A stretch of DNA of 63,046 nucleotides, counting the filler, from a bacterium (GTDB taxonomy: Bacteria; UBA9089; CG2-30-40-21; SBAY01): the NCBI GenBank assembly GCA_040757115.1. It is 9 parts of 9 records of this genome, joined end to end, with 100 filler letters (N's around TTAATTAATTAA, not from the genome) between each part and the next. Parts side by side here need not be neighbours in the genome. Positions count along the whole stretch, not along the records: positions 26,392 to 50,042 come from JBFLYA010000040.1; 8 more parts are not named here. One strand, given 5' to 3'. The notes under the pieces are model-generated. The model was given only the letters and a program-made list of their open reading frames with translations. It searched no databases and was not told the DNA's origin. Shown here one piece after another: positions 1-63,046 of this stretch (positions are counted from its first letter, which is position 1; every line of letters begins with the position of its first letter). The translations under genes were made by a program, and so were the position numbers.

Positions 1-122
1 TGTGGAAAACAACAAATTTCCATAAATTTCTATTAGTTTCTATTAATTTCAATTTTTTTAATAATATCTCCCTATCTCCTTAATCTCCACATCTCCTTTT
101 GTTACACCACCTGAACGCTTAC
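1..122. repeat. MITE family A (GTAASCGTTCAGG ends); other pieces at 24187-24312, 26171-26291, 50143-50269, 51884-52025
   Basis: Near-identical copies; four sit at window or contig ends. Confidence 0.85.
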
Positions 123-714
123 AATATTCCTAAACAAAAATATTGATTTTAAGGAAAGATTAAAGGGGAGGGCAAAGAGATATGGGTAGGATTTAAGGAT
201 GGGAGGTGTAATTATTACATAATCTCTCTAATCCTACTTCTGATGCGGGGTTAGAACAGGTCCGACCCTCGAAAGGTTAAAAAGGAGAGGTTTAAATTCA
301 AAGAGGGAGGCAGTTTTGCAGTTTTTAGAAAATTCACCCCTCCAAAAACTACCCTTTCCTAAAAAACGACTTTTTCAACACCCTCAAAAAAAATACTTGA
401 CATATTGTCGGATATAATGTATAAATAATAGTAGATGTTCAGGGTGGGGTGTGAAGACTTTTTCAACACTCTCTTTTTACGGTTAAAATATAAAGTATAC
501 CTTGTACCTGCCCAATCTTGCAAAGAAAGGTGGTGAAAAAACATCCTCCAAAATTTATTGCCGGGCAATCGTATAAGGGAAAAAAAGTGTAAGCAAAGGG
601 GATAAGGAGATAGAGGAGAGGAGGAGATATTTTTTAAAATCAATCTCCATATCTCCAATATCACCACATCTCCATTTTTACACAGACAAAAACTAAAAAG
701 GAGGAAGTAAAAAA

Positions 715-1455
715 ATGAAAAAGACAATAATTTCAGTGATGTTGTTAGTTGGGCTAATTATCAACCCTACATCTGCCTTTACAGCACAAATTTACAGTGC
801 AGATGCTATTCTTACTCCAGCTGCTGGTAACCTTATGGGTGGTTTAGGGTGTTTTGTAGGTGGTGAGGTTCCGGGTCAATATGATTGGACAATAGGTAAT
901 TGTGTACCGGGTGGGACTCCAACAGATGATATGGTGTTTTCAACCAATGATGCAACTGGTTGGAAGGAACGGATGCGGATTACCAAGGAAGGCAACGTCG
1001 GCATCGGGATAACCGGGCCAGGAGCGTCGCTTGATGTGAGAAGCGGTAGTATTCACACAGCGGGGCATTTAAATTTCACCGATTCGGCTGGCACACTTTA
1101 TACTGATAACTGGATTGGGATGGCGAATAATATAGATGGAGACTCAAAATGGCTACATATAGGTGGGATAACAGGCACAAAAACAGGCGAGGCTACTGCT
1201 TATCGAAGAATTGCTTTATACGCTGATAGAACATATTTCCCAGGCAACGTCGGCATCGGGACGACGGAGCCGAATTACAAATTAGATGTCGAAGGTTATG
1301 TTCAAGCACATGGATACTATACTGGTGATATTACCTTCCAAAAGGATGGAAAAGCGCTGTGGAGAATGTTTGAAGATGAAGAGGGGTTGTACTTAGAAAG
1401 CCTTAAAACTGGTAAGGTTTACAGATTTGTGTTGCAAGAGGTAGTTGACAAGTAG
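715..1455 (+). CDS. Secreted tail-fibre-like protein with GNVGIG repeats
   Basis: N-terminal signal peptide, two GNVGIG(I/T)TxP motifs, upstream AGGAGG RBS. Confidence 0.55.
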   Translation: MKKTIISVMLLVGLIINPTSAFTAQIYSADAILTPAAGNLMGGLGCFVGGEVPGQYDWTIGNCVPGGTPTDDMVFSTNDATGWKERMRITKEGNVGIGITGPGASLDVRSGSIHTAGHLNFTDSAGTLYTDNWIGMANNIDGDSKWLHIGGITGTKTGEATAYRRIALYADRTYFPGNVGIGTTEPNYKLDVEGYVQAHGYYTGDITFQKDGKALWRMFEDEEGLYLESLKTGKVYRFVLQEVVDK

Positions 1456-1515
1456 TAGGAATTAGTAATTATCAGCAAAACTGGTGGTAATCTCAGAATT
1501 CAGGTCTCGAATTTT

Positions 1516-1715
1516 GGTGGTGTCTGAAAATAACTCTAATAGTGAAATCTATGCAGATTTGGTGTAAAAAAGGGGATAAGGAGATAAAGGGAGAGATGGA
1601 GATTATTCATTGTAATTTGCAAAATTTTAGAATGAATTTATCTCCTTATCTCCATAATCCCCATATCTCCTTTTCTTACACTATTTCAACCTTTATGCTA
1701 GATTAAGACACCACC
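1516..1715. mobile_element. MITE family B (GGTGGTGTCT TIR); copies at 39741-39940, 5118-5467, 62949-63046
   Basis: TIRs plus target duplications gaatttt, aaaaattc and cattt(c/t)tc. Confidence 0.9.
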
Positions 1716-1800
1716 GAATTTTGGCAGCATCCCTAAATTCGCAAACTTTCTACAGGACTTTTTTCAACAGAAATTCGAGACATGAAAAGGAGGGCAAGAA

Positions 1801-2067
1801 ATGAACGAATGGGTTATTGCACTTGTCACTATTTTTGGAACCGTAGCATCGGTATCAGGAGTGGTGGCATATGTATTCAATGGAACCAGAACATTAGTCC
1901 GAGAAATGCATGCAACAACTAAAGAAATACATGCAACACTTGTAGAAATTCACAAGGAAGGTGAACAGCGACATCAGGAAGTTATGGAAACCTTAAAACA
2001 TCAGCATCAGGATCACCAGGACATAGTGGAATTGTTAAAGAGAGGTTTTGGCATAGCGGCAACATAA
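1801..2067 (+). CDS. Small membrane-anchored His-rich coiled-coil hypothetical protein
   Basis: AGGAGG RBS, N-terminal hydrophobic helix, heptad pattern. Confidence 0.6.
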   Translation: MNEWVIALVTIFGTVASVSGVVAYVFNGTRTLVREMHATTKEIHATLVEIHKEGEQRHQEVMETLKHQHQDHQDIVELLKRGFGIAAT

Positions 2068-2422
2068 GGGATAATATTTTAGGGACGCTGTCCCCAAACC
2101 CCTGTTGGCGGATTGCAATCCCCCAGTCCCCCTTTATACTGTCTGCCAGAGAAGCTTATTTGGTTGTTCTACAAGGTACAAGGTATAGCAGTTATTATTC
2201 AAAACTTTACTTAGAATTAAATACTCGTAACTACTCGTAGTGAATTAACAAGTTATGCGTGAACCATTACTACACTATGTCAAATTAGGGCTATAACTCT
2301 CTATATTTTTAGACAATTATGTCCATTTGGCTTGCCTTCCTCTATTTCTTATGATAAAATGGAAAAAAATAGAATATGAAAATTCTACCTCATCCTTCAT
2401 TTAATGTCCCATAGGGACAACA

Positions 2423-2644
2423 TATAGCACTTATTAATCGAAATTTGACCAGATATGGCTATGAAATTCCAAATCACAAATTCCAAATTCCAAACAAATT
2501 CAAATGACCAAAATTCAAAACATTACCCCCCCATAGTTTGGTATTTAGTACTTGAAATTTGGTGCTTATTTGGGATTTGGTGCTTGGGATTTGGGATTTT
2601 TTACTTATCCACCCTGAGTAAAATTTTGACTAATAACTGCTATA
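2423..2644. mobile_element. MITE family D (TATAGC..TTATTA ends); copy at 48002-48250, related shells 2184-2809 and 45063-45214
   Basis: Inverted TATAGC ends (TA-flanked, IS630-like) with aaattcc heptamer interior. Confidence 0.8.
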
Positions 2645-2949
2645 TCGGTAAATGGCTTTCCATAAACTTTCTACCAATATATCGTTCCTACGGAACTGAT
2701 TGATTTGTCTATCTATTCCTACCGATATTATGTTCCTAACGGAACGATTATTCTCATGCCTTATTTATGGGTATTATCCTATGTAAACTTTCAGTTAATA
2801 ACCGCTATAGGCAGGTCTCTCAAGCCTTCATTCTTCTGCAATTTCTGCCTGCTTTAGTCTGAGGTCTGATGTCTATAGTCTACTGTCTGAATCACAGTTA
2901 ACATATTTTCCCCTTGACTTTCGTCTGATTTTGTAGTATTCTATCTAAT

Positions 2950-3981
2950 ATGAAGATTATATTTATATCCTGGGCGCCGTATTGTAGTCGGAGTGATAAT
3001 ATTGCTAAAAAATTAGGTGGTAAATCATATCTTGTATATTATGGAATGTTGGGGAGTAATTACTGGACAATATTTTTTAAATATTTATTTCAATTTATAA
3101 AAACCTATAAAATATTTTTAAAAGAGCGGCCAGATATTATTCTAACAATGAGTCCACCTATATTTGCCGCATTACCAGCGTATTTCTGGACAAGATTTAA
3201 CCCAGCAGGTTTTATTATTGATGCCCATACCGGGGCGATAATTGATAAAAGGTTGGGAAGAAGGGCATTATTTTTACACAAGTTCCTTTCTAAATATGCC
3301 ATAACGACGATTGTGACCAATGAGCATTTAAAATCTATAATAAACTCATGGAATTGTCACGCCACAATTATAAGTGATGTTCCAGTAGAATTTAAAAACA
3401 GTGCCCCACTTAAATTAAAACCAGGATTTACTATTACATTAATCAACAGTTTTGCCATTGATGAGCCAATTGAGACATTTTTAGCCGCGGCAGAAAGGTT
3501 ATCTAAGATAAATTTTTATGTCACAGGCGATTTAAACGATGCCAGAAGAAATAAAAAAACGATTACTCCTGCCCCTCCAAATGTCCTATTTACTGATTTT
3601 TTACCCAATGATGAATATACGGGTTTGCTTAAAGCATCAGATGCGGTTATGGTTATTACGCTTGATGACCATACAATGCAGAGAGGCGGCTATGAAGCAG
3701 TCTCTCTACAAAAACCATTAATTATCTCAAATTGGGAGATACTCAGAAAAACCTTTTATAAAGGGGCAGTATTTATTGATAATACGAGTGAGGGTATTGA
3801 AAAAGGGATATTAAAAATGAAAGAAAATATTGAAAAATACAAGGTAGAGGTAATTGAATTAAAAAAAGATAGAGCACAAATCTGGAATAACGCTCAGCAA
3901 AGGCTTGAATTACTTATGTCAGAATATTTGGAGAAACGGACATGCCCACAAGGAGTGGGCACAAAGGGGGATGAAAATTGA
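2950..3981 (+). CDS. GT-B glycosyltransferase (GT4-like)
   Basis: PDIILT motif, LLKASDAV..YEAVSLQKPLIIS nucleotide-sugar binding motif; TTGACT/TATTCT promoter-like sequence upstream. Confidence 0.8.
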   Translation: MKIIFISWAPYCSRSDNIAKKLGGKSYLVYYGMLGSNYWTIFFKYLFQFIKTYKIFLKERPDIILTMSPPIFAALPAYFWTRFNPAGFIIDAHTGAIIDKRLGRRALFLHKFLSKYAITTIVTNEHLKSIINSWNCHATIISDVPVEFKNSAPLKLKPGFTITLINSFAIDEPIETFLAAAERLSKINFYVTGDLNDARRNKKTITPAPPNVLFTDFLPNDEYTGLLKASDAVMVITLDDHTMQRGGYEAVSLQKPLIISNWEILRKTFYKGAVFIDNTSEGIEKGILKMKENIEKYKVEVIELKKDRAQIWNNAQQRLELLMSEYLEKRTCPQGVGTKGDEN

Positions 3982-4063
3982 GCATAGAGATTAGAGATTA
4001 GCAAAAGAGTGCAAGTTCTAATTTACTAATTCTCTAATTCTCTAATTAACTATTTTCAGAAGA
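3933..4063. repeat. Repeat shell GATGAAAAT...TTTTCAGGAGAA; related at 26504-26660, 33305-33490, 26392-26503
   Basis: Visible near-identity between 3933-4063 and 26504-26640, and between 33325-33420 and the complement of 26392-26490. Confidence 0.75.
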
Positions 4064-4072
4064 AAAGGGAAA

Positions 4073-5107
4073 ATGGGAATATTAATTAAAGAGGCGGATT
4101 TAGACAAGGATAAAGATATTTTAATCCAGACATTGAACGAAAATAGAAGAATCCCTTTAGACGAAGAGAGATATGTCTGGCTATATAAAAAAAATCCTTA
4201 CGGAAATGCAAAGGTATGGTTGGTTATTGATGAAGACTCAGGAGAGGTCGCTGGTTTCACCTGTGCCTTACCAAGAGCTGTCAAGGTAGAAAATCAAGAG
4301 GTGATTTGCTGGAACTGTGGAGACTTCTCGATAAATAAAAAATATAGAACTCTTGGTGTGGCGATTAAATTAAGAAAAGCGGCAAAAGAATGTGTGGATA
4401 AAGGAATCGTCCCGTTTTTATATGCCCATCCTAATGATAAAATGCTGGTAGTTCACCTTAAAGTAGGTCATACTGTTATTGGCAAAATGTTTCGTTATGC
4501 AAAATTATTAAAGCTTAATGCTAAGATTGAGGAGAGATGGGGTAAAAATTTTCGTTGGGTAAGTAAAATTATTAATCCAATGATGAAATGGACAGGCACG
4601 GAAATATTTAGAAAAAGGATATACGAATTTACTATCACCACGGATAGATTTGGAGATGAATTTAATTCCTTTTTTGATGAAGTAAAAGGAAATTATCCCG
4701 TAATTGGCGTCCGAAGTGCAAAGTATCTAAATTGGCGATTCCGTGAACATCCATTGTATAATGTCGAAACTATTATATTGAAAAAAAATACCTCCATCGT
4801 CGGCTATCTTATCTTTATAACCGAAGCCGGTATTGTGCATATCAAAGACTTCCTTTACCTTAACGAGGAAGCAGGAATGGAACTTTTAAGTAATTTAATC
4901 ATAGAATTAAGAAAAAGAGAGGTCTATTCTATTTCTGCCGGGCTACTTAACACAAATCCATTCATTAATATACTGAAGAAGTTTGGTTTTTCATTACGGC
5001 CAGATTCATCTTCAGTCATTGTGCATCCGAATTCTTCCTTTGAATTTGCTGATTTAGTTCTGGATGGAAGTAAATGGTTTATGACAGTTGGGGATAGGGA
5101 TGTATGA
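4073..5107 (+). CDS. GNAT family N-acetyltransferase (polysaccharide-locus type)
   Basis: W.Y..NP.G, GDFSINKKYRTLG acetyl-CoA motif, RSAKYLNWRF, C-terminal GDRD. Confidence 0.75.
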   Translation: MGILIKEADLDKDKDILIQTLNENRRIPLDEERYVWLYKKNPYGNAKVWLVIDEDSGEVAGFTCALPRAVKVENQEVICWNCGDFSINKKYRTLGVAIKLRKAAKECVDKGIVPFLYAHPNDKMLVVHLKVGHTVIGKMFRYAKLLKLNAKIEERWGKNFRWVSKIINPMMKWTGTEIFRKRIYEFTITTDRFGDEFNSFFDEVKGNYPVIGVRSAKYLNWRFREHPLYNVETIILKKNTSIVGYLIFITEAGIVHIKDFLYLNEEAGMELLSNLIIELRKREVYSISAGLLNTNPFINILKKFGFSLRPDSSSVIVHPNSSFEFADLVLDGSKWFMTVGDRDV

Positions 5108-5462
5108 AACATTTCTCGGTGGTGTCTGAAAATAACTCTAATAGTGAAATCTATGCAGATTTGGTGTCCAAAAGGGATTTCCTCCAAAGAGCAAAATGCA
5201 AAAAGCAAATATAAAAATTACATATCAAAATGTAAAATTATCTCTTTCCTTTCAGCGTTAAAATACTTGAAGCAAAGATATTACCAAATTCCTCCAACTC
5301 TTTGAGAAACCCTGCTACTTCCTCTTTGAAATTTGATTTGTAATTTTGCATTTTGATATTTAATATTTAATATTTGATATTTAATATTTATTTGTTGTCT
5401 CTCCCAAATCCTATTTTGCAGAATCCTATACACTATTTTAACCTTTATGCTAGATTAAGACA

Positions 5463-8453
5463 TCACTCATTTTTCCTGCTTACCAGTTCATCCACATACA
5501 ACAACCATCCTTCAAGCGTTTTATCTGGATAAATCTTTGAGAGTAATCTCAAATAGGTATTTACTTGTTTCTGGTGTTGTGCTGATTGGGGTTCACCGGA
5601 TTTAAACTCAATTACCACCACTTTATCTTGCCAGACCAGAAGCCGATCTACTCGATACTGTTGACCACTTTCATCGACTATCTCCTTTTCGCAATAGATA
5701 CTAATATCCGGTGCAAGCATAAACCATTTTCGCATCTCTTCTCTTTTAAAAAAATCTCTCAAGATAGGAATTATCTCCTGTTTATCTTGACTTAAAGTGC
5801 CAAACCTGTTCTCAATTTCTTCCTCCCATTGTTCCGATAGCCTTTCTATCCCCGCGAGAAACTCGTGAATAAATATTCCTCTCTCTTTAGCCTTTTTACG
5901 GCCAGTATCCCGCAATTCATCGATATTTATCTTTGGACGATAAAGTTTATCTTGCCATTCATTGACCTGGGGAGGATAGATATGACTTTTTCTCTGCTCT
6001 AAAGTTTTTGGAGTTTGAATAAGAGGTGAGCCAATCTCAAGGCGGGGTTCAAGAATTGGCACAGGTAACTTTTTATGACCTTTGAATTTCGGAAGAAAGA
6101 TATAAAGTTCATCAATAGCACGGGTCAATGCCACATAAAATATATTTAGCCCTTCTATCAATTGGGCGGTGAATTCTCTCTCGTAAAGTTCCCTTAGTTT
6201 TGCAGATGCCTCTCGATATTTTTCAACAATACGATAAGGTATAATTCCCTCACCATCCTTTTCATAAATCTCATTAATTGTTGATTTTTCCAGATATGCA
6301 AATGGATAAATGACTACTGGAAATCCAAGCCCTTTTGCCTTATGGATGGTCATTACCCGAATGGCGTTGGCATAGCCGGGTAAAACCACCTGAAAGTCCT
6401 TTTTCTCCTCTTCATCTTTGTTCCAGCGGGCAAGAAACGACTTAAGGCTATTTTCCCCTTCTACCTCAGTGTTTTTCAACACCTCAAGCAATTGAAAAAA
6501 GAATCCTTCTTCATTTGGAAATTCCTGAAACACATTATACCCTTTCAAGATTTTGCTGACTAAATCATAAGGCGGCAGAAAGCCAACCATCTGAAAATAG
6601 TTTTCTAAATGCGACTCCCATACCTCCGGGAATTCATCGCGGAAAAGGGTGTAAAGAGCCTTTCTTTTTATTCGATTTTTAAGAAGAAAGGAATAAATCG
6701 TGAAATGAGTAAGCCCACTTGCCTTGAGGAAAATATCCCCTTGCAAAAAGCCTGCAAATGAAAGATTGTCAATGGGTGAGTTCAGGAATTTTAAGAAACA
6801 GACTATTTCCTGAATCAAGTGGTGTGAAGAAATGTCAAGGGTCATTTCTGAAGCCACGGCAATCCCTGCACCAGTTAAAACCCTGGTAACCCATGATGCC
6901 TCATCATTCGTTCTAACAAGAATGGTAACTTCCCCTGGAGAAAATCTATGGATTATTTTGTTCTGAATGACATCAACAAGATACTGTTCAATTTTCGGAT
7001 ATAATTCATCTTTATCCAATGGTTCATCTATCGACTCTATTCGGACATATCCACCTCTAAATTTCTCTTTTGATTTCTGTTGGCTATGGAGATAAGTTTC
7101 AAAGGGAATGGAGAGTTTTACCTCTTCTGCCCAATGGCTTAGATTTTCCTGGCAAAAGGTATTATTGACAAATTCAACGATATTCTCCCGACTTCGGTAG
7201 TTTATCTCCGGGAATTCTTCTTTAATTTTCTCTTTCTCTACGCTTGGGAAATTTGCTTTTGCCTCATCAAAAAGGGCACTTTCTCCCCCTCTGAAGCCAA
7301 AGATAGCCTGTTTTTTATCACCAACATAGAAAAGCGAACCTGTCTTTGAAAGTGCCTCTTCGATAAGCGGAAATAAGGTTTGCCACTGGCTTCGACTCGT
7401 ATCCTGAAATTCATCTATAAAGAAATGTGCAATACGGTCACCGAGATGAAAATAAACTTCTGGAACAGCCCCTTCGTTTTCAAGGAATGTGTTCAACAGG
7501 ATGTTCAGGTCTTCGATGAAGATGATTTGCATGTGTTTTTTAAAGGAATCAACACCTTCATCAAAATGGCTAATAATATCAATGAATGGGGCAAAACGGC
7601 AGTGCGCGGTCATTTCGGCAAGGGAAGATATACCCTGCCGAATCTCCTGCCATATCTTCTGATGGGAAGGGGTAATAATTGAACCTTTGTTACAAATCTC
7701 ATTCACAGCATCCTTTAGAAACATTTTACTTTCCCAGGGTTGATAGTGAGCATCATTTCTGAAATTGTCAACGGCTCTCTTAAAGTGTGTATTAAACATT
7801 ACCTTTTCCTTGCCCATTTCACAAAATCCTTCCACATCTTTGATAAGATTCGTTCGTAGTTTTTTTATATCTTCGCTTGTGCAAACTCTTTTTACCTTGA
7901 GTCCTTTTAGAACCTCCAGTTTTCTTAGACTACTGATATTTGTAAGGATTTCGTTCTTTATATTCCAGGTAATCCTTGAATTGATATGCAGAAGTTCATC
8001 GACAAAATTAAGGAAGATAGCCTCGAGGGGGGAATTATGATATACCTGAGAGAGAAGTTCATCAAGGGCAAAATTGAATGCCTGGGATGAGCTCATTTCT
8101 ATTTCAAAATGTGGTGGAATCCCCAATTCAAGGGCAGAGGCAGTAGTTACTGATGTCAGAAAAGAGTCAATGGTTTGCACCTTAAAATCTGAATAATTAT
8201 CAAGTAGTTCATTCAGTTTTTTTTCAGCTAATTCTTTGTTTTTAGAATCACCGAGAGCCATTTTCTTAAGGTCAAAAATGATTCTTTCCTTCATCTCACC
8301 AGCGGCTTTGTTGGTAAAGGTAATAGCCAGGATGTTGCGGGCAGAGGTTTTTATCTCTGGCGAAATGAGAAACTTTATATAGCGTTCAGACAGGGTCATA
8401 GTTTTCCCCGCACCTGCTGAAGCAGATATAACCAGAATATGTGGAAATTCCAT
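5463..8453 (-). CDS. UvrD/AddA-like ATP-dependent helicase with C-terminal PD-(D/E)XK nuclease
   Basis: ASAGAGKT Walker A, AITFTNKAAGEM, IDEFQDTS, VGDKKQAI, MTIHKAKGL, YVALTRA, RVDRL..VIEFKSG; start placed at MEFPH because the longer ORF start lies in a repeat shell. Confidence 0.9.
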   Translation of the reverse strand: MEFPHILVISASAGAGKTMTLSERYIKFLISPEIKTSARNILAITFTNKAAGEMKERIIFDLKKMALGDSKNKELAEKKLNELLDNYSDFKVQTIDSFLTSVTTASALELGIPPHFEIEMSSSQAFNFALDELLSQVYHNSPLEAIFLNFVDELLHINSRITWNIKNEILTNISSLRKLEVLKGLKVKRVCTSEDIKKLRTNLIKDVEGFCEMGKEKVMFNTHFKRAVDNFRNDAHYQPWESKMFLKDAVNEICNKGSIITPSHQKIWQEIRQGISSLAEMTAHCRFAPFIDIISHFDEGVDSFKKHMQIIFIEDLNILLNTFLENEGAVPEVYFHLGDRIAHFFIDEFQDTSRSQWQTLFPLIEEALSKTGSLFYVGDKKQAIFGFRGGESALFDEAKANFPSVEKEKIKEEFPEINYRSRENIVEFVNNTFCQENLSHWAEEVKLSIPFETYLHSQQKSKEKFRGGYVRIESIDEPLDKDELYPKIEQYLVDVIQNKIIHRFSPGEVTILVRTNDEASWVTRVLTGAGIAVASEMTLDISSHHLIQEIVCFLKFLNSPIDNLSFAGFLQGDIFLKASGLTHFTIYSFLLKNRIKRKALYTLFRDEFPEVWESHLENYFQMVGFLPPYDLVSKILKGYNVFQEFPNEEGFFFQLLEVLKNTEVEGENSLKSFLARWNKDEEEKKDFQVVLPGYANAIRVMTIHKAKGLGFPVVIYPFAYLEKSTINEIYEKDGEGIIPYRIVEKYREASAKLRELYEREFTAQLIEGLNIFYVALTRAIDELYIFLPKFKGHKKLPVPILEPRLEIGSPLIQTPKTLEQRKSHIYPPQVNEWQDKLYRPKINIDELRDTGRKKAKERGIFIHEFLAGIERLSEQWEEEIENRFGTLSQDKQEIIPILRDFFKREEMRKWFMLAPDISIYCEKEIVDESGQQYRVDRLLVWQDKVVVIEFKSGEPQSAQHQKQVNTYLRLLSKIYPDKTLEGWLLYVDELVSRKNE

Positions 8454-8651
8454 ATATTTAAAGTATAGCCCTAGTGCTCTGTCGCTACTCAATTGATGTG
8501 CTCCCTTGGCCTAATCATTACCCACATCTTTTAGTGGACAGATTAGATAGAAATTCCAAATTCCAAGCACCAAATTCCAAATAAATTCCAAATTCCAAAC
8601 ACTAAATTCCAAAGTTTATATTACAACGATGGAAATTCATTTAGACTTTTC

Positions 8652-8863
8652 GTAACTATTCACCACGAAGAGCACGAAGGGCAGGGAGATGTTACAGAAC
8701 AAATCTCTTTATGCCTTCTTTCAATCTTTCCACATTGAAATTTATCAATAGACCAACCTTGATATTTGCCAATTTCATATATGTCAATATTTGAACTTCA
8801 TGAATTCGATAATTCATCAAATTTCACTTCGTGCTCTCCGTGCCCTTCGTGGCGAATAGTTAC
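8652..8863 (-). mobile_element. GTAACTATTC-ended element carrying an internally deleted GxxExxY gene; relatives at about 10450-10613, 25821-26170, 43595-43764, 62679-62755
   Basis: Translates MKFDELSN joined to IHEVQILTYMKLANIKVGLLINFNVERLKEGIKRFVL*, homologous to the C-terminus of 38549-38923. Confidence 0.85.
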
Positions 8864-9076
8864 CTTTATTCTCATCTTAAAATCTTTCGAGCCCAAAGAC
8901 TCATTTGCCTCAATATAGTTTGCTCCAACTGAACCCGAAGCCCTAATTATTTGCTTTAGATATTCGATATTAGTAATAGTTTTAGGTAGTTTCTTACAGA
9001 ATAAAGCAACCTCTTGAGCAAATTGATAAGTTCTTTCTTCTAAATCATATTGTTTGGAATTTTGAATTTTGGTCAT
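8864..9076 (-). pseudogene. Four-helix-bundle (23S rRNA IVP/Avd-like) gene, interrupted
   Basis: YDLEERT..QIIRASGSVGANYIEANE..KDF motif; cut after MRIK by the 8652-8863 element; a possible terminal EKSK* remnant lies near 8637-8651. Confidence 0.85.
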
Positions 9077-9292
9077 TGGAATTTATTTGTATTTTGGAAT
9101 TTGTGATTTGGAATTTTGCCACTCACTCCGCTCTCCTGCAATCTCTAATCTCCCGTTTATAGTTTATCCTTGCTTACCTCATCTTGTTACCCAACTTGTG
9201 GGTAAGGATTAGACCCCCGCCAGCGGGGGACAACGGCCAATCAATCACTTGAATAGCGACAGAGCACTAGAATAGATAAACTTCTTTATTTC

Positions 9293-9955
9293 TTAGTGTT
9301 TTCGTGGCTGAGTAGTTACAATTCCTGAGCATAAATTCAAAATAATTTGATGTATTTCTTCAACACTTTTTTGTCGGTTGATTATTTTCACCCTTGCCGA
9401 TTCTTGTTTGCTGATTTCAAGGTAACCCTGTCGGACTCGTTGATGGAAGTCAAGTGCCTCTTGTTCAATTCTATCTCCCAGACCTGCCGTAGATAAAGTT
9501 TTAGCCATTTCCAATCCTTCTTGCGGGTCAACATCCAGAACAAAGGTTAAATCTGGCTTAATCTCCTGGGTAACCACAGCGTTAAGTTTTTGAATCAAAT
9601 CTTTATTTAGCCCTCGACCATAACCCTGATAGGCCATCGTAGCGTCAATAAAGCGGTCACAGATAACTATTTTACCTGCCGCTAATGCTGGTTTTATTAC
9701 CTCCTCGATATGTTGAGCTCTGGCAGATAAATATAGAAATAACTCAGTTAAAGCCGACATATTGGAATTCTCCGGGTCTAACAATATCTGCCTTATCTTA
9801 TCACTAATCTTAGTTCCACCGGGCTCATAGGTATGAATTACTTCAAACCCTTTTTCTCGCAATGCCTTTGTAAGTAATTCTGACTGGGTAGTCTTTCCAC
9901 TACCCTCAGTGCCTTCAAAGGTAATGAACATACTGAGACGATTCATTTTTATCAT
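9293..9955 (-). CDS. tmk: Thymidylate kinase
   Basis: FITFEGTEGSGKTTQ, EPGGT, VICDRFIDATMAYQGYGR. Confidence 0.95.
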   Translation of the reverse strand: MIKMNRLSMFITFEGTEGSGKTTQSELLTKALREKGFEVIHTYEPGGTKISDKIRQILLDPENSNMSALTELFLYLSARAQHIEEVIKPALAAGKIVICDRFIDATMAYQGYGRGLNKDLIQKLNAVVTQEIKPDLTFVLDVDPQEGLEMAKTLSTAGLGDRIEQEALDFHQRVRQGYLEISKQESARVKIINRQKSVEEIHQIILNLCSGIVTTQPRKH

Positions 9956-9994
9956 TTTACTCTAATTTTTTTTGGATTTTATCGACCTGCATGA

Positions 9995-10334
9995 CCTTTT
10001 GCCGCACCATCTATAATGGTGTTGCTCAGATATAGCAATTAGCAATCGACTTTTTAACCAGGCTCGAGCTATATTTAAACAACACATTCATTCGTAGTGG
10101 TATATTATACCCAAATAAATTGAGTTTGCAAATATTTTGCTCTAAAAAGGGAGCAAGGATTTGAGGGGTCAAGGATTCAAGGGAGGTGAAAAATAAGGTG
10201 TTCACTCGCCCCCTGGATCCCTTGACTCCTTGAATCCTTTCAAGAAAGTTTTTGCAAACCTGTTTTCTTTGAGTATAATTATTCGGCATTAACCTCTTCT
10301 TCTGTAGAATACCCCAAAAAGTAATATTAACCAC
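9995..10334 (-). pseudogene. Decayed 5' fragment(s) of an integron integrase
   Basis: 10007-10073 aligns at DNA level with intI 14900-14962 (YSSSLVKKSI..ISEQ vs YSSILTKKSIPISEQ) with a tagcaat duplication; a repeat element lies at about 10123-10259. Confidence 0.7.
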
Positions 10335-10339
10335 CTAAA

Positions 10340-10435
10340 ATTATACAAAATTTACTATTTTTTGTCAATGTTTTTATTGACAAGTTGAGATAATAGTGAT
10401 AAAATACAGAAAAACTGTATAATCACTTGTTAGAC
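10340..10435. promoter_or_regulatory. Back-to-back PintI/Pc-like promoters plus attI-like site 1
   Basis: Minus strand TTGACA-17-TATAAT (10340-10368); plus strand TTGACA-17-TAAAAT (10377-10405); GTATAAT-N4-T-GTTAGAC core at 10429-10435; homologous to 15050-15145. Confidence 0.75.
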
Positions 10436-10622
10436 TAAAAGAGATTAAACCACGAAAGGCAGAGAGAACACGAAGTGAAATTTGATGAAATATCTAATAA
10501 AGTTAGCAAATATTAAAGTTGGCTTGTTGATAAATTTTAATGTAGAAAGGTTGAAAGAAGGCATAAAAAGATTTGTCTTGTCCAATCTTCGTGACCTTCG
10601 TGCTCTTCGTGGTAAAAGAACA

Positions 10623-10671
10623 GTCTAACAAAACAATGAACCTGACAGAGCAGATTATTTTATCGTTGGGC
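10623..10671 (+). other. Very short attC site (49 bp)
   Basis: GTCTAAC ... AATGAACCTG-ACAGAG-CAGATTATT ... GTTGGGC; the R'' box complements the preceding GTTAGAC. Confidence 0.65.
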
Positions 10672-10678
10672 GGGCTAC

Positions 10679-11395
10679 ATGAAAGGGTCTAACATGCAAG
10701 ACTATGAGCGCCAAGTCAAACTCAAGTTCAAGTTGCTTGCCACTTTCTACGATTTGTCCGATATACCCTTCCTATTGAACGGAAAGGGGAATCCTAGACG
10801 CGCCCTGGCACGGAAGATACCTAACGAGACTTTGCGTATCTTGGATGTATGCGTCGGAAGTGCAAACAGTGCGATAGCCGTCGCGGAAGCCAATGACCAA
10901 AACGAGATTATCGGGGTAGACTTATCCCCTGATATGATTGCTGTGGCTGAAAGCAAAATTCGGAGACGTGGCATACAGAATATCTTCATTCACCAAATGG
11001 ACGCAACTAAGATGACGTTCCAAGATGGCGAATTTGATATTGCTATGATTTCGTTTGGGTTACATGAATTGGATTATGACCTGATGATAGACATACTGAA
11101 AGAGATGTGCCGTGTACTCAAAGAATCAGGTAAACTGTATCTCGTTGACTACGAGCGAGAAGATGGTCTCCTGAAGAATCTTGTGCTCTCCATTCATTTG
11201 AAGATTTTTGAGCCAAGCCATATGCCGCAGTTTCTCAAGTATGATTGGGTTGAGATACTGCAAAGCATAGGATTTCAAGTCACCGAGACAGAGAAGTACC
11301 TGTTCTCTAAACTGATTTGCGCTGTCAAGCAATCCAATGCGGAACTCACCGCCGCCCAACAAGCGGTTGCAGCCGACCGCCTTCGGCGCGGGTAA
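10679..11395 (+). CDS. Class I SAM-dependent methyltransferase (UbiE-like), gene cassette
   Basis: ILDVCVGSA, GVDLSPDMI, FDIA, RVLKESG motifs; stop codon lies inside the downstream attC. Confidence 0.9.
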   Translation: MKGSNMQDYERQVKLKFKLLATFYDLSDIPFLLNGKGNPRRALARKIPNETLRILDVCVGSANSAIAVAEANDQNEIIGVDLSPDMIAVAESKIRRRGIQNIFIHQMDATKMTFQDGEFDIAMISFGLHELDYDLMIDILKEMCRVLKESGKLYLVDYEREDGLLKNLVLSIHLKIFEPSHMPQFLKYDWVEILQSIGFQVTETEKYLFSKLICAVKQSNAELTAAQQAVAADRLRRG

Positions 11396-11481
11396 GCGTG
11401 GCGCACTTTGCCAGCAATCGTTCTGGTTAGCGTGGCGAATCTCGCCATAGTCGGCGGCGGCTGAACCGCAGGCCGTTAGAC
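11354..11481 (+). other. attC site (GC-rich, foreign-looking)
   Basis: GCCCAAC ... GTTAGAC; arms gcggttgcagccgaccgcc / ggcggcggctgaaccgc. Confidence 0.9.
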
Positions 11482-11504
11482 AAAAACAACTTTGGAGATT
11501 ATCT

Positions 11505-11822
11505 ATGATTTCTGAAAAAACAATTAAAAAAGCAATAGAACGATTGATAGAGGTAGCAAAGCCACAAAAGATATACCTATTTGGCTCTTATGCGCGTGGT
11601 GATGCTCGAGAACAATCTGATTTAGACTTTTTGATTGTTGAACAAACGATAAAAAGTCAACGAAAGGAAATGGTTTATCTCCATGATGCAATTCGTTCAA
11701 TGTGTATTCCTGTAGACATTATACCTGTAAGCGAAGCTACTTTTAATGAATGGTCCAATGTGCCAGGTACTGTCATCCATAAAGCCAGAACTGAAGGACG
11801 ATTATGCTATGAAAAATCGTAA
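11505..11822 (+). CDS. Minimal nucleotidyltransferase (MNT antitoxin-like)
   Basis: LFGSYARGD...SDLDFL motif; an overlapping downstream ORF start (MKNRKLAERFL) is probably a truncated HEPN partner. Confidence 0.9.
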   Translation: MISEKTIKKAIERLIEVAKPQKIYLFGSYARGDAREQSDLDFLIVEQTIKSQRKEMVYLHDAIRSMCIPVDIIPVSEATFNEWSNVPGTVIHKARTEGRLCYEKS

Positions 11823-11844
11823 ACTTGCAGAACGGTTTCTGAGG

Positions 11845-12105
11845 CTTGAACCAAAAGGTAAGTGGGAAGCCATTAACTGGCAGAAAGTAAACACTGAAGT
11901 AAGAAGGCTGCAAATGCGTATTGCAAAGGCAGAGCGGGAAGGGAAATATTTACTTTTCCATGGTTTGAGCAATCAACTAAGATATTTGGTTATACTGCCG
12001 GGTTTTAGTAATAGAACCATACAGATGCTTGAGCCGTGTGCGGGGAAACTCGCTCGCACGATTCTTAGGGGGAAAGTGAGGCGAGAGCCTCGCGCTCTAC
12101 CCGAT
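11845..12105 (+). mobile_element. Internally deleted group II intron relic (RT N-terminal fragment plus domains V-VI)
   Basis: WEAINWQKVNTEVRRLQMRIAKAEREGK is RVT_N-like; DV GAGCCGTGTGCGGGGAAACTCGCTCGCACGATTC at 12031; 3' end CTACCCGAT at 12105. Confidence 0.85.
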
Positions 12106-12161
12106 TCCCCAGCTTCACATTGGGTTCTTGCCATGCAATGTCCTCCACTATGAGGTGAAAT

Positions 12162-12566
12162 ATGTGGAATTATCGAGTTGTACGGAAAAAACATATTTGC
12201 GTTGATTCAACAGATAATAAAGAAAGAGTGGACTACACATATGCCATACATGAGGCATACTACGACAAAGAAAGATATGTTGGAGCTATCACCAACGATC
12301 CAGTTGAGCCTTTCGGAGAGAATATCGAAGAGTTACGGCATTCATGGGTAATGATGGCAGAGGCATTCGGTCAGCCAATCCTTGACTATGACAATATTCC
12401 TGAGCCGGGATACGAGAGAAAAGAAGACTCCATGGGTTCTGCACTTGATGAAAGACTCAAAGAACTGGAAACTGGTAGCACTAAGCTAATTCCATGGGAG
12501 CAGGTAAAGAGGGACTTAGAAGAAAAATATGGGCAGTTTGACGAAGAGGGTATAGAAAATGGGTAG
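12162..12566 (+). CDS. Hypothetical protein (MWNYRVV..IHEAYYD type)
   Basis: ORF with GAGGTG RBS. Confidence 0.65.
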   Translation: MWNYRVVRKKHICVDSTDNKERVDYTYAIHEAYYDKERYVGAITNDPVEPFGENIEELRHSWVMMAEAFGQPILDYDNIPEPGYERKEDSMGSALDERLKELETGSTKLIPWEQVKRDLEEKYGQFDEEGIENG

Positions 12567-12747
12567 AAGAAGATAGGATAGAGAAAGAGAGGATACACAC
12601 CGAAGCCTTTGTTGGCACACCGACAATAGAGGAAACTTATCAACAAAATTTATTCCGATTATCGTGAATATATACAACGAGATAAGACTGAAAACCCCTG
12701 GAAATATACAAAGGATGATTAACGAAAGGTTAAATAGGTAGCAAAAA

Positions 12748-13110
12748 ATGGGCATGTTTAATTCAATATATGCTGATCTCTTGTGTCCTGATAAACAGGA
12801 GATAAGCAAAGATACGGAAATTCAAATTAAGTGGCAGAAACCAGAATCTCGTAGCCTCAATATTTATCATTTGGGTGACATATTGGAAGAGATTGAAAAT
12901 GAATATAATAATAATTGGATTCGGAGGGACTACATTTGTAATACTTGCTCAAAACATACAAAAGGCTATAAAGGTAGACCATATATTAAAGTTGATGACC
13001 AAAAAAGGCATTATGTTTTTATTAGAATTGAAAAAGCCAGAATTTGTGATATTCTTACTGAAGAAGAATTCAGACAAAAGGGGATAAAGGAATTTGTTGA
13101 CTATTGGTAA
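12748..13110 (+). CDS. Hypothetical protein, possibly Zn-binding
   Basis: MGMF start, CP and CxxC motifs. Confidence 0.65.
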   Translation: MGMFNSIYADLLCPDKQEISKDTEIQIKWQKPESRSLNIYHLGDILEEIENEYNNNWIRRDYICNTCSKHTKGYKGRPYIKVDDQKRHYVFIRIEKARICDILTEEEFRQKGIKEFVDYW

Positions 13111-13146
13111 GATATAAAGCAGAAAGTCAGAGTCGGACATTGAAAG

Positions 13147-13515
13147 ATGAGAGGAAAAATGAAACCAGAAAAGACGATAACTATCATGGCAGATTTTGGA
13201 TTCGGTCCGTATGCGTGGCTTAAGGACGCTTCGGATGAAACAGATTATGTTGGTTTAAACATTGCAAATCGTGAAACTGGTATGACTGAATTTGATATCT
13301 CAAAACAGCTTGAAACAGATTTTGCCGAATGGATTACCCGCTTCGAACGACACGCACTGAACAACAGTGACTTCCCATGGGAATTGTTTCATCAAGATGG
13401 TCTGCTTCTTGCCAAAAGGCTCAAACAAGAAGTTGGAAATGTGGCTAATGTTGTGTATGTAAAACCAACGGAAGACCCTAATCACCAGGTCGAGGAGAAA
13501 ACATGGATTGAATGA
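13147..13515 (+). CDS. Hypothetical protein
   Basis: ORF co-oriented with neighbours. Confidence 0.6.
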   Translation: MRGKMKPEKTITIMADFGFGPYAWLKDASDETDYVGLNIANRETGMTEFDISKQLETDFAEWITRFERHALNNSDFPWELFHQDGLLLAKRLKQEVGNVANVVYVKPTEDPNHQVEEKTWIE

Positions 13516-13612
13516 AGGAAGAAAAAGGAAAAAAGAGGAAAAGGGGAGAAAGGGAAGACTAATGTCACATTTTGAGTGAGTATTGACAAGAGGTATGGCT
13601 TAAGGCAATTTA

Positions 13613-14995
13613 TCAGGAAAGTTTCGCTGAAGGGTTAGCAAAATCGAGGGGGCTTTTAGCCTCTTTGACAGTTGAACTTTTGATTGTATGGGTATAAATC
13701 ATGGTTGTTCGGACATCACTATGTCCCAGCAACTCCTGAATAGTTCTGATATCGTAATTGGCTTGTAAGAGATGTGTGGCAAAGCTATGGCGGAAGGTAT
13801 GGGCTGAAACCCGCTTCATAATCTTCACCTTTCTGACCGCCTGTTTAATTGCTCTGTGCACATGAGTCTCATATAGATGATATCTCTTTAATTCCTTTGA
13901 ATCAAGAACAAAGGTCAACATTTTAGATGGAAAAAAACACTGCCAGATTAATTCCTTCCCACAATCCTTATATTTCTTTTCGAGCAAGCCAGTTATAAAT
14001 GCGCCTGCGTAGCCTGCCTTGAGGTCATTCTGGTGCAACTCCTTCACTTTTTCGAGATGAACCTTTAATTGAGGTATAATTGTCTGTGGTAAAGGCACGG
14101 TTCTATCTTTTTGTCCTTTACCGTCGTGGACTGTGAGGATACCGGCATCAAAATTGAAATTGTGAAGCCGAAGATTCAGGCACTCAAACAAGCGTAAGCC
14201 ACAGCCATACAACAACTTTACCACAAGGTCATAAGGATATGAAAGATGGGTAAAAATTGCTTCTATTTCCTCTCTGGACAAAACAACTGGTATATAGCGT
14301 CTTCTCTTTGCTCTAACATTATCCCGATGGTCGCCAAAATCCTTTTTTAGGACATGCCTGAATAAAAAAAGGAGTGCATTAAATGCCTGATTCTGGGTAG
14401 AAGCCGAGACATTCTGCTTGACAGCTAAATATTTAAGAAATTCTTGGACATCCTGGGAAGAAAGTGACAGAGGGGATTTGTTTTTGGTAAAAGTGTAGAA
14501 CCTTCTCAACCACATTACATATACCCTTAATGTTTTCGGAGAATAGTGTCTTATTTTTATTTCAGCCAGCAAATTTGTGTAAATTTTCTTCCATTCTGAG
14601 GTTGAATCATTCTTCTGGATGGATTCTTCCTGAACCTGTGGTAAGGAAGATGATATTGAAATCCTTTCTACCATCTTCAAACTCGGCTGTCCATTTACAT
14701 CTAAATTCATTTTGTTCTTATCCACTGGATTAACATTGGTCTCCAATACTTCGTAATAAAGATATACGGAATGAGCCGCTTGTTTTTGCTGTATTTGTGT
14801 CTGGTGTTTTTCCTGTAATTTCTTTATAAACTGAGCAAGATTTTCCCTATTTGAATATTCAAGGTTATATTTATGGCAAAAGTCAAAATAATACCTCAGC
14901 CATTTTTTATAATTGGTCTGCTCAGAAATAGGGATTGACTTTTTAGTCAGTATTGAGCTATAGTGGGCAAATACTTCTATTGGGATATTAATCAT
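13613..14995 (-). CDS. intI: Integron integrase with N-terminal extension
   Basis: SASTQNQAFNALLFLFRHVL, LYGCGLRLFE, DGKGQKDR, integron-specific insertion (KY..GKELIWQ.FFP...RYHL), HTFRHSFATHLL..YDIRTIQELLGH..TTMIYTH. Confidence 0.97.
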   Translation of the reverse strand: MINIPIEVFAHYSSILTKKSIPISEQTNYKKWLRYYFDFCHKYNLEYSNRENLAQFIKKLQEKHQTQIQQKQAAHSVYLYYEVLETNVNPVDKNKMNLDVNGQPSLKMVERISISSSLPQVQEESIQKNDSTSEWKKIYTNLLAEIKIRHYSPKTLRVYVMWLRRFYTFTKNKSPLSLSSQDVQEFLKYLAVKQNVSASTQNQAFNALLFLFRHVLKKDFGDHRDNVRAKRRRYIPVVLSREEIEAIFTHLSYPYDLVVKLLYGCGLRLFECLNLRLHNFNFDAGILTVHDGKGQKDRTVPLPQTIIPQLKVHLEKVKELHQNDLKAGYAGAFITGLLEKKYKDCGKELIWQCFFPSKMLTFVLDSKELKRYHLYETHVHRAIKQAVRKVKIMKRVSAHTFRHSFATHLLQANYDIRTIQELLGHSDVRTTMIYTHTIKSSTVKEAKSPLDFANPSAKLS

Positions 14996-15049
14996 GCAGA
15001 ATTCACTCCTTTCTTGATATCATATCAAAAGTAATGTTATCTTGTTAGA

Positions 15050-15145
15050 TTATACAAAATTAAGTAAGATTTGTCAAATTTTTTCTTGACTTTTCTGATG
15101 GGTTTGTGATAAAATATAACAAAAGTGTATAATAACTTGTTAGAC
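15050..15145. promoter_or_regulatory. PintI/Pc-like promoters and attI of the intact integron
   Basis: Minus strand TTGACA-17-TATAAT; plus strand TTGACT-18-TAAAAT; GTATAATAACTT-GTTAGAC core at 15139-15145. Confidence 0.85.
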
Positions 15146-15236
15146 AGAGAGATATATTTCCAAGTTTGGTCAGTATATAAACGAGGTGCACGAAGTTACG
15201 TCATAAAAATACCACTTTGATTTGAGGAGGTAGTTT

Positions 15237-15818
15237 ATGAATTCGATAATAATAACCGCCCTAAGTGCTCAGATAACTGCCATTTTGGTAGTCATATTTA
15301 GTACATTCTTTGCCAAAAGAAAAGAGACGCAGACAGGACGATCTAAATTCTTCGAATCACTGGATAAAAAGTTCGATATAGGATTTGTTAAAGATCGATC
15401 GGATATTGAAATACTCAAAAGTGCAATTGAGAGAGAAGCGGGTGCTGTTTACTCATTAGCTCCCCTACTTGAGGACTATCTTGTTCATCTCACTCACAAA
15501 GGTACTCAAGAATCAACTGATACTACTTTATCTGAGCGGTATCAAATAATTAAAGAAATAATTGTTCAGGAAAATGCAGACAAACCCTTTGCAGATGTTC
15601 CAGAAGAAGAAAGGCAGTTATTAATAAGAATACGAGACGGGACCCAACATAATGACAAAGAATCTATCTTATTCAATCTAAACGAATTAAGTTCCGTTAT
15701 CTCGGTACGAACCAAAGATTATGAAAGAACCATGAAAACAAATAGATGGGCAGTGCCTCTTGCTGTAATTGGTTTACTTGCCTCAATTGTCTTTGGTGCA
15801 TTTAGCTTGTTGAAATAA
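15237..15818 (+). CDS. Cassette-borne hypothetical protein with N- and C-terminal TM helices
   Basis: GAGGAGG RBS; first cassette after attI. Confidence 0.75.
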   Translation: MNSIIITALSAQITAILVVIFSTFFAKRKETQTGRSKFFESLDKKFDIGFVKDRSDIEILKSAIEREAGAVYSLAPLLEDYLVHLTHKGTQESTDTTLSERYQIIKEIIVQENADKPFADVPEEERQLLIRIRDGTQHNDKESILFNLNELSSVISVRTKDYERTMKTNRWAVPLAVIGLLASIVFGAFSLLK

Positions 15819-15824
15819 TGCCCT

Positions 15825-15886
15825 ATCTAACCAATCGCTGCACCTGACCCTCGCTTCACTCGGGCAGGTGAGCTTTATCGTTATGT
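15825..15886 (+). other. attC site
   Basis: ATCTAAC..gctgcacctgaccc / gggcaggtgagc..GTTATGT. Confidence 0.9.
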
Positions 15887-15920
15887 GGGAAGAATATGAT
15901 AAATTGATTGGGGGAAACAA

Positions 15921-16271
15921 ATGAAAGAAAAGAATGTATGGTGCAAAATAATAGAAGCGGTTACTGCTCCACTTGGTTTTTTTGTTCTCGCTCTTTTGAT
16001 TGTTGAATCTTTCTTGGCTATTGTCCTTACAGGTGGCAAACTAGAAAAAAACGATCAAATGATAGGCATTTACATTGGTATCGCTTTGTTCGTCTTTGTT
16101 ACAATTCTTGTTTTTATATTAGTTTGGCACAAACCGAAAAATTTAACCTTTGATAAGGAGTCACACTTAATCGACCAAGGGAAGGCTCCCTTCGGAACAG
16201 ACTCTACAACAGTTCTAAATAGGGACAAACTGTTGCCTACAGAAGCAAATGGAAAAGGAGGCAACTCATGA
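15921..16271 (+). CDS. Two-TM membrane protein (cassette)
   Basis: Two hydrophobic helices; ATGA overlap with next gene. Confidence 0.75.
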   Translation: MKEKNVWCKIIEAVTAPLGFFVLALLIVESFLAIVLTGGKLEKNDQMIGIYIGIALFVFVTILVFILVWHKPKNLTFDKESHLIDQGKAPFGTDSTTVLNRDKLLPTEANGKGGNS

Positions 16272-16540
16272 AAGCATACACAATAAATTATGATTTAAAA
16301 GCTCCTGATAGAAATTATGATGGTCTTTACGAAGCAATTAAAAAATCACCAAAATGGTGGCATTATTTAGAATCTACCTGGATTATTATTACAAATGAAA
16401 CACCTAATCAAATATGGCAACGTATAGAGCCTTTTGTTGATAAAAATGATTATTTATTGATTATAGAAGTCCGAGATAATGTGCAAGGATGGCTACCTAA
16501 GGATGCATGGGATTGGATTCATACAAATGTACCTAGATAA
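16268..16540 (+). CDS. Small Cas2/VapD-like fold protein (cassette)
   Basis: N-terminal YTINYDL, NYDGLYEAIK, STWII; the family call rests on motif resemblance only. Confidence 0.6.
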   Translation: MKAYTINYDLKAPDRNYDGLYEAIKKSPKWWHYLESTWIIITNETPNQIWQRIEPFVDKNDYLLIIEVRDNVQGWLPKDAWDWIHTNVPR

Positions 16541-16544
16541 AAGC

Positions 16545-16676
16545 ACATAACCAATCGCTGCACCTGACCGCCAACAGTGTAGCGGTTTTGCAAAGTTCTG
16601 TGCCCTATTAAAGTTTAGTGGTTTTACAAAGTTTTGTGTCCATCCTGTTGGCGGCAGGTGAGCTCAATCGTTAGCT
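16545..16676 (+). other. attC site
   Basis: ACATAAC (complements GTTATGT at 15880) ... GTTAGCT; long inverted arms. Confidence 0.9.
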
Positions 16677-16833
16677 GCCATCACCCTATCAAGTGGAGAA
16701 GGAGAAGGGAGAAAGAATAGTGGCAGAAGGAACACCAGAGCCAGTATCTGCCACCGATACAGGCCAGTTTTGAAAAAAATGCTATCCGCTAAAGGTTGAG
16801 AAGATTTGAGAGGGAATGGTATAATATAAATTT

Positions 16834-17709
16834 ATGAAGAAGAGCATAGACCATCTTTCTTTCAGAAAACAGAGGGAATTAGAGACTGTCGTCAGGGTCA
16901 TTCGTAATGTAGTAAGGGTAGAGATGATTGTCTTATTTGGAAGCTATGCCAGGGGAGACTTTGTTGACTATGACTTTCGATACGATGCTGAAGAAGGACA
17001 TTTCACCAGTTATGAAAGTGATTTTGACATTATGGTCATTGTCCAGGAAGAAAAGATAGCGGAAGATTTTAGGATTTGGGGAAGAATTGAAAATCAACTT
17101 AGACACAAAATCCCTACACCCGTAAAGCTCGTTACCGAAGATATTGAGCATGTCAATGAACAACTTTCAGTGGGCAGATACTTTTATGCTGAGGTCAAGA
17201 AAGAAGGCATACTCCTTTATGATTCAAAACGCTTTCAACTTGCAAGGGCAAGGAAGCTCACTCCAGGAATAAAAAAGGCACTGGCAGAGGAGGATTATAA
17301 GCTTTGGTTTCCAAAGGCAAAGGAGTTTTTTGTGAATTTCGAATTTAACTTTGAGAAAGGCTGGAATAATTTAGCTGCCTTTAACCTTCACCAAACCACA
17401 GAGTCTCTATACAGTGGTGCTTCCCTTGTCCTTACCAGCTACAAACCGAAGACGCACGATCTGGAAAAACTAACAAAGCGTATGGAAAAAATTGACTTGG
17501 ATTTTAAAAAGATTTTCCCCCGAGAACAAGCTGAAGAAAAGCGCCTCTTTGAGCTTCTTAGGAAGGCCTATGTTGATGCAAGATACAAGAAATCATATAA
17601 GATTACCAAATCTGAACTGGAATACTTAGCGGAAAGGGTAAAGAAACTGCGTAGATTAGCCTTAAGAAAGAGCAGAGAGAAGATTAAAGAGTTTGAATTA
17701 AGCCCCTGA
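16834..17709 (+). CDS. Nucleotidyltransferase-HEPN fusion protein
   Basis: LFGSYARG..SDFDI; AAFNLHQ, PKTHDL, AYVDARY; own TTGAGA/TATAAT promoter-like sequence. Confidence 0.9.
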   Translation: MKKSIDHLSFRKQRELETVVRVIRNVVRVEMIVLFGSYARGDFVDYDFRYDAEEGHFTSYESDFDIMVIVQEEKIAEDFRIWGRIENQLRHKIPTPVKLVTEDIEHVNEQLSVGRYFYAEVKKEGILLYDSKRFQLARARKLTPGIKKALAEEDYKLWFPKAKEFFVNFEFNFEKGWNNLAAFNLHQTTESLYSGASLVLTSYKPKTHDLEKLTKRMEKIDLDFKKIFPREQAEEKRLFELLRKAYVDARYKKSYKITKSELEYLAERVKKLRRLALRKSREKIKEFELSP

Positions 17710-17851
17710 TCTGCAATATCAAGTTGACTAAACCCTTTATTTGTAGGATAATTTAGCCAATACAACTTTCCTTACAGCAATATAAAGCTGCCAATAGGCA
17801 GTATAATCCTAGGTTAGCTAATATAAAAGAAACACAACGGGAGGTGGTAAT

Positions 17852-18070
17852 ATGGCAGTTACTATTCCATTAGATCAAATGACTACAGCAGAGAAACTTC
17901 TATCAATGGAGAATATATGGGATGATTTATGCCGAAGGGCAGATGAAATCTCTTCTCCGCCCTGGCATGGGGAGGTTCTCCAGCAGAGGGAAGAAAAAGT
18001 AAAGAAAGGGGTAGAGGAATTTACTGATTGGGAGAATGCCAAAGGGAAAATAAAAGAGTCTGTTTCATGA
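17852..18070 (+). CDS. Putative addiction-module antitoxin
   Basis: EKL..ME.IWDDL...SPPWH..VL..R pattern; overlaps toxin start. Confidence 0.85.
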   Translation: MAVTIPLDQMTTAEKLLSMENIWDDLCRRADEISSPPWHGEVLQQREEKVKKGVEEFTDWENAKGKIKESVS

Positions 18071-18360
18071 AAATCAAAATTCTTGAATCGGCATCCCAGG
18101 ATTTAATCGAAGGCTACTGGTTCTACGAAAAACAGCAAGAAGGTCTCGGTAGTTACTTTCTTGATACATTGTTTTCGGATATTGATTCACTACAGATTTA
18201 TGCTGGCATTCATCCCATATATTTTGAACGATATTATCGTTCACTATCTAAACGTTTCCCATTTGCTATTTATTATCGTATTGAGCAAAGAACAGTAGTG
18301 GTATATGCAGTACTTGATTGTCGTCGAAATCCAGCATGGATAAAAGACAGATTAAAATAA
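18067..18360 (+). CDS. RelE/ParE family toxin
   Basis: A.QDL.EGY.FYEKQ..GLG, RFPFAIYY, VYAVLDCRRNP; ATGA overlap. Confidence 0.88.
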   Translation: MKIKILESASQDLIEGYWFYEKQQEGLGSYFLDTLFSDIDSLQIYAGIHPIYFERYYRSLSKRFPFAIYYRIEQRTVVVYAVLDCRRNPAWIKDRLK

Positions 18361-18362
18361 GA

Positions 18363-18436
18363 AGCTAACCAATCGCTGCACCTGACCGCCAACAATCTGT
18401 AGTTTTTCAAAGTTCTGTGCCCTATCAAAGTTTAGC
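18363..18436 (+). other. Truncated attC (left arm only)
   Basis: AGCTAACcaatcgctgcacctgaccgccaaca matches the left arm at 16545; the right arm is missing. Confidence 0.75.
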
Positions 18437-18537
18437 GGAGATATGAGCGGGAGATATGAGGGTCAAACCGTGAATGTGGAATGCACAATAATTCGGTGAG
18501 GCAGAGGAAAAGGAAAAGACAGCGAATCAGAGCTTTT

Positions 18538-18669
18538 GTCTAACCCTGCGTTGCAGTTGACGGCGGGGGACTGTGCCGTGGTCAGAGTTTTGTGGTCTCT
18601 CAAAGTTTTATCTTGCTATCGAACTTTTGTGGTAATCCTCCCCGCCGCACCTGAACTTTATCGTTAGAC
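18538..18669 (+). other. attC site
   Basis: GTCTAAC ... GTTAGAC; near-identical to 18856 and 19351. Confidence 0.9.
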
Positions 18670-18980
18670 TAATAAAAATAATCACACAGAGACACAAAGT
18701 CACAAAGGAATTGAATAAAACAATAAACCTTTGTGTTCTTTGTGGCTTTGTGTGAGAAAATAAAAAGGAGATATTTTAGGGGCAACCGTGAATGTGGAAT
18801 GCACAATAATTCGGTGAGGCAGAGGAAAAGGAAAAGACAGCGAATCAAAGCTTTTGTCTAACCCTGCGTTGCAGTTGACGGCGGGGGACTGTGCCGTGGT
18901 CAGAGTTTTGTAGTCTCTCAAAGTTTTATCTTGCTATCAAACTTTTGTGGTAATTCTCCCCGCCGCACCTGAACTTTATC
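18663..18980 (+). repeat. ORF-less gene cassette; copies at 19157-19475, 23937-24086 (cut by gap) and partial at about 18460-18662
   Basis: Near-identical sequence GTTAGACtaataaaaataatcacacagagacacaaag... bounded by attC sites. Confidence 0.9.
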
Positions 18981-18987
18981 GTTAGCC
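18856..18987 (+). other. attC site
   Basis: GTCTAAC ... GTTAGCC. Confidence 0.9.
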
Positions 18988-19114
18988 CGCTGCAAAGAAA
19001 CAGACTCGGAACGTAAGTGGTGAAGAAGTATCCTGGAGCAGAAATAGCGAAGAAGTGGCTTGGAAGAGGAGCAGCGAAGAAGTAGTGTGGAGAGGAAATG
19101 ACAAAGAAATGAAT

Positions 19115-19163
19115 TCCTAACAAAACAATGAACCTGACAGAGCAGGTTATTTTATCGTTAGAC
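19115..19163 (+). other. Very short attC site (49 bp)
   Basis: TCCTAAC-AAAAC-AATGAACCTG-ACAGAG-CAGGTTATT-TTATC-GTTAGAC; near-identical to 10623-10671. Confidence 0.7.
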
Positions 19164-19350
19164 TAATAAAAATAATCACACAGAGACACAAAGTCACAAA
19201 GGAATTGAATAAAACAATAAACCTTTGTGTTCTTTGTGGCTTTGTGTGAGAAAATAAAAAGGAGATATTTTACGGTCAAACCGTGAATGTGGAATGCACA
19301 ATAATTCGGTGAGGCAGAGGAAAAGGAAAAGACAGCGAATCAAAGCTTTT

Positions 19351-19482
19351 GTCTAACCCTGCGTTGCAGTTGACGGCGGGGGACTGTGCCGTGGTCAGAG
19401 TTTTGTGGTCTCTCAAAGTTTTATCTTGCTATCAAACTTTTGTGGTAATTCTCCCCGCCGCAGCTGAACTCTATCGTTAGAC
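19351..19482 (+). other. attC site
   Basis: GTCTAAC ... GTTAGAC. Confidence 0.9.
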
Positions 19483-19623
19483 GCCATTTGTGGCAAAAAA
19501 GAAAATTTAAAAAAAGAATTGTCTCATTTTTATTAAATTAGGATTTGCAGTATTTGTGTTGATGGTGTTATTACCCAACATGTTTGAGAACTGTTAAAGT
19601 TAATTAAAAGGAGAAATAAAAAA

Positions 19624-21222
19624 ATGGTACATTTGAGAAAGTGGAATTATTTAATCTATGTCTTTTTGATTTGTTTAACTTTCTTTATTACTAACTACTT
19701 ATTAATAAACGATGCATCTGCACAAGATTCGAAAAATAAAAGCTATGGAGAAAATAATAGTTTAAGCGAGCAGATTATCTTGCTGAAAGAACGTCAAGAT
19801 TTATTAATTGAAGCGACCCAAAAAGATCTTCAACGCGTATATTATGTCTTCGCAGGTGTTGCTGCAATTTTTACAATTTTAACAATAATTTTCGGATCCC
19901 GACAAATAATTACCGAAAGTCGAAGGCAAAAAGTTGAAGGGAAATATTTTGTCGAAATGCAATCAGTTATGAACTCATTTCGTGATAATATTTCTACTAT
20001 AAACTCGCTAATTTCAACTCTTAAGCAAACCTTTGATTTTCAGGGAGAAATTCAAAAAAGACTTTTAGATGTGGATAAAAGCTTAAAGGATTTGCGGGTG
20101 TTCAAAGAGAAAGAAGAATTAGGATACCGTTCACAGGTTGACGCTATGAATGCTCGCTCTGCGCAGTTATTTATTGAAAGTAAAATACACACTGGGGATA
20201 GAGAAAGTTTCAAACGTGAAGAAAATAAAGCTAAAATTCATTCATTATCAGCACACTTTGATACCCTTAAAACTACTGGTGAGATTACTGACTTAGCTAG
20301 CCCAGTATCTCTTTTTATGCGAGCTTTAGGGCATTTTAATGAAATTGAATATGAGGAAGCCTTGGCAGTTTTAAAACAGGCACGTGATTCAGCAAAAGCT
20401 CAATTAAGTTCACCACTATCACAGTATGGTACTTGGGATGTTGATGAAATAAGAGAAAAACTTACTATACTTATAAATGAATCGCATTATCACCTTGGAA
20501 TAATATATTATAATCTTGGAAGATATGAGGAATCTCGAAACGAATTTAAATCTGCTTTTGAAAGAAATCAACTAGATTTTAGATCACGAATATATATTCC
20601 AGAGTTAATGTTTTTTGATATGGGGATAGATCCATCTGTAACTGAAGCAGAGTTTCGTTTAGTTGAGGTTGAATTAAATAATATAACTTTAGAAAATAGA
20701 AAGCGTATGTCTTCCCCCTGGGATAAACAATTTGCTTCATTGAAAATGCGACAAGGTGGTTTTTATCTACCTAAATTGATCAAATTAGAATCAAGAATTA
20801 TGTGGCGAAGATATGAAGATATAGAAAAAGCCATAGAATGTTTTTGGCAAGCCAAAGAACATGATTCTGAGTCTATGTTCATTAGCTTTTGTTTAGCACA
20901 AAGTATGCATATTATAGGACGTTCTGCACTTTGGCGCGATCAAACTCCTGAAACTTTATTTCGGGAAGTATTCCATCGTTTTAGAGATGATGCTATCTTA
21001 AAAACTGAACCAATTCTTTTATGCTTACTTTATTATTGTGCAGCAATCAGTTGTTGGCTTGGAAATATACAAAAGGAAAATCCAAGATTGTATTTGAACC
21101 AAGCACGTCAATATTTGCAACGTATTCCAAAAGGAATAAGAGTATTCTCTCCTATAAATAAGATCAACTTAAGCCGTGAAGATATATTAAAAGAAATGCA
21201 ACAAATGGAAGAATTATTATAA
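19624..21222 (+). CDS. Membrane-anchored coiled-coil/TPR protein (cassette)
   Basis: Two N-terminal hydrophobic segments; TPR-like HYHLGIIYYNLGRYEESRNEFKSA. Confidence 0.8.
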   Translation: MVHLRKWNYLIYVFLICLTFFITNYLLINDASAQDSKNKSYGENNSLSEQIILLKERQDLLIEATQKDLQRVYYVFAGVAAIFTILTIIFGSRQIITESRRQKVEGKYFVEMQSVMNSFRDNISTINSLISTLKQTFDFQGEIQKRLLDVDKSLKDLRVFKEKEELGYRSQVDAMNARSAQLFIESKIHTGDRESFKREENKAKIHSLSAHFDTLKTTGEITDLASPVSLFMRALGHFNEIEYEEALAVLKQARDSAKAQLSSPLSQYGTWDVDEIREKLTILINESHYHLGIIYYNLGRYEESRNEFKSAFERNQLDFRSRIYIPELMFFDMGIDPSVTEAEFRLVEVELNNITLENRKRMSSPWDKQFASLKMRQGGFYLPKLIKLESRIMWRRYEDIEKAIECFWQAKEHDSESMFISFCLAQSMHIIGRSALWRDQTPETLFREVFHRFRDDAILKTEPILLCLLYYCAAISCWLGNIQKENPRLYLNQARQYLQRIPKGIRVFSPINKINLSREDILKEMQQMEELL

Positions 21223-21234
21223 AGGGAGGTCTAT

Positions 21235-22611
21235 ATGAAAAAATTTCCTTTACAAAAAATTAAAGCATCAGATGGGTGTGTAATTTATTTTCCATCTCGA
21301 AAGTCTAATAAAATTATTTTTGGAGCAGATTGGACGAGAAGGAGGTTTAGAGAAGAATGGATTCAAATAAGACTCAGCCATATTGAGGATGAAGTGCATT
21401 TTGAGGGGAATAATGCTCTCACTATGGGAGATGTACTTCAAGCAGAATTGGTTGCTAAAATTATCACTCGAATATCAGATGAAGATTTGGAGGGATCCAT
21501 TCCTAAAATAATAGAGAAATTTCGTTGTTCTACAACAACAGATTTAAATGTTATACTTGGCAATGCATTTTTCCAACCGAAGATTTCTGAACTTTTTAAA
21601 GAATCTTTATTTACCGTTATAAGAAAAGCATCGTACAAAAGGCTTCTTACTGACACTACCCATAGAGATATCCTTCAACAGGAGCTAATCGAAAGTATTA
21701 CTCCGGTTCTTAATGCATCAGGATTTCGTTTAATAGACTGCTCTATAAAACGTTTTATCCCTCTCAATCCGGGTGTAGCAGGAGTTGAGAAAGAAATTGT
21801 TGAAAAATGGATAGAATGGGAGAAACAAGAAGCTCTTCTTGAAGCTGAGAAGGAATTCCTCAAAAGTGAAATTGAAGAAGAAAAGCGTAGAAAAGCAGCC
21901 ATCGCTAGAGAAAAAACTGACAGAGACTTTCGAGAAATTGAACTAAGAGAGTTGGAGAGTAAAAAATTATTTGAGGAAGAAAAGAGTAAAATTGAAATTA
22001 AGGAGGCTTGTAATAGAAAAGAAAAAGAGAGACAAATAGCAAAAATTAACGAAGAAATCAAAGAGATACATCGTAAATATCAAGAGACTGAAATTGCTTT
22101 TAAAAACAAGATTGAAGAAGATGAAATTGATAGAAAAAATAAGATTGAGGAAGAAGAGGTTACATTCAAAAATAAAATGGAACAATCAAAACTTAACCAC
22201 GAAGCTGACATACGTAAGAAACAGATAAATGCCTTATCAGAAGAATTGAGACAATACAAATTGAAAGAGCAAATTACAGAAATAGCAACAAAAGTAAAAA
22301 GACTTGAGGGACTTTTGGAGGCAGAACTTTTAGAAGCAAAAATTAAAGCTCAAGGAACGAGTCAAAGAGAATTACTGGAGGCAGAATCTAAGATATGGAA
22401 GGATATCTTAGGACAACTTTCTCCTATATTAGAGAAATCCCCTGTTGAAAAAATTGGACCAACTACATTGATTCAGTTTGCAACTAATGAGGAGGTATCT
22501 AAAGGTTTAAATTGGACTTCATTAGCATATTGGCCTTTAATTAAAGATTTTATTTCCATTATCTCCCAACATCTTTCTAAGGTAAAACCAACAGAAAGTG
22601 GACAGGAATAA
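21235..22611 (+). CDS. SPFH/flotillin-like protein with long coiled coil (cassette)
   Basis: Band-7-like segment ending LNASGFRLIDCSIK, then about 200 aa E/K-rich coiled coil; GGGAGG RBS. Confidence 0.6.
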   Translation: MKKFPLQKIKASDGCVIYFPSRKSNKIIFGADWTRRRFREEWIQIRLSHIEDEVHFEGNNALTMGDVLQAELVAKIITRISDEDLEGSIPKIIEKFRCSTTTDLNVILGNAFFQPKISELFKESLFTVIRKASYKRLLTDTTHRDILQQELIESITPVLNASGFRLIDCSIKRFIPLNPGVAGVEKEIVEKWIEWEKQEALLEAEKEFLKSEIEEEKRRKAAIAREKTDRDFREIELRELESKKLFEEEKSKIEIKEACNRKEKERQIAKINEEIKEIHRKYQETEIAFKNKIEEDEIDRKNKIEEEEVTFKNKMEQSKLNHEADIRKKQINALSEELRQYKLKEQITEIATKVKRLEGLLEAELLEAKIKAQGTSQRELLEAESKIWKDILGQLSPILEKSPVEKIGPTTLIQFATNEEVSKGLNWTSLAYWPLIKDFISIISQHLSKVKPTESGQE

Positions 22612-22663
22612 AATAACTTTTTGGGAAAGAGAGATGGGACGGTTCTTTTTTGCCACAAACAGC

Positions 22664-22722
22664 ATATAACCCAGCACAGATGAAATTGCTTCACAACTTC
22701 GTCTGTGCTGGGAACGTTGGAA
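22664..22722 (+). other. attC-like site of a different sequence type
   Basis: ATATAAC-ccagcacagatgaa / ttcgtctgtgctgg-GAAC-GTTGGAA; core nearly complements TTCTAAC at 22912. Confidence 0.6.
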
Positions 22723-22911
22723 TAATAATTACACAAAAACAATGAGGTCATAAGGAACAATGAATGAAAACGAATAAATCCGGTGAACGGTTTGCGGTTA
22801 GCGGTAAGTGATAATCGAACGATGACAACTGACCATCCAATACCGATAACCGCTTTCGTAGGTGAACATATTTTGTCTCTTTATGATGTTGTGTGAGAAA
22901 AGAAAGAAGGA

Positions 22912-23043
22912 TTCTAACAAGTCGTTGCAGCGGACGGCGGGGACTCTGCCGAGATTGAAAATTTTGTGGTATCTCAAGGAGTAATCATGTTTACAAAGTT
23001 TGGTGGTAATTCTCCCCGCCGCACCTGAACTTTATCGTTAGGC
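22912..23043 (+). other. attC site
   Basis: TTCTAAC ... GTTAGGC; same family as 18538. Confidence 0.9.
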
Positions 23044-23074
23044 TATAGGAATGAAATTTTTGGAGGAGGATACA

Positions 23075-23311
23075 ATGAAAGGTAGTATCGAAGCAATCTA
23101 TGAACACGGAGTTTTTAACCCATTGAAAGAAATTACCTTACCGGAGAAACAGCACGTTCAACTCGTTGTTAAGGTAATTACACAAGAGACAAGAAATGAA
23201 ATATTGGAGTTGGCATCACAAGTCTATAATGGACTATCAAATCAAGATATAGATGATGTTGAAAAAATAGCCTTGAATCGTCGTGAGTTTTTCAAGGAGA
23301 AGGAGACTTAA
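23075..23311 (+). CDS. Antitoxin (DUF104/AF2212-like)
   Basis: IEAIYEHGVFNPL..I.LPE motif, GGAGGAGG RBS, coupled to PIN gene. Confidence 0.85.
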   Translation: MKGSIEAIYEHGVFNPLKEITLPEKQHVQLVVKVITQETRNEILELASQVYNGLSNQDIDDVEKIALNRREFFKEKET

Positions 23312-23745
23312 TGACTCTTTTACAGGTAGTATTGGATACTGATATTCTTTCAGCAATTATGCGAAAAAATCCCATTGTGATTCCAAAGGCACAGAGATAC
23401 CTGGCGGCACATAGACGGTTTACGATTTCTATTATCACTCGATATGAAATATTACGGGGGCTGAAGGCGAAAGGTGCAACTATGCAAGAAATAACATTTG
23501 ATCATTTCTGTGCAAGGAATCTCATATTACCACTCAGCGATAAAGTCATAGTCAAAGCAGCAGAAATTTATGCCACATTGCATCAAAAAGGAGTTTTAAT
23601 TAGTGATGCTGATATCCTGATTGCAGCTTCTGCATTAGTACATAGATTGGGAATAGCAACAAATAATGAAGAACATTTTAGACGGATTGCGGGTCTTCAA
23701 GTAGAAAACTGGTTTAAGGGAACAATTTCAGATGTTGAAAGCTAA
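23311..23745 (+). CDS. PIN-domain VapC-like toxin
   Basis: VLDTDILS, YEILRG, DADILIAASA, TNNEEHF. Confidence 0.92.
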   Translation: MTLLQVVLDTDILSAIMRKNPIVIPKAQRYLAAHRRFTISIITRYEILRGLKAKGATMQEITFDHFCARNLILPLSDKVIVKAAEIYATLHQKGVLISDADILIAASALVHRLGIATNNEEHFRRIAGLQVENWFKGTISDVES

Positions 23746-23809
23746 ATAGTTTTCTGAAGAGGTAGTTTAAAATTTAGACAACTATAACAAAAATATGACA
23801 ACATAAAGA

Positions 23810-23943
23810 GCCTAACCATTCACTGCACCTGACTGCGGGGGGCTGGGTCTCTTTTCAAAGTTTTGTGGTTGACCAAAGTTTATCCTCTTCATAAAGTTTA
23901 GTGGTAATCATCTCCCCGCAGCAGGTGAGCTCAGTCGTTAGAC
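23810..23943 (+). other. attC site
   Basis: GCCTAAC (complements GTTAGGC at 23037) ... GTTAGAC. Confidence 0.9.
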
Positions 23944-24086
23944 TAATAAAAATAATCACACAGAGACACAAAGTCACAAAGGAATTGAATAAAACAATAA
24001 ACCTTTGTGTTCTTTGTGGCTTTGTGTGAGAAAATAAAAAGGAGATATTTTAGGGTCAAACCGTGAATGTGGAATGCACAATAATT

Positions 24087-24186
24087 NNNNNNNNNNNNNN
24101 NNNNNNNNNNNNNNNNNNNNNNNNNNNNNNTTAATTAATTAANNNNNNNNNNNNNNNNNNNNNNNNNNNNNNNNNNNNNNNNNNNN
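24087..24186. other. Artificial contig linker (also 26292, 50043, 52247, 54436, 56613, 58790, 60934)
   Basis: 100-nt N-runs with central TTAATTAATTAA. Confidence 0.97.
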
Positions 24187-24577
24187 TTGTTTTCCACAAT
24201 CAATTTCTACCTATTTCTATAAATTTCAATCTATTTCTATTATCTTATCTCCATATCACTCTTATCTCCTTATCCCCTTTCTTACACTTTTGATATATAG
24301 CCTGAACGGTTATGATTTTTGTTGGAAATTAGAAATTGGGCTTTTGTCTCTCTCCCTAATTTCCAATTTCTAATTTCAATCCGCAAACTTTCAAACAAAA
24401 GTGAACCGTCCCGAAATTTCCTTTTTTTTGTGCATTTCAGGTCTTTCGTTGTTTATTAATCTTTTAATACGGACTTTCGACTAACTGTTTTTAAGCTTTT
24501 TTAAACACCAAAAAACGCGAAAAACACGAAAAAAAGATATTTTCCTCTCTGTTCCTCTGCGTCTGTGCGGTGAACGG

Positions 24578-25804
24578 TTACCGAAATTTATTCATAACTA
24601 AACCAGTCAGGAGTTTAGGATAAAAATAGGTAGATTTTTGCGGCATAAGTTCGTGCTTTAAGGACATCTCTTTAAGTTGACTTATCCGGGTAGGATTTAG
24701 AAAAAAGGCAAGATTGTATTTTCCTTCATCTACTAATAAAATCGCCTCTTTTTCGTTATGGGTATAACCTATATGTGCCTCGATATCCGTAATCTTTAAG
24801 ATATGGTTGATGACCACAGTCTGTAAGATACTTACATCTAATTTCTTATATTCTTCAGGTTTCTCATCTCCAATCAATTTATCCATAATTTCATTATCCT
24901 TTAAAATTAAAAGGTAATTTTTCCCTTCCGCATACATTCCAAAGACATAGTGACTTTCTTTCATCATCTCCATCTTTTCTAACAGTTCATTGCAAGTATT
25001 TACTTTTTCAACTTCAAAAAAGGGAGAAAAAGAGGGATGTGTGTTTATTTTTACTAATCTATGTGTCGGTAAAATCGTCAGTCCTTCATCCTCCATCTTT
25101 GTCAGGTAAATCATAATAAAATTATAACCAAGTATCTTTTGGGCATTTAATGCGGTTTCGTAACGATGATGTCCATCGGCAATAAAAATTGGTTTTGATT
25201 GCATTATGGCTTTTATCTCTTCTATTTTTGTCTTATCCTTTAGCCTGACTAATTGATGGCTAACTTCATTTTCATCCATAATCTCAACAATTGGTTCTTC
25301 TTTTACCTTTAAATACTCATCTAATATCCCTTTTTCATCTGAATATAAACCAAATACCTGACAAAAATTAGCCTTTGTGGCTAACATAAGATTTAATCTA
25401 TCCTGTTTAGGTTTGGATAAGGTTTTTTCATGTGGGAAAACGCTATTCCCGAATTCTTCTAATCTCATCAAGGTAATAAATCCAGCTCGGGTTATATTTT
25501 TATTGTGAAATGAGAATCTCTGGATAAGAGGATAAATGGTTTCAGTGAGGTCTTGTTTTAGTATTTCTGCATATAACCATTGGTGAAAATAATCAGCCGC
25601 ACGCGTGTATTTGTTGTTTTTTTCATTATCTTCGGGCAAGTCTTTTCCTAAGATAAGTCTGATACAATTATAGGGATGTTTCTGGTAATATCTTTCCTGT
25701 TGAATTTCTGAGATGACATCATAAGGCGGGGTTACAACCAGTGATAAATCCTGTATTTTCTCTTGATTATATAAAATTCCTTTAAATGGAGATATTTGAG
25801 CCAT
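24578..25804 (-). CDS. DUF1015 family protein
   Basis: TPPYDVIS, PHEKT, FIADGHHRYETA, ILPTHR, MPQKSTYFYPKLLTGLV. Confidence 0.92.
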   Translation of the reverse strand: MAQISPFKGILYNQEKIQDLSLVVTPPYDVISEIQQERYYQKHPYNCIRLILGKDLPEDNEKNNKYTRAADYFHQWLYAEILKQDLTETIYPLIQRFSFHNKNITRAGFITLMRLEEFGNSVFPHEKTLSKPKQDRLNLMLATKANFCQVFGLYSDEKGILDEYLKVKEEPIVEIMDENEVSHQLVRLKDKTKIEEIKAIMQSKPIFIADGHHRYETALNAQKILGYNFIMIYLTKMEDEGLTILPTHRLVKINTHPSFSPFFEVEKVNTCNELLEKMEMMKESHYVFGMYAEGKNYLLILKDNEIMDKLIGDEKPEEYKKLDVSILQTVVINHILKITDIEAHIGYTHNEKEAILLVDEGKYNLAFFLNPTRISQLKEMSLKHELMPQKSTYFYPKLLTGLVMNKFR

Positions 25805-25941
25805 CTATTCTATTTTCCTTGTAACTATTCACCACGAAGGGCACGAAGGACACGAAGATTCGACAGAACAAATCTCTTTATGTCTTCTTTCAATCTAATT
25901 TATCAATAGACCAACCTTGCTATTTGCCAATTTCATATATG

Positions 25942-26121
25942 GTAATGGGTCAGTGAAATGGGGGATTCTCCTGAAAGTAGGAAGTAGGAGAGTAGGAAAG
26001 TAGGAAAGGGGGAGACATTGCCCCCAGAAGAGGAATACCGTGCACATCCTTTATCCCTTTCCTACTTCCCTACTACCTACTTGCCTACTATTTTCATTCC
26101 CCCAAATAACTGATGTATTAC
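25942..26121. mobile_element. MITE family C (GTAATnnGTCAGT TIR); copies at 27616-27822 and 40077-40256
   Basis: 8-bp target duplications catatatg, ctctgacc and tgtttac(t/c). Confidence 0.9.
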
Positions 26122-26660
26122 CATATATGTCAATATATGAGCTTCATGAATTCGATAATTTATCAAATTTGTAACCGTTCAGGCTATATATCAAAAGTGT
26201 AAGAAAGGGGATAAGGAGATAAGAGTGATATGGAGATAAGATAATAGAAATAGATTGAAATTTATAGAAATAGGTAGAAATTGATTGTGGANNNNNNNNN
26301 NNNNNNNNNNNNNNNNNNNNNNNNNNNNNNNNNNNTTAATTAATTAANNNNNNNNNNNNNNNNNNNNNNNNNNNNNNNNNNNNNNNNNNNNTATAAAAAC
26401 ATCAAGAAACTCTAAGGAAATAACTATAGAAATACAATAATAAAAAATTAATTTTAATCCTGTTCATCTGCGAAAATCTGCGTCCCATTTTACATTTTCA
26501 GGGGAAACGGTCATGCCCTGCTGGGGCACAAACGGGGATGAAAATTGAGCATAGAGATTAGAGATTGGAGATTAGCAAGAGTGCAGGTTCTAATTCACTA
26601 ATTCGCTAATCTCTAATTAACTATTTTTCAGGAGAATCCTCCATTTCAGTGACGCATTAC

Positions 26661-26830
26661 TTTTTTGTCAATTTCTTTCTTGACATTTTGAATCAATAGT
26701 GATAAAATACAGGAAACTGTATAATGCGGCGATGAGTGGTAATTGCCGTGTTCCCCCCTTCGCTCCGCTCGGGGAGAACAAGGCAATGGAGACAGATGCC
26801 CTTCGGGGCACCGCTTATCGCCGCATCAGG
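26661..26830 (+). promoter_or_regulatory. Third, orphan copy of the Pc/attI-like block, joined to a hairpin
   Basis: ttttttgtcaat..TTGACA..aatagtgataaaatacag.aaactgtataat matches 10358-10423; followed by gcggcgatgagtggt / accgcttatcgccgc inverted repeat. Confidence 0.65.
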
Positions 26831-27058
26831 CATATAAAAAACATTGGAGATTAATCATAACACAACTTCTTGAAAAAGCCTTTGTAGAGTCAGAAGATAT
26901 ATTAGATAAACTGGCGGATGAAACAATTGCTGAGCATACACAAGGTAAGACAAAAACCATAGGGCTTCACAAAATTATAAAGTAAGTAATCAAATGGTAA
27001 CTGGTAACTAATTACCATTCACCAGTTACCAATTACCAAAGATAAGGAGGTAAATTTT

Positions 27059-27553
27059 ATGTTAGATTCAAAAGAAAAACAGATTTTGAAGATATTAGAA
27101 AGGGATGCAAAGGTTACACCAGAAAAGATTGCGACGATGATTGGGATGACGGAAGAAGAGGTATCGGCTAAGATTAAGGAATTTGAGGATAAGAAGATTA
27201 TCGTGCAATACAAGACGATTATTGACTGGGAAAAAGCTGAGGAAGAAGTGGTTTATGCCTTTATTGATGTTAAGGTAGTTCCAGAGCGCAATGTCGGATT
27301 TGACGCCGTGGCAAAAAGAATATATAAATTCCCGGAGGTGCATTCGCTATATCTACTCTCCGGAACTTACGATTTATCCGTAGTAGTAGAAGGTAAAAGT
27401 ATGAAAGAAATAGCCTTCTTTGTAGCAGAAAAATTGGCTACAATAGACCATGTTCAAGGCACAATAAGCCATTTTGTCTTGAAAAAGTATAAAATAGACG
27501 GCCAGGTGCTTGAACCAGAGGCAGGAGATAAAAGATTGGCAGTCACGCCGTAA
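27059..27553 (+). CDS. Lrp/AsnC family transcriptional regulator
   Basis: N-terminal HTH, PEVHSLYLLSGTYDL; adjacent to aminotransferase. Confidence 0.93.
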   Translation: MLDSKEKQILKILERDAKVTPEKIATMIGMTEEEVSAKIKEFEDKKIIVQYKTIIDWEKAEEEVVYAFIDVKVVPERNVGFDAVAKRIYKFPEVHSLYLLSGTYDLSVVVEGKSMKEIAFFVAEKLATIDHVQGTISHFVLKKYKIDGQVLEPEAGDKRLAVTP

Positions 27554-27870
27554 GAAAACGGTCAGAGGTCAGATTTAAAGGCATTACCTTATTTTCTGTC
27601 TTCGGTCCTCTGACCGTAATAGGTCAGTGATTTTGGGGGATGAACATTAACCTGCGGATTACAGAATGATGAAAATAGTAGGCAAGTAGGTAGTAGGTAA
27701 GTAGGAAAGGGATAAAGGATGTGCACAGTATTCTTCCCCGGTAGGCAATGTCTCCCTTTCCTACTTTCCTACTCTCCTACTTCCTACTTTCAGGAGAATC
27801 CCCCATTTCACTGAGGCATTACCTCTGACCTTTGTTTTCTTGCCTCTGACATCTGATAGAAAGGTGATTT

Positions 27871-29025
27871 ATGAAGGATATAATTTCAGATAAAGTAAAA
27901 AATATTCCCCCATCCGGCATCAGGAAATTCTTTGATTTAATCCTTGGGATGGAAGATGTAATTTCTTTAGGCGTAGGCGAGCCTGACTTTGTTACTCCGT
28001 GGCATATTCGGGATGCGGCTATTTACTCATTAGAACAGGGCTATACCTCTTACACCTCTAATTCTGGCTTGTTAGAATTGCGGGAATTGATTACCCAGAG
28101 GATTAAAGATGATTACAAGGTAAAGTATAACCCGGTAAATGAAGTCTTAATCACTGTTGGTGTAAGTGAAGCCCTTGATTTAGCGATGAGGGCTATTCTT
28201 AATCCTGACGATGAGGTGATTATTCCAGAACCATCTTATGTTTCTTATAAACCCTGTGTTATCTTTGCTGGCGGGAAACCCGTAGTTATCCCAACCAATG
28301 CCTCAACTGGCTTCAAGATTAAACCAGAACAGATAGAACAGACAATAACTGAAAAAACTAAGGCTATTTTACTTTCTTATCCATCTAATCCTACTGGAGC
28401 AACGATGAATAGAGAAGAGTTAAGCAAGATAAGTGAAGTCGTAAAAAGATATGAATTAATTGTTATTGCAGACGAGATATACAAATTACTTACTTATGAT
28501 GATGAACCTGTTTGTTTTGCCTCTTTGCCGGGGATGAAGGAGCGGACTATTCTCCTGGATGGTTTTTCTAAGGCTTATGCGATGACTGGTTGGCGAATAG
28601 GATATGCCGCTGGTAATTCAGAAATTATTGGTGCGATGACCAGAATACATCAATATACGATGCTTTGTGCCTCAATCATTAGCCAGCGAGCGGCAATACA
28701 AGCTTTACGCAATAGTGACAAAGCGGTAGAAGAGATGCGAAATGAATATAATCAGCGACGAAGATTAATTGTCAAAGGGCTGAATGAAATCGGGTTAGAA
28801 TGCACAATGCCAGGCGGGGCATTCTATGTTTTTCCATCAATTAAAAGGACAGGTTTGACTTCCGAAGGGTTTGCTGAAAAATTGCTTCGTGAACAAAAAG
28901 TTGCCGTCGTCCCCGGCACAGCCTTTGGTGAGTGCGGAGAAGGGTATATTCGTTGTTCTTATGCGACCTCAATGGCAAAAATTGAGAAGGCACTGGAAAA
29001 AATGGGGGAATTTTGCGGTGTGTGA
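27871..29025 (+). CDS. Class I/II PLP aminotransferase
   Basis: SLGVGEPDF, PSNPTGA, DEIY, GFSKAYAMTGWRIGY. Confidence 0.95.
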   Translation: MKDIISDKVKNIPPSGIRKFFDLILGMEDVISLGVGEPDFVTPWHIRDAAIYSLEQGYTSYTSNSGLLELRELITQRIKDDYKVKYNPVNEVLITVGVSEALDLAMRAILNPDDEVIIPEPSYVSYKPCVIFAGGKPVVIPTNASTGFKIKPEQIEQTITEKTKAILLSYPSNPTGATMNREELSKISEVVKRYELIVIADEIYKLLTYDDEPVCFASLPGMKERTILLDGFSKAYAMTGWRIGYAAGNSEIIGAMTRIHQYTMLCASIISQRAAIQALRNSDKAVEEMRNEYNQRRRLIVKGLNEIGLECTMPGGAFYVFPSIKRTGLTSEGFAEKLLREQKVAVVPGTAFGECGEGYIRCSYATSMAKIEKALEKMGEFCGV

Positions 29026-29063
29026 AAATCTGCGTAATCTGCGGATAAAAAAGGAATTGGAAT

Positions 29064-29555
29064 ATGCTGGATTATTTAGGGATAATTGATGCTTTCGATA
29101 AAGCAGAAATTAAATATATTATCGTCGGAGGTATGGCCGTTAATCTCCATGGCATTCCAAGAATGACTTATGATCTGGATTTACTCCTTGATTTGGAGGA
29201 TGAAAATCTGTCGAAATTCCTTAATCTTTTGAAAGAATGGGGATATAAACCCAAAGTCCCAGTGGATATTATGGATTTTGCTAATCAAGAAAAAAGAAAT
29301 GATTGGATAAAAAATAAAAATATGAAGGCATTTAATCTTGTAAATGAAGAATCAATAGTAAGAGAAATTGATGTAATAATTGATTCACCAGTTAGTTATA
29401 TCCAGGCAAAAAATAATATTAAATATGTAAAATTATACCATAATTTAGTCCCGGTTATTGGGCTAAATGACCTGATAATGATGAAAAAAAATACAGGTAG
29501 AAAACAAGATGAAGCAGATATCAGATATCTGGAGGTGAAACTTGGAAAAGAATAA
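29064..29555 (+). CDS. Nucleotidyltransferase-fold protein
   Basis: IVGGMAVNLHGIPRMTYDLDL; MKK..GRKQD..DI. Confidence 0.8.
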   Translation: MLDYLGIIDAFDKAEIKYIIVGGMAVNLHGIPRMTYDLDLLLDLEDENLSKFLNLLKEWGYKPKVPVDIMDFANQEKRNDWIKNKNMKAFNLVNEESIVREIDVIIDSPVSYIQAKNNIKYVKLYHNLVPVIGLNDLIMMKKNTGRKQDEADIRYLEVKLGKE

Positions 29556-29727
29556 AAAGGGTGGGTTTGAATATTATTTAACTAATGAGCAGATTGAAGA
29601 TTATAATAATTGGCCAGTAGAGATGAGATTAAAATGGCTTTCAGAATTTAATGCACTAAGAAAATATTACCCAAAAGAGATAATAGAAAGTCATGAAAAA
29701 TTCAGGAGTGGTGAATTGATGAGGTAG
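29542..29727 (+). CDS. Small partner protein of the nucleotidyltransferase
   Basis: Overlaps upstream gene; GGAGGTG RBS. Confidence 0.55.
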   Translation: MEKNKKGGFEYYLTNEQIEDYNNWPVEMRLKWLSEFNALRKYYPKEIIESHEKFRSGELMR

Positions 29728-29780
29728 AAATAGACCTCAGTATTTCACCGTAGTCAAGGTCTGCCCCCACTATCAATAGA

Positions 29781-31085
29781 ATGAATTATTCGCAAGTTAT
29801 TGATTATCTTTATAGTTTAGAAAGATTTGGTATTCAATTAGGATTAGAAAGAATTACCAGATTGTTAGATATTTTAGGCAATCCGCATAAGGATTTGAAA
29901 TATATTCATGTCACCGGAACGAATGGAAAAGGTTCTGTTGTAACTTTTATTGGAGAAATCTTAAAGACTGCCGGCTTTAAAGTCGGTATCTACACCTCTC
30001 CTCATTTTATATCATTTACAGAAAGAACGACGATTAACGGCATTCCCATCTCTGAAGATGATGTCGCACAAATAATCTCTGAAAAAATACTACCGGCAAT
30101 AAAAATTCTTCCTCCGGATTTAACCCATCCTACTTACTTTGAAATAGCCACAGCGATTGCTTTAACATATTTTGCCTGGCAAAAGGTTGATTTTGCGGTA
30201 TTAGAGGTGGGTCTGGGCGGAAGATTAGACGCAACTAATGTTGTTACACCTTTAGTCAGTGTCATTACTTCGATTGGATTAGAACATCAGGATGTTTTAG
30301 GGGAAACTTTAGAACAAATTGCTTATGAAAAGGCAGGAATAATAAAACAAAATGTGCCAGTAGTTAGTGCGGTAGCTCCACTAAAAGCCAGAGAAGTAAT
30401 AAAAAAACTTGCCAAATCACAAAATTCAAAACTCTACCAGCTGGGTAAAGAGATAAAATTTAGCATAACCCAATATCCTGCCTCAACCTCAAATTATCAA
30501 TTTAAAGTGCGTGGATTATTGGGAGAGTATTCAGAGTTACAAACTTCACTTTTAGGCCACCACCAGATAATTAACGCCACAACATCAATTGCTACAATAG
30601 AGATTTTAATAAAGCATTATGGACTTAAAATTACTCCTCAAGATATTAAAAAAGGTTTATTCGAAGCAAAAATTCGGGGTAGATTAGAACTCATAAAGAA
30701 AGATTCACTTAGCTTTTTATTAGATGGGGCACATAATCCTGCAGGTGTGATTGTTTTAAGAAAGGCACTTAAAGACTATTTTCCACACAGAAGATTAATT
30801 TTAATTATTGGAATCCTGAATGATAAAGATATAAAAACAATGATGAAAAAATTACTCTCTCATAATGAGCGTATTTCCCGCATAATTATTACTCACCCCA
30901 AAACAAATAGAGCGGCAGATACAAAAACAATATATCAAGAAGTAAGTAAATATACGGATAAAATTATAGTTATTCCTCCCGTCGAAGAAAGTATAAAATA
31001 TGCCGCATCAATAGCCAGTTCAGTTGATTTAATTTGCATCACTGGTTCATTATACACTATTGCCGAGGCAATTGAGCTTTTGTAA
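29781..31085 (+). CDS. folC: Folylpolyglutamate/dihydrofolate synthase
   Basis: HVTGTNGKGS, YTSPH, LEVGLGGRLDATNV, LDGAHNP, TGSLY. Confidence 0.96.
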   Translation: MNYSQVIDYLYSLERFGIQLGLERITRLLDILGNPHKDLKYIHVTGTNGKGSVVTFIGEILKTAGFKVGIYTSPHFISFTERTTINGIPISEDDVAQIISEKILPAIKILPPDLTHPTYFEIATAIALTYFAWQKVDFAVLEVGLGGRLDATNVVTPLVSVITSIGLEHQDVLGETLEQIAYEKAGIIKQNVPVVSAVAPLKAREVIKKLAKSQNSKLYQLGKEIKFSITQYPASTSNYQFKVRGLLGEYSELQTSLLGHHQIINATTSIATIEILIKHYGLKITPQDIKKGLFEAKIRGRLELIKKDSLSFLLDGAHNPAGVIVLRKALKDYFPHRRLILIIGILNDKDIKTMMKKLLSHNERISRIIITHPKTNRAADTKTIYQEVSKYTDKIIVIPPVEESIKYAASIASSVDLICITGSLYTIAEAIELL

Positions 31086-31359
31086 CTATTCCGTGCTTGT
31101 AACCGTTCACCGCAGAGACACAGAGAGGCAGAGAAAAAATTAAAATCTATCATCAGAGACAGAAATTTCCTTTTTTTGTGCATTTTGGGTCTTTCGTTAT
31201 TTATTAATCTTTTAATACTTACTTTCGACTAACTGTTTTTAAGCATTTTTAAACACCGAAAAACGCGAAAAAAAGATATTTTCCTCTCTGTTTCTCTGCG
31301 TCTCTGCGTCTCTGCGGTAAAGGATTACCTGAACGGTTACCCGTGCCCTTTGTTCAGTG

Positions 31360-32787
31360 CTAATTGGTTTTAATTCTTTTTAAAGACACTTCCTTGCCTA
31401 ATACCGCTATGATTTCAGGTAACTCAGGGCCGTGTATCTTACCAGTCAATGCCACTCTAATTGGCATAAATAATTCTTTACCTTTGACACCAATTTCTTT
31501 TCCTATATCTTTAATCACTGATGCTATCTTTTCTGGGGATAAATCATCTGTCTCTTCTAATTTTTTAGAGAAGTAATCTAATATTTGCGTTGCCTTCTCA
31601 CCATTTAAAATCTCTTTTGTCTCATCATCGAAGATTATTTTTGAATTAAAAATGTAATCAACCTGGTCAGTAATTTCTGAGAGGCAATTTATGCGGTCTT
31701 TAACCAAATCCACGACTGCCTTAAGCCACTCAAAATCACCACAACAGGTGACACATCCTTTCTTTTTCAAATAAGGGATAGCCAATTTAGTCAATCTAAC
31801 CAAATCAGCATTTCTAATGTAATTGCCATTCATCCAGTTTAACTTATCTATGTCAAAAATCGCCGGACTTTTGGTCACCCGTTCTAATGAAAAATCTTTG
31901 ATGAGTTCATCTACAGAATAAATTTCTTTGTTTTGCTCAGCTGAAGACCAACCGCGCAGTGCCAGATAATTGACCAATGCCTCTGGTAAATAGCCCAGTT
32001 CTCGATAAGCCTCTGTGGATGTTGCCCCATGTCGTTTTGAGAATCTTGCCCCATCTGGTCCTAAAATCATTGGTAAATGTGCAAATTGTGGCAGGTCAAA
32101 TCCAAATGTTTGATAGAGTAATATTTGTTTAGGGGTATTTGATAAATGGTCATCCCCACGAATGATATGGGTTATTTTCATTAAATAATCATCTATTACC
32201 ACCGCGAAGTTGTATGCCGCAACACCATCAGAGCGAATAATGACAAAGTCATGCAGGATTTCTGAAGAAAATTCTACATCCCCTCGAATTAAATCCTGGA
32301 CGACAATCATCTCGTTTATTTCCGGGATTTTAAATCGAATGACGGGTTTTCTGCCTGCGTCTGTTAATTGTTGTCTTTGTGATGTGGTTAAATTTCTACA
32401 CCTACCATCATATCCGTGTATTCCTTGTTTTCTTTTTGCCTCCAGTTCTTCCTCAGTGCAATAACAATAATATGCCCTGTCTTCTTGCAAGAGTTTATCC
32501 GCATATTCTTGATAAATTTTTAATCTTTCTCGCTGGCGATACGGGGCATACTCGCCACCGACTTCAGGACCTTCATCCCAATCAAGCCCAAGCCATTTCA
32601 ACGAACTAATAATTGTTCCTTCAGAGGCTTGTGCGGACCTCTCTAAATCCGTATCTTCAATTCTTAAGATAAATTTACCCTTGTGGTGTCTGGCAAATAG
32701 CCAGTTAAATAATGCTGTGCGGACACCACCTAAATGGAGATAACCTGTTGGACTGGGTGCAAATCTTACCCTAACCTTCTGTTCCAT
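31360..32787 (-). CDS. gltX: Glutamate--tRNA ligase
   Basis: RFAPSPTGYLHLGG, LRIEDTD, IRGDDHL, FSKRHG. Confidence 0.96.
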   Translation of the reverse strand: MEQKVRVRFAPSPTGYLHLGGVRTALFNWLFARHHKGKFILRIEDTDLERSAQASEGTIISSLKWLGLDWDEGPEVGGEYAPYRQRERLKIYQEYADKLLQEDRAYYCYCTEEELEAKRKQGIHGYDGRCRNLTTSQRQQLTDAGRKPVIRFKIPEINEMIVVQDLIRGDVEFSSEILHDFVIIRSDGVAAYNFAVVIDDYLMKITHIIRGDDHLSNTPKQILLYQTFGFDLPQFAHLPMILGPDGARFSKRHGATSTEAYRELGYLPEALVNYLALRGWSSAEQNKEIYSVDELIKDFSLERVTKSPAIFDIDKLNWMNGNYIRNADLVRLTKLAIPYLKKKGCVTCCGDFEWLKAVVDLVKDRINCLSEITDQVDYIFNSKIIFDDETKEILNGEKATQILDYFSKKLEETDDLSPEKIASVIKDIGKEIGVKGKELFMPIRVALTGKIHGPELPEIIAVLGKEVSLKRIKTN

Positions 32788-33262
32788 AGCCTATTTTTAC
32801 CACACTTACTACGGCTACACAGGCAATTGCCTCTTTTTCACCAATGATACCGAGTCCTTTAGTCGTAGTAGCTTTGATATTTACCTCCTCTTCCTCAACA
32901 TTAACCACTTTAACCACATTCTTTTTCATCTGGTCAATGTATGGAGACAATTGCGGTTCTTGAGCGATAATGGAGGCATCAATATTATTTATAATAAAAT
33001 TTTTCTCCGTGACTATTTTATAAACTCTTTCTAACAAGGTAATGCTGGAAATTCCCATTAATTCAGGTTTGCCTACACCGAATGTTCTGCCAATATCTCC
33101 CTGCCCCACACTGCCTAATAAGGCATCAATAATTGCATGGATTAGAACATCGGCATCCGAATCGCCTTCTAATCCCTTTTCATAAGGAATTTCTACCCCA
33201 CCTAAGAGCAATTTCCTACCTTTGACTAATTTATGAATATCAATTCCAATTCCAACTCGCAT
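32771..33262 (-). CDS. ispF: 2-C-methyl-D-erythritol 2,4-cyclodiphosphate synthase
   Basis: RVGIGIDIH, SDADVLIHAIIDALLG, GDIG, NIKATT. Confidence 0.93.
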   Translation of the reverse strand: MRVGIGIDIHKLVKGRKLLLGGVEIPYEKGLEGDSDADVLIHAIIDALLGSVGQGDIGRTFGVGKPELMGISSITLLERVYKIVTEKNFIINNIDASIIAQEPQLSPYIDQMKKNVVKVVNVEEEEVNIKATTTKGLGIIGEKEAIACVAVVSVVKIGYGTEG

Positions 33263-33526
33263 TTTTTATCTTCCTTGAAAATAATCCGCAAGATTTTACC
33301 GCAGATTCTCCTGAAAATAGGTTATGGGACGCAGATTTTCGCAGATGAACAGGATTAAAATTAATTTTTTATTATTGTATTTCTATAGTTATTTCCTTAG
33401 AGTCTCTTGATGTTTTTATAGTGCCTTAGTAGTTTTTCTTTAAAATCTTGTAAATCCTGTAAATCTGCGTCCCATTAATTTTCATCGTCCTCTGTGTCCA
33501 TCTGCGAAGAAAAATCTTGCCTCCCA

Positions 33527-36500
33527 TTACCCTTTTTCTATCTTAAACAAGCTCAGGGTGCCGTTCTGGTTGGCGGTGAGGATTAGGAGATTGCCACTTT
33601 TATCCTCAGTGAGGCTTATACCCATCGGTATCCATAAAAGATGGATACACTGAATCTCTTTGCCGCTGGCTACATCCCATAGCCTGAGGGTATTATCACT
33701 TGATGCCGAGAGGACGCTTTTGCCATCTATAGAGAAGGCACAACTCAACACCGCATCCGTATGTCCTGAGAACTGCCGCATCTCTTTGCCGCTGGCTACA
33801 TTCCATAGCCTGAGGGTCCTATCCCTTGATGCCGAGAGGATGCTTTTGCCGTCGCCAGAGAAGGCACAACTCAACACCTCAGCCCTATGTCCTGAGAACT
33901 GCTGTATCTCTTTGCCGCTGGCTACATCCCATAGCCTGAGGGTCCTATCCCTTGATGCCGAGAGGATGCTTTTACCATCCGGAGAGAAGGCACAACTTAA
34001 CACCGCATCCGTATGTCCTGAGAACTGGCGCATCTCTTTGCCGCTGGCTACATCCCATAGCCTGAGGGTATTATCCCTTGATGCCGAGAGGATGCTTTTG
34101 GCGTCGTTAGAGAAAGCACAACTCCACACATCATCCGTATGTCCTGAGAACTGGCGCATCTCTTTGCCGCTGGCTACATCCCATAGCCTGAGGGTGCTAT
34201 CACTTGATGAAGAGAGGATGCTTTTGCCGTCATCAGAGAAGGCACAACTCAACACCCCAGCCGTATGTCCTGAGAACTGCCTCATCTCTTTACCACTGGC
34301 TACATCCCATAGCCTGAGGGTCTTATCCCTTGATGCCGAGAGGATGCTTTTGCCGTCGCCAGAGAAGGCACAACTAAACACCACATCCGTATGTCCTGAG
34401 AACTGCCTCATCTCTTTACCACTGGCTACATCCCATAGCCTGAGGGTTCTATCACTTGATGCCGAAAGGATACTTTTGCCATCGCCAGAGAAGGCACAAC
34501 TCAACACATCATCCGTATGTCCTGAGAACTGGCGCATCTCTTTGCCTCTGGCTACATCCCATAGCCTGAGGGTTCTATCCCTTGATGCCGAAAGGATACT
34601 TTTGCCATCGCCAGAGAAGGCACAACTCAACACATCATCCGTATGTCCTAAGAACTTCCGCATCTCTTTGCCTCTGGCTACATCCCATAGCCTGAGGGTC
34701 TTATCACTTGATGCCGAGAGGATGCTTTTGCCATCGCCAGAGAAGGCACAACTCAACACCGCAGCCGTATGTCCTGAGAACTGGCGCATCTCTTTGCCTC
34801 TGGCTACATCCCATAGCCTGAGGGTTCTATCCCTTGATGCCGAGAGGATGCTTTTGCCGTCGCCAGAGAAGGCACAACTCAACACCGCATCCGTATGTCC
34901 TGAGAACTTCCGCAGCTCTTTGCCGCTGGCTACATCCCATAGCCTGAGGGTTCTATCCCTTGATGCCGAGAGGATGCTTTTGCCGTCGCCAGAGAAGGCA
35001 CAACTCAACACCGCATCCGTATGTCCTGAGAACTTCCGCAGCTCTTTGCCGCTGGCTACATCCCATAGCCTGAGGGTTCTATCCCTTGATGCCGAGAGGA
35101 TGCTTTTGCCGTCGCCAGAGAAGGCACAACTCAACACCGCATCCGTATGTCCTGAGAACTTCCGCAGCTCTTTGCCGCTGGCTACATCCCATAGCCTGAG
35201 GGTCTTATCACTTGATGCCGAGAGGATGCTTTTGCCGTCCGGGGAGAAGACACAACCCGTCACCACATTATCATGTTTCAGGTTAGGTGAGCCAAAGAAA
35301 CCTTGAAGGGACTTACCTACATTCGTTGAGTAATATCCAAAGTTTTTGTCCTCAGGATGGTATCCTTGGGTATCAAGACAAAGGACATTAGAATAGAAGA
35401 GAGAAGACTCATCCCGCCATTTCCTTTGCCAGGCATCAATCATCTCCTTTTGGACTATCTTCTCTAATAAGTTCATTCGTAGATTGAGCAATTCAGAGGA
35501 GGTATCAAAGAAATTTTTAGCCGGGATGTAGGTTTCCAGCAATGTATTTCTGGATAGCCTGGATGAGCCATCAAAATGCCTTAAGGCATCATTTAATACC
35601 CCTTTATCTTCACTCATAAGGACATCACTCATGGTTTTATATACCCATTCAGGTCTTTTCTTGCTTATCTCTTTTTCTTTTTCTTTTTGCGGTTTTATAG
35701 TTTGAAGTTTTTCCAGCTCCTCTTTCTCTATCCTTTCCATGCCGCATAAACAGCGGTATAAAAGTGAGGTATGGGCTAAATCCTTACCGTTTTTAAGCCC
35801 TGCAATGATACTATATCCTATCTCCCTATCCTTTTCAGAGGCAATAGAGAGGGTCTCAAGTCGATGGTCGATGTCTATCCGAGCAACCCCTTTAATGTCT
35901 ATCCCTTTATTTATTGTTATCCATCTGGCGGCGAGAAATTCCATTACTGTAGAATGGAGGAAGGTTAACTCTTCATAGCCTGAAGGGATGAGGAGTTGGG
36001 TATTAATGAGTTCCGTAATCCAGTCATCTGCATCTTTCACCTCACTTTTCTCAATCTCGGCTTTGATAGTAGTCCGGTTGATGTCTCTACGAGGGGAGCC
36101 GCTTACCGATTCATAGAGGCATTGGTAGGATAGAGAAGAGAGGCAATCATATTGTTTTGCCGCCTCAGGTTTTTTTAACAGTGAATCTGGCTTTTTGGCT
36201 TCAATGAAGAATTCCCTTATCCTCTCAGGATATTCAAATTCCCTAAATTTTATTCTCTCCCATATTCGTAAGAGGAAGAACTTAACGAGGATATCGAACA
36301 TTACATATCTTCTTTCAATTTTCTCAAAAAACTGATAATATATCATCAGCAGGATAGCGGTAAGTGGTGTGCCGGCAATTCTTTTTACCACCTCTTCCCT
36401 CCAGACAACCTCATCAAATCTTTTATAAAGTTCTGTCTCTTCACCATAAAAGCCTTTAACTAATTGCCGTAGTTGTTCTGTATCAAGTGAGGCAACCGTA

Positions 36501-38254
36501 AATATGGGGATATCATCGGTGTGGTAAACATCCTCAATCTTTCTTGAGGTAAGGAAGAGTTTATTTTTGTCCTGCTCTTTAATTTCTTTCATCAGGTTTT
36601 TTATTATATCCATTATTATCTTGCGGTTTTCTAATGATGCTTCATCAAACCCATCCACATATAGGGCTAATGAATTATTTTCCCATTTTTGTAGGGCTTC
36701 ATTTGTTGCTGTTTGCAAGGCAACTTCTTCATCTACAGTCAAGGTTTCCGGCTCTCTTTTAGGGAATAGGAAGCCAGAGAGGAGGTATGCTATGGCAGAA
36801 GACCGCTCATATCTTGCCGATTCAGGTTTATGACCCATCCTTTCACACCATTTGCCAAAGTCTGGCAGTTCCCTGCAGGGCACAAAGATAGGTGTCTTTT
36901 CATCCTTGAAGGTAGAATGGGTAAAATAATGCAGGATAGTGGTCTTGCCTGCACCGGGAATGCCATAGATAAATCCTTTGTTAAATGTTTCAAATACCTC
37001 TTTGGCGGTATATGAGGTCTTTTCCTTTTCCTTCTCTTCCTCATATTTTCCCTTTACCTCTATACTCAATCCTCTGGGTAGGAAACCAGCTCTTTTGGAC
37101 ACACCTGTTTTTTGAGTAAGGGTTATATCTATGTTAAGATTGATAAAGTTTTGCTCAATGTCAATAGAGGGATACAATCCTGCCAGCACCGGGATAGTTT
37201 TTGATTTATCTTTAAGGGCTTGTAGTTTTGCCTCAAAGTCAGATAGCCTTGCTTCCTGTGGCAGGAAGAGGCGATGGAGGAAGACTTTTTGGGTTTGGGT
37301 AAATCCTTTTAGATGGAACTCGCCTAAGGGGACGGAACTGATATTATTTGGTTTAAGCTGGGCTTGTAATCCCTGAAATAAGGCATCGGTAACGATTAAT
37401 TCATCCTGCATTGCCTCTTTCTCTATTCTAAATGTTCGTATAGCCTCAGAGCCGGTTAAATCTATCTTCTTGCCTTTTTCATCAAGCCAAAATTGGCAAT
37501 AACCCAGATGTGCAATCATCCGCAATAGAACCTTGAAGCCAAACTTATCTTTTATCTGCCGCTCCCGAAACAAGGCAAGCATCACCTGGGTAAGTTCCTG
37601 CGTCTTATTTGAGTCGCCAAAAAACAGCACCCCATCACCGATAGACCTTATCCATTCAAAGCCATAATCTTCAACAACTTCTTTGGATTTCTGGTAATAG
37701 TAATCAAGGAATTGTTGGGTGTAGGAATGACCCAGTCTTTCAGATTGAGGAGTGAAATTGACAATATCTATGAGGCAGAGGATACCACATCCCTGTGCGG
37801 TATTAATCTTAAAATCAAAACTACCGCCTGTGCGTCTTGAGAATAAATCCGGTGCCTCTCTGGCAATCCGAACAAAGCCTGTATCCTGAACCCAGAAGAT
37901 AAAGTTATGGTTATACTCTGCTAACACATCCCGTGAGAGATTCAGGTTGCTTAGTGCGTCGGTCGGAGCATCATCCCAGCCGTAGAAAGAGACTACCGCA
38001 GGCGGGTCAGTAGGTAGCTTGTTGTCTCTAAGTAGCTGTAATGGGTCTGGGTTATCTGAGGTGATGTAGAACTCGTGGAATGACAAGAAGGGTAATTTTT
38101 GGTTGTGTCTCTCTTCTTTAATTCTCTCAATGATTCGCTTTGGGACTTCTTCCTGATTATAGACAGCGAGGACAAACTTACAGGTTTTAGCAACATCTAT
38201 AAGAGTATAGAGCCTATTAAATTCTTCTTCAAATTGACTAATCTTTCCGTTCAT
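33527..38254 (-). CDS. NLR-like STAND protein: N-terminal domain, class III nucleotide cyclase, NACHT, WD40 repeats
   Basis: DIVNFT..IGDGV cyclase motifs; GIPGAGKTT Walker A; YVDGFDE Walker B; GTPL; 13 WD40 repeats. Confidence 0.9.
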   Translation of the reverse strand: MNGKISQFEEEFNRLYTLIDVAKTCKFVLAVYNQEEVPKRIIERIKEERHNQKLPFLSFHEFYITSDNPDPLQLLRDNKLPTDPPAVVSFYGWDDAPTDALSNLNLSRDVLAEYNHNFIFWVQDTGFVRIAREAPDLFSRRTGGSFDFKINTAQGCGILCLIDIVNFTPQSERLGHSYTQQFLDYYYQKSKEVVEDYGFEWIRSIGDGVLFFGDSNKTQELTQVMLALFRERQIKDKFGFKVLLRMIAHLGYCQFWLDEKGKKIDLTGSEAIRTFRIEKEAMQDELIVTDALFQGLQAQLKPNNISSVPLGEFHLKGFTQTQKVFLHRLFLPQEARLSDFEAKLQALKDKSKTIPVLAGLYPSIDIEQNFINLNIDITLTQKTGVSKRAGFLPRGLSIEVKGKYEEEKEKEKTSYTAKEVFETFNKGFIYGIPGAGKTTILHYFTHSTFKDEKTPIFVPCRELPDFGKWCERMGHKPESARYERSSAIAYLLSGFLFPKREPETLTVDEEVALQTATNEALQKWENNSLALYVDGFDEASLENRKIIMDIIKNLMKEIKEQDKNKLFLTSRKIEDVYHTDDIPIFTVASLDTEQLRQLVKGFYGEETELYKRFDEVVWREEVVKRIAGTPLTAILLMIYYQFFEKIERRYVMFDILVKFFLLRIWERIKFREFEYPERIREFFIEAKKPDSLLKKPEAAKQYDCLSSLSYQCLYESVSGSPRRDINRTTIKAEIEKSEVKDADDWITELINTQLLIPSGYEELTFLHSTVMEFLAARWITINKGIDIKGVARIDIDHRLETLSIASEKDREIGYSIIAGLKNGKDLAHTSLLYRCLCGMERIEKEELEKLQTIKPQKEKEKEISKKRPEWVYKTMSDVLMSEDKGVLNDALRHFDGSSRLSRNTLLETYIPAKNFFDTSSELLNLRMNLLEKIVQKEMIDAWQRKWRDESSLFYSNVLCLDTQGYHPEDKNFGYYSTNVGKSLQGFFGSPNLKHDNVVTGCVFSPDGKSILSASSDKTLRLWDVASGKELRKFSGHTDAVLSCAFSGDGKSILSASRDRTLRLWDVASGKELRKFSGHTDAVLSCAFSGDGKSILSASRDRTLRLWDVASGKELRKFSGHTDAVLSCAFSGDGKSILSASRDRTLRLWDVARGKEMRQFSGHTAAVLSCAFSGDGKSILSASSDKTLRLWDVARGKEMRKFLGHTDDVLSCAFSGDGKSILSASRDRTLRLWDVARGKEMRQFSGHTDDVLSCAFSGDGKSILSASSDRTLRLWDVASGKEMRQFSGHTDVVFSCAFSGDGKSILSASRDKTLRLWDVASGKEMRQFSGHTAGVLSCAFSDDGKSILSSSSDSTLRLWDVASGKEMRQFSGHTDDVWSCAFSNDAKSILSASRDNTLRLWDVASGKEMRQFSGHTDAVLSCAFSPDGKSILSASRDRTLRLWDVASGKEIQQFSGHRAEVLSCAFSGDGKSILSASRDRTLRLWNVASGKEMRQFSGHTDAVLSCAFSIDGKSVLSASSDNTLRLWDVASGKEIQCIHLLWIPMGISLTEDKSGNLLILTANQNGTLSLFKIEKG
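33655..35280 (-). repeat. 126-bp tandem repeat (13 near-identical WD40 units)
   Basis: Directly visible DNA repeats; several consecutive units are essentially identical. Confidence 0.95.
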
Positions 38255-38397
38255 AAAATGTCCTTAACGATGGGGTGCACATCAATCCATAAATCATCGT
38301 TACGATATTCTAATAGAGCCAGGTTATGGAGTAGTTCGCGGACAACAGGTTCATTTGTTCCCTGTTTCTTCTCACCTTTATGAACCCTCCTTCTGGC
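38251..38397 (-). pseudogene. C-terminal remnant of an upstream ATPase partner gene
   Basis: Reads ..ELLHNLALLEYRNDDLWIDVHPIVKDIL* with ATGA overlap into the NLR gene; no 5' part present. Confidence 0.65.
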
Positions 38398-38498
38398 TAA
38401 AATTAACTATATCACAATATTCATCTATTGTCAATAAACTTTGTGCGACCTTCGACAAGCTCAGGGTCACATAGTAAGCCTGCCAAGCCATTTTTTTA

Positions 38499-38962
38499 AC
38501 CTGTGCAATCAATAATTCACCACGGAGACACAGAGGCACAGAGAAAAATTAACAGACAAGTCTCTTGAGGCCGTCTTTTAAAACAGGCACATTAAAATTC
38601 ATAATAAGACCAATTTTAATCCCGGACAATCGTAAATAAGTCAACAGTTGTGCAGTATGAATTGGTAGTATGTCCTCGACTACTTTAATCTCAAGAATAA
38701 CCTTTTCTTCGACTACAATATCAATTCGATACCCACAGTCAAGTTTGATTCCTTTGTATTCAAGAGGAAGAGGTCTTTGCCGTTCAAATTTCAAACCACT
38801 TAAATGAAGCTCGTGACAAAGGCATTCTTCATAAGCTGATTCCAATAGACCAGGCCCCAAATACCGATGAACTTCTATTGCCGCTCCAATTATTTGCTCT
38901 GTAAGTTCTTTTTCTAAAATCATTACTCCGTGCCTCCGTGTCTCTGTGGTGATTGCACAGGT
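38499..38962. mobile_element. GxxExxY gene unit with 13-bp perfect terminal inverted repeats and inverted 9-bp repeat arrays
   Basis: ACCTGTGCAATCA at 38499-38511 and its complement at 38950-38962; cacggagacacagaggcacagag / ctccgtgcctccgtgtctctgtg. Confidence 0.7.
38549..38923 (-). CDS. GxxExxY protein
   Basis: [39 protein letters not shown]. Confidence 0.95.
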
Positions 38963-39672
38963 CGAATCCCTTTATTTCCCCTTATTTTTCTATCCTTTAA
39001 TATTGCCTTTGCGACTAATAGGTCATAAGGTACGGTAATTTTGATGTTCTCATAGTCTCCTTTTACCCATTTTACCTTCCCGCCCAATCGTCTAATTAAT
39101 AAGGCATCATCTGTGGCATAAAAATTATCCTGATATGCCTTTTCGTAAGCATCTCTGATTAAATCATATTTAAAGACCTGTGGTGTTTGAATCATCACTA
39201 AACTATCTCTATCCCAGGTTTCTTCAATCCACTCACCACCATTTATTGATTTAATCGTATCTACTGGCGTAACACCAGGTATCGCTCCGCCTGTCTGTCT
39301 TGCCTCAGCAATAGTTTCATCTATTAACCGCTGGGTAATAAATGGTCTGGCTCCATCATGAATAAGAACTAATTCTGTCTCAGGAAGAACTTTTCTTAAT
39401 CCATTATAGACCGAATCCTGTCGCTGTTCCCCGCCCGGGATAACCTCAGTTACCTTTATAAACCTATATTTTTCTACAATCTCTCGCTGAGTATAGGCAA
39501 TATCATCTTGTGGAACAACGAGTATAATGTAATCAATAGACATTGATTCAGATAAAATTTTTAAAGGATAGTAAATCAATGGATGATTGTTAATCATAAT
39601 AAATGATTTAGGTATTTGGCTACTCATTCTTTCGCCTTTACCTGCGGCAACCAGGATAGCACAAATCTTCAT
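38923..39672 (-). CDS. ispD: 2-C-methyl-D-erythritol 4-phosphate cytidylyltransferase
   Basis: [43 protein letters not shown]. Confidence 0.96.
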
Positions 39673-40281
39673 TATCTTCTCCTTTTATTTGGTAATTGGT
39701 AACTGGTAATTGGTAACCTGGTTAAATATCGCAAAAATTCGGTGGTGTCTGAAAATAACTCTAATAGTGAAATCTATGCAGATTTGGTGTCCAAAAGGGG
39801 ATAAGGAGATAAAAGGAGATATGGAGATTATTCATTGTAATTTGCAAAATTTTAGAATGAATTTATCTCCTAATCTCCATAATCCCCATATCTCCTTTTC
39901 TTACACTATTTCAACCTTTATGCTATATTAAGACACCACCAAAAATTCGATAAATTTGTCGATTTTATCGAAATCTCTTTATCAACCATTTTTCAAAAAC
40001 CGGGTCAGCTATTTTGTATATTCCTCTTGTTATAACTGTTTTAAAGTAAATCCCATTAGTTTAGCACCTGTTTACTGTAATAAGTCAGTTATTTGGGGGA
40101 ATGAAAATAGTAGGCAAGTAGGTAGTAGGGAAGTAGGAAAGGGATAAAGGATGTGCACGGTATTCCTCTTCTGGGGACAATGTCTCCCCCTTTCCTACTC
40201 TCCTACTCTCCTACTTCCTACTTTCAGGAGAATCCCCCATTTCACTGACCCATTATTGTTTACCGTAGTTAAATATCGTAA

Positions 40282-40701
40282 TTAAATATCAAATATAACC
40301 TGCGTTCTAAAATATCCTTCTTTTTCTTCTATTTTTAATTGATGGTAGGTTACGGTTTTAATTTCCCGCAATAGTTCATGTCGATTTGGGTCATATAGTT
40401 CTCCAGATGCCTTTGCTTTAAGAGAAGTAGTCCCAATTTCCTTGATACTAAATTTCTTAAGTATTAAATTCCCGACAGTATGATTATACAACAATTCGCT
40501 TAAAAAGGCAACTAAAATTTCCTCAAGGTCATTTCCTGAAACCTTAATGTCCACAGTTTTTGTGGGATTAACTTGATTTAAGTCCACAACTAAGATGCTA
40601 AACATTCCGTAGGCAGTATTCGCAAAGGCTTGTTTAAGTGTTTTTCCGTAGCCAATGATGCCAATATCTGCGGTATGTTCAAAGATGTCAAATCGTTTCA
40701 T
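40282..40701 (-). CDS. Archease
   Basis: EHTADIG, EIKTVTYHQL, terminal FDI. Confidence 0.93.
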   Translation of the reverse strand: MKRFDIFEHTADIGIIGYGKTLKQAFANTAYGMFSILVVDLNQVNPTKTVDIKVSGNDLEEILVAFLSELLYNHTVGNLILKKFSIKEIGTTSLKAKASGELYDPNRHELLREIKTVTYHQLKIEEKEGYFRTQVIFDI

Positions 40702-40816
40702 TCTCTTTCCTCTATCAATTAAAGAATACTATTTTAATTGAGATTTGTCAATATTTTTTTAAGAACCCCTCCAAAAAAAACTTGACATAAAAGATTAAGT
40801 TGGTATAATATATAAT

Positions 40817-42379
40817 ATGTTTAATAAAAAATTATGGCTGATTTATATTATTTGTGGAATTTTACTGGGTTGTGGACAACCAAAAGAGGATAAATCTATC
40901 TTCAAAAGCCGATTATCTGCTGATGTAACTACATTAGACCCGGCTTTAGTCGTTGATGTTTCAGGGGGGATGTTAACGGCTAAATTATTCAATGGACTGG
41001 TAAAATACAATGAAAAAATGGAAATAGTTCCTGATATTGCTGAAGGCTGGGAAATCTCAAAAGATGGAAAGACATATACATTTTATTTAAAAAAAGGGGT
41101 GAAATTTACTAATGGTCGTGAGGTCGAGTCCTCTGACTTTAAATATTCTATTCAACGAGTTTTAAACCTAAAAACAAAATCCCCTCGCACCTGGGTATTT
41201 GATAAAATATCAGGAGCAAAAGAGTGTCTGACAGGAACAACAACTGAGTGCTCAGGATTAGTTATAAAGGATAAATGGACACTCCAGATAATTCTTGAAG
41301 AGGCATTTGCACCTTTTTTAGGATTTTTAGCGATGCCAACGGCGTATGTTGTGCCAAAAGAAGATGTTGAAAAATGGGGTGATGACTTCTCAAAATATGT
41401 AGTTGGCACAGGCCCTTTTAAATTGGAAAAATGGGTCAATGATGAAAAAATAGTCTTCGTGGCAAATCCGGATTATTTTGAGACAAAACCAAAGGTAAAA
41501 AGATTAGAATATCGCATCATACCAGAGGAATTAACTGCGTGGGCAGAATTTGAATCTAAAAAATTAGATGCAATAGCTATCCCAACAGCCGTATTTGACC
41601 AGGTAATCACTGACCCGCAATGGCAAAAATACATCGTCAGTCAATCGGGAATGAATGTTTATTATTTAGGGCTAAACTGCCAGAAACCACTTTTTGATAA
41701 GGTAGAGGTGCGACAGGCTCTAAACTATGCCATTAATAAAGAGATAATTTTAAATACCGTCCTAAAAAATCGGGGAATTATTTCGCATGGTCCAATACCT
41801 CCGATAATTCAAGGTTACTCAAATAATCTTAAACCTTATGAATACAATCCTCAAAAAGCAAAAGAATTATTGACTCAGGCTGGATATCCAGATGGCTTTT
41901 CAATGAAAATATACCAGAAAAGTAGTCGTGAGGTGTTAGAGATTACGGAAATATTACAGGCTCAATTAAAAGAAGCAGGAATAAAGGTAGAAATTGTGCA
42001 ACTTGAGTGGAGCACTTTAAAAGAGATGATTAATGAAGGAAAAACTGATGCCTTTTATCTTGCCTGGATTGCCGATTATCCAGATGCAGAAAATTTCTTG
42101 ACCCCACTTTTTCATTCAAAAAACTTTGGGAGTGGTGGAAATCGTGCATTTTATAAAAATCAAGCAGTTGATGAATTAATCGAACAGGCTCAACAAACTA
42201 CTGATTTAGATGAAAGGATAAAATTATACCAACAAATTGAAACTAAAATTCATAAAGACTGTCCCTGGGTATTTCTTTGGCATCAAAAGGAATTTAGCCT
42301 TCATCAACCCTGGATAAAAGGCTACAAATCCTATCCAATTTGCAATGCAGATAAAGGAACCTCAATATCACGAAATTAA
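40817..42379 (+). CDS. ABC peptide/nickel-type substrate-binding lipoprotein
   Basis: LLGC lipobox, TLDP, YTFYLKKGVKF, GTGPFKL, VRQALNYAI. Confidence 0.93.
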   Translation: MFNKKLWLIYIICGILLGCGQPKEDKSIFKSRLSADVTTLDPALVVDVSGGMLTAKLFNGLVKYNEKMEIVPDIAEGWEISKDGKTYTFYLKKGVKFTNGREVESSDFKYSIQRVLNLKTKSPRTWVFDKISGAKECLTGTTTECSGLVIKDKWTLQIILEEAFAPFLGFLAMPTAYVVPKEDVEKWGDDFSKYVVGTGPFKLEKWVNDEKIVFVANPDYFETKPKVKRLEYRIIPEELTAWAEFESKKLDAIAIPTAVFDQVITDPQWQKYIVSQSGMNVYYLGLNCQKPLFDKVEVRQALNYAINKEIILNTVLKNRGIISHGPIPPIIQGYSNNLKPYEYNPQKAKELLTQAGYPDGFSMKIYQKSSREVLEITEILQAQLKEAGIKVEIVQLEWSTLKEMINEGKTDAFYLAWIADYPDAENFLTPLFHSKNFGSGGNRAFYKNQAVDELIEQAQQTTDLDERIKLYQQIETKIHKDCPWVFLWHQKEFSLHQPWIKGYKSYPICNADKGTSISRN

Positions 42380-42435
42380 AAGCGAGTAATGGGTAACTAA
42401 TTACCAGTTACTAAAGAAGGAGGAAAGAATAAAAA

Positions 42436-43578
42436 ATGGGTAAAAAGTATTATCTGATGTCGCCAGGACCTACCTCAGTTCCACCAGAGGTAAGTTTAGC
42501 TGAGGCAAAACCGATTCTTCACCATCGGACAAAGGACTTTGAAGCGGTGCTTGGTAAGGTAAATGAGGAGATAAAATATCTATTCCAGACACAAAATGAT
42601 GTTTTTACCTTTGCTTCATCAGGAACAGGGGCAATGGAATCAGCCGTGGCAAATCTGCTCTGTGCCGGTGATACTGCTCTGGTTGTTCGAGGTGGAAAAT
42701 TCGGTGAACGGTGGGGAAATATCTGTAAGGCTTATGGTGTTAATTTTATTCCTTTAGACATAGAATGGGGTTGTGCGGTTAGCGCCAATGAGATTGAGGC
42801 TAAATTAAAGGAGAACCCAAATATAAAGGCGGTATTTACTACCCTGTGTGAGACCTCTACGGCAACCCTTATGCCGATTAAAGAAATTGGTGAGGTAGTT
42901 GCCAAAACTACTGCGTGTCTGGTGGTAGATGCGGTTAGCGGTCTGGGCGTGGATGAATTCAGGATGGATGAGTGGAATGTCGATGTCGCCGCAGTTGGCT
43001 CTCAAAAGGGCTTGATGATTCCACCAGGATTGGCTTTTGCCGCAGTTAGCCCCAGGGCAATGGCAATGAGTAAAACTTCGACCTTACCTAAATTCTATTT
43101 CTCTTTTGCGGCGTATAAAAAAGGATTGGAATCTGGTGAACCGCCTTATACCCCTCCTGTTTCTTTGATTTATGCCTTGCGACAGGCACTTGATATGATT
43201 AAACAGGAAACTATAGAAAAGGTATGGCAAAGACATGCCATTTTGGCACAAGCTACCCGCGCCGGAATTACAGCATTAGGCTTACGACTCCTATCAAAAA
43301 GCCCGGCAAATGGACTGACGGCGGCTTTTGGACCTGGAGAAGATGACGGCGGGATTATTGTTAAAAAATATAGCCAATTAGGGATAACCGTAGCCGGCGG
43401 TCAGGACCATCTCAAAGGAAAAATATTTAGAGTTGCTCACATGGGTTATGCAGAGATGTTTGATGTCATCATGGCTATCTCTGCCTTAGAAATGATATTA
43501 ATGGACATAGGCTATAAATTTGAGATTGGTGCCGGGGTAAAAGCCGCTGAGGAGGCACTTCAAAAACTATCTGGTTAG
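42436..43578 (+). CDS. Class V aminotransferase (serine-pyruvate/alanine-glyoxylate type)
   Basis: PGPT, SGTGAMES, VDAVS, GSQKGLMIPPGL, FRVAHMG. Confidence 0.93.
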   Translation: MGKKYYLMSPGPTSVPPEVSLAEAKPILHHRTKDFEAVLGKVNEEIKYLFQTQNDVFTFASSGTGAMESAVANLLCAGDTALVVRGGKFGERWGNICKAYGVNFIPLDIEWGCAVSANEIEAKLKENPNIKAVFTTLCETSTATLMPIKEIGEVVAKTTACLVVDAVSGLGVDEFRMDEWNVDVAAVGSQKGLMIPPGLAFAAVSPRAMAMSKTSTLPKFYFSFAAYKKGLESGEPPYTPPVSLIYALRQALDMIKQETIEKVWQRHAILAQATRAGITALGLRLLSKSPANGLTAAFGPGEDDGGIIVKKYSQLGITVAGGQDHLKGKIFRVAHMGYAEMFDVIMAISALEMILMDIGYKFEIGAGVKAAEEALQKLSG

Positions 43579-43903
43579 ACTAAAAGAGATTAGACCACGA
43601 AGAACACGAAGTGAAATTTGATGAAATATCTAATGAAGTTAGCAAATATTAAAGTTGGCTTGTTATGTTGATAAATTTCAATGTAGAAAGATTGAAAGAA
43701 GGCATAAAAAGATTTGTTCTGTAACATCTCCCTGCCCTTCGTGCTCTTCGTGGTGAATAGTTACCAAAAGGATTAAAAATCAGTGTTTCATCCGTGTCTA
43801 TCTATGGCTGAATAATTACGATTTATTTTACATTTTTCTTTGTGTCTGTGCGTCTTTGTGTGATTATTATCCTTCTGAAAATATCCACATAGGGAGTTAA
43901 AAG

Positions 43904-45067
43904 ATGCAAATGAACAAAAGGTTAATATGGGTTAATCTTATTTTAATAATCTTGTTATCCAGTGGCTGTGTCGCACTACCTCATAAGCCTACTCCTAAAA
44001 CCCCACAAGAGATAGCCAGAGCATTAGAACAGGAGAATTTTGACCTGGCTACGGCATACAACAAAGCCGGGATGTTGGAAGAAGCATTATATTTCTCTAA
44101 GGAGGTATTGAAGTTAAATCCACAACATCAACAGGCTCAGGAGCTTCGAGATAAGATATTAGATGAATTAAAAAAGGAGAAAACACCACCTACACCTGAA
44201 GAACCAAAACAAGAACCTTTACCCTCTTTAAAAGAGATTCAGCCGCTTCCCGCTAAAGAAATATCGCCTCTAAAAGAAAAAGAGGCTATTGCTGAAATTG
44301 AGGGATTACCTGAAAAGGAAGTAAAGTTAGAGATAAAAAAAGTGCCGACACAAAAACCTCCTGCGGTGCCCGAGTTACCTTTTTTTGAATTTGCTAAAGA
44401 ATTACGCACAAAAAGGTTATATGCGGATGCTATTACAGAACTCTCAAATATATTAAACGATTATCCAAATACTCCTTTAAGAGAAAAGATAGATTTTGAA
44501 TTAGCCAATAATTATTTTGACCAGGCTCAATACGATAAGGCGTTAAATCTTTTCTCTCAAATTATGACACAAAAAAAAGACCTTCAATATGATGCTCAAT
44601 TAATGCTTGCAAAATGTTATGAAAAAACAGGAGACCATGAAAAAGCAAAGATAGAATATCTAAGATTGATTAAGCGTTTGAATATTCTTACACTTCCTAA
44701 AATAGAAGAAGTAAGTAAAGAAGTTACGGCATTAAAATCTATTTTAGACAAAACTACACCGCTTCCCCAAAAAAAGGAAGATTTAGAAGCAGAAGCTCAT
44801 TTTGGTGTTGGGAATGTGTCTCGTGCAAGAAGGGAATATCGCCAGGCATTAGTCGAATATGATAATACAATAAAAAAATCTCCAAAATCTCCAGTCTCGG
44901 CAGATGCGGCTTTTTATATTGCGGATATTTATGATAATGTCATAGAACTCAGGGATTATGAGCAGGCAGTAAATGCCTACACTCGAGTCATATCGGACTA
45001 TCCAGACAGCAAATGGATAGATAGAGCTAAAGAGCGGAAAAAATATTTGATAGATAATTATCTATAG
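43904..45067 (+). CDS. TPR-containing lipoprotein (BamD/CpoB-like repeats)
   Basis: SSGC lipobox, Pro-rich linker, TPRs ending DYPDSKW. Confidence 0.8.
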   Translation: MQMNKRLIWVNLILIILLSSGCVALPHKPTPKTPQEIARALEQENFDLATAYNKAGMLEEALYFSKEVLKLNPQHQQAQELRDKILDELKKEKTPPTPEEPKQEPLPSLKEIQPLPAKEISPLKEKEAIAEIEGLPEKEVKLEIKKVPTQKPPAVPELPFFEFAKELRTKRLYADAITELSNILNDYPNTPLREKIDFELANNYFDQAQYDKALNLFSQIMTQKKDLQYDAQLMLAKCYEKTGDHEKAKIEYLRLIKRLNILTLPKIEEVSKEVTALKSILDKTTPLPQKKEDLEAEAHFGVGNVSRARREYRQALVEYDNTIKKSPKSPVSADAAFYIADIYDNVIELRDYEQAVNAYTRVISDYPDSKWIDRAKERKKYLIDNYL

Positions 45068-45685
45068 TAGTTATTAACGAAAATTTCTCATAGAACAGAT
45101 ATAGCAACAGGGTTGATGGTTTATAGTTTATAGTTTCATAGACTATCAACTATCAACTATCAACCATAGACTATCAACAATACTAATGTGAACTTTTGAT
45201 TAATACTTACTATATAAGCGTTCCTGTGTCCGCTTTCAGCCGTCAGTATTTAGATACAGGATGATATACATCTTGTATCTTGCATCTCCTGACTGCTGAT
45301 ACCTGATGGCTGAACGCTTACACAAAACTAATCATGTCCCACAATTTTTACTGGACACCGTGAAGAGTGATAATTCACAATTCACAATTGACAATTCACC
45401 ATTCACCATTTTAAGGAGATTTAGGGAAGAAATTGTGAATGGTGAATTGTGAATGAATGTAACATTGTCCACTAAAACTTATGGGTAAAGATAAGTACAG
45501 AAGCCTCTCGGATAAAAATAGGAAGTAAGAAATGGGAAATAGGAAGTAAATAAAACAAAATTCCTACTCTCTACTCTCTACTTAAAAAGTGGGGGGTGAA
45601 GGAAAAATTTGCGGTGTGCGAAGGCTAATAAAATTACCGCTTAATTTTATCCGAGAGCGTTCTTACACAAAAAGGGGGTATTAAA

Positions 45686-46510
45686 ATGAAGAAAAAAACA
45701 GGTGCACAAGAACATACTATTATTATCAGCACAATATTAGGCAGTATCCTCGTGTTTGTGCTGGGGTTCTTTTTGGGACGAGCCTGGGTATTGATGCCAC
45801 AGGAGAAAATGACTAAAGTTAAAAAAACTACTCCTGTGGTCAGTGAGCAAAAAGAGGAAGAATTTGAAGATACCTTATCCCAACTTCGAGAACAAAAAAG
45901 AATGATTGAAGAATTGGAAAAACAAGAAACCCAAAAAATTGAAGAGGGAAAACGAAAAAAGGAATCGGAATTGAGGTTAGCTCAATTAAGAGAAAAAAAG
46001 AAACAAGAACAACAAGAAAAGGAGTTAGCTAAAAAGGGAGAGAAAGAAAAACTGCTTGCGGACCAAAAAGAAAAAGAAAGATTAGCCAAACTTGCCCAGG
46101 AAAAAGAATTAGCTATGAAAGAAGAAGAAGAACAAAAACGCAGATTACAGAAAGAACTAAAAAGAAAACAAGAGGTTGAAAAGAAGGCACTTGAGGCTAA
46201 ACAAAAAGCAATTAAGGAACAAAAACCACAACCACCAGTTGAAGAAAAAGAAACTCCTTCTTCTCCTTCTCAAGAAGAATTTACAATTCAACTGCAATCC
46301 TCACAAAATAGAGAACGGGTTGAAGAATTACTCACAGAATTAAGAAATAGAGGCTATTTAGCCTATGCCATCCAGGTTGACCTCAAAGAAAAAGGCATCT
46401 GGTATCGAATTAGACTTGGGAAATACAATAGCCGTGAAGAGGCGTTGAACGAAGCGGAGAAATTAAAAAATAAAGGCGTCATCAGTAACTACTTGATTAC
46501 TAAGAGGTAA
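45686..46510 (+). CDS. SPOR-domain protein
   Basis: TM anchor, charged coiled coil, FTIQLQS..GIWYRIRLGKY. Confidence 0.88.
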   Translation: MKKKTGAQEHTIIISTILGSILVFVLGFFLGRAWVLMPQEKMTKVKKTTPVVSEQKEEEFEDTLSQLREQKRMIEELEKQETQKIEEGKRKKESELRLAQLREKKKQEQQEKELAKKGEKEKLLADQKEKERLAKLAQEKELAMKEEEEQKRRLQKELKRKQEVEKKALEAKQKAIKEQKPQPPVEEKETPSSPSQEEFTIQLQSSQNRERVEELLTELRNRGYLAYAIQVDLKEKGIWYRIRLGKYNSREEALNEAEKLKNKGVISNYLITKR

Positions 46511-46524
46511 ATAGGAATTTGTTT

Positions 46525-47625
46525 CTATGCCTTCCTGAATAACCGAATTAAGAAAATCATTCCCATCATACCGAGAATAATGTTAGGTATCCACATCGCT
46601 AAAAGAGGCATAAGTAATCCTTTTTCTGCTAAATTTTCATTTAGTTTTAGCAGAAGATAATAGATAAAGACAATTAAAATACATGTGCCAAATCCAATCG
46701 ATTTCTCTTTATGTTTAACCATTAGACCTAATGGAACTCCAATAAGGATAAATGCCAAACAGCCAAATGGCATGGCGATATGTTTACCCAATTCAATGAG
46801 TAAAGGTTGGAGATTTAAGTTTAATTCTTTGTATCTTTTTATCTCTTCTTTTAATTCCACGATGGTCATTGCCTCAATACTCTTGGGGAGATTTTGGTTT
46901 ATTTTATTCTCATTTGCGGCTAAATTAATTGTATGAACATCAAAGGCTAATATATGATATTTAGAAGGGTCTTTATCATCAACATGATGAATAACTCCAT
47001 CTTGCAGTCTTAAGATTACCCCTTTGTTAGTTTTTGAGTATATCGCCATTTTAGCGAAGATAGCTTCTTTAGGCACACCTAACTCACCACCATATTCACA
47101 GATGTAAATACCTTTCAACCGTTGTTTTTCTTTATCTAACTTATCAATAAAAAGTTCCCTTTGCCCAATTTTAATAAATCTTTTTTCCTCAAGGTAGCTA
47201 GATGGCTGTTGCAGAAGTAACTCTGATTGAATTTTTTCAATTGTGAAATTAGTCCAGGGTAATAAAGTCTCTGCAATAATTAATGTGATGAGGCTAAAAA
47301 GTATTCCGGAGATAATCATCCAGATAATTGAAGAAATGAGGCTTATGCCACTTGCCCACATAGCCGTAATCTCATTTTCTGCTTTAAGTTTTCCCCAGGT
47401 AATTGTTGTTGCCATAAGAAGAGCGATTGGGAGAGAAATATTAAAAGTAGCCGGGATATAGCATAAGAAAAGTTCAATAATCAAAATTCCAGGAATTTGT
47501 TTTGTAATTATCAATTCACTTGATTTGAATATCTCGCTCAAGAAAAAAATGAATGTAAAAAGACACATCCCAAAGAAAAAAGGGAAGATATGCTCTCTTA
47601 AAATGTAGCGATGAATGATTTTCAT
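46525..47625 (-). CDS. LptF/LptG family LPS export permease
   Basis: IIHRYILRE, ENEITAMWASGISL, GVPLG, AMWIPNI. Confidence 0.92.
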   Translation of the reverse strand: MKIIHRYILREHIFPFFFGMCLFTFIFFLSEIFKSSELIITKQIPGILIIELFLCYIPATFNISLPIALLMATTITWGKLKAENEITAMWASGISLISSIIWMIISGILFSLITLIIAETLLPWTNFTIEKIQSELLLQQPSSYLEEKRFIKIGQRELFIDKLDKEKQRLKGIYICEYGGELGVPKEAIFAKMAIYSKTNKGVILRLQDGVIHHVDDKDPSKYHILAFDVHTINLAANENKINQNLPKSIEAMTIVELKEEIKRYKELNLNLQPLLIELGKHIAMPFGCLAFILIGVPLGLMVKHKEKSIGFGTCILIVFIYYLLLKLNENLAEKGLLMPLLAMWIPNIILGMMGMIFLIRLFRKA

Positions 47626-48458
47626 AAGTAAATTATAGCATAAAAATAGTCAAAAGTCTATAATTTTCTGTAAGCATCGGTTGTGTAAAAAGATATAAAG
47701 ATATTTTTTCTCCGTGATTCACCGGTGTCCCTTCCCTTTGTATTTCATTTCACAACATCCCAGAGATGTAGGTAAGTTTCAATTACTACCTATTGACAAA
47801 AATCCTCTGGTATGGTATCATATCAAGTAATCGTTCAGGTGTAAGTAAGGGAAAATGGAAAAGTAGGGAAAAAGGGGAAAAATATTAAAGAATTTCATTT
47901 CAAATTTTTGGAGTTCTCAATTCCTGAAGCTGTCAGGAACAGGTTTATTGAGGATTGTGTGCTTTGTCAGTATCACAGAATCGAAGAGCAAGCGAATCGT
48001 CTATAGCAGTTATTAGTCAAAATTTTACTCAGGGGGGATAAGTAAAAAATCCCAAATCCCAAGCACCAAATCTCAAATAAGCACCAAATTCCACATACCA
48101 AAAAGCGAATTAGAGATTAGTGAATTAGAGATTAGATTTTACTAATTCGCTAATTCGCTTAATTCACTAATTCACTAAATGGAATTTGGAATTTGTGATT
48201 TGGAATTTCATAGCCATATTTGGGGCAAATTTCGATTAATAAGTGCTATAAATCGGGGACTCCGTTTAAAAAAAGGAACTTATTTTTGCAAAAACTATAA
48301 TGCGGGAACGACCAGAACAACTTTCAAATTCCTATACATAAAAATAAATCTCCCATTTTTCCATTATTTCCCCTTTTCCCTTAATTACACCTTGAACGGT
48401 TACAATTAAGAGGAACTGTTGTCACTGTTATTATTGCATTTCCTGTGAGGTAGGTAGG

Positions 48459-49619
48459 TTGAGAATGATTGAGTTTATTGAAAAACTATTAAGATGGATA
48501 TCACTACCAAAGGTTAAGATACAACAAAATCAGGTAGTCTTTAAAGGAAGAAATATCCTCTTTGTAAAAAAATGGTGTTTAGACTTCTTGTTTTGTGGCA
48601 TCTTCCTCTCCTTGCTATTTATGGGTAGATATTGTTGGTTTCACTCTTTTTTATGTCTCTTAGTTTTGACATCGCCTTCTTTCATCCTTTTCTGTATTCT
48701 CTTTGCCTTTTTATTCGCTGGCTTTTCCTTTGATGACCAAAAGAGAGAGATAGTTAGATCTAAGGGTATGAGCATCCCTTATGAGAAGGTGAAGGGTATT
48801 TATATAACCGAGGTTGGAAAACTATTAAGGGTTAGTATTAAAGAGAAGGGGTTGTTAAAAGAGAGCTCTCTTGCTGAGGCATTATCTATAGAGGATAAAC
48901 AAAGATTGATGGAGGAATTGGATAAAAGATTTCCTCCTGAAATACTTCATGAAAGAAGGTTTTTTATTTGGAGATTTCCAGCACAGACGATGATGCTTTT
49001 GATTCTTTTTATATCTTCAATCTACATCTTTTATGTATACCAGGAATGTCCGCAGGTTAGAATAATTCCAAAGAAAAGGGGCTGGGAAATTTCTCAACCT
49101 ACGAAAGAAAACAGGTATAATCTAAGAGGAATTGCCTTTTCACTTCCTGAAGGCTTTAAGTTTGTGAAAGCAAAAAATGGAAGACTTTTCTTTAAGAATA
49201 AGGAAACAGGGATTGTAGTTGATTCTGGCTTTTATAAATCACTTCCTTCAGCTCTCTCTTTAGAACTTTATTACTTTACTGGAATAAAAGAGAGTTATGG
49301 TCTATATCAAGCAGTTTACTACGCCCGCTTTGGGATAATACCCTTAGTTTTAAAGGCTATTAGGTTAAGTGGCAGGAAAAAGGTAGAGATTTATGAGATT
49401 GAAGAAGAGGTGTTTAAGGGATTCATTATGAGGTGTCTCCAGGATAAAAGATGGGTGGCAGATATCCTTCTAAAGAATAAAAAGAAAGGATGGGAGATAA
49501 ATTTTATGATTTCAAGTTCAAAAAGGATAGAAGAAGATGACTTAAAAACAATTGTAGCTGTTGCTAATGTCACAAGTTCATTACCCGTCCTGTCTTTAAA
49601 CTCTACTCGCCCGAAGTAG
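48459..49619 (+). CDS. Hypothetical membrane protein
   Basis: Long ORF with several TM segments. Confidence 0.65.
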   Translation: MRMIEFIEKLLRWISLPKVKIQQNQVVFKGRNILFVKKWCLDFLFCGIFLSLLFMGRYCWFHSFLCLLVLTSPSFILFCILFAFLFAGFSFDDQKREIVRSKGMSIPYEKVKGIYITEVGKLLRVSIKEKGLLKESSLAEALSIEDKQRLMEELDKRFPPEILHERRFFIWRFPAQTMMLLILFISSIYIFYVYQECPQVRIIPKKRGWEISQPTKENRYNLRGIAFSLPEGFKFVKAKNGRLFFKNKETGIVVDSGFYKSLPSALSLELYYFTGIKESYGLYQAVYYARFGIIPLVLKAIRLSGRKKVEIYEIEEEVFKGFIMRCLQDKRWVADILLKNKKKGWEINFMISSSKRIEEDDLKTIVAVANVTSSLPVLSLNSTRPK

Positions 49620-49813
49620 AACTTGTCTTCGCTCAGCTCCATTTAGCCCGGGGCAACACCACTCAAGCCAAATCATACGCCGAATCCGCCCACACCAAAG
49701 CCAAATCTATGCACTACCATAGCGTTTTCTAAGTAGATATAACATATCATCTCTGTGGTGAACGATTACTAATTTTTCTTGACATTGTCATATAAATGTC
49801 TTATAATTGTAAT

Positions 49814-49915
49814 ATGATAGTTTTTGACTCCTCAACAATCATTCTCCTTGCTAAGATAGAGATTTTAGATGCATTTCTCTTAAATTTCCAGGACAGAACT
49901 TTAGTTACTCCAAAA
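49814..49915 (+). pseudogene. Truncated PIN-like (DUF3368-type) gene
   Basis: MIVFDSSTIILLAKIEIL.. behind a TTGACA/TATAAT promoter; cut by a GTAACTATTCAG element end at 49916. Confidence 0.65.
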
Positions 49916-50350
49916 GTAACTATTCAGCACAATTATTCGATCTGTGCGGTTAGAAGAGAAACCTCCCCGCATTAAGGTTAAAGACGTACTCTCCCTTCTC
50001 CGCCGCTGGCGGGGGATTAAGGATGTGAAAATCTTCTCAACTNNNNNNNNNNNNNNNNNNNNNNNNNNNNNNNNNNNNNNNNNNNNTTAATTAATTAANN
50101 NNNNNNNNNNNNNNNNNNNNNNNNNNNNNNNNNNNNNNNNNNTTGTTTTCCACAATCAATTTCTACCTATTTCTATAAATTTCAATCTATTTCTATTATC
50201 TTATCTCCATATCGCCCTTATCTCCTTATCCCCTTTCTTACACTTTTGATATATAGCCTGAACGGTTACCTATAATTATAACCTAACTTAAGTGAAATTG
50301 TCAAGTAATTTTTGCTTGACAATTAATGATAGAATTATTATGATAATTAT

Positions 50351-51361
50351 ATGGAATGGCAATATTGTAAAGAAATGCTTCCGAAGGTATCAAGAACATT
50401 TGCTTTAAACATTGTAAAACTAAAAGGCAAAACCTGTGAGGCGGTAACAATTAGTTATTTGCTTTTCCGTATTGCAGATACCTTTGAAGATAATCTATTT
50501 CTAAAAGAAGATGAAAAGATAAAGGCATTGGAGCAAATTCGTTGGATTTTTGAAGGGAATAAATGCTTAAATGAAAGACTTAACCTCTATGAATCACTTA
50601 AATTTCAATGGAAACAATCTTCTTATGAAAAAGAACTTGTTGAAAATGGGGATAAGGTTTTAAAATGCTACTTTGACCTGCTTCCAATTTATCGAAGTAT
50701 CATTGACCCGCTTATTAGTGAGTCTGTCGAAGGAATGGCAAAATTTCAAAAAAGAAAATTAGAATCATCCTTAAAAATCTTTCAACTTCAAGATTTGAAA
50801 GATTTAGAGGAATACTGCTATTATGTTGCCGGGATTGTGGGGATAATGCTTACCCGAATTTTTTCCCTCAAAAAATCAATCTCTAAAATAAAAACTCAAC
50901 TTGAAAAATATCAAGTTCAATTCGGATTAGCATTACAACTTACAAATATCCTGAAAGATTGGCAAAAAGACTTAAACAGAGGTTGGTGTTATCTCCCGTA
51001 TGCAATTACAAATAAATGGCAAATTAATCTTGAAGATAGTATATCTCCAAACCAACAAATAGGCATAATAAAAGATATTATACCCTGGATTTTGACTTAT
51101 TTTGATTCGGCATTAAAGTATATTGAAATTATCCCGGAAACTGAGCGTTCTATAAGGCTATTTTGTATCATCCCTTTTGTTCTGGCGTATAATACCCTCA
51201 TTTACCTCTTCAAAAACGAAGATAAAGTCCCTCGTAAGAAGGTATCAGAGATTTTAGAAATATCTAACTCTTTCGCAAATTCAAATCAACTTTTAAAAAA
51301 GGATTATTTGAGGGTAAAGAAATACGTAACCGTTCACCGCAGAGACACAGAGATGATATGA
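50351..51361 (+). CDS. Squalene/phytoene synthase family protein
   Basis: VSRTFAL, RIADTFED, YCYYVAGIVG, GLALQLTNILKD. Confidence 0.92.
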   Translation: MEWQYCKEMLPKVSRTFALNIVKLKGKTCEAVTISYLLFRIADTFEDNLFLKEDEKIKALEQIRWIFEGNKCLNERLNLYESLKFQWKQSSYEKELVENGDKVLKCYFDLLPIYRSIIDPLISESVEGMAKFQKRKLESSLKIFQLQDLKDLEEYCYYVAGIVGIMLTRIFSLKKSISKIKTQLEKYQVQFGLALQLTNILKDWQKDLNRGWCYLPYAITNKWQINLEDSISPNQQIGIIKDIIPWILTYFDSALKYIEIIPETERSIRLFCIIPFVLAYNTLIYLFKNEDKVPRKKVSEILEISNSFANSNQLLKKDYLRVKKYVTVHRRDTEMI

Positions 51362-52028
51362 TAAAGTGTCAAGTTACCGTGCAAAAGATTTTCTGGATAA
51401 GATATTAATTGTAACTGGTAACCTATTCTTTTGAGACGCCTCGGTCTGCGAAAGAGTAATGCTCGAACTCAGAGAAAGAGACTCAAAGAATCAAAACGAA
51501 AGAATCAATGAGTGTGAACCTGCTGTTTTATAAAAAGTCAGGTTGCCACGTATAACAGAAAGTTACGGTTACCTTTTATATCTATCAAAGAACGAAAGGA
51601 GGAACAAGATTCATTTTCGTAACCTGACATATCTTTAAGGACTTTTATTAAGGTTTTCTCTTTTCTTCAAAGGGGTTAACCACAGAAGTTGTCAATCTAA
51701 CCCCTTTGCTTCTGCTTTAGAGAAAACCCGTGCTTAAGGAGTCTTTACAACCCTTAATTGAAAAAAAATAAAAAAAAGCTTGACACTTTACATAACAGAC
51801 GCAGAGAAGAAAATTAAAATTTATGGACGATACGCTTAATCCCATCCCTGAGGACAGAAACATTAAAATTGATCAACAACCCTGTAAGCGTTCAGGTGGT
51901 GTAACAAAAGGAAATGTGGAGATTAAGGAGATAGGGAGATATTATTAAAAAAAATTGAAATTAGTAGAAACTAATATCTCCTTATCCCCTTTCTTACACT
52001 TTTGATATATAGCCTGAACGGTTACCAG

Positions 52029-52246
52029 TTATCTAATTACCACTATCCTTCCTGTCACCTTCTCATTCCTATCATTGGTGATAAGATAGATATATACCCC
52101 ACTGGCACATGAATTACCTGCTTGATTATTTCCATCCCAGTGAGCTTCATTGGTATCACCCGTTTTCTCATCTACTAATTCACCAGCTAAATTAAATATC
52201 TTCAAGTTCCAGTAAGATGTTAGATTTTTAAAGGTAATATATTTGC
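52029..52246 (-). CDS. 3' end of a secreted protein with FlgD-Ig/T9SS-like C-terminal domain (partial)
   Basis: Manual translation: LKIFNLAGELV..HWDGNNQAGNSCASGVYIYLI..GRIVVIR*; runs into the gap. Confidence 0.8.
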
Positions 52247-52606
52247 NNNNNNNNNNNNNNNNNNNNNNNNNNNNNNNNNNNNNNNNNNNNTTAATTAATT
52301 AANNNNNNNNNNNNNNNNNNNNNNNNNNNNNNNNNNNNNNNNNNNNACAAGATTTTGCCACTACAAATGGATTTTTTAAATATTTAATTTTCTAACTCAC
52401 TGATATTATTGATATTTCATTTTTAAAAATGGCAAAAATTAGACCAAAATGGTCGTTTTAGTATGAAGTTGGGACATGTGGAAATACTATCCATCGCATG
52501 GTTACAAATATCCAGCATTATATTGACTCAGCCGTAGAAGTCTGGATTGGAAATCGGAAATATAATGAAGTCATCTCCACTTCGATAAAAAAAAGAGGTA
52601 TTCAAT

Positions 52607-53679
52607 ATGAAAGTGAGTGAAGTAATTAAAGACCCAATCTATCAACTGAATTTAATGTTATGGCTCCTCCAACCACTTCATGATAATTATCCACTTCGAC
52701 CTATCTTAAAAGAGTTAGGATATGAATTATTTGCTATTGGCCCATCGATGCCACTCTCTCCTGAGTTACGGGAAAGACTTACGAAATTATCTATCTCTTA
52801 TGTGAATGTACCTGAACCAGACCTTTTAATCTCAAGAGATGGAATAACTGATTTGTTATCATAGAATGTAAAACTCAAATGTTCAGCCCTACATCTAAAA
52901 AATCGGTAGAGCAGGCTCATTCTTTACTTCTGCAAAATGGAGAACAATTTAATTTAGCTGTAGGACTAAAGGTAGATGTTTTTCCTAATCTTTATTTAGT
53001 TTATGTTACGACACATTCTGAAACCCATAATCCGGAAGAAGGAATCTCTCAGATTCGAAGTGAGTTAAGTAAAGCTGGTTTTAAGCCAGTAAGGACGGGG
53101 GTTATCGGCATTGATTTTTATCAAGAAAGGGTTTATCTTCGCAATAATTATGGTCAGGGAGAAATTCCTGAGTTATTAAAAAAGAGCATTGGTGAAGGGA
53201 TAATGTTACAGCAGATTTTTCCTGATGATGACTTGTTTCCCCTCTTTTATATCCCATGGGATCCCAATATTTCTCAATCTGATGATATGGCTAATTATTG
53301 CGAACAGACATTTTGTGAACGAATATTAACAGAAATAGTATGTGGAATAGGTCGTATGACTATCCCGGGAATTATTGAATTTGAATATGACTGATTGTTT
53401 AATGCTACTACCTTCAACTTCTATGAACACTGGCAGTCTAAAACTATAAAAAGGGCTTTACGAAATTCTTGCCGTGAACTCTTGACAAAAGCACTTAAAT
53501 CTGCTGAGCTCCATTTTGAAAAATCAACTCTACCACAACCCCAGCATGGTATTGCTTTAAACATAACTAATGAAGAAACAAGAGAAATTATCATTGATTT
53601 ATTGACGAAATTTAAACGAGGGAAATGGATAAAGAGAGAAGAATTATACCAACTTCCTCTTGATGTAGGAGTCGATTAG
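52607..53679 (+). pseudogene. Single hypothetical gene split by a frameshift and an in-frame TGA; possible PD-(D/E)XK fold
   Basis: PDLLI..then ECK in the next frame at about 52864; ORF 53395 starts in frame right after the TGA ending at 53394. Confidence 0.6.
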
Positions 53680-53961
53680 ATAGATGTATAGCATATTTGA
53701 AAAAAAATCGTATCAGATGATAGGGATTTACTAACTAACAAAATCAAATCCTAAACTCGGTATCTGTGGCGAGCATGGTGGAGAACCCAGTTCCGTAGAA
53801 TTCTGCCATTTAGTCAATATGACTTATGTCTCCTGTTCACCATATCGAGTGCCCATTGCCCGCTTAGCCGCCGCACAGGCAAAGATAAAAAATGGATAAG
53901 GCTATTTGATATCTGGTATGAGTTATTTTCGGACACTACCGGAAAAATTAAAAGTTTGTTG

Positions 53962-54201
53962 TCAAGATGGTCTAACCTGTTGAGAGACATTTTGTTTTGT
54001 AATCTCTTTAACTTTCTTTTCCTGTTCATAATATTCTGAAGTCATTTGCATATTCTCAATTTCTCCAAGAGGACTAGCCAAAGCTTTCGCTACCTCGACG
54101 CATTTTTTGCCTTTAATCCCTTTAATATGATAGGTGATGTAACCATCTTCTGTGATTAATATCTCTATATCTTGTTTTTCTGCCATTTTGATTATACCCA
54201 C
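53962..54201 (-). CDS. DUF2997 family protein
   Basis: IEILITEDG..KGIKGKKC..LG..TSEYY. Confidence 0.8.
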   Translation of the reverse strand: MGIIKMAEKQDIEILITEDGYITYHIKGIKGKKCVEVAKALASPLGEIENMQMTSEYYEQEKKVKEITKQNVSQQVRPS

Positions 54202-54535
54202 TTATTTTTTCTCAACCAAAGGTACGTGTTTAGCGTGTTCCAAATTGCGTTGATTTGAGAAGTAACCCTTTGTTAAACAATAGGATACCGGTGCGAAATA
54301 TTCCTCAAAAGGAGTTTAATGCAAATATCAAAATGTCCAAATCAAAAGGACAAAGCAAAATGCAAAAATACTTGTAAGGCAATAAAAAAAATCAAATATT
54401 AAATATTAAAAATCAAAAATAAGAATAAAAGAATTNNNNNNNNNNNNNNNNNNNNNNNNNNNNNNNNNNNNNNNNNNNNTTAATTAATTAANNNNNNNNN
54501 NNNNNNNNNNNNNNNNNNNNNNNNNNNNNNNNNNN

Positions 54536-54828
54536 TAATCACTCGACCAAACTATTTCTCCCATACTATCAGTCATCACCCTTGTTGAACCTAAGTAATC
54601 ATTATGATAATAATATACTTTCTCGGACTGAGCAGGTTTTTTATCTACCCTCGCGACTAATTTATCATTGGCATAGATATAGGAAATAGTCCCTAAAGGC
54701 ACATACAATGGCTTATCTTCTGCCTTGATAATCTCTACATCATCTATATACCACCCTTCATAATCGTTATACCATCCATCTACTGTATCAAAACTAAATC
54801 TTAGTTTCTTTAACTTTTCAAAGAGCAA
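54536..54828 (-). pseudogene. RHS-repeat protein fragment (runs into gap)
   Basis: YYYHNDYLGSTRVMTDSMGEIVW. Confidence 0.75.
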
Positions 54829-54867
54829 TTAAAAGAAAAAAACTTAACTTCCATTCTAAATTCTTTA

Positions 54868-56535
54868 CTAACTTTGGAGTTTGTTAAATTCTTCTTTAGA
54901 TTCTTTGTCTCCTAATTCTGCTGCTCTTTTGAAGAATTCAATGGCTTTAGATCTCATATTTTTTTGTTTGTAAGCATCACCAAGATTATAGAGAATATCA
55001 GGGTGATTTGGATCTAATTTTGCTGCTTTTTCAAATTCAGATATAGCTTCATCTAACATACCCTTTCTTTCATAAGCATCTCCTAAATTGGAATGACACA
55101 AAGCATCATTGGGATATAACTTTACTGCTTGGTGATGTTCATAAATTCCTTTGTCCAACATCCCTTTATTAACATATACGATTCCTAAATTACTATGTGC
55201 ATATCCATCATTTGGATTTATCTCAATTGTCCTCTGATATTCTTTCATAGCTTCATCTAACATTTCTTTTTCAGCATAAACACGTCCAAGATTATAATGG
55301 AGATATTCATCATTAGGGGCAATAGAAATACCTTTTTGATATATTTCAATTGCTTCATCTAACTTCCCTTTCTTGTGATAGAGAAGTCCTAAGTTATTAA
55401 GTGCATTGATATGTTCATTATCAATCTCTATGACTCTTTGATATTCTTCAATACCTTCATCCAACATATCTTTTTTACTATACACAAGCCCACAAAGATA
55501 GTAATATTCTGCATTATTAGGATTTATCCTTAATGCCTTTTGATATTCATTGATAGCATCATCTAACATTCCTTTTTCATCATAAGCATTTCCAAGTCTA
55601 ATAAGAGCATCTTCATTTTTAGGATTAATTTCCAATGCCTTCTTATATTGCTCAATTGCATCATTTAACATTCCTTTATCATGATATGAAACTCCAAGGT
55701 TATAGTACCCCTTGGCATCATTAGGCATTAATTCTATAACTTTCTTCTCCATAGTAATTGCTTCATCATACATCCCTTTATTCCAGTAACAAATCCCTAT
55801 GTTTGTAAGAATTTCTACATTATTTGGATTAATTGATAATGCTCTCTTAAATTTTTCAATAGATTCATCATAGACTCCCTTAGTAATATAAATTTTCCCA
55901 AGTTCATAATAGCTATTTGCATAATTAGGATTAATGTCTATAGCCTTTTGGTATTCCATGATGGCTTCTTCCATTAATCCTTTTTCCTTATAAACCCACC
56001 CAAGACTACAATGAACTAATTCGTTATTAGTGCCCATAGATAATGCTTTTTGATATTTTGATATAGCTTCATCTAACATCCCTTTCTTAGCAAATAAGTA
56101 CCCCAAATTAACATATGCATCCACAAAATGAGGAGACTTTCTTATAATTCTTTGATATTCACAAATAGCCTCATCTATCATTCCTTTATCTGAGTAGGCA
56201 TTTGCAAGGCTATAACGAATATTGTCATCTCTCCAATTAATAGATAATGCCTTCTGATATTCATTAATGGCTTTATCTAACATATCTATTTTTGCATAAC
56301 ACCATCCCAGTCCATAATGAGCTTTATAGTTGTTGGGGTTTAACTTGATAATTTTCTTATATTCCTCAATTGCTTCTTTATACAAACTTTGTTTAATATA
56401 TATCCATCCAAGACTATAATAAGCTCTTGAATTTTTGGGATTAAATTGAATAGCTTTTTTTAATTGACCAATAGATTCTTCTATTCTTTCCTGACGAAGA
56501 AATTCAATCCCTTGAGTAACAGCATGATAACTCAA
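54868..56535 (-). CDS. Multi-TPR protein (about 15 repeats)
   Basis: Repeated NLG..Y..KGMLDEAI.EYQKA..INP. Confidence 0.9.
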   Translation of the reverse strand: MSYHAVTQGIEFLRQERIEESIGQLKKAIQFNPKNSRAYYSLGWIYIKQSLYKEAIEEYKKIIKLNPNNYKAHYGLGWCYAKIDMLDKAINEYQKALSINWRDDNIRYSLANAYSDKGMIDEAICEYQRIIRKSPHFVDAYVNLGYLFAKKGMLDEAISKYQKALSMGTNNELVHCSLGWVYKEKGLMEEAIMEYQKAIDINPNYANSYYELGKIYITKGVYDESIEKFKRALSINPNNVEILTNIGICYWNKGMYDEAITMEKKVIELMPNDAKGYYNLGVSYHDKGMLNDAIEQYKKALEINPKNEDALIRLGNAYDEKGMLDDAINEYQKALRINPNNAEYYYLCGLVYSKKDMLDEGIEEYQRVIEIDNEHINALNNLGLLYHKKGKLDEAIEIYQKGISIAPNDEYLHYNLGRVYAEKEMLDEAMKEYQRTIEINPNDGYAHSNLGIVYVNKGMLDKGIYEHHQAVKLYPNDALCHSNLGDAYERKGMLDEAISEFEKAAKLDPNHPDILYNLGDAYKQKNMRSKAIEFFKRAAELGDKESKEEFNKLQS

Positions 56536-56795
56536 TAGAAAGTTTCTTAACTTTCTAAAAACATAGTGATTTAATATAAATGTTATAATTTTTTTGACTA
56601 TATTTATTATATNNNNNNNNNNNNNNNNNNNNNNNNNNNNNNNNNNNNNNNNNNNNTTAATTAATTAANNNNNNNNNNNNNNNNNNNNNNNNNNNNNNNN
56701 NNNNNNNNNNNNTTATAATTTCCCATTTGGTAGCCCTCCTTTTTTTATTGTTGCTACCATTTATATCGGCAAAATTAACGCTTTTCTTTAACTTC

Positions 56796-58653
56796 TTATC
56801 CCATCATTATTGATAATTCCCAACCGCACAGGTCGCAAATTTTTTCTATTTTATAGTTATTGACTCTGTAAAATCTATGATTGGAATATAAACCTGTATC
56901 TATCATGTTAACATTAATGTTGTTACCCTTGAAATTATCTTTATAAAATGATTCTACCATTGCAACTCGTCTTACATCCTTTGGAACTTGTAAATGATAA
57001 TAATCTATTTTAGGCATTTTTGTTTCGTAACTAATAGTATCTAATACGAAAAGAGGTTTTTGTATTGAAATTCTTTCTATTAAATTGGTGCATATAGGAG
57101 AAACTATATCTTCTTTTAAAGTATGATAATAATACTCCGTAACTTTAATGAAATTTATTTGCTCTCGTTTTGCATTAATATTAAAGAAATTGTTGAAATG
57201 CTCCAATGGACAACTAAACGACAAACCGACTTCAGATTCAGCTTCAATAGTAAATCCCTCACATAAAAATTTATCTTTCACTTTTAAGATATTATCATAT
57301 TTTGGGATAAAATCACCAAATGTAAATCTATTCAGTTTTTCTAAGTTAGAATAAACTGATATACTTTAAAAGTTCACAAACTGTGATTTTTTAAAAGTCT
57401 GAAAATTTAGAGTTAGCAACGCATCAAGTTCGTGTTTATAAATTGAATCTATTTTATGTAAACAGTCAATAATAGCCTTTTTAAAGATAGAAAATTCAGG
57501 ATAATATTTTGAGTATAAACATTGTTTTTTTACAAATTTCCAAAGTCGCTCAATAAGATTAAGATTAGGCGAATAAGCGGGAAGGAAAATCAGTTCAATA
57601 TTGAGCGAATCAGCCAGTTCTTTGACAATCTTACATCTTTGATAACGAGCATTATCTAATATCAGACTAATGGGTATACCTAAATTTAGTCGGGCTATTT
57701 TCCAGAGTAGATCACATACACTTTGAGCGTTAATATAACTCTCATTAGTTACTGTAATGAGTTGATGGGTTATAGCATTCAAAGCACCTAAAACATTAAA
57801 TCTTTTTCTCCCCACAGGAGCCTTGATAAATAGTCGTGTCCAGCACCAGAGATAGCCTAAAAAGGGGGCGAAGACAAAATGAGCTGCATCTAAAAAGAAT
57901 AGGGCTCTTTTACCCTCTTTTGCTTCTTCTAAACGGGGCTCTAAAGTTTTTTTTTAAAGCCTTCTTGTTCCTGAATGTCGGCTTTACATGGCACCATACC
58001 TACTTTGCGACGCTTTAATCCTGCACGCTTAAGAAATACCCCTATTCGCACTTCACTGCGCTTTATCCCCGTCCGTTTATTTATTACTTCCATCGCCTCT
58101 TTAATCGTCGCTGGTGGGTGTTCTCTAAAATATGCTTCTATTGTTGATATATGCTGGTCTAATAAACTTTCTGGTCTGTAAAAGTTAATCTCTTTTAATT
58201 TTTCAAGCCCCCCTTTTTTGTATAGTTTAATATATTCGGTGACCACATTTACTGATACACCTGTTAATTGGGCTATCTTTTTATGCGACACACCTTGACT
58301 CTTTAACCATAAGGCTTCCATCTTGCGTTGCACCCTGGGATGTGGATGATGATATCGTTCATAATTCAAGGCTTTTATCTCATCTTCCGTAAACTCTATG
58401 TTTATCATAATTTTCCCCTCCCTTTTTGGTAGATAAGTTTAGTCTACGGAGTTTTATTTTACTACCTTTTAATTCTGATGTCAACATTTTTCAAAACAAT
58501 AATTGTTGACACTTTTTAACACTTATGGTAATATATCTTAAAACCCTATATCACCGGGCTATCGAGTCCCTATTAAAAAATCTTAATTTGTGCCGTTGGT
58601 GAGTATAAATTACCCTCAGATACTAAAGTTATTGTAAAAACCACTCTATCCAT
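56796..58653 (-). pseudogene. S8 (subtilase)-like protease gene interrupted by IS630
   Basis: VNMIDTG catalytic-Asp motif; removing the IS and one TA restores an in-frame MDRVVFTITLVSEGNL-SVYSNLEK.. N-terminus. Confidence 0.7.
57362..58605 (-). mobile_element. IS630-family insertion sequence with TA duplication
   Basis: TA at 57360-61 and 58606-07; HTH ORF 57941-58408 and DDE ORF (LDNARYQ, LPAYSPNLNLIERLW) joined by an A9 slippery site near 57950. Confidence 0.92.
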
Positions 58654-58986
58654 AATACTTAACTAAACTTTTGCGTTTTTTTATAACAAATTGACAATTA
58701 AAGTATTAAGTATTATCTATTTCCTCCCGATATTAATTATAAAAGGGAGGAGAAATAGATATGATGATAGTTACTATTCCAGATATTTTNNNNNNNNNNN
58801 NNNNNNNNNNNNNNNNNNNNNNNNNNNNNNNNNTTAATTAATTAANNNNNNNNNNNNNNNNNNNNNNNNNNNNNNNNNNNNNNNNNNNNGAGTTTTAGTT
58901 TTTCGTAAACTTCCTTATCTTTTTCTGATAGTTGGAGATTTTTTATATGTTTTTTGACAAATTTTTTATATTTTTTATGTAAGCGA

Positions 58987-59111
58987 AGGGCTGGCAACAT
59001 AAAAATACACCTCCCATGTTTTTTAATTTTGTTTAGATGTTAAGAAATAGTATACAAATAAGCAAAACAAAAAAATGAGAGAAAGTCAAGAAAAAAAATG
59101 TTGCCAGCCCT
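58987..59111. repeat. MITE-like unit with 14-bp perfect inverted ends
   Basis: AGGGCTGGCAACAT ... ATGTTGCCAGCCCT. Confidence 0.6.
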
Positions 59112-59502
59112 GGAATAAATCAGAAATTGGTGATGTTGTGATGGTAAAAATTGGGGGGAAGATAAAAAACGGTTGGTTTTAAACCTCAGTCAAATCCGAG
59201 CTCCGGAGATGTTGAGAGAGATCAGGTAAGCAAGGGGGGTAAACATAATATCTTTATTAGCTATACCTGAACGGTTACATAATCCCTCAATCAAACCAGC
59301 CTCCTAACCTTAACCATTTTACCAAAAACCTCTAAATATATCCCCTTATCTCCTTTATCTCCATATCTCCTTTTTTTACACAGGTCTAAAGTTAACTGCA
59401 CAGGTGGAAACTTTGGGTTTACATATTACTTAAAAATTGGGAAGTTACGGGTTAAAATGGAAATTTATTGCTGGAACTTCAGTTTAAAATGTGAAACTTG
59501 GG

Positions 59503-59850
59503 TTAGTTACCTGTAACATCACTATCTTTTGACTCAAAACATAGGATGAGTGTTCGAACATTTGATCGAGTCCTATGTCGAATATTCTTAGGAATAGTGA
59601 TCATTTGCCGTGGATTTATTACCTCAGTATGGTCTTCCAGATCTACAAAAAGACTTCCTTCAATTACATAGAAACACTCATCACTATTTTTGTGAATATG
59701 CCAATGGAAATCTCGCTGTAAAACGCTTAATCTCACCACATGATCGTTTACTTCACTTATAATGAAGTTTTTCCAATCATCGTAAATATTTTCAGTTAAC
59801 TCTGTTACATCCATTTTTGCAAGATGTCCGATATTCGAATTCATAGGCAC
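59503..59850 (-). CDS. Cupin domain protein
   Basis: FHWHIHKNSDECFYVIEG, IPKNIRHRT. Confidence 0.92.
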   Translation of the reverse strand: MPMNSNIGHLAKMDVTELTENIYDDWKNFIISEVNDHVVRLSVLQRDFHWHIHKNSDECFYVIEGSLFVDLEDHTEVINPRQMITIPKNIRHRTRSNVRTLILCFESKDSDVTGN

Positions 59851-59869
59851 ACCTCCCTTCTCTAAATTG

Positions 59870-60793
59870 AACGCTCTCGGATAAAATTGAGCGTTGATTT
59901 TATTAGCCTTTCCATCTATCTATTTTTTCTCCCTCCCACTATTTTTGTGCGAAATTCTCTTTTTATCCTCCAAAATTTAATTAACTCCCAGTGTTTACCG
60001 ATATAATTATAAGTAAGTATATATATATATTTAATTACTTACAATATATCAAATAAAAACCGGGAGGGTGGTAACCTTGTTACCTAAATCTAATAACTCA
60101 TTAATCTTAACCCAATCTTTGCTTAAAAGAAAACAACCCCGAAAAATACAACTCTCTATCTATCGTATCAAAAAGAAAATTGCACAATTATAGTGTTCTA
60201 AGTGTTCTAAGTGTTCAGATTCAACTCTTTCAACTCACTCTCCCTACTCTTCTAACTCTTTCAACTCTCCCAATTCTTTTAACTTTCTTTATGAACTACC
60301 TTACTCAGAAAGACTCATCCTCTGTCCAAATGCCTATCTATGTTCTAATAGTGAATATGGAAGAACTGCCTATATTCATCCTCACTGGGATTATAGACTC
60401 TTTACTAAAATCCCTCGTTCTTCTGACCTATGGAAAAAAAGATGAAAAGACGCACCTCTTCAGAACGATGTAATAAACGGATGAAAGTTGATTACCACCT
60501 CGAAGATGCCAGAGTCCGTTCACGAAAACACTGGTTTGTTAGAACAGCTCTTGTGGCTATGTGTCAACATATAGATGCCTGGTATAGCGAATGGGAAAAA
60601 ATTACTTAATCTCTTTTACTTCCCTGGTTTGAATTCACTCACCTCCATAGGGATAACTGTGTCCTTTTTTTGTTTTCTCTATGTTTTAACCTCTATTTTT
60701 TACCTGATCTTATATTTTCAAAGAACAACCTTTTGTTTCTTGATAAAAATCTCCTTAAAATTAACCCCAATCCCTATTTATCCGAGAGGCTTC
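59870..60793 (+). mobile_element. Decayed DDE insertion sequence (IS4-like superfamily) with intact TIRs
   Basis: GAACGCTCTCGGATAAA ... TTTATCCGAGAGGCTTC; frameshifted C-terminal remnant RTSSERCNKRMKVDYHLEDARVRSRKHW. Confidence 0.7.
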
Positions 60794-61040
60794 TAAATTA
60801 ACCCAAGTTCATGCCTTTAAAAAATTGAATTATGGCACTACATCTTTCATTCATAAATATATAATTCTATCTGTGTTGATTAGATTGGTAAGTTTTCTTA
60901 CGAACATGAAGTATATCAGAATATTACCTAATANNNNNNNNNNNNNNNNNNNNNNNNNNNNNNNNNNNNNNNNNNNNTTAATTAATTAANNNNNNNNNNN
61001 NNNNNNNNNNNNNNNNNNNNNNNNNNNNNNNNNTGTTAAT

Positions 61041-62675
61041 ATGGTTTTTTCGGCAACCTTAAAGATAGGTATGCAGGATGAACCTAAACAACTAAACCCA
61101 TTTAAGGCATCTGATGTCTGGAGTTGGAATGTGCTTGGTTTCTTCTATGAAGGGCTATATACCCACAATCCCCAGACATTTGAGATTATCCCTTGGTTAG
61201 CCGAAGGAGAACCTGTTTATAACCATAAAAATAATACCTGTGTCGTGCATCTTAAAAAAGGTGTCAAATGGGAGGATGGTCAACCATTTACCGCTGAAGA
61301 TGTAGCGTTTTCGGCTAATGTCCTGATGGAATTCAAAATCCCACGATATTATTCAGATTGGGATTTTATAACAAAAGTAGAGGCAGTGGATAACTACACG
61401 GTTAAATTCTGGTTAAAAGAGCCTTATGCCATTTTCTTTACCCGCACATTGATGTCACTCATCGTTCCAAAACATATCTGGCAACCAATTATTGAAGAGA
61501 TTAAAAAGACAAAAGACCCATTAACCAGCCTGATGGAATATGAGGTAACGAAACCTATTGGGATGGGGACATTTAAGTTTGTAGACTGGAAGAAAGGTTC
61601 TTATGTTCAATTGGTAAAAAATCCACTTTATTTTGCCACAGGCAGAACAGTAAAAGGTAAAAAGGTAGGTCCTTATTTTGACGAGATACTTTTTAAGATT
61701 TATGGCACCACCGATGCGGCGATATTAGCCCTGAAAAAAGGTGATATTGATTTTATCTGGTGGCCTATCCAGCCTGGTTTTGTTTCAGATTTGCAAAAAG
61801 ACAAAAAAATTACTTTGACTAATAACCCTGAAAATGGCTTAAAATACTTAGCCTTTAATCTTCGCCGTCCACCTTTTAATGATATTAATTTTCGTCAGGC
61901 AGTGGCTTATTTAATCGATAAAAAATTTATTCAATCACGCATCCTTCAAAATTATGGGCTGCCCAATGATACGATTATGCCGCCTGGAAATAAATTCTGG
62001 TATAATCCCAATACACTTAAATATGGTGCGAATCTGAACCAACCAATGCGAATTAAAAAGGCAATCGCTATTTTAAAGAAAGCAGGTTATTCCTGGAAAA
62101 AAGAACCAAAAGTGAACGCTAATGGACAAATTACAAAAGGAGAGGGATTAAAAATGCCTGATGGCACACCCGTCAAACCTTTTAAAATTCTTACCCCGCC
62201 AGCAGATTATGACCCACTCCGGGCAATGTGTGGCACGCTCATTCAAGAGTGGTTGAGACAGATAGCTATTCCCGCTATTGCAACACCTACTTCCTTTGGA
62301 GATATAATTAATAAAGTAATGACCGAATGGGATTTTGATGTGTTTATACTTGGCTATAGGTTATCTCTTGACCCGGATTTTATGCGGTCTTTCTTCCATT
62401 CAAAAGAAGTTGTTAAAGATGGAAATAATCCGATGGGTTATATTAATCCTGAATTCGATAGATTAGCGGATGCTTCTGCTAAAGAAATGGTGCGGGAAAA
62501 AAGAAGAGAGTATATCCTGGAACTACAGGATTTCATCATCCGCGAAGTTCCCTGGGTGCCTCTTTATACCCTTATGCAGATAGAGGCATACCGTAATGAT
62601 AGATTTAGAGGTTGGGTAAATCAACTGGATGGAATTGGGAATGGCTGGTCATTCGTATTTATTAAACCGATGTAA
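61041..62675 (+). CDS. ABC peptide-type substrate-binding protein (5' end probably in gap)
   Basis: LNPF, GVKWEDGQPFTAEDVAFS, IGMGTFK, FRQAVAYLID. Confidence 0.92.
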   Translation: MVFSATLKIGMQDEPKQLNPFKASDVWSWNVLGFFYEGLYTHNPQTFEIIPWLAEGEPVYNHKNNTCVVHLKKGVKWEDGQPFTAEDVAFSANVLMEFKIPRYYSDWDFITKVEAVDNYTVKFWLKEPYAIFFTRTLMSLIVPKHIWQPIIEEIKKTKDPLTSLMEYEVTKPIGMGTFKFVDWKKGSYVQLVKNPLYFATGRTVKGKKVGPYFDEILFKIYGTTDAAILALKKGDIDFIWWPIQPGFVSDLQKDKKITLTNNPENGLKYLAFNLRRPPFNDINFRQAVAYLIDKKFIQSRILQNYGLPNDTIMPPGNKFWYNPNTLKYGANLNQPMRIKKAIAILKKAGYSWKKEPKVNANGQITKGEGLKMPDGTPVKPFKILTPPADYDPLRAMCGTLIQEWLRQIAIPAIATPTSFGDIINKVMTEWDFDVFILGYRLSLDPDFMRSFFHSKEVVKDGNNPMGYINPEFDRLADASAKEMVREKRREYILELQDFIIREVPWVPLYTLMQIEAYRNDRFRGWVNQLDGIGNGWSFVFIKPM

Positions 62676-63046
62676 TTGGTAACTATTCACCACGAAGGGC
62701 ACGGAGAGCACGAAGTGAAATTTGATGAATTATCGAATAGAGTCATTGGATGCGCGTAACTATTCACCACGAAGAACACGAAGAAAATTAGATGGTCTCT
62801 GAAATTAACCACAAAGTACACAAAGAATACACAAAGAAATAAAGGGAAAAATTTATTCTCTCAAAAATCTTTGACTCTTTTGTGAAACTCTTTGTGATCT
62901 TTGTGGTTAAAAGAATTGTAGTTATTGTCAGACACTACCGGAAAAAACGGTGGTGTCTTAATCTAGCATAAAGGTTAAAATAGTGTATAGGGTTCTGCAA
63001 AATAGGATTTGAGGGAGACAACAAATAAATATCAAATATCAAATAT

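Follow-up and report, generated by a model that had tools for sequence, protein, structure and literature searches.

The repeat-bracketed GxxExxY and four-helix-bundle genes of this groundwater bacterium, together with their gene-less relatives, are probably MITEs and mobile insertion cassettes that DDE transposases mobilise in trans, and not an autonomous system of the RAYT/REPIN kind. IS-type ends, 8-bp target duplications and movement after gene loss make this the best reading of the decay series, and the cassettes look like hitch-hiking cargo, not self-propelled units. What is new is the outer layer of IS ends around array cassettes. The window, that is the whole stretch of 63,046 nucleotides analyzed, consists of 9 contigs of one groundwater MAG (G000) with N runs at the joins, so that recurrence in the window means recurrence across contigs. 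A same-genus genome (G001) and further genomes (G008, G012, G019) were compared with it. A profile search of the MAG gave 20 near-full-length and 84 partial GxxExxY matches, as well as 27 four-helix-bundle matches.

The focal element (38499-38962) is intergenic, downstream of ispD, and carries on the minus strand an intact gene (38549-38923) for a GxxExxY protein of 124 aa, a minimal PD-(D/E)XK nuclease. The array arm downstream of the gene (38517-38546) consists of CACGGAG/CACAGAG-type units repeating every 8-9 nt, and the upstream arm (38923-38952) adjoins the ATG and contains GGAG motifs; the arms, 30 nt each, are inverted and 87% complementary. A left outer TIR, TAACCTGTGCAATCA (38497-38511), of the ISKra4/ISLre2-like end class, is partnered by a right one, TGATTGCACAGGTCG (38950-38964), and their 13-nt core (38499-38511 and 38950-38962) is 100% complementary. 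With ORF, arms and TIRs all located, the architecture described in an earlier note on this DNA, an intact gene between inverted arrays and 13-nt perfect TIRs, was confirmed. The ends do not start with GTAA(G/C), and the flanking 8-mers, CATTTTTT and AATCCCTT, are identical at only 4 of 8 positions; this copy is thus without an intact target duplication. The same note had described 9-bp repeats as recurring, which is right for the design and the unit type but not for the exact words. Exact 9-mers were rejected as a family marker, as CACGGAGAC occurs once and ACAGAGGC twice in the window, which is chance level, while the CACGAAGNNCACGAAG pattern, with up to 2 mismatches, gave 20 matches against 0.13 expected.

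HMM searches matched the ORF to TIGR04256 (E 2.9e-46, 156.6 bits with a cut-off of 35, profile positions 1-116) and to PF13366 (PDDEXK_3; E 1.5e-43, 148.3 bits with a cut-off of 22). The focal protein has both the GxxExxY motif and the catalytic D...ExK residues, and G25, E28, Y31, D68, E78 and K80 are invariant among 48 aligned sequences, in agreement with the placement of the family in the PD-(D/E)XK superfamily. The AlphaFold2 model has a mean pLDDT of 95.7, and its best Foldseek matches are all PD-(D/E)XK nucleases, yet weak (E at least 4.3e-3). PADLOC matched neither GxxExxY nor the C2-type four-helix-bundle protein and returned a single weak NsnC match (E 0.0065).

Such a gene could be the engine of an autonomous selfish cassette, its nuclease recognising its own array units or hairpin and driving insertion, homing or exchange. 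Gene-less arrays would then be non-autonomous partners, as REPINs are to RAYT, and the IS ends a later add-on. We consider this unlikely. The invariant catalytic D...ExK, a pN/pS of 0.09 in one copy pair and the Hjc resolvases found as nearest small folds (Foldseek probability 0.97-0.99, E 6e-3 to 3e-2) argue for it. However, no Foldseek match reaches an E of 0.001 or below and a search by sequence gave zero matches to PDB chains, there are 20 near-full-length copies per genome in place of a single master copy, and four-helix-bundle cassettes share the design although they lack a nuclease.

The outer repeats point instead to resident IS. The pattern GTAA[CG][CT][AG]TTCA occurs 1405 times in the MAG against about 27 expected, with conservation beginning exactly at the G, and array motifs follow 1108 of 1409 IS66-type termini. 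These termini form 366 adjacent inward-facing pairs less than 600 bp apart, with a length mode of 200-250 bp. Flanks were identical at 8/8 positions for 126 of 359 pairs (0 of 718 shifted controls) and at 7/8 or more for 142 of 359 (1 of 718), about 60% of the pairs having no duplication; paralogous empty sites of these elements also display the 8-bp duplications. IS66 ends are described as beginning with GTAAGCG and making 8-bp repeats (PMC11946415), and ISDge4, of the ISBst12 group, as having GTAACTGCTCAGCA ends and an 8-bp repeat (PMC12898284).

A 1563-bp IS in the MAG (G000:C198:3061-4623) carries GTAACCGTTCAGGTA at either end and encloses a frame for an IS66-family transposase (PF03050, E 1.9e-39), and is the sole IS66-type element there with matching ends. 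Its frame contains 2 in-frame stops, the other 5 IS66 matches are fragments, and no intact copy was found. GTAAC pairs 600-3000 bp apart were considered as candidates for an autonomous element and rejected, as they mostly enclose host genes between two separate elements. Among relatives, G001 has 1184 IS66-type termini and G012 659, with 0-2 for reversed-pattern controls; no IS66 transposase matched in the termini-rich G012 and G019, and the strict end pattern does not flank the intact IS66 transposase of G008. G019 has no GxxExxY match at E <= 1e-10. That G012 has its 659 termini yet partial GxxExxY matches only speaks against GxxExxY as the driver.

The focal copy belongs to the second, ISKra4/ISLre2-like class of ends, which has 226 termini in the genome, three paralogous empty sites and a duplication of at least 7/8 in 28 of 52 pairs. 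Its ACCTGTGCAATCA matches the ends (CGACCTGTGAAATAGGT) of a resident IS, G000:C137:1162-2817, which is flanked by a perfect 8-bp duplication, AAAGATTT. The 438-aa open frame of this IS matched NF033572 (E 2.7e-22) and also NF033529; with 79.5 bits, under the curated cut-off of 205, and no match in Pfam, its transposase is a distant relative only. Which transposase acts on which ends is inferred.

We also looked at how far genes and IS ends go together. Paired IS-type ends enclose 13 of the 20 near-full-length GxxExxY genes, with perfect duplications for 3, and one four-helix-bundle cassette has a perfect duplication. A GxxExxY gene or remnant lies inside 74 of the 366 IS66-type pairs, and 31 of the 73 scorable elements of this kind have a duplication of 7/8 or more. 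As deletion derivatives have kept their duplications, elements still moved after gene loss, and non-autonomous derivatives, which the note had proposed, have multiplied. Its central claim, that GxxExxY is an engine like that of RAYT/REPIN, was not supported, since the outer inverted repeats are IS ends and GxxExxY is multi-copy and not Y1/HUH. Visible movement leaves DDE-type 8-bp duplications at IS-type ends, again at odds with an autonomous cassette. The reading that the note had set against its own, in which the outer TIRs are worked on by ordinary IS transposases, largely applies to the TIR-bearing elements because their outer repeats are IS66- or ISKra4/ISLre2-like ends. Paired IS-type ends are lacking at 78 of 158 GxxExxY-like loci, at 7 of the 20 near-full-length GxxExxY genes and at 16 of 18 four-helix-bundle genes. 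For bare cassettes, the analysis found neither an insertion footprint at cassette level nor an empty site, which also weighs against movement by the cassette itself.

On direct reading of the sequence, all the deleted, truncated and gene-less GxxExxY relatives listed earlier were located. One is a 212-bp IS66-type MITE (8652-8863) with CACGAAG arrays and a GxxExxY C-terminal remnant (profile positions 82-116). It belongs to a young family of 5 copies, 97-100% identical in unrelated contexts, whose compared flanks gave no match between them; in the CACGAAG subfamily, a duplication is present in 8 of 27. This MITE lies within a composite (8471-9270), where a CTAGTGCTCTGTCGC-type MITE frame surrounds a cassette that has TTACCCACA ends, AATTCCA arrays and what remains of a four-helix-bundle gene (8864-9082, minus strand; TIGR02436, E 1.9e-8). 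The gene, given before as interrupted at 8551-9117, is indeed disrupted but not by plain interruption: compared with the intact C2 and C266 copies, the 212-bp element stands in place of about 150 bp of it.

Another deletion derivative (10429-10629), bounded by GTTAGACT...AGTCTAAC outer repeats and retaining a remnant of GxxExxY (profile positions 81-116), has about 10 copies at 84-97% identity. Two more are tied to the series by DNA similarity: a GxxExxY-derived element (25821-26170), which contains a nested hairpin of the GTAGGAAAG type and is cut at the right end by another GTAAC element, and a derivative with unlike ends (43574-43764), GTTAGACT on the left and GTAAC on the right. A truncated copy (62679-62755) is directly followed by a gene-less element containing a CACAAAG hairpin (62756-62910). 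Other gene-less members are an IS66-type MITE with CGCAGAG arrays (31099-31340), whose flanking 8-mers read TCCGTGCT and CCGTGCCC, and a CACAAAG-array hairpin (18680-18755). Ends starting with GTAA(G/C) are present at 8652-8863, 31099-31340, 25821, 62679 and 62756.

In the parallel four-helix-bundle series, inverted AATTCCA-type arrays do stand without a gene at 2460-2600, and a cassette deletion derivative lies at 5180-5420, with arrays and a C-terminal coding remnant, placed before at about 5238-5325. One arm of this derivative has the same sequence as the arm downstream of the gene in an intact four-helix-bundle cassette, G000:C409:20861-21184; the HMM search of 5180-5420 gave no match. At 3960-4050 there is a heptad (TAGAGAT) hairpin, and in G001 another hairpin (CACAGAT) occupies the space between the same boundaries. 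Same-site replacement of one element by another is not predicted by simple transposition.

Comparison of close genomes revealed presence/absence polymorphism of elements and different elements at the same spot, the latter being a point for the autonomous cassette. Within the MAG, insertions are nested within other insertions. Joints of contigs from sequencing runs, with short sides of 25-46 nt, look like paralogous gene-less hairpins in other contigs and not like empty alleles. The differences between genomes answer positively the note's question of presence/absence polymorphism, and it is supported that the units are mobile and form a decay series. One could still suppose that the arrays are immobile host hairpins, REP-like terminators or stabilisers that merely happen to stand beside small genes. 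In line with this, the elements are intergenic and the genome has many gene-less hairpins with loops of 4-12 nt. Nevertheless we judge it extremely improbable: empty sites, identical copies in unrelated contexts, nested insertions and polymorphism among close genomes all contradict it, and the 8-bp duplications refute it for TIR-bearing elements.

Inverted arrays are enriched at these genes, as had been expected. When flank-to-flank inverted-repeat scores were compared with those of 596 control ORFs (100-150 aa), 14 of the 20 near-full-length GxxExxY genes reached the 99th percentile or higher, as did 17 of the 18 four-helix-bundle genes. A periodicity score was rejected as a separator, not distinguishing genes from controls because the repeat background is high. 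A stricter self-match score gave only modest enrichment of arrays, and motif counts were more telling. The motif count also replaced a mismatched-pair control (99th percentile reached or exceeded by 19 of 78), which is inflated because the arms resemble each other between loci.

The association of gene and arrays is not confined to this lineage. The design was found in 54 of 80 loci examined across many phyla; at loci from other phyla, flanks diverge immediately outside ACC[AG]C, and the GTAAC prefix is absent from their printed cassette ends. This breadth, with no IS66-type prefix, favors a cassette with an activity of its own, as does the finding that the units of one element share one variant (CGCAAAG, CACTGAG, CACCGAG or others) across both arms, which looks like motif recognition. 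Moreover, arm mismatches are not biased towards wobble pairs, and transversions make up 129 of 275, so the arms resemble repeated motifs more than a selected stem.

The same mismatches bear on a reading at the RNA level, in which the arms mainly pair into a long 5'-3' transcript duplex, to be cut out by RNase III as happens with intervening sequences of 23S rRNA. An insertion in an operon or rRNA gene would then do no harm, and the modules would spread by recombination and hitch-hiking, with no activity of their own. As RNA, the focal element is predicted to form a terminal stem about 37 pairs long (MFE -143.5 kcal/mol, z = -4.87, equalled by 0 of 100 shuffles), which recalls the intervening sequence of Coxiella, described as ending in a stem of 28 bp, having tandem heptamers upstream of its S23p ORF and being excised by RNase III (PMC4990558). 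The 23S gene of the MAG itself is 3482 nt long against a model of 2925 positions and, by composition and folding, carries AT-rich array hairpins at about 1415-1500 and 2205-2275 (RNA-sense), the second site measuring 19-26 nt or 167-172 nt in relatives; it holds zero ORFs of at least 80 aa, and a repeat search showed no long inverted repeat in it. On the other hand, G:U-compatible mismatches show no excess on the sense strand (71 versus 75 across 46 loci; the count in the MAG's own copies, which are non-independent, is 48 versus 27), and target duplications and the uniformity of units within one arm are left unexplained. As the sole account, this seems improbable to us; it is compatible with trans-mobilisation and not exclusive of it.

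For the trans-mobilisation that we favor, we propose two layers. The inner and older one would be a GxxExxY or Avd-like four-helix-bundle gene between inverted arrays of 7-9-nt units, a design as in ORF-bearing 23S rRNA intervening sequences and found in many phyla. In the outer, lineage-specific layer, the cassette ends would have been joined to the 11-15-nt TIRs of resident IS, either IS66-family (ISBst12-like) ends of the form GTAAC..TTCA or ISKra4/ISLre2-like ends of the form CGACCTGTG..., as at the focal copy; the native cassette end (A)TTCACC presumably became IS66-like by gaining a GTAAC prefix. Acting in trans, DDE transposases would cut and paste, or copy, whatever such ends enclose, duplicating 8 bp of target, with GxxExxY presumably as cargo. 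This would have amplified the cassettes into hundreds of MITEs, and copies without most or all of the gene would still be mobile, giving rise to the decay series.

A bolder proposal, to which we give only a small chance, is that array cassettes, CRCNRAG-type or heptad, are a phylum-spanning selfish class with their own structure-directed insertion or exchange at palindrome centres, catalysed or triggered by an Hjc-like GxxExxY. Its proposed targets are rRNA helix tips, the loops of other hairpins and the middles of MITEs. If true, it would explain the nesting of hairpins in hairpins, the cassette swaps between identical boundaries in close genomes, and two unrelated IS end types placed symmetrically around one kind of cassette.

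The GxxExxY family (PF13366), very large and horizontally mixed, has no published function. A survey of PD-(D/E)XK proteins lists it as "Unknown ... multiple transfers" (PMC3424549), and a literature search found no functional study, in line with the note's remark that it has no established function. The origin and movement of ORF-bearing rRNA intervening sequences are presented as an open question since the 1990s (PMC4990558). Cassettes with IS ends and fresh 8-bp footprints indicate that ordinary trans-mobilisation accounts for at least one route of spread. This MAG offers a concrete, testable case, and a resource in the form of about 700 elements, insertions nested in one another, and orthologous sites at which two genomes, about 96-98% identical, differ. 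The results also caution against taking every repeat-boxed nuclease gene for a RAYT-like engine.

Among known systems, the 23S intervening sequences of Coxiella burnetii and Leptospira (S23p/PF05635) share with these cassettes a small ORF between TIRs, heptamers by the start codon, the four-helix-bundle family (TIGR02436 matches here) and a predicted terminal stem around the ORF, and gene-less array hairpins sit in the MAG's own 23S gene. Unlike them, the focal cassette carries a PD-(D/E)XK nuclease in place of S23p and lies downstream of ispD and not at an rRNA helix tip, and the cassettes here are wrapped in IS ends with 8-bp duplications, a feature outside the description of intervening sequences consulted (PMC4990558). 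The archaeal Holliday-junction resolvase Hjc and Cas4, also minimal PD-(D/E)XK enzymes, come closest in structure to the AlphaFold2 model (2wiw_A, probability 0.99, TM about 0.45; 4ic1_B, E 4.3e-3) and have the D...ExK motif in common with GxxExxY, but by matches weaker than E 0.001 and without a PDB chain matched by sequence.

The likeness to REPIN/RAYT consists of plentiful intergenic palindromes, a small nuclease-type gene flanked by them and a gene-less decay series. RAYTs, however, belong to the Y1/HUH enzymes and usually occur as a single copy, and REPINs are not known to leave a target duplication, whereas here the gene is a PD-(D/E)XK one in 20 near-full-length copies, and the elements show IS ends and 8-bp duplications. 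A putative RAYT-like ORF, separate from these and with repeats of its own, is present at G000:C24:3774-4283. With ISKra4/ISLre2-like IS (Mutator-like DDE), the focal outer repeat has ACCTGTG.AAT in common through the C137 ends, although only about 10 of 13 terminal bases agree and the focal copy is without an intact duplication. IS66/ISBst12 MITEs and mobile insertion cassettes have the same GTAAC/GTAAG starts (GTAACTGCTCAGCA in ISDge4, GTAACTATTCAGCC here) and 8-bp target duplications, the 150-500 bp elements here encode no transposase, and a single-ORF transposase element with the same ends resides in the MAG. They differ in that the resident IS copy here is a pseudogene, and in that the bodies are IVS-type array cassettes, at times with an intact passenger gene.

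The window consists of nine contigs of a single metagenome-assembled genome, G000 (462 contigs, 4.32 Mb, 36.8% G+C, 99.9% complete, 1.4% contamination), joined by 100-N spacers (24087-24186, 26292-26391, 50043-50142 and further gaps), and is not one stretch of chromosome; several of these contigs start or finish inside repeat elements. Among public sequencing runs, a full match came from one groundwater metagenome only, which may be the source. An earlier note had described an intact GxxExxY gene inside inverted arrays and a perfect 13-nt repeat, and this was confirmed: a full-length ORF of this minimal PD-(D/E)XK family (38549-38923, minus strand; TIGR04256, E 2.9e-46; PF13366, E 1.5e-43) occupies the gap between two arms of 30 nt with 87% complementarity, with the perfect 13-nt inverted repeat outside them. 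The remaining loci it named were all present when each was read in the window. The two 9-mers it gave are private to the focal copy; non-focal loci carry related units (CACGAAG, CGCAGAG, CACAAAG or AATTCCA), the CACGAAG-type unit matching 20 times versus 0.13 expected. The four-helix-bundle gene at 8864-9082 is indeed disrupted, not by a plain insertion but by replacement of about 150 bp with a 212-bp element (8652-8863).

At its C-terminal end the ispD ORF (38923-39672, minus strand) runs into the focal element, whose outer repeat and array arm encode the tail of the protein; in G001, a genome of the same genus, this tail enters a different repeat instead. At 33527-38254, also on the minus strand, lies a 1575-aa NACHT/WD40-type ORF whose WD40 units are 91-92% identical to one another at the DNA level. 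In runs X1 and X2 (window 38546/38925), other contigs of these metagenomes unite the focal arms with 10 letters between them, which, the sides being short, faintly hints at a gene-less hairpin with such arms elsewhere in the community.

Profile searches of G000 returned 104 matches to TIGR04256, 20 of which span at least 100 of the 116 profile positions. All others are stubs, and about 29 of these cover positions 1-25 at the N terminus. TIGR02436, the four-helix-bundle profile, matched 27 times. Measured against 596 control ORFs, the flank-to-flank inverted-repeat score reached at least the 99th percentile for 14 of 20 GxxExxY and 17 of 18 four-helix-bundle genes. In the six GxxExxY genes that fall below it, the arrays differ between the two sides or are confined to one. 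The unit sequence varies among subfamilies and is identical in both arms within one element. Gene fragments of DUF559 (PF04480, E 1.5e-25) were also found between inverted GGGGGTTAGGGGGTTGT-type arms (G000:C40:9980-10438, locus L112, and G000:C200:26681-27475), and DUF559 is, judged by sequence, a third small endonuclease-like cargo sharing the gene-between-inverted-arms layout. A 123-aa ORF between CGCAGAG-type arms (G000:C452:3675-4175; L113:176-547), with no match in Pfam or NCBIfam, may be a further cargo type. At G000:C24:3774-4283, an ORF with an HYHLF motif resembles a putative IS200/RAYT-type enzyme and is flanked by its own repeat; about a dozen GGGTCAGACCTYGAAA-type hairpins stand elsewhere.

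Outside the arrays, the IS66-type motif GTAA[CG][CT][AG]TTCA occurs 1405 times in G000 versus about 27 expected, and conservation of these termini sets in exactly at its first base. Inward-facing neighbour pairs under 600 bp number 366, mostly 200-250 bp long, and array motifs follow within 74 nt at 1108 of 1409 termini. Because the elements sit within other repeats, paralogous empty sites exist, and these reveal an 8-bp duplication on insertion. Identical 8-mers flank 126 of 359 pairs and 142 agree in at least 7 of 8 positions, as against 1 of 718 shifted controls; the duplicated 8-mers are 76% A+T. A GxxExxY gene or remnant lies inside 74 of the 366 pairs, and 31 of the 73 scorable ones keep a duplication of at least 7/8; therefore, transposition continued after the gene was gutted. 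About 60% of pairs, among them five near-identical copies of the 212-bp element, show no duplication, and recombination among many copies could scramble flanks.

With its 13-nt repeat, ACCTGTGCAATCA, the focal element falls into a second end class (consensus CGACCTGTG.A.T, 226 termini). A perfect 8-bp duplication, AAAGATTT, borders an insertion sequence with such ends (G000:C137:1162-2817), whose 438-aa frame is uninterrupted and distantly related to the transposases of ISKra4 (E 2.7e-22) and ISLre2 (E 1.4e-15), under the curated cut-offs and with no match in Pfam. This class has three paralogous empty sites with 8-bp duplications, and 28 of 52 pairs show a duplication of at least 7/8. Four intact GxxExxY genes lie between focal-class ends, one with a perfect duplication. 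The flanks of the focal copy are identical at 4 of 8 positions, without an intact duplication, so its own insertion is neither datable nor provable. A 150-bp MITE with CTAGTGCTCTGTCGC ends (67 termini) hosts the window's four-helix-bundle cassette, whose own ends are TTACCCACA-type; in one copy, on contig C407, an element with such TTACCCACA-type ends, here bearing gene-less arrays, has a duplicated ACCCCCGCC at its flanks. Paired IS66- or ISKra4-type ends enclose only 13 of 20 GxxExxY and 2 of 18 four-helix-bundle genes, and 78 of 158 GxxExxY-like loci (tblastn) are outside any such pair.

Comparison with G001 revealed an ispD 97.6% identical to that of G000, with homology ending at window 38975, after which a different repeat set replaces the GxxExxY element; in four same-family genomes, ordinary genes directly follow ispD, with no repeats beside it. 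At 3960-4050, (TAGAGAT)n in G000 stands against a (CACAGAT.A)n hairpin in G001 with identical boundaries, and at 9270-9313 an IS66-type end adjoins the identical base in both genomes while the element bodies differ. A recurring module, about 55 nt long (...CATGTCCGTTTCCCCTGAAAAT...), brackets array hairpins (window 3940-3960 and 4050-4080; L103:1140-1500), and three tandem copies of it lie beside ispD in G001. Between window 388-8476 and G001:C35, synteny is disrupted and the order rearranged, the breaks falling at repeat elements (for example, about 5113-5478). Copies of the 212-bp element (G000:C65:6382-6593, locus L110; G000:C163:532-743) sit at the middle of other array hairpins with GCGGATT and CAATTA units, so hairpins are nested in hairpins.

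The reading of these genes and arrays as a RAYT/REPIN-like selfish class was partly supported: the decay series stands, while the visible insertion footprints are DDE-type and speak against GxxExxY as the engine. A nuclease driving element movement would agree with the invariant catalytic residues of GxxExxY, with a pN/pS of 0.09 in one pair, indicating purifying selection (9 synonymous against 3 non-synonymous differences), and with a confident predicted model of a minimal PD-(D/E)XK fold, which among small structures lies closest to Hjc resolvases, although these fold matches are weak and pN/pS is 0.42-1.06 in other copy groups. Also against an engine role, four-helix-bundle cassettes have the same design without a nuclease, and among relatives rich in IS66-type termini GxxExxY matches are partial at best in G012 (659 termini) and absent at E <= 1e-10 in G019 (176 termini). 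On the other side, an IS66 transposase was found in neither relative, and metagenome-assembled genomes often miss repeats.

A pattern scan with one genome per species yielded 580 confirmed relatives; the best 80 loci span many phyla of bacteria and include one archaeon. In 54 of these best 80 loci, inverted ACC[AG]CN[GA]AG arrays flank the gene on both sides, mostly beginning directly after TTC, TGA or TTA, with unrelated flanks beyond the array start. The inner gene-plus-arrays cassette is old and widespread. The RNA fold of the focal element has a long terminal stem (z = -4.87), and the G000 23S gene (3482 nt versus a 2925-position model) contains array hairpins, at one site of which relatives hold 19-26 nt or 167-172 nt. 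This 23S gene, locus L114 (G000:C423:9709-13122), exceeds the model by about 550 nt in length and has four AT-rich segments; at another of its sites (near query position 1127), G000 lacks insertions of about 257 to 1347 nt present in relatives. Arm mismatches showed no sense-strand G:U preference (71 versus 75), and 129 of 275 are transversions; one variant is common to all six units of an element, a uniformity that pairing alone does not need. We infer that the arrays are probably repeated recognition motifs also able to pair.

In conclusion, the observation of a repeat-bracketed gene and its decay series is confirmed, and the series is best explained by intervening-sequence (IVS)-type cassettes that would have been caught between insertion-sequence ends and, once captured, amplified in trans. 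Interest now lies in the biology of the bare cassette. Passages of the Coxiella IVS paper describe a 28-bp terminal stem, tandem heptamers ahead of an S23p ORF and excision by RNase III, and call IVS origin and mobility unknown (PMC4990558). As for the outer layer, a 1563-bp IS66-family element (G000:C198:3061-4623) has GTAACCGTTCAGGTA at both ends and a transposase frame, some 500 aa long, that two in-frame stops interrupt; its ends and the 8-bp duplications at G000 pairs compare with published IS66 ends, which in a passage of PMC11946415 begin GTAAGCG with 8-bp repeats, and with the GTAACTGCTCAGCA ends and 8-bp repeat given for ISDge4 of the ISBst12 group in a passage of PMC12898284.
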